From the NCBI GenBank assembly GCA_050633305.1, contig JBOEGF010000046.1:1-22290 (forward strand): a stretch of DNA of 22,290 nt, written 5' to 3'. A program made the translations under genes and the position numbers. This DNA comes from Nannocystales bacterium (GTDB lineage: Bacteria; Myxococcota_A; Polyangia; Nannocystales; Nannocystaceae). The notes below the pieces were generated by a model. It was not told the DNA's origin. It searched no databases and was given only the letters and a program-made list of their open reading frames with translations. Positions 1 to 22,290 of the stretch are shown in pieces. Position 1 is the first letter of the stretch, and the number at the start of each line of letters is the position of its first letter.

Positions 1-93
1 CCGTCAAGACGCTCAGGCGTCGGACCGCCCTGGCGCTAGGCCCTCCAGGCGTCAGGCCGTCGAGGCGCCTGGCCATCCAGGCGTTGAGACGTC
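1..93. repeat. Degenerate 8-bp tandem array (11 full units from position 6, probably cut by the window edge); candidate partition centromere/operator
   Basis: In phase from position 6: aagacgct caggcgtc ggaccgcc ctggcgct aggccctc caggcgtc aggccgtc gaggcgcc tggccatc caggcgtt gagacgtc. C is invariant at unit position 5. The array ends about 40 bp upstream of the parA ATG. Confidence 0.65.
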
Positions 94-134
94 AGTTTTT
101 TGGTTTCCTTCTCAGAAGCGGCTATCTGGGTCAC

Positions 135-833
135 ATGGAACGAACCGGACTTGTCGTGACCGTGGCGAGCCAAAAGGGCGGTGCTGGGAAAACCACTCTC
201 GCGACAGGTCTCGCGGCCGCGTGGCGGGCGTCGGGGTTGAAGGTCCTGATCGTGGACGCGGATCCCCAGGATACCGCTTCCTCATGGGCGGCGAAGGCAC
301 CAGAGGGGGAGGGCATCGATGTGATCAGCGTCGAGCAGGGACGTTTGCTCCTGAGGCAGATCCCAAAGCTGTCGGAGGACTACGACCGCATTGTCATCGA
401 CACCCCACCTCGGCTCGGCCCAGAGCAGCGAGGAGCGGTTCTTGTAGCTGATGCGGTTGTCGTTCCAACGTGCTGTGGCGGGTTCGAGGGCGATGCGCTC
501 GGTCCGACGCTCGACTACTTGGATGCGATCACTGCATCGCACCCGGGGACCCCTCCCAAGGTCTTGCTGACACTCAACAAGATGGCGCGGACGCTTCTTT
601 GCGATGCTTTGCGTGCCGACGTGAGAGAGGCGGGGATCACGGTCCTGAGGACCGAGATCCCTCAGCGAGTGCGGATCGCGGAGGCTCAGAGCGCCGGCGT
701 CACCGTCGTGGACTACGAGCCCAAGGATCCCGCTGCACTCAAGTTCCTGCAGCTTGTCAAAGAAATCGAAAACCATGTCTTCGAGAGCGGAGCCGAGAGC
801 TCAGACCCGAAGGCCGATGGTCGAGCAGCTTGA
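135..833 (+). CDS. parA: ParA-family Walker-type partition ATPase (short, type Ib/ParF-like, no N-terminal HTH)
   Basis: Deviant Walker A SQKGGAGKTT, A' motif VDADPQ, Walker B VIDTPP. ATG at 135 is preferred over the TTG at 84. Confidence 0.93.
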   Translation: MERTGLVVTVASQKGGAGKTTLATGLAAAWRASGLKVLIVDADPQDTASSWAAKAPEGEGIDVISVEQGRLLLRQIPKLSEDYDRIVIDTPPRLGPEQRGAVLVADAVVVPTCCGGFEGDALGPTLDYLDAITASHPGTPPKVLLTLNKMARTLLCDALRADVREAGITVLRTEIPQRVRIAEAQSAGVTVVDYEPKDPAALKFLQLVKEIENHVFESGAESSDPKADGRAA

Positions 834-916
834 TTCGGGAAGTAGAAAACCATGTCTTCGAGAGCGGTACCGAGAACTCAGATCCGAAAACCCAAGCCGA
901 CGGTCGAGCAGCTTGA
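762..916 (+). repeat. Diverged tandem duplication (762-833 and 839-916) spanning the parA stop and the partner-gene start
   Basis: gaaatcgaaaaccatgtcttcgagagcggagccgagagctcagacccgaaggccgatggtcgagcagcttga versus gaagtagaaaaccatgtcttcgagagcggtaccgagaactcagatccgaaaacccaagccgacggtcgagcagcttga; copy 2 has a 6-nt insertion. Confidence 0.95.
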
Positions 917-1187
917 AAAGGCCTTCGAGTCCGTCGAGGATGTCTCGCCGGCCCCGCCGTTGGAGGTCGTCGCTCCTCCGTCCGCGGTCGTGCCCAAGCC
1001 CGTTGTTCAGCCGGACAGTGAGCCGAAGAAGAAATCGAAAAAACTAGACACGTCGTCTTCACGGCTGAAGCAAACGCTGTACCTCAGCAAGGAGGTGCGT
1101 CGCGCTCTGAAGCTGCGGGCTGTTGATGAGGAATGCGAGCTGTCGGACCTAGCTGAGCGGGCGCTACGCAAGTTCCTCAAGGTCTAG
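852..1187 (+). CDS. Ribbon-helix-helix centromere-binding partner (ParG/CopG-like)
   Basis: Disordered Pro/Lys-rich N-terminus and a C-terminal RHH pattern RLKQTLYLSKEVRRALKLRAVDEECELSDLAERALRKFL; lies directly downstream of parA. Confidence 0.8.
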   Translation: MSSRAVPRTQIRKPKPTVEQLEKAFESVEDVSPAPPLEVVAPPSAVVPKPVVQPDSEPKKKSKKLDTSSSRLKQTLYLSKEVRRALKLRAVDEECELSDLAERALRKFLKV

Positions 1188-1360
1188 CCGCTCGACTCTC
1201 CTGGAGCCTCGCTCGCGTGCCGGGGGCCGTCGCGTGGTGCGGCGGAGTTAGGCGAGAGAGTCTGCTCGAGCGAGCTTGAGCCCTCTCGGACGAGTGGCGT
1301 CCGTGGTCCCAGGGCCCTCGAACGTTGCGCAACCGAACCCGAAGGCCGCCCCGTCGCCGG

Positions 1361-1378
1361 TCGGCTTCGGTCACGTTC
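1361..1378 (+). other. Half-site of the TTCGGTCACG motif family also seen at 16275 and 17187
   Basis: tcggcttcggtcacg matches the reverse complement of 17211-17225 at 14/15; no partner arm is visible. Confidence 0.4.
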
Positions 1379-1631
1379 TCGACACAGAGAGGCCGTGTGT
1401 TGGTGCCAAGAAAGGGTGCAAGAGAGGCGTTGGCGCTACATCGCTCCACCCTCCTATGAGACCGACCTAGTGCTCCAGGAGCGCCGTTTCGGGCTCCCTC
1501 GCATGTCAGTTTTGAGTCTCCCTGTCGTGCCACGCGAGACTCGGTGGCAGTGGCGCTGGCACGGCGAGTGTTCTCTGGGCCAGACGACGGCGCCCCCATT
1601 GGCAGGCGAGAATATGCCCCTCATGGATATG

Positions 1632-2054
1632 TGAACCGTTCTGAGGCTCGACTCCAGGCCAGTTTCGAGGCCGAATCCGACCGAGCCGCTCGTTCACCAC
1701 CACGATCGCGGGTCGCAATACTTGACGATCTGCAGGACCGACCGTCTCTCCGAGGCGGGCATCGACGGGTCGGCCGGCACGGCCGGTGACTCGTACGGCA
1801 ATGCTCTGGCCAAGGCGGTGATCGGCCTGTTCGAGGCGGAGGCCATTCACCGCTGTGGCGCGTGGCGCAACGCCGGCGAAGTCGACTTCGCCGTCTTGGA
1901 ATGGGTCGACTGGTGGAACAACCGCCGGCTACTCGGGCGGCTTGGCTAGGTGCCTCCACTCAAGCTCGAAAGCAGATACCATCAACTCAACAACACCTCA
2001 TCCGCGGTGCCCGGACTTACGTAAAGAACTCTCCGGAATTTCCGCGGCGGTTCA
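1632..2054 (+). mobile_element. Internally deleted IS3-family element (IS629/IS3411-like ends), 423 bp
   Basis: Starts TGAACCG and ends ...ctctccggaatttccgcggCGGTTCA; 3-bp ATG direct repeats at 1629-1631 and 2055-2057; contains a transposase C-terminus. Confidence 0.85.
1668..2024 (+). pseudogene. IS3-family transposase OrfB C-terminal remnant
   Basis: LVHHHDRGSQYLTICRTDRLSEAGIDGSAGTAGDSYGNALAKAVIGLFEAEAIHRCGAWRNAGEVDFAVLEWVDWWNNRRLLG, then an in-frame TAG at 1947-1949, then VPP...; the catalytic Glu of DNALAE reads K. Confidence 0.9.
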
Positions 2055-2309
2055 ATGAGGCGCCGGAAGCCCCAGCTCAGCGGCTCTGGAGTTCATCGAG
2101 GCGGAGGCTAAGAAGGCGAAGCCCGCTCAAGCAAAAAGACGCAACGGGGCGTCGAAGAAGAAGACAAACGCGAAGCGAGAAGTGCCCCCGCACGGTCAAG
2201 GAAGAGGAAGGAAAGCGCGTCGCCAAACGTCTCTATCTCCCAGGAGACGTCGAGCGAGAACTCGGACTATCTGTCTACGGCAGATAGGTAGCAGCAGTCG
2301 GAGGAACTC

Positions 2310-2345
2310 GCTGCCGCTGCCGCTGCCGCTGCCGCTGCCGCTGCC
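2310..2345. repeat. (GCTGCC)6 microsatellite
   Basis: Six perfect hexamer copies ending 31 bp upstream of the activator ATG. Confidence 0.95.
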
Positions 2346-2376
2346 CTGCGAGAGGCTCCAGAAGAGGAAGACAGTC

Positions 2377-3735
2377 ATGGATGACGAACGACTCACGAGG
2401 ACGATTCACGAGATCCGAAGCCGGCAGGTGCGGGGCCCAAAACCCGAGATGCTCCGGCTCCGAGTCTTTTTTCCCGACGGCGAGAAGACCATCGAGGTGC
2501 AGGGGCCGAAGGTGGTCGTTGGGGCCCACCCAAACTCCGACCTTGCGTTGCAGGCCGAGGGCGTGAGCGCCCTGCATTGCGAGTTTGAGGTGCTTCCGGA
2601 TGGGGCTGCTGTCGTGCGGGATCTTGGGAGCAAGAACGGCACGTCGGTGGCCGATGGGTCGGTTCGGGTGAACGAGGTGCGCTTGCTCCCAGGAGCACGG
2701 GCGAAACTAGGCGAAGTCGTCGTCGAGCTTCTGGGGGTGGATGCCGTCGAGGTCCCGGTTGCGACGACGGATCGCTTTTGCGACTTCTTCGGCGTTGGCG
2801 GGAAGGTTGGGTCGTTGATCGCATCCCTCGAGCTTCAGGCTCCGACCGATCTCTCGGTGCTCGTCGTAGGAGAGTCCGGGACGGGCAAGGAACTGATCGC
2901 CCGAGGTTTGCACGAGCGCTCGTTCCGAAGCTCGGGACCCTTTCAGGTGGTCGATTGCGGAAGCCTGTCCTCCAGCCTCGCTCCGAGTAAGTTGTTCGGA
3001 CACCGAAAGGGGGCCTTCACCGGAGCTTCCGAGTCGAGGCCGGGAGTGTTCGAGGCGGCCGATGGAGGGACGGTTTTTCTCGATGAGATCGGGGAGCTTC
3101 CGTTGGACCTACAGCCGATGCTTCTGCGTGCCCTGGAAGCCAGGACCACATGCAGGGTCGGCGAAGATGAATATCGCGAGTTCGATGCGCGGGTTGTTGC
3201 CGCGACGAACCGAGACCTGCGTCGGGCTGTGAACGAGGGCAAGTTTCGCGAAGACCTCTACTTCCGGCTCGCGCAATCGGTTGTGGCGGTTCCGCCTCTG
3301 CGAGAGCGAGGGGCAGGCAACGTGGCGATGCTGGCGGAGCGGTTTCTGGCCCAGGCCGAGGGGGTCGCGGGGGTCCGGGGTCTTCGGTTCTCGCGAGGTT
3401 CCATCGAGGCGATGGAGCGACATGCATGGACGGGGAACGTCCGGGAGTTGAGGAACGTCGTCGCTCGGGCTGCAGAGCTTGCCGTGAGGACAGGGGCGAC
3501 GACGATCGACGAGGACAGGCTAGCTCTCCAGGGGAAAGGCAGCGTGAGCCGAGACGCAGCGGCGCCGATGTCGTGGGCGCGAGGGATGGCGCTCAAGGAA
3601 GCCAAACTCGAGTTCGAGCGGCGCTTTGTCGCCCTGACCTTCGCGACTTCGGGGAGTCGAGCTGAAGCTCAGCAGCGCATGGGCGTGAGTGCCAGCACTT
3701 TTCACGCCCTGCTCAAGCGCACGGGGGACCGGTGA
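2377..3735 (+). CDS. FHA-domain sigma54-dependent transcriptional activator (enhancer-binding protein, AAA+ with C-terminal Fis-type HTH)
   Basis: FHA-like VVVGAHPNSD..VSALHC..RDLGSKNGT; Walker A GESGTGKE; GAFTGA; Walker B FLDEIGE; FREDLYFRL; WTGNVRELRN. ATG at 2377 has gaggaag upstream. Confidence 0.95.
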   Translation: MDDERLTRTIHEIRSRQVRGPKPEMLRLRVFFPDGEKTIEVQGPKVVVGAHPNSDLALQAEGVSALHCEFEVLPDGAAVVRDLGSKNGTSVADGSVRVNEVRLLPGARAKLGEVVVELLGVDAVEVPVATTDRFCDFFGVGGKVGSLIASLELQAPTDLSVLVVGESGTGKELIARGLHERSFRSSGPFQVVDCGSLSSSLAPSKLFGHRKGAFTGASESRPGVFEAADGGTVFLDEIGELPLDLQPMLLRALEARTTCRVGEDEYREFDARVVAATNRDLRRAVNEGKFREDLYFRLAQSVVAVPPLRERGAGNVAMLAERFLAQAEGVAGVRGLRFSRGSIEAMERHAWTGNVRELRNVVARAAELAVRTGATTIDEDRLALQGKGSVSRDAAAPMSWARGMALKEAKLEFERRFVALTFATSGSRAEAQQRMGVSASTFHALLKRTGDR

Positions 3736-3743
3736 GATGCTCG

Positions 3744-3777
3744 CTCGCTTTTCCGAGTTTCGCCTCGGAAAAGCGAG
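3744..3777. promoter_or_regulatory. Paired CTCG-N6-CGAG boxes forming a perfect 14-bp inverted repeat; candidate enhancer (UAS)
   Basis: ctcgcttttccgag tttcgc ctcggaaaagcgag; the same box pair recurs at 9497-9529. Confidence 0.65.
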
Positions 3778-3810
3778 GCGCTCACGAGTGCAAGTCTCCG
3801 AGGTGTGGTG

Positions 3811-3826
3811 TGGTTCGGTGCTTGCA
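3811..3826 (+). promoter_or_regulatory. sigma54 -24/-12 promoter for the kinase operon
   Basis: TGGTTCGGTGCTTGCA has GG-N10-GC with TTGCA, 26 bp before the ATG at 3853. Confidence 0.6.
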
Positions 3827-3852
3827 CCTCAGTGAGCGCAAGGTGATGGCTC

Positions 3853-5310
3853 ATGTCTGAGGTCCAGTTTGGCCGATACGTCCTCATGGAGCCGCTTGGC
3901 AAAGGAGGGCAGGGGAGGGTGTTCTTGGCTCGGCGCGTGAGCGACCTCGTCGAAGGTTGGCCGGTTGTCATCAAGCTCGCGCATGAATCCGCCGTACACG
4001 ACGAGAGAGAGCGGGCGCGTTTCGTCGAAGAGGCCAAGAACGCGCTTCGGCTCGGAGATGGGCCCGGCATCGTCACGGTGACCGACGTCGACGTCCACGA
4101 CGGGGTTCCTTTCATCGTGATGAACTACGACGATGGGTGCGACCTGCGTCGGGTCATGAGGTACTACCGGGAGACCGAGAAACGGCCGATACCGCTGCCG
4201 TTGGCATGCTCTCTTCTCAGAGATATGGCCGAAGGACTCCATTTCGCACACTTCGGGCGCGAGGTCGGCGGTGTCCCATTAGGGCTCGTGCACCGGGATG
4301 TGAAGCCCGGCAACACCCTGGTTTCCTTTAAGGGGCACGCGAGGTTGCTCGACTTTGGGATCAGCACGACGCGAGCCGATGAGAGGACGGGCCGCACCCA
4401 GTACGGAACGCCTCGCTACATGTCGCAAGACCACTTCTACTGCAAGGTCAACCCGTCGATGGACGTGTACTCGCTCGCCGTGCTTGCGTGGGAGATGCTC
4501 GAAGGGAGGACGTTCAGGGATGGCCAGGAAGGGTTCTCTGGAGACTTCCCCTGGGCTGTCATCAATCTCGAGCCCCCGCCGATGCGTCGCGAGGGACTGC
4601 CGCCAGACATCGTTGGGCTGATCAGCGCTGGGTTGGCTCCGTCCGCTCGGCCGAGCGCCCAGGAGTTCATGACGGTCGTCCATCGCCACGTGCAAAAAGA
4701 GCGGCGGAAGCAGGTTAAGTCAATGGTCCAGACCGTGCTTGGGCGTCGAGCTCGGACGCACCACACGCGGTACATGGAGATCCCAGAGGCTCTTCGAGAG
4801 GGAGAGGGGGGAGGTGAGGGTCCTGGCGACGACGAGGTCACTGTCGCCGTTCCGTCGCAGCCTGAACCGGAAGAGCTGACGATGATGGTGTCAGGCGAAG
4901 ACGAGGCTCGACAGGCGGGTGCCGAGCAGGATGTCCCGAGTTTCTACCGCCGCAAGCGGAACACTCCGTCGGTGGACGTAGTAGAGATGCGGCCGACGGA
5001 GGAGAGCGCCCCGACGGTCGAGGTCACGACGGTGTTGCCGACATCTGAGTCCCGAGGCTGGTCGGCTCGGTCCTCGAGTGCGGATACCGAGGTTCTCCCG
5101 CCTCCACGGGCGACCCCCGTTCGCGTCACGTCACTTGCGCCCGCTGAAAGGGCACAGACTCGACAGATCGCCACCCCTAAACCTGATGTCCTGGCAGAGG
5201 GCAAGCTGTCGGGTCGTGGGCGCTTCGCCGCGTTCCTGATCCTCGGGATGCTTTTGTCATGCGCCGGCGCCGTCGCTGCCTCGTGCTGGCTGCTTGGAGG
5301 GGGCAAATGA
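3853..5310 (+). CDS. Hanks-type Ser/Thr protein kinase with C-terminal membrane anchor
   Basis: GKGGQGRV, VVIK, HRDVKPGN, DFG, GTPRYMSQD, DVYSL; a low-complexity linker and a terminal hydrophobic helix FAAFLILGMLLSCAGAVAASCWLL. Confidence 0.93.
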   Translation: MSEVQFGRYVLMEPLGKGGQGRVFLARRVSDLVEGWPVVIKLAHESAVHDERERARFVEEAKNALRLGDGPGIVTVTDVDVHDGVPFIVMNYDDGCDLRRVMRYYRETEKRPIPLPLACSLLRDMAEGLHFAHFGREVGGVPLGLVHRDVKPGNTLVSFKGHARLLDFGISTTRADERTGRTQYGTPRYMSQDHFYCKVNPSMDVYSLAVLAWEMLEGRTFRDGQEGFSGDFPWAVINLEPPPMRREGLPPDIVGLISAGLAPSARPSAQEFMTVVHRHVQKERRKQVKSMVQTVLGRRARTHHTRYMEIPEALREGEGGGEGPGDDEVTVAVPSQPEPEELTMMVSGEDEARQAGAEQDVPSFYRRKRNTPSVDVVEMRPTEESAPTVEVTTVLPTSESRGWSARSSSADTEVLPPPRATPVRVTSLAPAERAQTRQIATPKPDVLAEGKLSGRGRFAAFLILGMLLSCAGAVAASCWLLGGGK

Positions 5311-7169
5311 GCGAGTCGGGTCCTTTGCTCGTCGACGACGGCGAGCTTCGATTGCCCCCTGGTACGGAGATCGCTGGCGCTGTGGTGCAGGGCGAAATGG
5401 CGCGTGGAGGGATGGCGATTGTCTACCGGGCCCAGCGTGAAGACGGGACAGTGGCGGCGCTCAAGGTTGGAACCGGGGAGGCCGCTAGCCGCCCGGGAGT
5501 TGAGGAGCGCTATCGGAACGAGGAACGCACCGGTGCGCGCCTTCGGCATCCGAACATCGTGCGGCCGATCGCTGTGGGGCGGCTAGACGGACCTGCCGGG
5601 TTCGAGGGCCGAATGTTCCTGCTGACCCAGTACGTAGACGCTCCGTCGCTGTCCCATTTCATGATGTACCACGCTGACGGGGTGCCCCTTGACCAGCTGT
5701 GGGCGATTGGGCGCCAGCTTTCGGGATCCTTGAAGGCGATGCACGACGTGGGGGTCGTCCACCGTGACATCAAGCCGGACAACGTTCTCGTTGGAGACGA
5801 CGGCCACGTGCATGTCATCGACTTTGGGCTCGCGTTCTCGCTGGGAGATGTGCGCGGCGAGCAACGGTCCGAAGAACTCACGCTCGCCGGCGATGCTCCC
5901 GGGACACCTCTGTACATGTCTCCTCAGCAGGCGATGCATAAGCCTGTGTCGAGGAGCTTCGACATCTACGCCTTCGGTGTGCTGCTCTACGAGATGTGTT
6001 GTGGAAGTGCTCCGCATGACCATCTACCTCCGTGTGAGATCGCGGCAGCGAGGAGTGACGAGAAATCGAAGCCTTTGTCTCTGACGATCATGGCTCCGAG
6101 AGTGCCCGCGTCGCTGGTGGGGCTGATCGAGCGCTGTATGGCCTATGACCCTGAGCAGAGGCCGACCGCCGAGGAGGTATTCGCGTTCTTCGGGGAGGAG
6201 AATCCCGAAGAGAGAACGACAGCTCCTGAGCTGCGAGTTGTCAGCCCTCCCGCCGAGTTGAGCGGGACCCCGGACCCTGCGGCGCAGGCACGGCATCCGC
6301 CGGTTGTTGCAGAAGGCGCTCGCGAAGCGGGCGATCAGACGATGGCGAAGCTCGTGCGTGATGGTGTCGGGATGCCATCGGTCGGACGACTTCGTGCTGA
6401 ACTCGCGAAAGTCGATGACCGCATGATCGTGTCCAAGGCGCAGGCCCACGCTGCGCTCGGACATCCCGTGTCAGCAGGAAAGCCGAGCAGCACAGAGGCG
6501 GTGAGGGAGTATCCCGTGCTCCCGGATGGTGAGCCGGGTGAAGAGGCGGACGAGTCGCTAGGCTCGTGGTTGGCGGTGGCGTTGCTCGTATTCGTGTCAG
6601 TTGTCGCGCTTACAGGTTGGATTCTGCTAAGGGATAGGGGGGGGCCCGAGGATGCTTCGGCTGTTCCCGCTGCGGTTGTGCCTTCCGTAGGTCCGGATGC
6701 GAACGATGCCGTTGTGCCCTTGCTCGATCTGCCGCCCGCTGAGGTACCGGCGCTCTCGCGCGACCTTGGTGTGCCCCAGCGACCGCCAGACCCCGTTGCG
6801 GGGGTCGAGTCCGCGGATTCGTCCCCGTCCCCGTCCCCGTCCCCGTCCCCGTCGAGACGGGACGCGTCCAAGCCGCGAAGAAAGAAGGCGGCTCTCCCCA
6901 CCGTTGCCGATGTTGCGGCCGAAGACACGGAGGCGTGTGTGCAGCGGAGGCAAGCGGCCAAGCGAGCAGCGAAGTCGAATCGCTCTCGCGACGTGCTGCG
7001 TCACACGAAGAGCCAGCGGTGCTGGAAGAAGACCGCGGTCGAGCGTGACTTCCTGCGGACCGTCGCTTTCCACGACCTCGGACAGTTCTCGGCCTGCGAA
7101 CGCGCGGGTCGTGGAAGTGCTCACGCGCAAGCTCGCGCCTACGCCAAACTCTGCGCCTCGAAACTCTAG
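5307..7169 (+). CDS. Transmembrane Ser/Thr protein kinase with an extracytoplasmic Pro-rich linker and Cys-containing tip
   Basis: ARGGMAIVY, AALK, HRDIKPDN, DFG, GTPLYMSPQQ, DIYAFG; TM WLAVALLVFVSVVALTGWILL; ATGA overlap with the upstream kinase. Confidence 0.93.
   Translation: MSESGPLLVDDGELRLPPGTEIAGAVVQGEMARGGMAIVYRAQREDGTVAALKVGTGEAASRPGVEERYRNEERTGARLRHPNIVRPIAVGRLDGPAGFEGRMFLLTQYVDAPSLSHFMMYHADGVPLDQLWAIGRQLSGSLKAMHDVGVVHRDIKPDNVLVGDDGHVHVIDFGLAFSLGDVRGEQRSEELTLAGDAPGTPLYMSPQQAMHKPVSRSFDIYAFGVLLYEMCCGSAPHDHLPPCEIAAARSDEKSKPLSLTIMAPRVPASLVGLIERCMAYDPEQRPTAEEVFAFFGEENPEERTTAPELRVVSPPAELSGTPDPAAQARHPPVVAEGAREAGDQTMAKLVRDGVGMPSVGRLRAELAKVDDRMIVSKAQAHAALGHPVSAGKPSSTEAVREYPVLPDGEPGEEADESLGSWLAVALLVFVSVVALTGWILLRDRGGPEDASAVPAAVVPSVGPDANDAVVPLLDLPPAEVPALSRDLGVPQRPPDPVAGVESADSSPSPSPSPSPSRRDASKPRRKKAALPTVADVAAEDTEACVQRRQAAKRAAKSNRSRDVLRHTKSQRCWKKTAVERDFLRTVAFHDLGQFSACERAGRGSAHAQARAYAKLCASKL
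6821..6850 (+). repeat. (GTCCCC)5 in-frame microsatellite encoding a Ser-Pro run
   Basis: Five perfect hexamers inside kinase 2. Confidence 0.9.
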
Positions 7170-7181
7170 GACCCCCCAGCA

Positions 7182-7955
7182 ATGATCGCTCTGCTCCTTG
7201 CCGCAGCATTCGCCCCCGAAGTCGTCGAAGTCGACGATATTCCCGAGAGCCCCGAGCCCTGCGCTGTGGTGTGGGAGTCCGATGAGTACCCAGACTTCGT
7301 GGAGATCACCGACCCGAGAATCCACCAACGGTGCAGGGACTTGGTCGACACGCTCGGGTTCGAAGGGGACCCGGAGTCGATCGCGATCGAGGTCTCCGGC
7401 GAATTCTTAAAGTTCCAGGTTCGAGTCTCGGTTGCGGAGGGCGAGGCTGTCCTTTATGCGGGAGAGCAGACCGAGGTCTGCGAGTGCGGTGCCAACGAGC
7501 TGACGACGCTTGCCATGAAGGAGGTCGTCGCTGCTCTGAAGGCGCTCGAAGAAACAGCCGAGAACGAGGAATCTGGCGATTCGAGCGAGGCGGGCACCCA
7601 GAGCGCGGTCGACGAAAAACCGGACCCACAGACCAAGGTACCCAAGCACGCGCTCCGATGGGTCGGCGTTGGCGTGGGTGTGGCCGGGTTGGGTGTTGGG
7701 ATCACAGGCGGAGGGCTCATGCCTCGCGAGAAAACCGAGCGACGTTTCGATGGCGAGAGGGTCGGGACCGAGCTTGTCCGCAAGCACCCCCTTCCGCTGA
7801 CGGCCACTCTCGTGGGGGTCGGGGCGGCGGGCGTCGTTGCGGGGGTCGCGATGATCGTCATCGACGCGAAACGCTCGAGGGACCCCAAACGAACATCCTT
7901 TTCGCCGACATTCGGCACCCAACACGTCGGTTTTTCGCTGACCGGAAAGTTCTAA
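7182..7955 (+). CDS. Exported protein with two Gly-rich hydrophobic segments and a C-terminal Phe-ending strand (myxobacterial-type membrane-anchored protein)
   Basis: Short signal-like MIALLLAAAFAP; WVGVGVGVAGLGVGITGGGL and LVGVGAAGVVAGVAMIVI; ends VGFSLTGKF. Confidence 0.75.
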   Translation: MIALLLAAAFAPEVVEVDDIPESPEPCAVVWESDEYPDFVEITDPRIHQRCRDLVDTLGFEGDPESIAIEVSGEFLKFQVRVSVAEGEAVLYAGEQTEVCECGANELTTLAMKEVVAALKALEETAENEESGDSSEAGTQSAVDEKPDPQTKVPKHALRWVGVGVGVAGLGVGITGGGLMPREKTERRFDGERVGTELVRKHPLPLTATLVGVGAAGVVAGVAMIVIDAKRSRDPKRTSFSPTFGTQHVGFSLTGKF

Positions 7956-7958
7956 ACC

Positions 7959-9488
7959 ATGCGTATCGCAGCCCTGTCCTCTGTCCTTCTTCTGTGCGCC
8001 TGCGGTGACTTCGGAACGTTCTCCGCAGATCCCGACTATTGCGGCGAGAACGACGGCGACGCCTATTGCGGTCGCGTGAGTCCCGATAAACCGTACTGCG
8101 TCGTGGGAACGCAGTCGTGCTTCGATGCGGCCGGGATCGACGTGAACGACCCCTATGGCTGTGTCGCTGCGATGCCTGCGGCGGAGTGCCGCACCGAGTG
8201 CGGGATCGATGGTGGGGACGAGTGTGCCGTTAGCAGCGAGACATTGAGCGGGAGTTCGAGCAGCACTGGGGAAGATACGGAGGGGCCAGCGACGAGCACG
8301 ACGGCGGAGCCCGAGACGGACACGGAGGGACCGAGTTCGACGACCGGACCGGGGTGCTCGGAGAGCATTCCGTGTGTTGACGCCGAGCGTCCGTTCTGCA
8401 TCGAGGGGGAGTGCTCTACGTGTGATGTCGCGGCGGAACCCGATGCGGCGTGCTCCGAGTTCGACGCGGCCACATCGCTGTGTGTGGATGCGACGTGCGT
8501 GCAGTGCACAGCAGAGGATGCAAGCGCGTGCGGAGGAACGACGCCGCTGTGCGACGAAACGAGCAACAGGTGCGTGGGCTGCGAGTTCCACGAGCAGTGC
8601 GAGGACCTCGGCCTGCACGCGTGCAACATCGCAACGGGGGCATGCTTTTCGGCCGATGCAGCGAACGTGACGATGGTGAGCGTGGCGACGCCCGGTGCAG
8701 TCGCGACGGCGGTCGCGAATGTGGAAGACGGAGCCGAGCACACCATCGTGCTAACGGCCAGCGCAGGCGACAACGCCATCGTCGTCGACGGCGGCAAGAC
8801 CATCGCCATCGTCTCGGACGGCACGACAGATCGGGTCGTGCAAGGCAGCACGGGAAGCCCCACGGTGACCGTCACAGGCGCAGACTCGACCGTCTACCTG
8901 CACCGCCTGGAGTTGACGCTCAACGGTGACGACGTGGGCATTTCAGTGGAGTCCTCGGGAACGCTGTACGCTGACAGCACTCGCATCTCTCAGAACTCCG
9001 GCGGCGGTATCGAGCTGGCCGCGGGTACGAGCGGGTTCCTGAGAAACTGCATGATCGGTCGAAACGGCGACGAGTTCGCTTCCACGACGGGCATCACCTC
9101 AGCGGGCGAGCTGAACGTCCTATACTCGAGCATCGTCGCCAACGACGGTGACGGCGCCGACTCCCTCCAGTGCAGCAGCGGGTCAGTGGTCGTTCGCAAC
9201 AGCATCTTCGTCGGCTCCGATGCGAACTCCATCGACTGCGGCGTTCTCGAGGCCTCGAACTCGGCGTTCGACGAAGCTGTTGCTGGGAACGACAACGTGG
9301 GCGCGCTCGACCCTGGATGGTTTGACGGAGTAGCGAGTGCAAACTTCAACCTCAGCGCCGCTGGTCAAACCGAGTTCGCGGACATTGCCATTTGGGAAGA
9401 CGGCGACCCGCCGTTCGACTTCGACGGGGAGCTCCGGCCAAACACCAACGGCGCGTCGGACCACGCAGGAGCGGACACGGTTCCATAG
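7959..9488 (+). CDS. Cys-rich lipoprotein with a Thr/Ser/Glu linker and a C-terminal beta-helix-like domain
   Basis: Lipobox-like LLCA-C; repeated P.C....C..C units; C-terminal repeats such as STRISQNSGGGI, NCMIGRN, YSSIVAN, RNSIF; ends DFDGELRP...AGAD. Confidence 0.8.
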   Translation: MRIAALSSVLLLCACGDFGTFSADPDYCGENDGDAYCGRVSPDKPYCVVGTQSCFDAAGIDVNDPYGCVAAMPAAECRTECGIDGGDECAVSSETLSGSSSSTGEDTEGPATSTTAEPETDTEGPSSTTGPGCSESIPCVDAERPFCIEGECSTCDVAAEPDAACSEFDAATSLCVDATCVQCTAEDASACGGTTPLCDETSNRCVGCEFHEQCEDLGLHACNIATGACFSADAANVTMVSVATPGAVATAVANVEDGAEHTIVLTASAGDNAIVVDGGKTIAIVSDGTTDRVVQGSTGSPTVTVTGADSTVYLHRLELTLNGDDVGISVESSGTLYADSTRISQNSGGGIELAAGTSGFLRNCMIGRNGDEFASTTGITSAGELNVLYSSIVANDGDGADSLQCSSGSVVVRNSIFVGSDANSIDCGVLEASNSAFDEAVAGNDNVGALDPGWFDGVASANFNLSAAGQTEFADIAIWEDGDPPFDFDGELRPNTNGASDHAGADTVP

Positions 9489-9496
9489 GTGGATGC

Positions 9497-9529
9497 CTCG
9501 GAAAACCGAGGTGAACTCGGGAAAACGAG
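9497..9529. promoter_or_regulatory. Second pair of CTCG-N6-CGAG boxes; candidate enhancer (UAS)
   Basis: ctcggaaaaccgag (9497-9510) and ctcgggaaaacgag (9516-9529), 13/14 and 12/14 identical to the box at 3764. Confidence 0.65.
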
Positions 9530-9585
9530 CGAGGCAGCCGCTCTCGCAGTAGCGGTAAACCTCTGAAATCACGTCGCCCAGCAAG

Positions 9586-9601
9586 TGGGACGCCACTTGC
9601 T
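9586..9601 (+). promoter_or_regulatory. sigma54 -24/-12 promoter for the vgrG operon
   Basis: TGGGACGCCACTTGCT has one mismatch to TGGCACG-N4-TTGCT and lies within the palindrome 9580-9601. Confidence 0.7.
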
Positions 9602-9614
9602 CATGTAGTCAGAC

Positions 9615-9782
9615 GTGTTCATCGAGCGCACTGAGGACAAGGCAAGAGCGCAGCTGGCCCGGCTGCAGGCGTTCACGCGGAAGTTCAGAACCCCCAGAGG
9701 GGTGGTGTTCCGAGCTGACGGAACCCTGATCGTCGAAGACACCGCCTCTGGCGTCCTTCATTCCGAACAGGGGCAGGGATGA
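9615..9782 (+). CDS. Small hypothetical protein (55 aa; not in the ORF track)
   Basis: GTG start, MFIERTEDKARAQLARLQAFTRKFRTPRGVVFRADGTLIVEDTASGVLHSEQGQG*; ATGA overlap with the next ORF. Confidence 0.45.
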   Translation: MFIERTEDKARAQLARLQAFTRKFRTPRGVVFRADGTLIVEDTASGVLHSEQGQG

Positions 9783-9958
9783 CCCGCCGCAGCATCCTCC
9801 CGTCGTTCCTACGCCGAGAGTCGTCCTCAGGGCGCCTCAGCACGCCACCGAAGCGCCCAGGGTCCTCACTGCCCACGACGCCTGCGATCGACCCCTGGAT
9901 GTCCTACGGCGCATCCCTGGTCGAGCTGGCTCGCATGACCGAAGAGGTGGTGCGATGA
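9779..9958 (+). CDS. Small hypothetical protein (59 aa; not in the ORF track)
   Basis: MTRRSILPSFLRRE...PAIDPWMSYGASLVELARMTEEVVR*; ATGA overlaps at both ends. Confidence 0.5.
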   Translation: MTRRSILPSFLRRESSSGRLSTPPKRPGSSLPTTPAIDPWMSYGASLVELARMTEEVVR

Positions 9959-10194
9959 GCCGGCCGCGAATGTGGATGCAGGTCGGGACCTGGCCGCCGC
10001 CACCGGAGGCTCGTCCAAGCGCGGGACACGTCCAGTGGCAACCCCCGCCTGTGTTCGCGCAGTGGCGTCCGTCTCGGAACTCGCAGGTTCAACGACGCCG
10101 ATGGGTAGCGGCGAGCATCGTCTCTGCTGCTGCCTTCGGAGCGACCGCGGGCAGCCTCGCGACGGCCATGCTGATCGGTGCGGTGTGCGGATGA
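9955..10194 (+). CDS. Small Pro/Trp-rich protein with a C-terminal TM helix (79 aa)
   Basis: RRRW followed by the hydrophobic stretch VAASIVSAAAFGATAGSLATAMLIGAV; gaggtgg RBS; ATGA overlap with vgrG. Confidence 0.55.
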   Translation: MSRPRMWMQVGTWPPPPEARPSAGHVQWQPPPVFAQWRPSRNSQVQRRRWVAASIVSAAAFGATAGSLATAMLIGAVCG

Positions 10195-12557
10195 CCCTTC
10201 TCCCCGTCAGCGTCTCCACCCACCTGTGCACAGTCGATGGGGATGAGCCCGCGCTCGCAACCCGGCATTTCGAGTTGGTCGAGCGCATCGACCATCCCTT
10301 CGAGGCCACCGTAGAGCTTGTCACCGAAGACACCGGACTCGACGTTCGCTCTCTGCTCGGCGCTCGGGCCGTTCTCGAACTCGACCGACCGGACGTGACC
10401 GCGCGAACGCTGGGCGGCGTGGTCACGCGCTCGGAGTACGTGACGACCCGCGGGCGGCAGCTCTTCGTGCGGGTGGTCGTCGAGCCTTCGCTGGCATTGC
10501 TCCGCTACTCGACGCGGCGCCGCATCTTCGCCGACCAGACGCTACTCGAAGTGTTGGAGGCCGTGGCCGGTCCGGTCTTCGCCGCCCACGGGGGAGCGTG
10601 GGAGGCCTCGCGGCTGCGAGCGCAGCCGGAACCACGGGACTACATCGTCCAGTACGACGAGACCGACCTTGAGTTGGTACTGCGGCTGCTCTCGGAGTCT
10701 GGGCTCTGCTTGCTGCACGGCATGAGCGATGAGGAGGGCGAACCGCTCTACGTTCTGCTCGACAGCAACGACGCACTGCCGAGCTTCGTCATGGACCCGG
10801 CCATTCAGGCCGACTCCACCCCATGGACGGTGTCGTTCATCCCTGATGCTGAAGAGGAAGCGGACGAGCCGAGCGTGCAATACCTCGGGCGCTGGGACGG
10901 CCTGCACGCACAGGGGACTACGACCGCGGCGCGCAACTGGAAGACGCTTGGGGGCACCCGGTTTGCAACGAGCATCGAGCTGGGCGACGACCGTGGGCGG
11001 GAAGGGCACGCGTGGAGCTACCACCCGGGCCGCCTGGACGAAGGGAAGGGGAGCGAAGGCCCCCTCCACAACGAAACCGAGGCGTGGGCGACACGACTGC
11101 TCGAGGAGCAGCGCGCTGGCGGCGTGGAGGTCACGGGCGCGAGCAACGTGGCGGACTTCACCGCAGGCGCAACGTTCGAGCTGCAGGAGCACCCGCATGT
11201 CGACCTGGACCAGCGCTACGCGGTGCTGAGCGTGGTGCATCAGGCGGACTTTCCTGAGGCGGAGCTCGCGGACGGACACCGAGCCCCGAGCTATACAAAC
11301 CGCTTCGTGGCTGCGCCTTTGGGCGCGGGCCCCGTGCGTCCGCCGCTGCGTTCCAAAGCACGAGCGACAGGCATCGAGTCCGCCACCGTCGTAGGCCCGG
11401 AGGGCGAGGAGGTGCACACCGATGCGCTCGGCCGAGTCCAGGTGCGGTTCCATTGGGACGATGAGCCGAGTCAGACCTGTTGGCTACGGGTCATGTCGTC
11501 GTGGGCCGGCCCCGGTTACGGCGCGAGCTTCATTCCCCGCGTGGGTATGGAGGTCGTGGTCGGTTTCCTGGGCGGTGACCCGGACCGCCCGGTTGTGACG
11601 GGCTGTCTGTACACGGGCACGAACACGCCACCGGGCGCTCTGCCGGAGACCAAGACCTGCACCACGCTGCGGACGTTGAGTACGCCCGGCGGAGAGGGGT
11701 TCAACGAGCTTCGGTTCGAGGATGCCGCCGGAAGCGAAGAGGTGTTCATGCATGCCCAGCGCAACCAGCGAACGGTTGTGCGTGCGGCTCAGTCCACGAA
11801 CGTCGGCGCCTCGCGGTCCCTGTCGGTGGGCAAGAACTCCACACGCACCATTGGCGGCAATGAAACCGTGCAGGTGGGAACGCCCAACGCCGAGGAGAAG
11901 GGCGAGCTTCAGGTCTCCGTGACCGGAGGCGAGCTACGCAAGATTGGGGACATTCACGCCCTGGAGACTGTGTCCGCGTTCTGGACCGCTGACGAGGCCA
12001 TCGTGGCCAACGCGGAGGAGCGTGTCTGTTGGTCCTGTACGTCCGGCCCCCAGAGCTTGGAGGGGGTGCCCACCGGAGGCACGGTCCTCACGCTCGAACC
12101 GAAATCGGGGAAGCTCGAAGCCCTGGAAAGCATCGAGCTGCGGGTCGGCAAGACCTCGCTCAAGTTGACTCCCCGAGGCATCGAGCTTCGTGGCGACCTC
12201 ATTACGGCGAAAGCCGATGAACAGGTCTGGGTCGCTGCACCCGGAGGGCGGTTGTCCTGCAACAAGAAGGAGGCGGAAGTCTCCGGTGGGGCAGGGCGGG
12301 AGTCCTTCGTAAAACTGCGGGCCGATGCTCTGGACTGCAAGGCAAGAGGGCTGCTCCGTCAGTCGGGTAAGTCGGTCATCGTGGCGGGGACCGATGTGGT
12401 GCGCGCCTCGGCCTCTGAGGTCAAGGTCTCGGCCACAGGCTCCGTCGACATCGATGCGAGTACAGGACACGTCGTCGTCGCCGGTGGCTCGATGGATATT
12501 CACGCACCCACCGGAAAAGTCGACGTCAAAGGGGCGCCGATCAACCTGAACTGCTGA
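10191..12557 (+). CDS. vgrG: Type VI secretion system spike protein VgrG/TssI
   Basis: YIVQYDETD; ATVVGPEGEEVHTDALGRVQVRFHWD; CWLRVMSSWAGPGYGASFIPRVGMEVVVGFLGGDPDRPVVTGCLY; FNELRFEDAAGSEEVFMHAQRN; beta-repeat tail ending INLNC. Confidence 0.95.
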   Translation: MTLLPVSVSTHLCTVDGDEPALATRHFELVERIDHPFEATVELVTEDTGLDVRSLLGARAVLELDRPDVTARTLGGVVTRSEYVTTRGRQLFVRVVVEPSLALLRYSTRRRIFADQTLLEVLEAVAGPVFAAHGGAWEASRLRAQPEPRDYIVQYDETDLELVLRLLSESGLCLLHGMSDEEGEPLYVLLDSNDALPSFVMDPAIQADSTPWTVSFIPDAEEEADEPSVQYLGRWDGLHAQGTTTAARNWKTLGGTRFATSIELGDDRGREGHAWSYHPGRLDEGKGSEGPLHNETEAWATRLLEEQRAGGVEVTGASNVADFTAGATFELQEHPHVDLDQRYAVLSVVHQADFPEAELADGHRAPSYTNRFVAAPLGAGPVRPPLRSKARATGIESATVVGPEGEEVHTDALGRVQVRFHWDDEPSQTCWLRVMSSWAGPGYGASFIPRVGMEVVVGFLGGDPDRPVVTGCLYTGTNTPPGALPETKTCTTLRTLSTPGGEGFNELRFEDAAGSEEVFMHAQRNQRTVVRAAQSTNVGASRSLSVGKNSTRTIGGNETVQVGTPNAEEKGELQVSVTGGELRKIGDIHALETVSAFWTADEAIVANAEERVCWSCTSGPQSLEGVPTGGTVLTLEPKSGKLEALESIELRVGKTSLKLTPRGIELRGDLITAKADEQVWVAAPGGRLSCNKKEAEVSGGAGRESFVKLRADALDCKARGLLRQSGKSVIVAGTDVVRASASEVKVSATGSVDIDASTGHVVVAGGSMDIHAPTGKVDVKGAPINLNC

Positions 12558-13888
12558 TGGCTGGCGACCCCACATTGTTCGAGATGCTTGGACTCCCTTC
12601 GGTGGACGAAGACGCACGCGTAGCGGAGGCCCGTATGCGAGAGCGGTTCGGGGAGCTTCTCTTCCAAGGTCGTTACCCGTGGCCGAGTGAACTCGCTCGG
12701 GATCGGGAGCGGCCGCCCCACGAGGAACTGAGTCAGTGCACCGGCCTGCTGACGCACGCCGACATCTTCGGAGGGAGCGAGTGCCTGGAAGAGTGGGCGG
12801 AGAAATACGGTCCCGAAGACGAGTCCGACGAAGAGGACGATGGCTTTCCGTGGAAGATCGGTGCCCTCCTTGCGGCGGGTTGGGTGGTCTGGGAAATGCT
12901 GGACAAGCCGGTCAGTCTCCCCCCGGGCGAAGTCGAAGGTTCGCTCGACGGGTTCGAGATCGATGGCATCCCGTGGACGGTGGAGCGGATGCACCACCCC
13001 GGGGCTCCACACGCGGCCAGGGTCGGCGAGATGATGTTGCACGGGGGCACGGCGCTCCCGGGGCCAGGCTCGTCCAATGTGAAGATCGGCGGCCTCGGAG
13101 CGCTAACGTTCGAGCATGCGGTCGCCTCGTGCCCGCTGACGAACGTGGTGGGGATTCCCCACCTACCGCAGCCAGGCTCGTGGACGACCACGAACACCAA
13201 GGTGTTCGTCAATGGCTGGCCGCTACTGAGGCGGGGAGACTGGGTGGTGGAGACTCCCGGGGGCGCCAACCCCATCTCGGGCGGCATGCCCTCGGTGGTC
13301 GCCGGACCACCAGCACGCTCAAGCTTGGTCGAAGAGGTGCACTACCTGGGGCTCGATCTTCTCTCGGACGGCCTCGAGCGCGCTGGGTGGACTGGGCCAA
13401 CGTTGAAACTGAGCGCAACAGCGAGTTGGACATGGCAGGGCATTGTGGGGACAGGGGTCGCGGTCGGCTTGCTTCACGCGGGTGCGGCGAACCCGATGCT
13501 CGCTCCAGTGGCGGGTTGGGGGGCCAAGAAGATTCTCGCCGCGATCGACAAACCAGAAATATCCCTGGGGATCGACATCGACCTCGGAAGCCTGTTTGCG
13601 GAGTACCGAGAGGACCGGAAGAACCCGTACCCGTGGGGTCCGAGAGGACGGTCCAAGCGGACGCGCTGGGTGTTCGACCTGCCGCACTGGTTTGACGAGC
13701 GCTCGGCCGAGGTCGATCCGACGAAGCCCGTTCCTCCGACGAAGAAAGAGGAAAAAGAAGGGTGGAAGCAGGAACCACTCGACGACGGCCCGAAGAAGCA
13801 CGACCAGGACGGTTGGGACTTCGGACCGATTCACAAGCGGTCGCAGGACCACGATTCCGAAGAACAACCCGAGGCCTGGGAGGACTGA
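12557..13888 (+). CDS. PAAR-domain protein with N- and C-terminal extensions (candidate specialised effector)
   Basis: Central HAARVGE..HGG...CP..PH...VFVNGWPLLRRGD...ISGGMPSVVAG; hydrophobic segments on both sides; TGATG coupling to vgrG. Confidence 0.8.
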   Translation: MAGDPTLFEMLGLPSVDEDARVAEARMRERFGELLFQGRYPWPSELARDRERPPHEELSQCTGLLTHADIFGGSECLEEWAEKYGPEDESDEEDDGFPWKIGALLAAGWVVWEMLDKPVSLPPGEVEGSLDGFEIDGIPWTVERMHHPGAPHAARVGEMMLHGGTALPGPGSSNVKIGGLGALTFEHAVASCPLTNVVGIPHLPQPGSWTTTNTKVFVNGWPLLRRGDWVVETPGGANPISGGMPSVVAGPPARSSLVEEVHYLGLDLLSDGLERAGWTGPTLKLSATASWTWQGIVGTGVAVGLLHAGAANPMLAPVAGWGAKKILAAIDKPEISLGIDIDLGSLFAEYREDRKNPYPWGPRGRSKRTRWVFDLPHWFDERSAEVDPTKPVPPTKKEEKEGWKQEPLDDGPKKHDQDGWDFGPIHKRSQDHDSEEQPEAWED

Positions 13889-13892
13889 CCCT

Positions 13893-14924
13893 ATGAACGA
13901 CGACGTCTTGTTTCGCCATCCTGAACCCAGCCCCGATGCGCTCGCGCTGTCGCATGAGCTGCAATGCATTGAGATCGACTTCGACCCGGGCGCGAGCTTT
14001 GCGGTCCCGGTGCCGCGGTCGATGGCGACGGCTCGGCCGACCCGCCATATCCCTGAGAGGGGAGGGCGCCCGATGCCGATTGCGGTGTTCGGGGAGCCAC
14101 CGTCGCTCGAGGGCCCGCGACTGCTGGTCAGCTCGCAGACTCTTCCGTGGGAGGTCGACCCTCTCGAATGGTTGCGGTGGATGTGGATGAACGAAGGGTG
14201 GCGCATCGCGTGGACGAAGCGACATCCCGGACCCAACGGGCCTCGTTATGAGGTCGGAGCGCTCCGGGAAAAGGAAGGGCGAGTGGCAGTGCGGCGCACC
14301 ATGGCGGTGCGCTCTGGAGCCCGGCTGATGCGCTGTGACGCCTCGGCACCGCTGCCGCTGTGGCCCGGCCACCATGATGCGTTGTGGCACGCCATCAACG
14401 GCTTTCAGCTTGGGCAGCAGACCCGCGGAACCATTGAATCGCTCGTGGTCCGAGAGGGTCCGTTACTTGGCTTTGCCGTGCCGGGGTCCTGGGACGCGCG
14501 AGGGGAGGGCGACGAGACTCGGATGGAGTGGGCCGTGTTCTTAGACAGCGATGCGCAGCGCGGGGCGGCGCTCAAGATGCACGCGCAGCCGTTGGATCGC
14601 GCCCCCGATGCCGGGCTGCGCCGGGCTTCGCTGTGGCGGGAATTGAAGGCCGGAGGCGTTCCGTTGGGCGCGGTGCTGACCGCGGAACGGGCAGAGTTCG
14701 CCAAGGCCGTGCCGGGCTGGATCGGGCAATGGCAAGCGGCGATCGGCGGCGAAGGGCGAGACGGCGTCGTTGTACTCGTTCAGCGAGAAGACGAGGGGAT
14801 CGCACTTGATGTCTTGCTCGTGGCGCCCGCAGCTGGAACCGAACATGTGGATTGGATGCGGGCGACCCGAGCGCTCGACGTCGTCATCTCGACGACTCAG
14901 CTTCGGCCGCCGAGCGTCGCCTGA
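13893..14924 (+). CDS. Hypothetical protein, probably two tandem PsbP/Mog1/DUF1795(Eag)-like domains
   Basis: The two halves start SFAVPVPRSM and GFAVPGSW and end ASAP..W...DALWHAINGFQL and LVAP...W...RALDVVISTTQL; starts 4 bp after the PAAR gene. Confidence 0.6.
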   Translation: MNDDVLFRHPEPSPDALALSHELQCIEIDFDPGASFAVPVPRSMATARPTRHIPERGGRPMPIAVFGEPPSLEGPRLLVSSQTLPWEVDPLEWLRWMWMNEGWRIAWTKRHPGPNGPRYEVGALREKEGRVAVRRTMAVRSGARLMRCDASAPLPLWPGHHDALWHAINGFQLGQQTRGTIESLVVREGPLLGFAVPGSWDARGEGDETRMEWAVFLDSDAQRGAALKMHAQPLDRAPDAGLRRASLWRELKAGGVPLGAVLTAERAEFAKAVPGWIGQWQAAIGGEGRDGVVVLVQREDEGIALDVLLVAPAAGTEHVDWMRATRALDVVISTTQLRPPSVA

Positions 14925-14949
14925 CCGCGACGCGTTGAACTCGAACCGG

Positions 14950-14966
14950 TGGGGGGCAACCCCCCA
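14950..14966. other. GC hairpin after the vgrG operon (possible transcript 3' structure)
   Basis: tgggggg-caa-cccccca, 25 bp past the stop; no U-tract. Confidence 0.35.
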
Positions 14967-15019
14967 GACCTACGCAGAGCGCCGTGCTGCGACGTGAACA
15001 GGAGACGTGTGCCCAAGTC

Positions 15020-15424
15020 ATGAAGACAGAACAACCAGATCGTTTGGAACGCTACGCCCGGTGGCTGTGGAAACGGTGGCGCCGCGCCGCTCACTATGCT
15101 CAGAAGACGAGCGTCGTCGATGCGCTGCTGCGCTATCGGTTCAAGGACCACCAAGAGGTCCGCAAGGCGGTGCGAGACGTCGTCGCCGGCCCCGAAGGGC
15201 TGGTCTACATGCTGCACCGAGCAAGGAGGGCCGCGCGGTACCGGCTCCGAGAAGAGGTCGAGGACATCGCAATCCGCATCGCGTTCGCGATGCCTGCGGG
15301 GGGCGGAGGTGTCATCGCGGAGAAGGTGCGAAAGGCAGGCTACGCCGTGAGCCGGTCGACGATTCGGCGGATCATGGTGCGACGCGGCGTGTGGGGGAAG
15401 GAGGGCGCAGATCGTGCCAGCTGA
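15020..15424 (+). CDS. HTH protein resembling the N-terminal DNA-binding region of IS481-like transposases, without a catalytic domain
   Basis: AGPEGL...EEVEDIAIRIAFAMPAGGGGVIAEKVRKAGYAVSRSTIRRIMVRRGV. Confidence 0.6.
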   Translation: MKTEQPDRLERYARWLWKRWRRAAHYAQKTSVVDALLRYRFKDHQEVRKAVRDVVAGPEGLVYMLHRARRAARYRLREEVEDIAIRIAFAMPAGGGGVIAEKVRKAGYAVSRSTIRRIMVRRGVWGKEGADRAS

Positions 15425-15695
15425 CCGCAACGAAGCCGTGGCCGCATGGGCGGAACTCGAGGATGCCGTCGGTCGCCTGGACTGGGCGACCGCATCGAAG
15501 CTCGCTCAGGCGTTTGAGAGGGAGTGGAATGCGGTTCGAGGCTTTGTCGAGATGTTCGCGGGACCGGATGGGGAGACGTGGGGGCGCCTGGTGGACAAGG
15601 CGATGAAGGCCCTGGTCGAAGCCCTGCGTGCGCGTCCTGTTGACCCCACGGTGGTCGACACGGCGATGTCACGGTTTCGGATGTTCATGCGGTGA
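15414..15695 (+). CDS. Hypothetical helical protein (93 aa)
   Basis: ggagg upstream of the GTG start; overlaps the upstream gene; amphipathic helices. Confidence 0.6.
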   Translation: MPADRNEAVAAWAELEDAVGRLDWATASKLAQAFEREWNAVRGFVEMFAGPDGETWGRLVDKAMKALVEALRARPVDPTVVDTAMSRFRMFMR

Positions 15696-15712
15696 AGGGG
15701 GGCTACTCGACG

Positions 15713-16189
15713 ATGCCTGTAGAAATTGAGGACTCGGCGTGGCCCGTCGTGAAGCTTCGGATTCGGGGAGCTATCTCGAGCGAAGAGGAGGACTGCTTCA
15801 TCGAGGCTTCGGCGGGGTTTCCCGACCGCGGGGAGCGATACGTCGCCGTGGTCGACCTTCTCGAAGCGAAAGCACCGTCGGGCCGCTTCATCCGAGGGCA
15901 AGCCGCGGCCATGGGAAAGCGTGCGACGGGACAGGAGGCTTGCTGTGTGGGGATGGCGTTCGTGATCGACTCGCCGATGCTCCGCGGGGCCCTTCAGGCG
16001 GTCTTTCACTTTCAGCGGCCTTCGAGTCCGTACGTCGTGATGAAGGATGCAGGGGAGGCTCGCCGCTGGGCAGAGTCGAAGCTTCCGGCCGCCCTGCCCG
16101 AGGACAGCACCGAGAACCGCGAAGGACCACGGGTGTGCCCTGGATGCGGCTGGATAGGCGCGGATGCAGGCCGCACGCATCGCACGTGA
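15713..16189 (+). CDS. STAS/SEC14 (SpoIIAA-like) domain protein
   Basis: WPVVKLRIRGAIS...YVAVVDL...GMAFVIDSPMLRGALQAVFHFQRPSSPYVVMKDAGEARRWA; alternative GTG start at 15692. Confidence 0.75.
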   Translation: MPVEIEDSAWPVVKLRIRGAISSEEEDCFIEASAGFPDRGERYVAVVDLLEAKAPSGRFIRGQAAAMGKRATGQEACCVGMAFVIDSPMLRGALQAVFHFQRPSSPYVVMKDAGEARRWAESKLPAALPEDSTENREGPRVCPGCGWIGADAGRTHRT

Positions 16190-16274
16190 GTGAGTCGAGG
16201 GCTTTGGTGGCGGAGCACCGGTCTTCGGGACGTAAGGAATAACGGCGGTAGTCCGCGAGCGGCTACGGCCCCCG

Positions 16275-16308
16275 TTCGGTCACGCTTTTGGGTGGAAACG
16301 TGACCGAA
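16275..16308. other. 34-bp dyad site A (recombination-site-like)
   Basis: ttcggtcacgcttt-tgggtg-gaaacgtgaccgaa. Confidence 0.7.
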
Positions 16309-16323
16309 TGAAGGATGTCAGGT

Positions 16324-17064
16324 TCATGGTTGAGAACGCGCAGAGAGTTCTGTGACGCGGTTCTCGAACTGGTCGAGGACGAAAGTCCTGTCGAATGAGC
16401 CGCGGTGAAGGTTCATCGCAGACCATCGGTCGACCATGATGTGATCTTGCCGGCTCCCTCCAACGGTCACGAGGAGCCAGACGTCCTTGCCGCCGCGCTC
16501 CTTGGTGCCGCGTCGGTAGGCGTCAATCTTCTTCGATTTCTTGTTGATCGAGCTTTGGACCCACACTTCCGGCCTTTCTCCGCGACCTGTACTTCCTGCC
16601 CGAATGACTTGGGGTGGGGTGAACGGAACGATCGCAACGTGCCGAACCCAGAACATCCCGCGAGCCTCCAGTACCGGGGTGTCGAAGCCCGTGTACTCCG
16701 AGACCGCGCCAACCTCCGCGGCGAGATTGAGCAGTTGCTCGACCGCGCGCGCTTGGCCGGCCGAACCGCTTGCGTGCTCCGCTTGCGTGTCGCTGAAGCT
16801 TAGCCACAGGGAGACCGGCGGGAAGTCTGCTGGAAGGCTCCGGTTTGCGAGGGCGATCAGGCGGTCTTCGATGCTTTGAGATTTGGCGATGTGCGGGAGC
16901 GTGGCACTGGTGACTTCAAGTCCGACCCGCTCCGCTCTCGACTCAATCATCGCATCAGGTGTCTCTGATTGGTCCCCTAGAGCCCATCGGCCGCCGTCGG
17001 GCCATAGCTCGAGGAAAATGAGGATCATGCGTCGTTCTTCTTCGCTTCTGCCTTTGCGTGTCAT
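16324..17064 (-). CDS. Putative PD-(D/E)xK-like (restriction endonuclease fold) protein
   Basis: SETPDAMIESRAERVGLEVT, followed by SINKKSKKIDAY...VWLLV...FDRTFVLD; opposite strand to its neighbours. Confidence 0.6.
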   Translation of the reverse strand: MTRKGRSEEERRMILIFLELWPDGGRWALGDQSETPDAMIESRAERVGLEVTSATLPHIAKSQSIEDRLIALANRSLPADFPPVSLWLSFSDTQAEHASGSAGQARAVEQLLNLAAEVGAVSEYTGFDTPVLEARGMFWVRHVAIVPFTPPQVIRAGSTGRGERPEVWVQSSINKKSKKIDAYRRGTKERGGKDVWLLVTVGGSRQDHIMVDRWSAMNLHRGSFDRTFVLDQFENRVTELSARSQP

Positions 17065-17186
17065 GAGTGGTGGGGCTGGCGGGCGGACCAGGTCGCGAAG
17101 TTGGTGCGGTTAGGATGGAACCGGTGGCGCTCTCGGCGAGGGTACCAAGTTGGTCGAGCCGGTTGCCGCGCTCGGGCTCGTCCGCC

Positions 17187-17242
17187 TTCAGTCACGTTTC
17201 CCCGTTAAAGCGTGATCGAAGCCGAGGCGGAAACGTGACCGA
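17187..17242. other. 34-bp dyad site B (17187-17220, inverted relative to A) plus an extra arm (17229-17242)
   Basis: The reverse complement of 17187-17220 is ttcgatcacgcttt-aacggg-gaaacgtgactgaa; the extra arm is ggaaacgtgaccga. Confidence 0.7.
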
Positions 17243-17305
17243 GCGGCGGAGCCGCGCGGTGGAGACTCGGCTCGACGTCGGCGCTGGACGTCGTACCTTG
17301 GCGGC

Positions 17306-17527
17306 ATGGACAAGGCCGCGGAAGACCTGCGCGAGGCGACGGACCGGTACTTCCGGGTGCAGGCCGTGGCGTTCGTGCGGCGGAAGGCGAAGGGGCCGGC
17401 TGATCCTGGCTTCGAGCCGTTGAGCGACGATGAGCTGGCGGCGTTGGAGGAGCTGGTGTCCGCGATCGAGGACGTTCGGGAGGTGCAGGCCGGCTGGGTC
17501 GCGGCCGGCCGGCCGTCGCTGGGTTGA
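17306..17527 (+). CDS. Small hypothetical helical protein (73 aa)
   Basis: Clean ORF with GC-biased third codon positions, between site B and the recombinase remnant. Confidence 0.55.
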   Translation: MDKAAEDLREATDRYFRVQAVAFVRRKAKGPADPGFEPLSDDELAALEELVSAIEDVREVQAGWVAAGRPSLG

Positions 17528-17541
17528 GCGTTTTGGCTTTT

Positions 17542-17992
17542 AAACGGGATCGCCGGATGCGGTCATGGTCGTCATGAGGCAGCTCGCGAATCGACTTCTT
17601 CGCACCGGTGCGTTCTCGAGGTCCGTCGGCGGAGGGCAGGGCGCTCGCGGGGCCATCCTCTATAGAGGCAAAGGCGGGGCGGGACCTGCCACCCGAGGTC
17701 TACACGCGAGACGAGGTGCAGCGGTTGCTCGACGGGCCGCTGGGACGCAACGAGAAGACGCGGACGCAAACGGGATCGCCGGATGCGATCATGACCGTGA
17801 TGACGCAGCTCGCGGTCGACTTCTCCGCGCCGGCGCGTCCTCGAGGTTCGTCGGCGAAAGGGCAGGGGTCCTGCGGGGCCACCCCACATAAAGGCAAAGG
17901 CGGGGCGGGACCTTCCGCCCGAAGTCTACACGCGGGACGAGGAGCAGCGGTTGCTCGATGGGCCGCTGGGGGCAGCGAGAAGACGCGGGCGC
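17542..17992 (+). repeat. Diverged head-to-tail duplication of about 225 bp (17542-17767 and 17768-17992) covering the recombinase 5' end
   Basis: Both copies start aaacgggatcgccggatgcg and end cgagaagacgcgg(a/g)cgc, with many substitutions and indels. Confidence 0.93.
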
Positions 17993-18499
17993 GGAGCCGG
18001 GCGCTGTTGGTGGTGATGTGGCGAGCCTGGCTTCGGGTGAGCGAAGCTCTCGACCTGCGCATGGAAGACCTGCGGCCCGGCGAGGGCGGGGTTGGGTGCG
18101 GCGAGGCAAGGGCGGCAAACCACGTCTCGCAGGGATGGACCCGGAGTCGTTCGAGGCGTTGCAGCCTTGGCTCGAGCTTCGGGCCGGTTTCGACCTCGGT
18201 CCCCGGTCTTCTGCACGTTCATGGGCCGCGAGGTGCAGTCGCGCTACGTCCACCACATGTGCCGGCGGTTGCGGTCGAAGCTGGGGTTGTCGAAGCGGGT
18301 GCACGCCCATGCACTGCGGCACACGCATGCGCACGAGCTGTTCCGCGAAGGCATGGCGACCAAGCTGATACAGCTGCAACTCGGGCACGCGCGGCTGGAC
18401 TCGACCGACGTGTACCTGCGTCGGATCGGCGCCAACGAGGCCGTGGCGGTTGTTCGAGCGCGTCCGATTGTCGGAATACTTCGAGGAGAGGGTGGATAA
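17565..18499 (+). pseudogene. Frameshifted tyrosine recombinase (short XerC/D/FimB-like catalytic domain)
   Basis: Across frames: LPPEVYTRDEVQRLL, RALLVVMWRAWLRVSEALDL, VRRGKGGKPR, PVFCT, HAHALRHTHAHEL, IQLQLGHARLDSTDVYL; at least three frameshifts. Confidence 0.88.
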
Positions 18500-18506
18500 C
18501 TAGAGC

Positions 18507-19385
18507 ATGGGGACTGTGATCGTTGTTTGGATGCTTGCGGTGTTTGGTGGGGCTCTGCCTCTCGCCTCGGAAGATGGTGGGTCCCTCCAGGATGCGGTGC
18601 GCAGCGAGGGGGAACTGTCAGACGACGACAAGCGCCAGATCTACCGGGAGGCCTCCGAGCATTGGAAAACGCTCGCAGCCAAGCTTGCCTCGGGGGAGGA
18701 ACTCGACGCCGAGGAGGAGGGGATGCTCCGCTACGCAAGAAAGGGCCGCATTGGCCGACGTGCTCTCGTGGTTGGCGGAAGCCCGAAGGTTCGTTTCTAT
18801 CGTGCCCCCGTCAAGGCTGGGCGAAGCCTCTCGATCGGTGCGTTCCCGTTTGGAAAGAGCGTTCTGTACTGCAAGGTCAGGAAGGGGAGGGACGGGAACC
18901 TGTGGTACCGCGTCACGGACAGCAAGCTTGGTTGTCAGCTGTCGCAGCCCGTATGGGTGAGGGCGTACAGCGATAGTGGGCTTCCTCTGGTCTACTGGTC
19001 TTCGGTCGACCGAGGGCGATTTGCTTTCATGTCACGAGAAGGAGGGAGGGGGAGTCGCGCATACGGAGGTCGATCTCGTCGAATGAAGCGGGAGGGCGTT
19101 CAGAGACTTGAGCCCGGCGACCCCGCTGTCGAAGCGGTGAAAGACTGTACCGTCTCGTGGGCTGTCGGGCGGACGGCATCGGTCTTCGCGGGTGGGGATG
19201 CTGTCACAGCGACCGCCATCGGATCGCTCCTCGGAACAGCTGCGACTTCTGATTCGATGGATGAGTTCGAGGACGGTGTGCCCAAGGGGCTTGTGGCCTC
19301 GGCCGCTGGCGCTGCGGCAGGCAAGCTGGCTGGCGGTGTGTTGGGGGCGGGTGTCGAGATCGGAGTCTGCGTGGCGCTTTACTAG
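18507..19385 (+). CDS. Exported hypothetical protein with a C-terminal Gly/Ala zipper
   Basis: Signal-like N-terminus; basic beta-rich middle; ends GLVASAAGAAAGKLAGGVLGAGVEIGVCVALY. Confidence 0.65.
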   Translation: MGTVIVVWMLAVFGGALPLASEDGGSLQDAVRSEGELSDDDKRQIYREASEHWKTLAAKLASGEELDAEEEGMLRYARKGRIGRRALVVGGSPKVRFYRAPVKAGRSLSIGAFPFGKSVLYCKVRKGRDGNLWYRVTDSKLGCQLSQPVWVRAYSDSGLPLVYWSSVDRGRFAFMSREGGRGSRAYGGRSRRMKREGVQRLEPGDPAVEAVKDCTVSWAVGRTASVFAGGDAVTATAIGSLLGTAATSDSMDEFEDGVPKGLVASAAGAAAGKLAGGVLGAGVEIGVCVALY

Positions 19386-19675
19386 AGACCGCTGTTGCTC
19401 GGGCTGCCTGATCTGCGTGACGGTGGTTGTCCTTGCGCGGGGCTGCAGCCTCGGACCGCACAGAATGAGCGAGCTGGCGAGCGGTGTCACGTACAAGCTG
19501 CTCAAGTGGTTGTTGGGGACTGGAGGTTCACGCTGGACTCGCAGAGGGCCGCTCGGGAGAGGGGGTGGGTCCCCGAGGGCGCCCTTCGCTCATTTTAGGA
19601 TGCTGGCACCCTCGGATGGATGACCGAATCGTAGATCGAAACGGATGAGGGGCCACGAGGCGCCGAGGTCACCCG

Positions 19676-20299
19676 CTACTCGATGCTGAGGGTCATGTGA
19701 GGGCTCAGAGTTTCGCTTTGCGTCACGTCCTGAGTGGCAACGACCTGCAGGCGGTTGTTGGGGCCGAGCTCGACGCGGGTGACTTTGACCATGTAGCCCC
19801 CGTTTTCCCCGACCAGCGTGATCAGGGTGCCCGGGAGCGGCGGTTGTTCCGAGAAGACGCCATGGCTCCGGTCGGCCTCGAGCAGCTCGAACTTTTGGGC
19901 GGGGTGGGGCGGAGCCGCGGTGTCGTAGTTCGACAACAAGTCAGACGCCGTCGTTTCGATGGTGGATGCCTGACGTACGAGCTGGCTCTTCTGGCGGGTC
20001 TTGGGGTCGTCGCTGACGATGTCGAAGTCGCCTACGTGGGGGGACTCGAAGATCCTCTTGATCGCCAGAAGATCGGCGAGCTTGTTGGCCGATGCGACGA
20101 CCGTGCTCTTCCACTGCGAGCGCACGCGCCTCGAATCCTTGGTGCCGATGTCTTCGGCGCTCTCGATCAATAGGCCGCCCGAATCATCGAGATGGGTTCC
20201 GGACTCGACTTCGGCGAGGTGGATCCGAAGGGTATCGTGGAGCGTCCGGATCGAACGCCAGTCGATGGTGGCTGAACCTTCCTGGTTGGGAGATGTCAT
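19676..20299 (-). CDS. Hypothetical protein (207 aa from MTSPNQEG)
   Basis: Protein-like composition with a helical N-terminus and a small beta C-terminus; the upstream extension of the ORF runs into a palindrome, so the later ATG was chosen. Confidence 0.6.
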   Translation of the reverse strand: MTSPNQEGSATIDWRSIRTLHDTLRIHLAEVESGTHLDDSGGLLIESAEDIGTKDSRRVRSQWKSTVVASANKLADLLAIKRIFESPHVGDFDIVSDDPKTRQKSQLVRQASTIETTASDLLSNYDTAAPPHPAQKFELLEADRSHGVFSEQPPLPGTLITLVGENGGYMVKVTRVELGPNNRLQVVATQDVTQSETLSPHMTLSIE

Positions 20300-20346
20300 C
20301 CCCAAGAGTGTAGGCGTGCTCGGGCCTGTGCGCGAAAATCGCGGGT

Positions 20347-20376
20347 GGGGAGTGATAATTCTTTTTATCACTCCCC
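20347..20376. other. Perfect 12+6+12 palindrome with an ATAA-N6-TTAT core (dif/Xer-like site or operator)
   Basis: ggggagtgataa-ttcttt-ttatcactcccc, in a divergent intergenic region. Confidence 0.7.
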
Positions 20377-20519
20377 GTTTGGTTCTCGCCCATGATCGAA
20401 AACGATCACCCGGGCCGGCTCGGGGCAGGGCTCTTCGACCCTCGAGGCGTTAACCGCGCGGCCGGACTCGCCCTCAAAGCCCTCGACCTCGATCCCCGTC
20501 TATAGAAGGATGGTCGGCG

Positions 20520-20849
20520 ATGGCGACTCGGTGGGATGACACGCAGCGTCGGTGGCTTGTGGGTGGCGAGGCTGTGCACGCCGGGGCGGCGATGGAGATG
20601 CAGGGCAGGGTGCCCGTCGGTCACGATGAGGATGGCGAGCCGCGGACGGAGCCCGGCGAGTGGTTCACCGTGCGGATCGAGAGCCGGGGCGGTGGGCGGG
20701 TGCTCGATGCGTACGCCGAACTCCACGGGGTGACGTTCTGCGCTCGGGCGGTCGCGGGCTTCGACGGCGACGGATCGTTCGCGGTGTTCGGGCTGCGGTG
20801 GCCGGCGGCCAGAGGTGGCCGGGTCATCGAAGGGAGGTTCGGACGGTGA
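20520..20849 (+). CDS. Small beta-rich protein, DUF5348-like
   Basis: RWLVGGEAVHAGAAMEM...GEWFTVRIE resembles my recollection of the DUF5348 pattern; gaagga upstream. Confidence 0.55.
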   Translation: MATRWDDTQRRWLVGGEAVHAGAAMEMQGRVPVGHDEDGEPRTEPGEWFTVRIESRGGGRVLDAYAELHGVTFCARAVAGFDGDGSFAVFGLRWPAARGGRVIEGRFGR

Positions 20850-20944
20850 GCGGGACGGCAGTGAAGACGCCAGCGGAACGAAGAAGCGGCCCGCCCGCAG
20901 GAGGCCTTGTCGTCTTGGTTCCCTGCGAGTCCAACGAGGTTGGA

Positions 20945-21487
20945 CTAGGGGCGGGAGTTTTGCCCCTTGGTCGGAAGGGCTCGGCTGTCGATCGGCGAGG
21001 AATCATCAGCCTCCGGGTTGAGGCGGCTCGGCCCGGAGAACTCGACGGAATGCGGTTGAGTTGCCATCTCTGAGAGGCGGTTTGCGATCTCAGTCGAGAG
21101 CTTGAGGCTGCTCTCGAGACCTCCGAGCCGGCCTTCGAGGTTCGAAATCTTCGTTTCAAGGGGGGTGACTCTGTCGGCAGAGAAGCCGTCGAAGCGGCCT
21201 CTTAGAGCTGCTTGCTCTCCCTCGAGCCTCGCGGTTCTCGGGTCCAAGCTTTTTAACGACTTCACTACGACGTCAAGTCCTTCGAGATTGCCGGAGGTCT
21301 TCTGCGCCCGATCCTCGATCTCTCGGAGCCGTGTCTCGGTCGAGTCGATTCTCGATCGCACAGTCGCGAGCAAGTCCGCGAACAGTTGTTTCTGGTGCTC
21401 AAGCTGTTGCCCGATGGTGATGGAAGCTTTGTAGGCCGCCTTTGCCTCCGTCAGGGCATCTTTGGCGACGTCTGCCCAGCCCCCCAC
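20945..21487 (-). CDS. Coiled-coil hypothetical protein (180 aa)
   Basis: Heptad runs such as RIDSTETRLREIEDR and LETKISNLEGRLGGLESSL; its GTG overlaps the TAG of the upstream gene; aagaagg RBS. Confidence 0.7.
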   Translation of the reverse strand: MGGWADVAKDALTEAKAAYKASITIGQQLEHQKQLFADLLATVRSRIDSTETRLREIEDRAQKTSGNLEGLDVVVKSLKSLDPRTARLEGEQAALRGRFDGFSADRVTPLETKISNLEGRLGGLESSLKLSTEIANRLSEMATQPHSVEFSGPSRLNPEADDSSPIDSRALPTKGQNSRP

Positions 21488-21918
21488 TAGTTGGTGCCTT
21501 CTTGGAGCGCTGATAGCGTTTCTTCGAGGAGGCCTGTGAGAGTTCGTGCTGACGCAGCTGCGCGTTCAAGGTTCTCAGTTGTTTCCCGGAATAGGGATGC
21601 TGCCTGTCCGAAGATTTCTTCGGGGTAGGGGTCTGGGGTCTGGAGCGGGCTGATGGGCGCAAACTCGACCGGGTCGGAAGGCGCCAGCTCAACCAGGTTC
21701 TCCCATTCCGTGGTGGCTGCCTTGGCTACGGAGAAGAGCGTCATGCTGTTGCTGAGTGTCATCACCCTGGTCTGCCACTTGACGATACTTTTCGAGGTCG
21801 TCCTGGAGCGCCCCTGGAAACTCCAGATCTTCGGGGGCTTCTTCTTCCGTCGCTTCCCGGCGAGGCCTGGGAGATCCGCTGGATTCCCACTGGCAGGTGC
21901 TTCGCTTTCCACGGCCAT
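21487..21918 (-). CDS. Hypothetical protein with a C-terminal helix (start uncertain)
   Basis: TAGTG coupling to the coiled-coil gene; amphipathic C-terminus. Confidence 0.5.
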   Translation of the reverse strand: MAVESEAPASGNPADLPGLAGKRRKKKPPKIWSFQGRSRTTSKSIVKWQTRVMTLSNSMTLFSVAKAATTEWENLVELAPSDPVEFAPISPLQTPDPYPEEIFGQAASLFRETTENLERAAASARTLTGLLEETLSALQEGTN

Positions 21919-22290
21919 CTAGACAACGATGACAGATGCTTCCTTTGCTCGCTAGCTCCTAGCGAAAACCCTCTAGGGTGACATCGTCCACATGGGGGAC
22001 ACTTCTTCTGGGGGTTCTGTTCCGCGCCACATCTTTTGCCGGGCGAATTGACCTCTGGGGCCGAGGCTACCGCCGTCCTCTGGGCCGCTGTCCGCTATTC
22101 CGGCCACATGTGCGTCTCTACTTTTTCGATTAGGGCCGGCTGGCGTTTGTGGGGGCGGTTTCGAGGCTGACGCCGCGAGCTTGATGGGAGACTAGCTAGG
22201 TGGGCGGCAGGCGAAGATTGTTGGGGCGCTTCTTGCGAAGGAGCTGGGGCTAGGTGGGGGCGCTGGTGGGTAAGTCCTCGCCCTGGCGGG

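Follow-up and report, generated by a model that had tools for sequence, protein, structure and literature searches.

Gene content of the locus

The window (the whole stretch of 22,290 nucleotides that was analyzed) carries the features below, and the activator, kinase operon and vgrG operon agree in gene order, strands and coordinates with the preliminary description of this DNA.

14..87: imperfect direct repeats, 32-bp period, 5' of parA; possibly centromere- or iteron-like
135..833, +: ParA-family partition ATPase (protein family scan)
852..1187, +: small ParA partner; C-terminus judged by eye to be ribbon-helix-helix-like; no family above the cut-off
2377..3735, +: FHA-domain sigma54 enhancer-binding protein (activator); GAFTGA intact, N-terminal T-x-T-hydrophobic tail, FHA G-R changed to G-A
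3744..3777: putative paired 14-bp enhancer boxes, kinase operon; quasi-palindromic, conserved in G003
3791..3803, +: weak IHF-like site, kinase operon; 5/9 consensus positions, 20 bp 5' of the -24 element
3811..3826, +: sigma54 -24/-12 promoter match, kinase operon
3853..5310, +: Ser/Thr kinase 1; intact catalytic motifs, anchored in the membrane at its C-terminus, without periplasmic domain
5307..7169, +: Ser/Thr kinase 2; intact catalytic motifs, a single membrane helix and a Pro-rich linker
about 6915-7166, +: C-terminal four-cysteine periplasmic domain of kinase 2
7182..7955, +: protein M; exported, with an outer-membrane-type signal at the C-terminus, last residue Phe
7959..9488, +: lipoprotein; 29 cysteines, beta-helix region
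9497..9529: putative paired 14-bp enhancer boxes, vgrG operon; quasi-palindromic
9556..9568, +: IHF-like site, vgrG operon; 7/9 consensus positions, 30 bp 5' of the -24 element
9586..9601, +: sigma54 -24/-12 promoter match, vgrG operon
9615-9782, 9779-9958, 9955-10194, +: three small overlapping ORFs (55, 59 and 79 aa); no family
10191..12557, +: T6SS-type VgrG spike with C-terminal extension (TIGR03361)
12557..13888, +: PAAR protein, 443 aa (PF05488); its 193-aa C-terminal extension varies and matches no known family
13893..14924, +: cytoplasmic 343-aa protein, chaperone candidate; two tandem PsbP/Mog1/DcrB-fold domains
15020..16189, +: three ORFs in the same direction (134 aa and HTH-like, 93 aa, 165 aa), 3' of the chaperone gene
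17542..18499, +: tyrosine recombinase with a frameshift; a 226-bp duplication lies 5' of it
22270..22290: terminus of an IS66-type element; the contig breaks here

A comparable small gene lies 3' of parA in L006 and L069, and the small ORFs at 9615..10194 are conserved in same-genus copies. Those at 15020..16189, which had escaped the preliminary description together with the IHF-like site between box and promoter, are 85-99% identical to the C48 and C60 copies where present. As stated there, no hcp, sheath or baseplate family occurs among the 25 window proteins scanned. VgrG thus sits away from core T6SS genes, and we infer an auxiliary (orphan) vgrG island whose products would be exported by the host T6SS. 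The host does contain two core T6SS loci, one on C18 (tssA, B, C, E, F, G, H, K, L, M and the only hcp of the genome, with no vgrG of its own) and one on C26, as well as rpoN, and TssC was found in 12/12 genomes with the chaperone family.

The activator matches the sigma54-interaction family (PF00158, E 1.9e-59) and has the GAFTGA loop of its AAA+ domain; the C-terminal region of the Fis-type HTH gives no HTH_8 match in the window copy, does give one in the paralogues C48, C60 and C65, and aligns between copies. Canonical phosphothreonine-binding FHA motifs are G-R, S-R-x-H and S-x-N-G (PMC8339232). In the alignment of copies the window domain reads G-A, S-A-L-H and S-K-N-G, and both canonical arginines are missing. 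The change to G-A and the absence of Arg from S-x-x-H are common to the window, G003, G004 C18 and G001 copies, most other FHA activator copies having retained G-R; these four copies keep the FHA Ser, His and S-x-N-G, the T-x-T-hydrophobic tail and intact kinase motifs. The tail was found in 17/36 FHA activators, compared with 0/34 sigma54 activators without FHA and 195/6644 control N-termini. The phosphorylation step between kinases and activator, as put forward earlier, remains a proposal for the window copy, because its FHA domain is without both canonical arginines.

Both kinases appear to be of Hanks type, with H-R-D-x-K-P-x-N and D-F-G motifs. Protein M is predicted to bind the kinase-2 periplasmic domain through its N-terminal domain, with a complex score of 0.85 against 0.04 for the best control (the mark for such scores is reached by 116/157 solved and 2/215 mismatched pairs), 100% agreement between runs and a partner pLDDT of at least 91. 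The lipoprotein would be the candidate outermost receptor.

VgrG scores 396 bits against TIGR03361 (cut-off 186) and 53 bits against VgrG_rel, below its 275. The PAAR protein matches PF05488 with E 2e-5, slightly short of the curated cut-off, and moderately hydrophobic stretches flank its PAAR domain (peak hydropathy only 1.15 and 1.37). A prePAAR-type motif of the form D-x-x-x-H was seen in the first 40 residues of 0/16 PAAR proteins. The 343-aa protein has no Pfam or NCBIfam match, including DUF1795; its predicted model (pLDDT 90.2) resembles CyanoP (Z 16.9, rmsd 2.2, 141 aligned), DcrB (Z 10.8, 2.6, 115), SciW (Z 8.0, 4.7, 126) and EagT6 (Foldseek E 3e-3). Eag chaperones and certain T6SS immunity proteins have this PsbP/Mog1/DcrB fold. 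The spike part of the spike/effector cargo proposed earlier is thus present as VgrG and PAAR, but family scans of the PAAR extension and the neighboring genes identified no toxin domain or immunity gene.

Copies of the module, block exchange and enhancer boxes

Three further copies of the module occur in the host genome and it is complete in six other Nannocystaceae genomes, so that the anticipated synteny of homologous activator-kinase clusters with vgrG is seen in seven genomes. The activator-kinase cassette is a family-wide module, mostly without an adjoining spike gene: in 11/16 related activator-kinase-lipoprotein cassettes the stretch read shows no tip gene. In favor of a link, tip or adaptor genes adjoin 10/39 lipoprotein-chosen loci compared with 693/20000 random G000 windows. 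At the five further chaperone loci the stretch read contains neither activator nor kinase, and two of these loci carry a full VgrG-PAAR-chaperone set, but in another family.

Comparison of the copies points to three exchanged blocks, namely the sensor (kinase-2 periplasmic domain and M), the kinases with activator and enhancer, and the cargo, with the sensor block apparently swapped between kept flanks in some copies. Between C60 and G002 the kinase domains are 79/64% and the activators 57-58% identical, and the intervening kinase-2 tip and M only 25%. The window and G003 share kinases (78-80%), HTH (75%) and the same vgrG enhancer, with tip/M at 32-34%, whereas the window and G002 share tip/M (68/56%) with kinases at 27-31%. 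Relative to C48, the DNA of the vgrG region is 85-97% identical and the promoter is at alignment background. Kinase domains co-travel with the activator and the PsbP-fold protein co-assorts with PAAR. Sensor and PAAR type are uncoupled, the window having its sensor as in G002 and its PAAR as in C65, and C60 and G002 having PAAR in common and different sensors. The co-inherited sensor block, together with the predicted M/kinase-2 complex, lends support to the suggested chain from a surface signal to the kinases.

The module loci lie amid IS and recombinase genes, a Rep-like gene stands 5' of parA in the C60, G001 and G002 copies (none on the window contig), and homologues of the tyrosine recombinase are intact in G001, G004 and C68. 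The window contig shows no terminal overlap and ends in the IS66 copy. Mobility of the island is suggested, in keeping with the mobile-looking element described earlier, but the recombinase of the window itself is frameshifted.

Each of the two operons begins with a putative pair of 14-bp boxes, followed by an IHF-like site and a match to the sigma54 -24/-12 promoter, and the common cis architecture noted at the outset was thus recovered at each. A search of the 11-Mb genome for the 14-mer with at most 2 mismatches gives 314 single sites, whereas pairs at 16-24 bp spacing occur just twice, each time in the window; under a looser pattern there are 3 pairs, the additional one falling within the tssA coding sequence. 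As the pattern was built from the window's own sites, these counts show the rarity of pairs, not function. The best IHF-like match lies at -29 to -31 in 15/21 same-genus promoters and at -20 in 3.

The expectation of paired boxes in relatives was borne out, in that the two promoters of a locus appear to have a locus-specific box in common in 7/9 loci. Within-locus enhancer similarity reaches z>=3.5 in 6/8 loci, and also in G002 (z 4.2-5.8), and 5/56 between-locus pairs reach similarity, 3 of them among related activators; these z values come from 25 shuffles, search windows picked after the sequences had been seen and loci that are kin, and the matrix omits 4/29 promoters with no clear site or too little upstream room. 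By the same measure a shared box was not seen at C60 (z 0.4) or G044 C147 (z 2.3), and at C48 and C68 the kinase promoter fails to match the cargo enhancer of the same locus (z 1.9 and -0.5). The recognition helix is identical in G003 and the window, and so is the box; related helices go with one common box in C60, C65, C16 and G002, and likewise in C68 and the C17 remnant. Box identity tracks the DNA-binding helix of the activator, a co-variation that suggests binding. The positive feedback suggested earlier is consistent with the boxes of the kinase/sensor operon, but the activator gene lies 5' of them, so any feedback would raise the kinases and sensor, not the activator.

Proposed pathway and alternatives

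We consider it probable that the islands are auxiliary T6SS spike clusters, each equipped with its own trans-envelope signaling pathway. An outside cue would act on M and presumably on the lipoprotein, M would contact the kinase-2 periplasmic domain, as the predicted complex and co-inheritance suggest, and the activated kinases 1 and 2 would turn the activator on, the likeliest routes being phosphorylation of Thr in its N-terminal T-x-T-hydrophobic tail or presentation of the kinases' own phosphorylated loops to the FHA domain. On its paired boxes, where co-variation would place it, and helped by IHF bending, the activator would open two sigma54 promoters, the first yielding more sensor and kinases and the second VgrG, the PAAR protein and the Eag-like chaperone. 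VgrG and PAAR would load on the host core T6SS, probably the vgrG-less C18 system. A private box per copy would insulate copies sharing one cell, recombination would re-pair sensors, transducers and cargo, and the likely use would be cue-dependent antagonism or kin discrimination. Since each spike is paired with its own sensor, kinases and gene switch, it is probably separately inducible, its own outside cue turning it on. The sense-and-arm module of the preliminary description therefore stands in part: activator-kinase clusters do occur with vgrG and with paired boxes, the two testable points on which it could have failed, but its FHA, feedback and effector elements are corrected.

Mere co-location on a mobile island, where a kinase cassette of generic myxobacterial type and a vgrG cluster would lie together without dedicated control, would suit cassettes without tip genes, tip clusters without cassette, the IS and recombinase surroundings and a genome with 276 kinase-like genes and 13 FHA activators. 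It fails to account for a box that is specific to the locus, stands at each of the two promoters and varies with the activator helix, and for a vgrG enhancer kept while genes flanking both sides are replaced, and we regard it as highly improbable. A real regulon in which the degenerate FHA is a protein-contact or oligomerization domain, with the kinases acting otherwise (at another place on the activator or on T6SS parts), is unlikely; it would accommodate the four arginine-less copies, but these keep the tail, the remaining FHA residues and intact kinase motifs, and their kinase domains travel with the activator.

The cargo raises two more alternatives. The two-domain PsbP-fold protein could confer immunity, the PAAR extension then being a toxin active in the cytoplasm, given that the fold matches Tsi3, TplEi/Tli4 and PA3488 and that the gene lies directly 3' of the PAAR gene with which it co-assorts. 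The same family, however, also stands beside PAAR-Rhs genes, as Eag chaperones do, and the size and two-sided, moderately hydrophobic layout of the PAAR protein resemble those of chaperoned class II effectors, which makes this unlikely; it would alter the cargo only and leave the regulatory circuit unaffected. Alternatively, the cargo could be the signal, with the T6SS-delivered PAAR protein or the envelope disturbance read by the same-island sensor of neighbors in a self-amplifying contact signaling among carriers. The lack of a toxin family or immunity gene in the operon, the PAAR extensions of only 72 aa in four G044 copies and the one enhancer common to sensor operon and cargo would fit, but sensor block and PAAR type are not co-inherited, and the cargo of other copies is of the usual toxin-immunity kind, comprising DUF4150 genes (PAAR-like) with TsiV or SMI1/KNR4 immunity genes, PAAR-Rhs genes, and M23/FGE pairs; we hold this to be very unlikely.

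Starting from the favored reading of separately inducible spikes, it can be speculated, although we think it doubtful, that Nannocystaceae possess a combinatorial sense-and-fire code, with many insulated kinase-to-sigma54 channels per cell, private enhancers, and sensors and T6SS spikes re-paired by recombination on plasmid-like elements. The neighbor or cue sensed would then determine the spike and, with vgrG absent from the main T6SS cluster, also whether the T6SS fires. In the boldest form, some spikes may be without toxin and themselves the signal read by sibling cells.

Myxobacteria harbor hundreds of Ser/Thr kinases with almost no assigned inputs or targets. Within 12.5 kb the module offers candidates for the sensor, the receptor domain, the two kinases, the transcription factor, the binding site and the output, and its natural variants constitute matched and mismatched pairs, so that kinase-to-FHA-activator signaling becomes directly testable. 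Its copies would represent naturally orthogonal activator-enhancer pairs, and such a system would let a cell pick a T6SS spike by cue, not by one global regulator.

Relation to known systems

Sigma54 control of vgrG islands and, separately, kinase-driven T6SS transcription are already published, and a private trans-envelope kinase pathway per T6SS island was not found in the literature searched. The activator architecture of the window is that of the FHA-domain enhancer-binding proteins of Myxococcus xanthus, for which Jelsbak et al. in 2005 reportedly proposed coupling to neighboring Ser/Thr kinases; those are said to be tied to development, not to T6SS spikes, and are not known to have a multi-copy box code.

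VasH of Vibrio cholerae and Sfa2 of Pseudomonas aeruginosa drive auxiliary hcp-vgrG islands away from the core through a sigma54 promoter, enhancer, IHF site and enhancer-binding protein, as proposed here, but there one core-encoded activator with GAF-type input serves all islands, which are headed by hcp (PMC8855297, PMC10482370). Here each island has its own FHA activator, kinases and box and no hcp, and the box of the window is absent from the core clusters; a regulon of the VasH/Sfa2 type was rejected because the activator lies inside the island, boxes differ between islands and the single hcp is on C18. In Xanthomonas citri, the transmembrane Ser/Thr kinase PknS is needed for transcriptional activation of T6SS genes, the output being the ECF sigma factor EcfK acting on the core cluster (PMC6653060). 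The window differs by its sigma54 activator, two kinases, M/lipoprotein sensor and single spike island, and this type was rejected as no sigma factor family occurs among the window proteins.

The Eag chaperones of class II prePAAR effectors have the PsbP/DcrB fold and a partner of about 450 aa with hydrophobic regions flanking PAAR (PMC7773334); the window protein differs by two fused domains and no DUF1795 match, and its operon by the lack of a prePAAR motif and of a recognized toxin or immunity gene. Mx-alpha prophages of M. xanthus also disperse T6SS effector-immunity cargo on mobile DNA, for kin discrimination, and the excerpted account describes no dedicated kinase-activator pathway for these cassettes (PMC10433427).

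With PpkA-Fha-PppA and TagQRST, the window would have in common a route from outer-envelope proteins through a membrane kinase to an FHA protein governing T6SS, a route that is post-translational there (PMC10482370). The window lacks any phosphatase family and has its FHA domain joined to a DNA-binding activator, on which grounds this type was rejected; its control would be transcriptional, as envisaged in the preliminary description. Finally, GarA and OdhI are also FHA proteins with a Thr motif in their own N-terminal tail, which serves self-inhibition of a stand-alone FHA protein (PMC8339232); by analogy, we propose that the tail in the window would gate an AAA+ activator.

Organization, host secretion system and distribution of the module

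The gene positions of the preliminary description were confirmed by a Pfam and NCBIfam scan and by gene calling, the following features among them.

Features of the module located by coordinates
2377-3735: activator with FHA and sigma54-interaction domains (Pfam/NCBIfam)
7182-7955: M, an exported protein of 257 amino acids matching no family
13893-14924: protein of 343 amino acids with a PsbP fold, a putative chaperone

The scan also identified two protein kinases, a lipoprotein with a beta-helix region, a VgrG and a PAAR domain, the latter scoring slightly below its cut-off. An origin of this VgrG from an extracellular contractile injection system was rejected, as it matches a T6SS-type family above the curated cut-off. 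Two of the three small ORFs proposed earlier were also called by a codon-trained gene caller, and all three have homologues in other copies of the module.

The window makes up the whole of contig C46 in a genome of 11.0 Mb and 90 contigs. The family name used here follows the source labels on homologues of the 343-aa protein, which read Nannocystaceae. The T6SS that the preliminary description expected elsewhere in the host is present on contig C18 (tssA, B, C, E, F, G, H, K, L, M, hcp, tagF and FHA genes), with no vgrG among the gene calls of this cluster, and a second set on C26 has its own divergent vgrG, 24% identical to that of the window. Six of the nine VgrG matches in the host genome are of the window's type, and rpoN was also found. 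Another kinase-linked vgrG layout, comprising three kinases, a LuxR-type HTH gene and vgrG, occurs at 364-384 kb of C18 (locus L013), with no sigma54 activator within the stretch read.

The host genome harbors complete copies on C48 and C60, which differ in gene order. Contigs C65 (activator and two vgrG) and C16 (kinases, M and lipoprotein) are joined across one IS66 insertion by an 8-bp target duplication, on C68 a DUF2169/DUF4150/immunity cassette takes the place of vgrG beside activator and kinases, and C17 has a vgrG operon downstream of an activator remnant. Of 72 genomes of the order, 12 have homologues of the putative chaperone, and TssC is present in all 12; a sample of 300 genomes from the class gave 13 with homologues. 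The conserved synteny sought on the basis of the preliminary description was recovered in 12 of 18 distinct chaperone loci of relatives (19 stretches, weak or very-short-contig matches being left out), where the activator, both kinases, the lipoprotein, PAAR, the chaperone and VgrG are all present; these 12 belong to genomes G001, G003, G004 (two), G044 (six) and G046 (two). Among the others, two have kinases with parts missing in the stretch, three the lipoprotein only and one none of these genes; a further copy in G002 is truncated by a contig end. Five more chaperone loci (G061, G068 twice, G157 and G199) showed no activator or kinase within the stretch read, which counts against generality.

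A second set was centred on the lipoprotein. From more than 250 matches it took the best-scoring ones still unread, which gave 40 stretches and 39 loci, and VgrG co-location was counted on the loci read rather than family-wide. A kinase is adjacent in 27 of these 39 loci, and a T6SS tip/adaptor gene is found in 10, compared with 693 of 20000 stretches of 20 kb drawn at random from the host genome. Sixteen loci possess activator, kinase and lipoprotein together, with a tip gene present in five and absent in 11. Because of these proportions, the sensor-kinase-activator cassette is regarded as a general Nannocystaceae module, for which T6SS cargo is one frequent output.

Other arrangements were also observed. 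The lipoprotein gene occurs in tandem arrays, which comprise, counting both whole and partial calls, eight in L052 (G004 C30) and five in L136, with further arrays in L137-L138, L071 and L089, resembling variable receptor or immunity arrays; in L077 an SpvB-domain gene lies 3' of such an array. CRISPR-Cas loci with GSU0053/GSU0054 and a fused Cas4-Cas1 adjoin the module in L115 (G003) and L118 (G004). Pairs of FGE-sulfatase-like and M23 peptidase genes, probably effector-immunity cargo, recur 3' of the kinase cassette in L080, L082, L083, L104 and L066, and in L066 the pair is beside vgrG.

Enhancer boxes and exchange of blocks between copies

The preliminary description had noted a common cis architecture at the start of both window operons; it consists of two 14-bp boxes followed by a sigma54 -24/-12 match. 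Paired boxes are rare, since 314 single matches (up to two mismatches) in the host genome included only two pairs, both in the window. A third, loose pair near the core T6SS was rejected as coding sequence. A strict degenerate pattern matched only the two window sites in 72 genomes, a result that is uninformative given that it missed the G003 variants. Twenty-nine promoters were aligned on the -24 element and compared with the sigma54 and IHF consensus motifs. Of 21 same-genus promoters, 15 have an IHF-like site at -29 to -31, and three have it a helical turn nearer, at -20; the eight other-genus promoters mostly do not have that placement.

The box differs in each copy. Enhancers of 25 promoters were compared in a matrix (four were dropped for having no clear site or no upstream room), with z values that are rough, coming from 25 shuffles, hand-set windows and related loci. 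Kinase and vgrG enhancers within a locus match at z of at least 3.5 in six of eight loci, or seven of nine with G002, versus five of 56 between-locus pairs. The within-locus match reaches only 2.3 on contig C147 of G044, and by the same measure the kinase promoters of C48 and C68 showed no match to their own cargo enhancers. On C60 the within-locus match fails too (z 0.4), yet the vgrG enhancer there scores 8-12.7 against that of G002. G003 and the window have an identical recognition helix and the same box, while related helices go with one box in C60, C65, C16 and G002, and with another in C68 and the C17 remnant. In these sequences, the boxes track the recognition helix of the activator.

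The C17 remnant (L009, 8337-8609) retains only the C-terminal HTH part upstream of the vgrG operon, and this operon, whose enhancer is matched by the C68 and C48 ones, may therefore be driven in trans. On C68, an enhancer box is present as six tandem copies (L007, 10325-10450).

Over nine copies, three sets of parts each travel together: the activator with the kinase catalytic domains, the four-cysteine periplasmic tip of kinase 2 with M, and PAAR with the chaperone. Between C60 and G002 the kinase domains share 79 and 64% and the activators 57-58%, versus 25% for the tip and M between them; G003 keeps the activator, kinases and vgrG enhancer of the window, with 32-34% for the tip and M in between and 46% for the PAAR genes. 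As the tip and M diverge between retained flanks in both cases, this co-travel goes beyond linkage. The window and G002 share 68% in the tip and 56% in M, versus 27-31% in the kinases. The vgrG regions of the window and C48 are 85-97% identical in DNA behind unrelated enhancers. The enhancer thus goes with the activator and not with the cargo.

Proposed sensor chain, activator and cargo

Kinase 1 of the window terminates at a membrane anchor, whereas in kinase 2 a Pro-rich linker leads to a domain in which four cysteines are invariant in 36 of 36 aligned cassettes; the C-terminus of M is an outer-membrane-type signal. A predicted complex of M residues 12-150 with the kinase-2 periplasmic domain scored 0.85, versus 0.04 for the best control. 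Of 157 solved pairs 116 attained the mark, as did two of 215 mismatched pairs, counts that hold only roughly with the alignments used here. Runs agreed in all contacts, with a partner pLDDT of at least 91, and M is predicted to bind this domain. Alignments of M and the tip gave no sequence match to solved structures, those of the chaperone, M, the tip and the lipoprotein gave nothing useful there beyond a weak pectinesterase beta-helix match, and NCBIfam had no family for the lipoproteins (36 of 36).

A T-x-T-hydrophobic motif precedes the FHA domain in 17 of 36 FHA activators with a tail. It was absent from all 34 sigma54 activators that lack FHA and occurred in 195 of 6644 control N-termini. 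The tail resembles the N-terminal threonine switch of GarA and OdhI (PMC8339232), and its threonine is our favoured candidate for the phospho-site. Against this reading, both canonical FHA-pocket arginines are missing from the window activator and three relatives; most other copies keep G-R. Phosphorylation of the activator would activate transcription. The positive feedback proposed earlier could raise the sensor and kinases only, since the activator's own gene lies 5' of the first box pair.

The 343-aa protein contains two PsbP/Mog1/DcrB domains (pLDDT 90.2 for the alignment-based fold, 31.5 from the single sequence), a fold shared by Eag chaperones and several T6SS immunity proteins. Most family members have no signal-peptide-like start, and the family also occurs beside PAAR-Rhs genes; chaperone is the better reading. 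In size and layout the window PAAR protein is like the class II effectors of PMC7773334, but it differs from them in having no prePAAR motif and only moderate hydrophobicity. It contains no recognisable toxin, and PADLOC matched 0 of 12 proteins.

Mobility and relation to known systems

The claim of a mobile-looking element held in part. Copies on C46, C60, G001 and G002 are flanked by parA with its small partner gene, and C68 has parA as well. In G001, G004 and C68 the module is followed by a small tyrosine recombinase; the window recombinase, however, is frameshifted and its contig has no Rep-like gene. The gene before parA is conserved in C60, G001 and G002 and is replication-initiator-like by language-model features (0.92-0.94), a lead only for a replication initiator. 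A mobile origin of the module is likely from these gene contents. The window ends on the right in an IS66 copy, for which no target-site partner was found, and the contigs of other copies are 0.2-0.8 Mb long. No terminal overlaps indicative of circularity were found, and plasmid records gave no match to the Rep-like protein or lipoprotein. Among sequencing runs, one DNA run contained 0.30 of the sequence words and gave contigs that were short and of low depth; no RNA run was among those listed.

At thirteen host contig ends the sequence runs into the same IS66-type element, and 8-bp target duplications allow four pairs of them to be joined. Another parA contig with the same Rep-like gene encodes a 2722-aa SpvB/TcdB-Rhs protein (L011, C74, 5079-13247). 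In the window, a 34-nt inverted repeat (16275-16308 and 17187-17220, 82% complementary) brackets a lone minus-strand 234-aa gene just 5' of the recombinase region; the bracketed segment could be an invertible or inserted cassette. A 77-bp-period duplication (762-811/839-888) lies at the parA stop, an insertion-sequence fragment common to C58 and C67 at 1676-2057, and a hexamer microsatellite before the activator at 2313-2349.

FHA-bearing enhancer-binding proteins were reportedly described in M. xanthus by Jelsbak in 2005. Auxiliary vgrG islands are controlled by RpoN and IHF together with Sfa2 or VasH, the activator being encoded in the core cluster (PMC8855297; PMC10482370). PknS activates EcfK and thereby T6SS transcription (PMC6653060), and in myxobacteria T6SS cargo is scattered over mobile DNA and serves kin discrimination (PMC10433427). 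For the present module, phosphorylation, transcriptional activation, export of the cargo and the biological role are inferred. It would work like the VasH/Sfa2 regulon but with a PknS-like kinase input, and belongs to neither type. A literature search covering few subscription papers found no vgrG islands that come with a kinase-FHA-activator pathway of their own and with enhancers specific to each island. The parts are known, and their per-island, insulated and recombining arrangement appears to be new.
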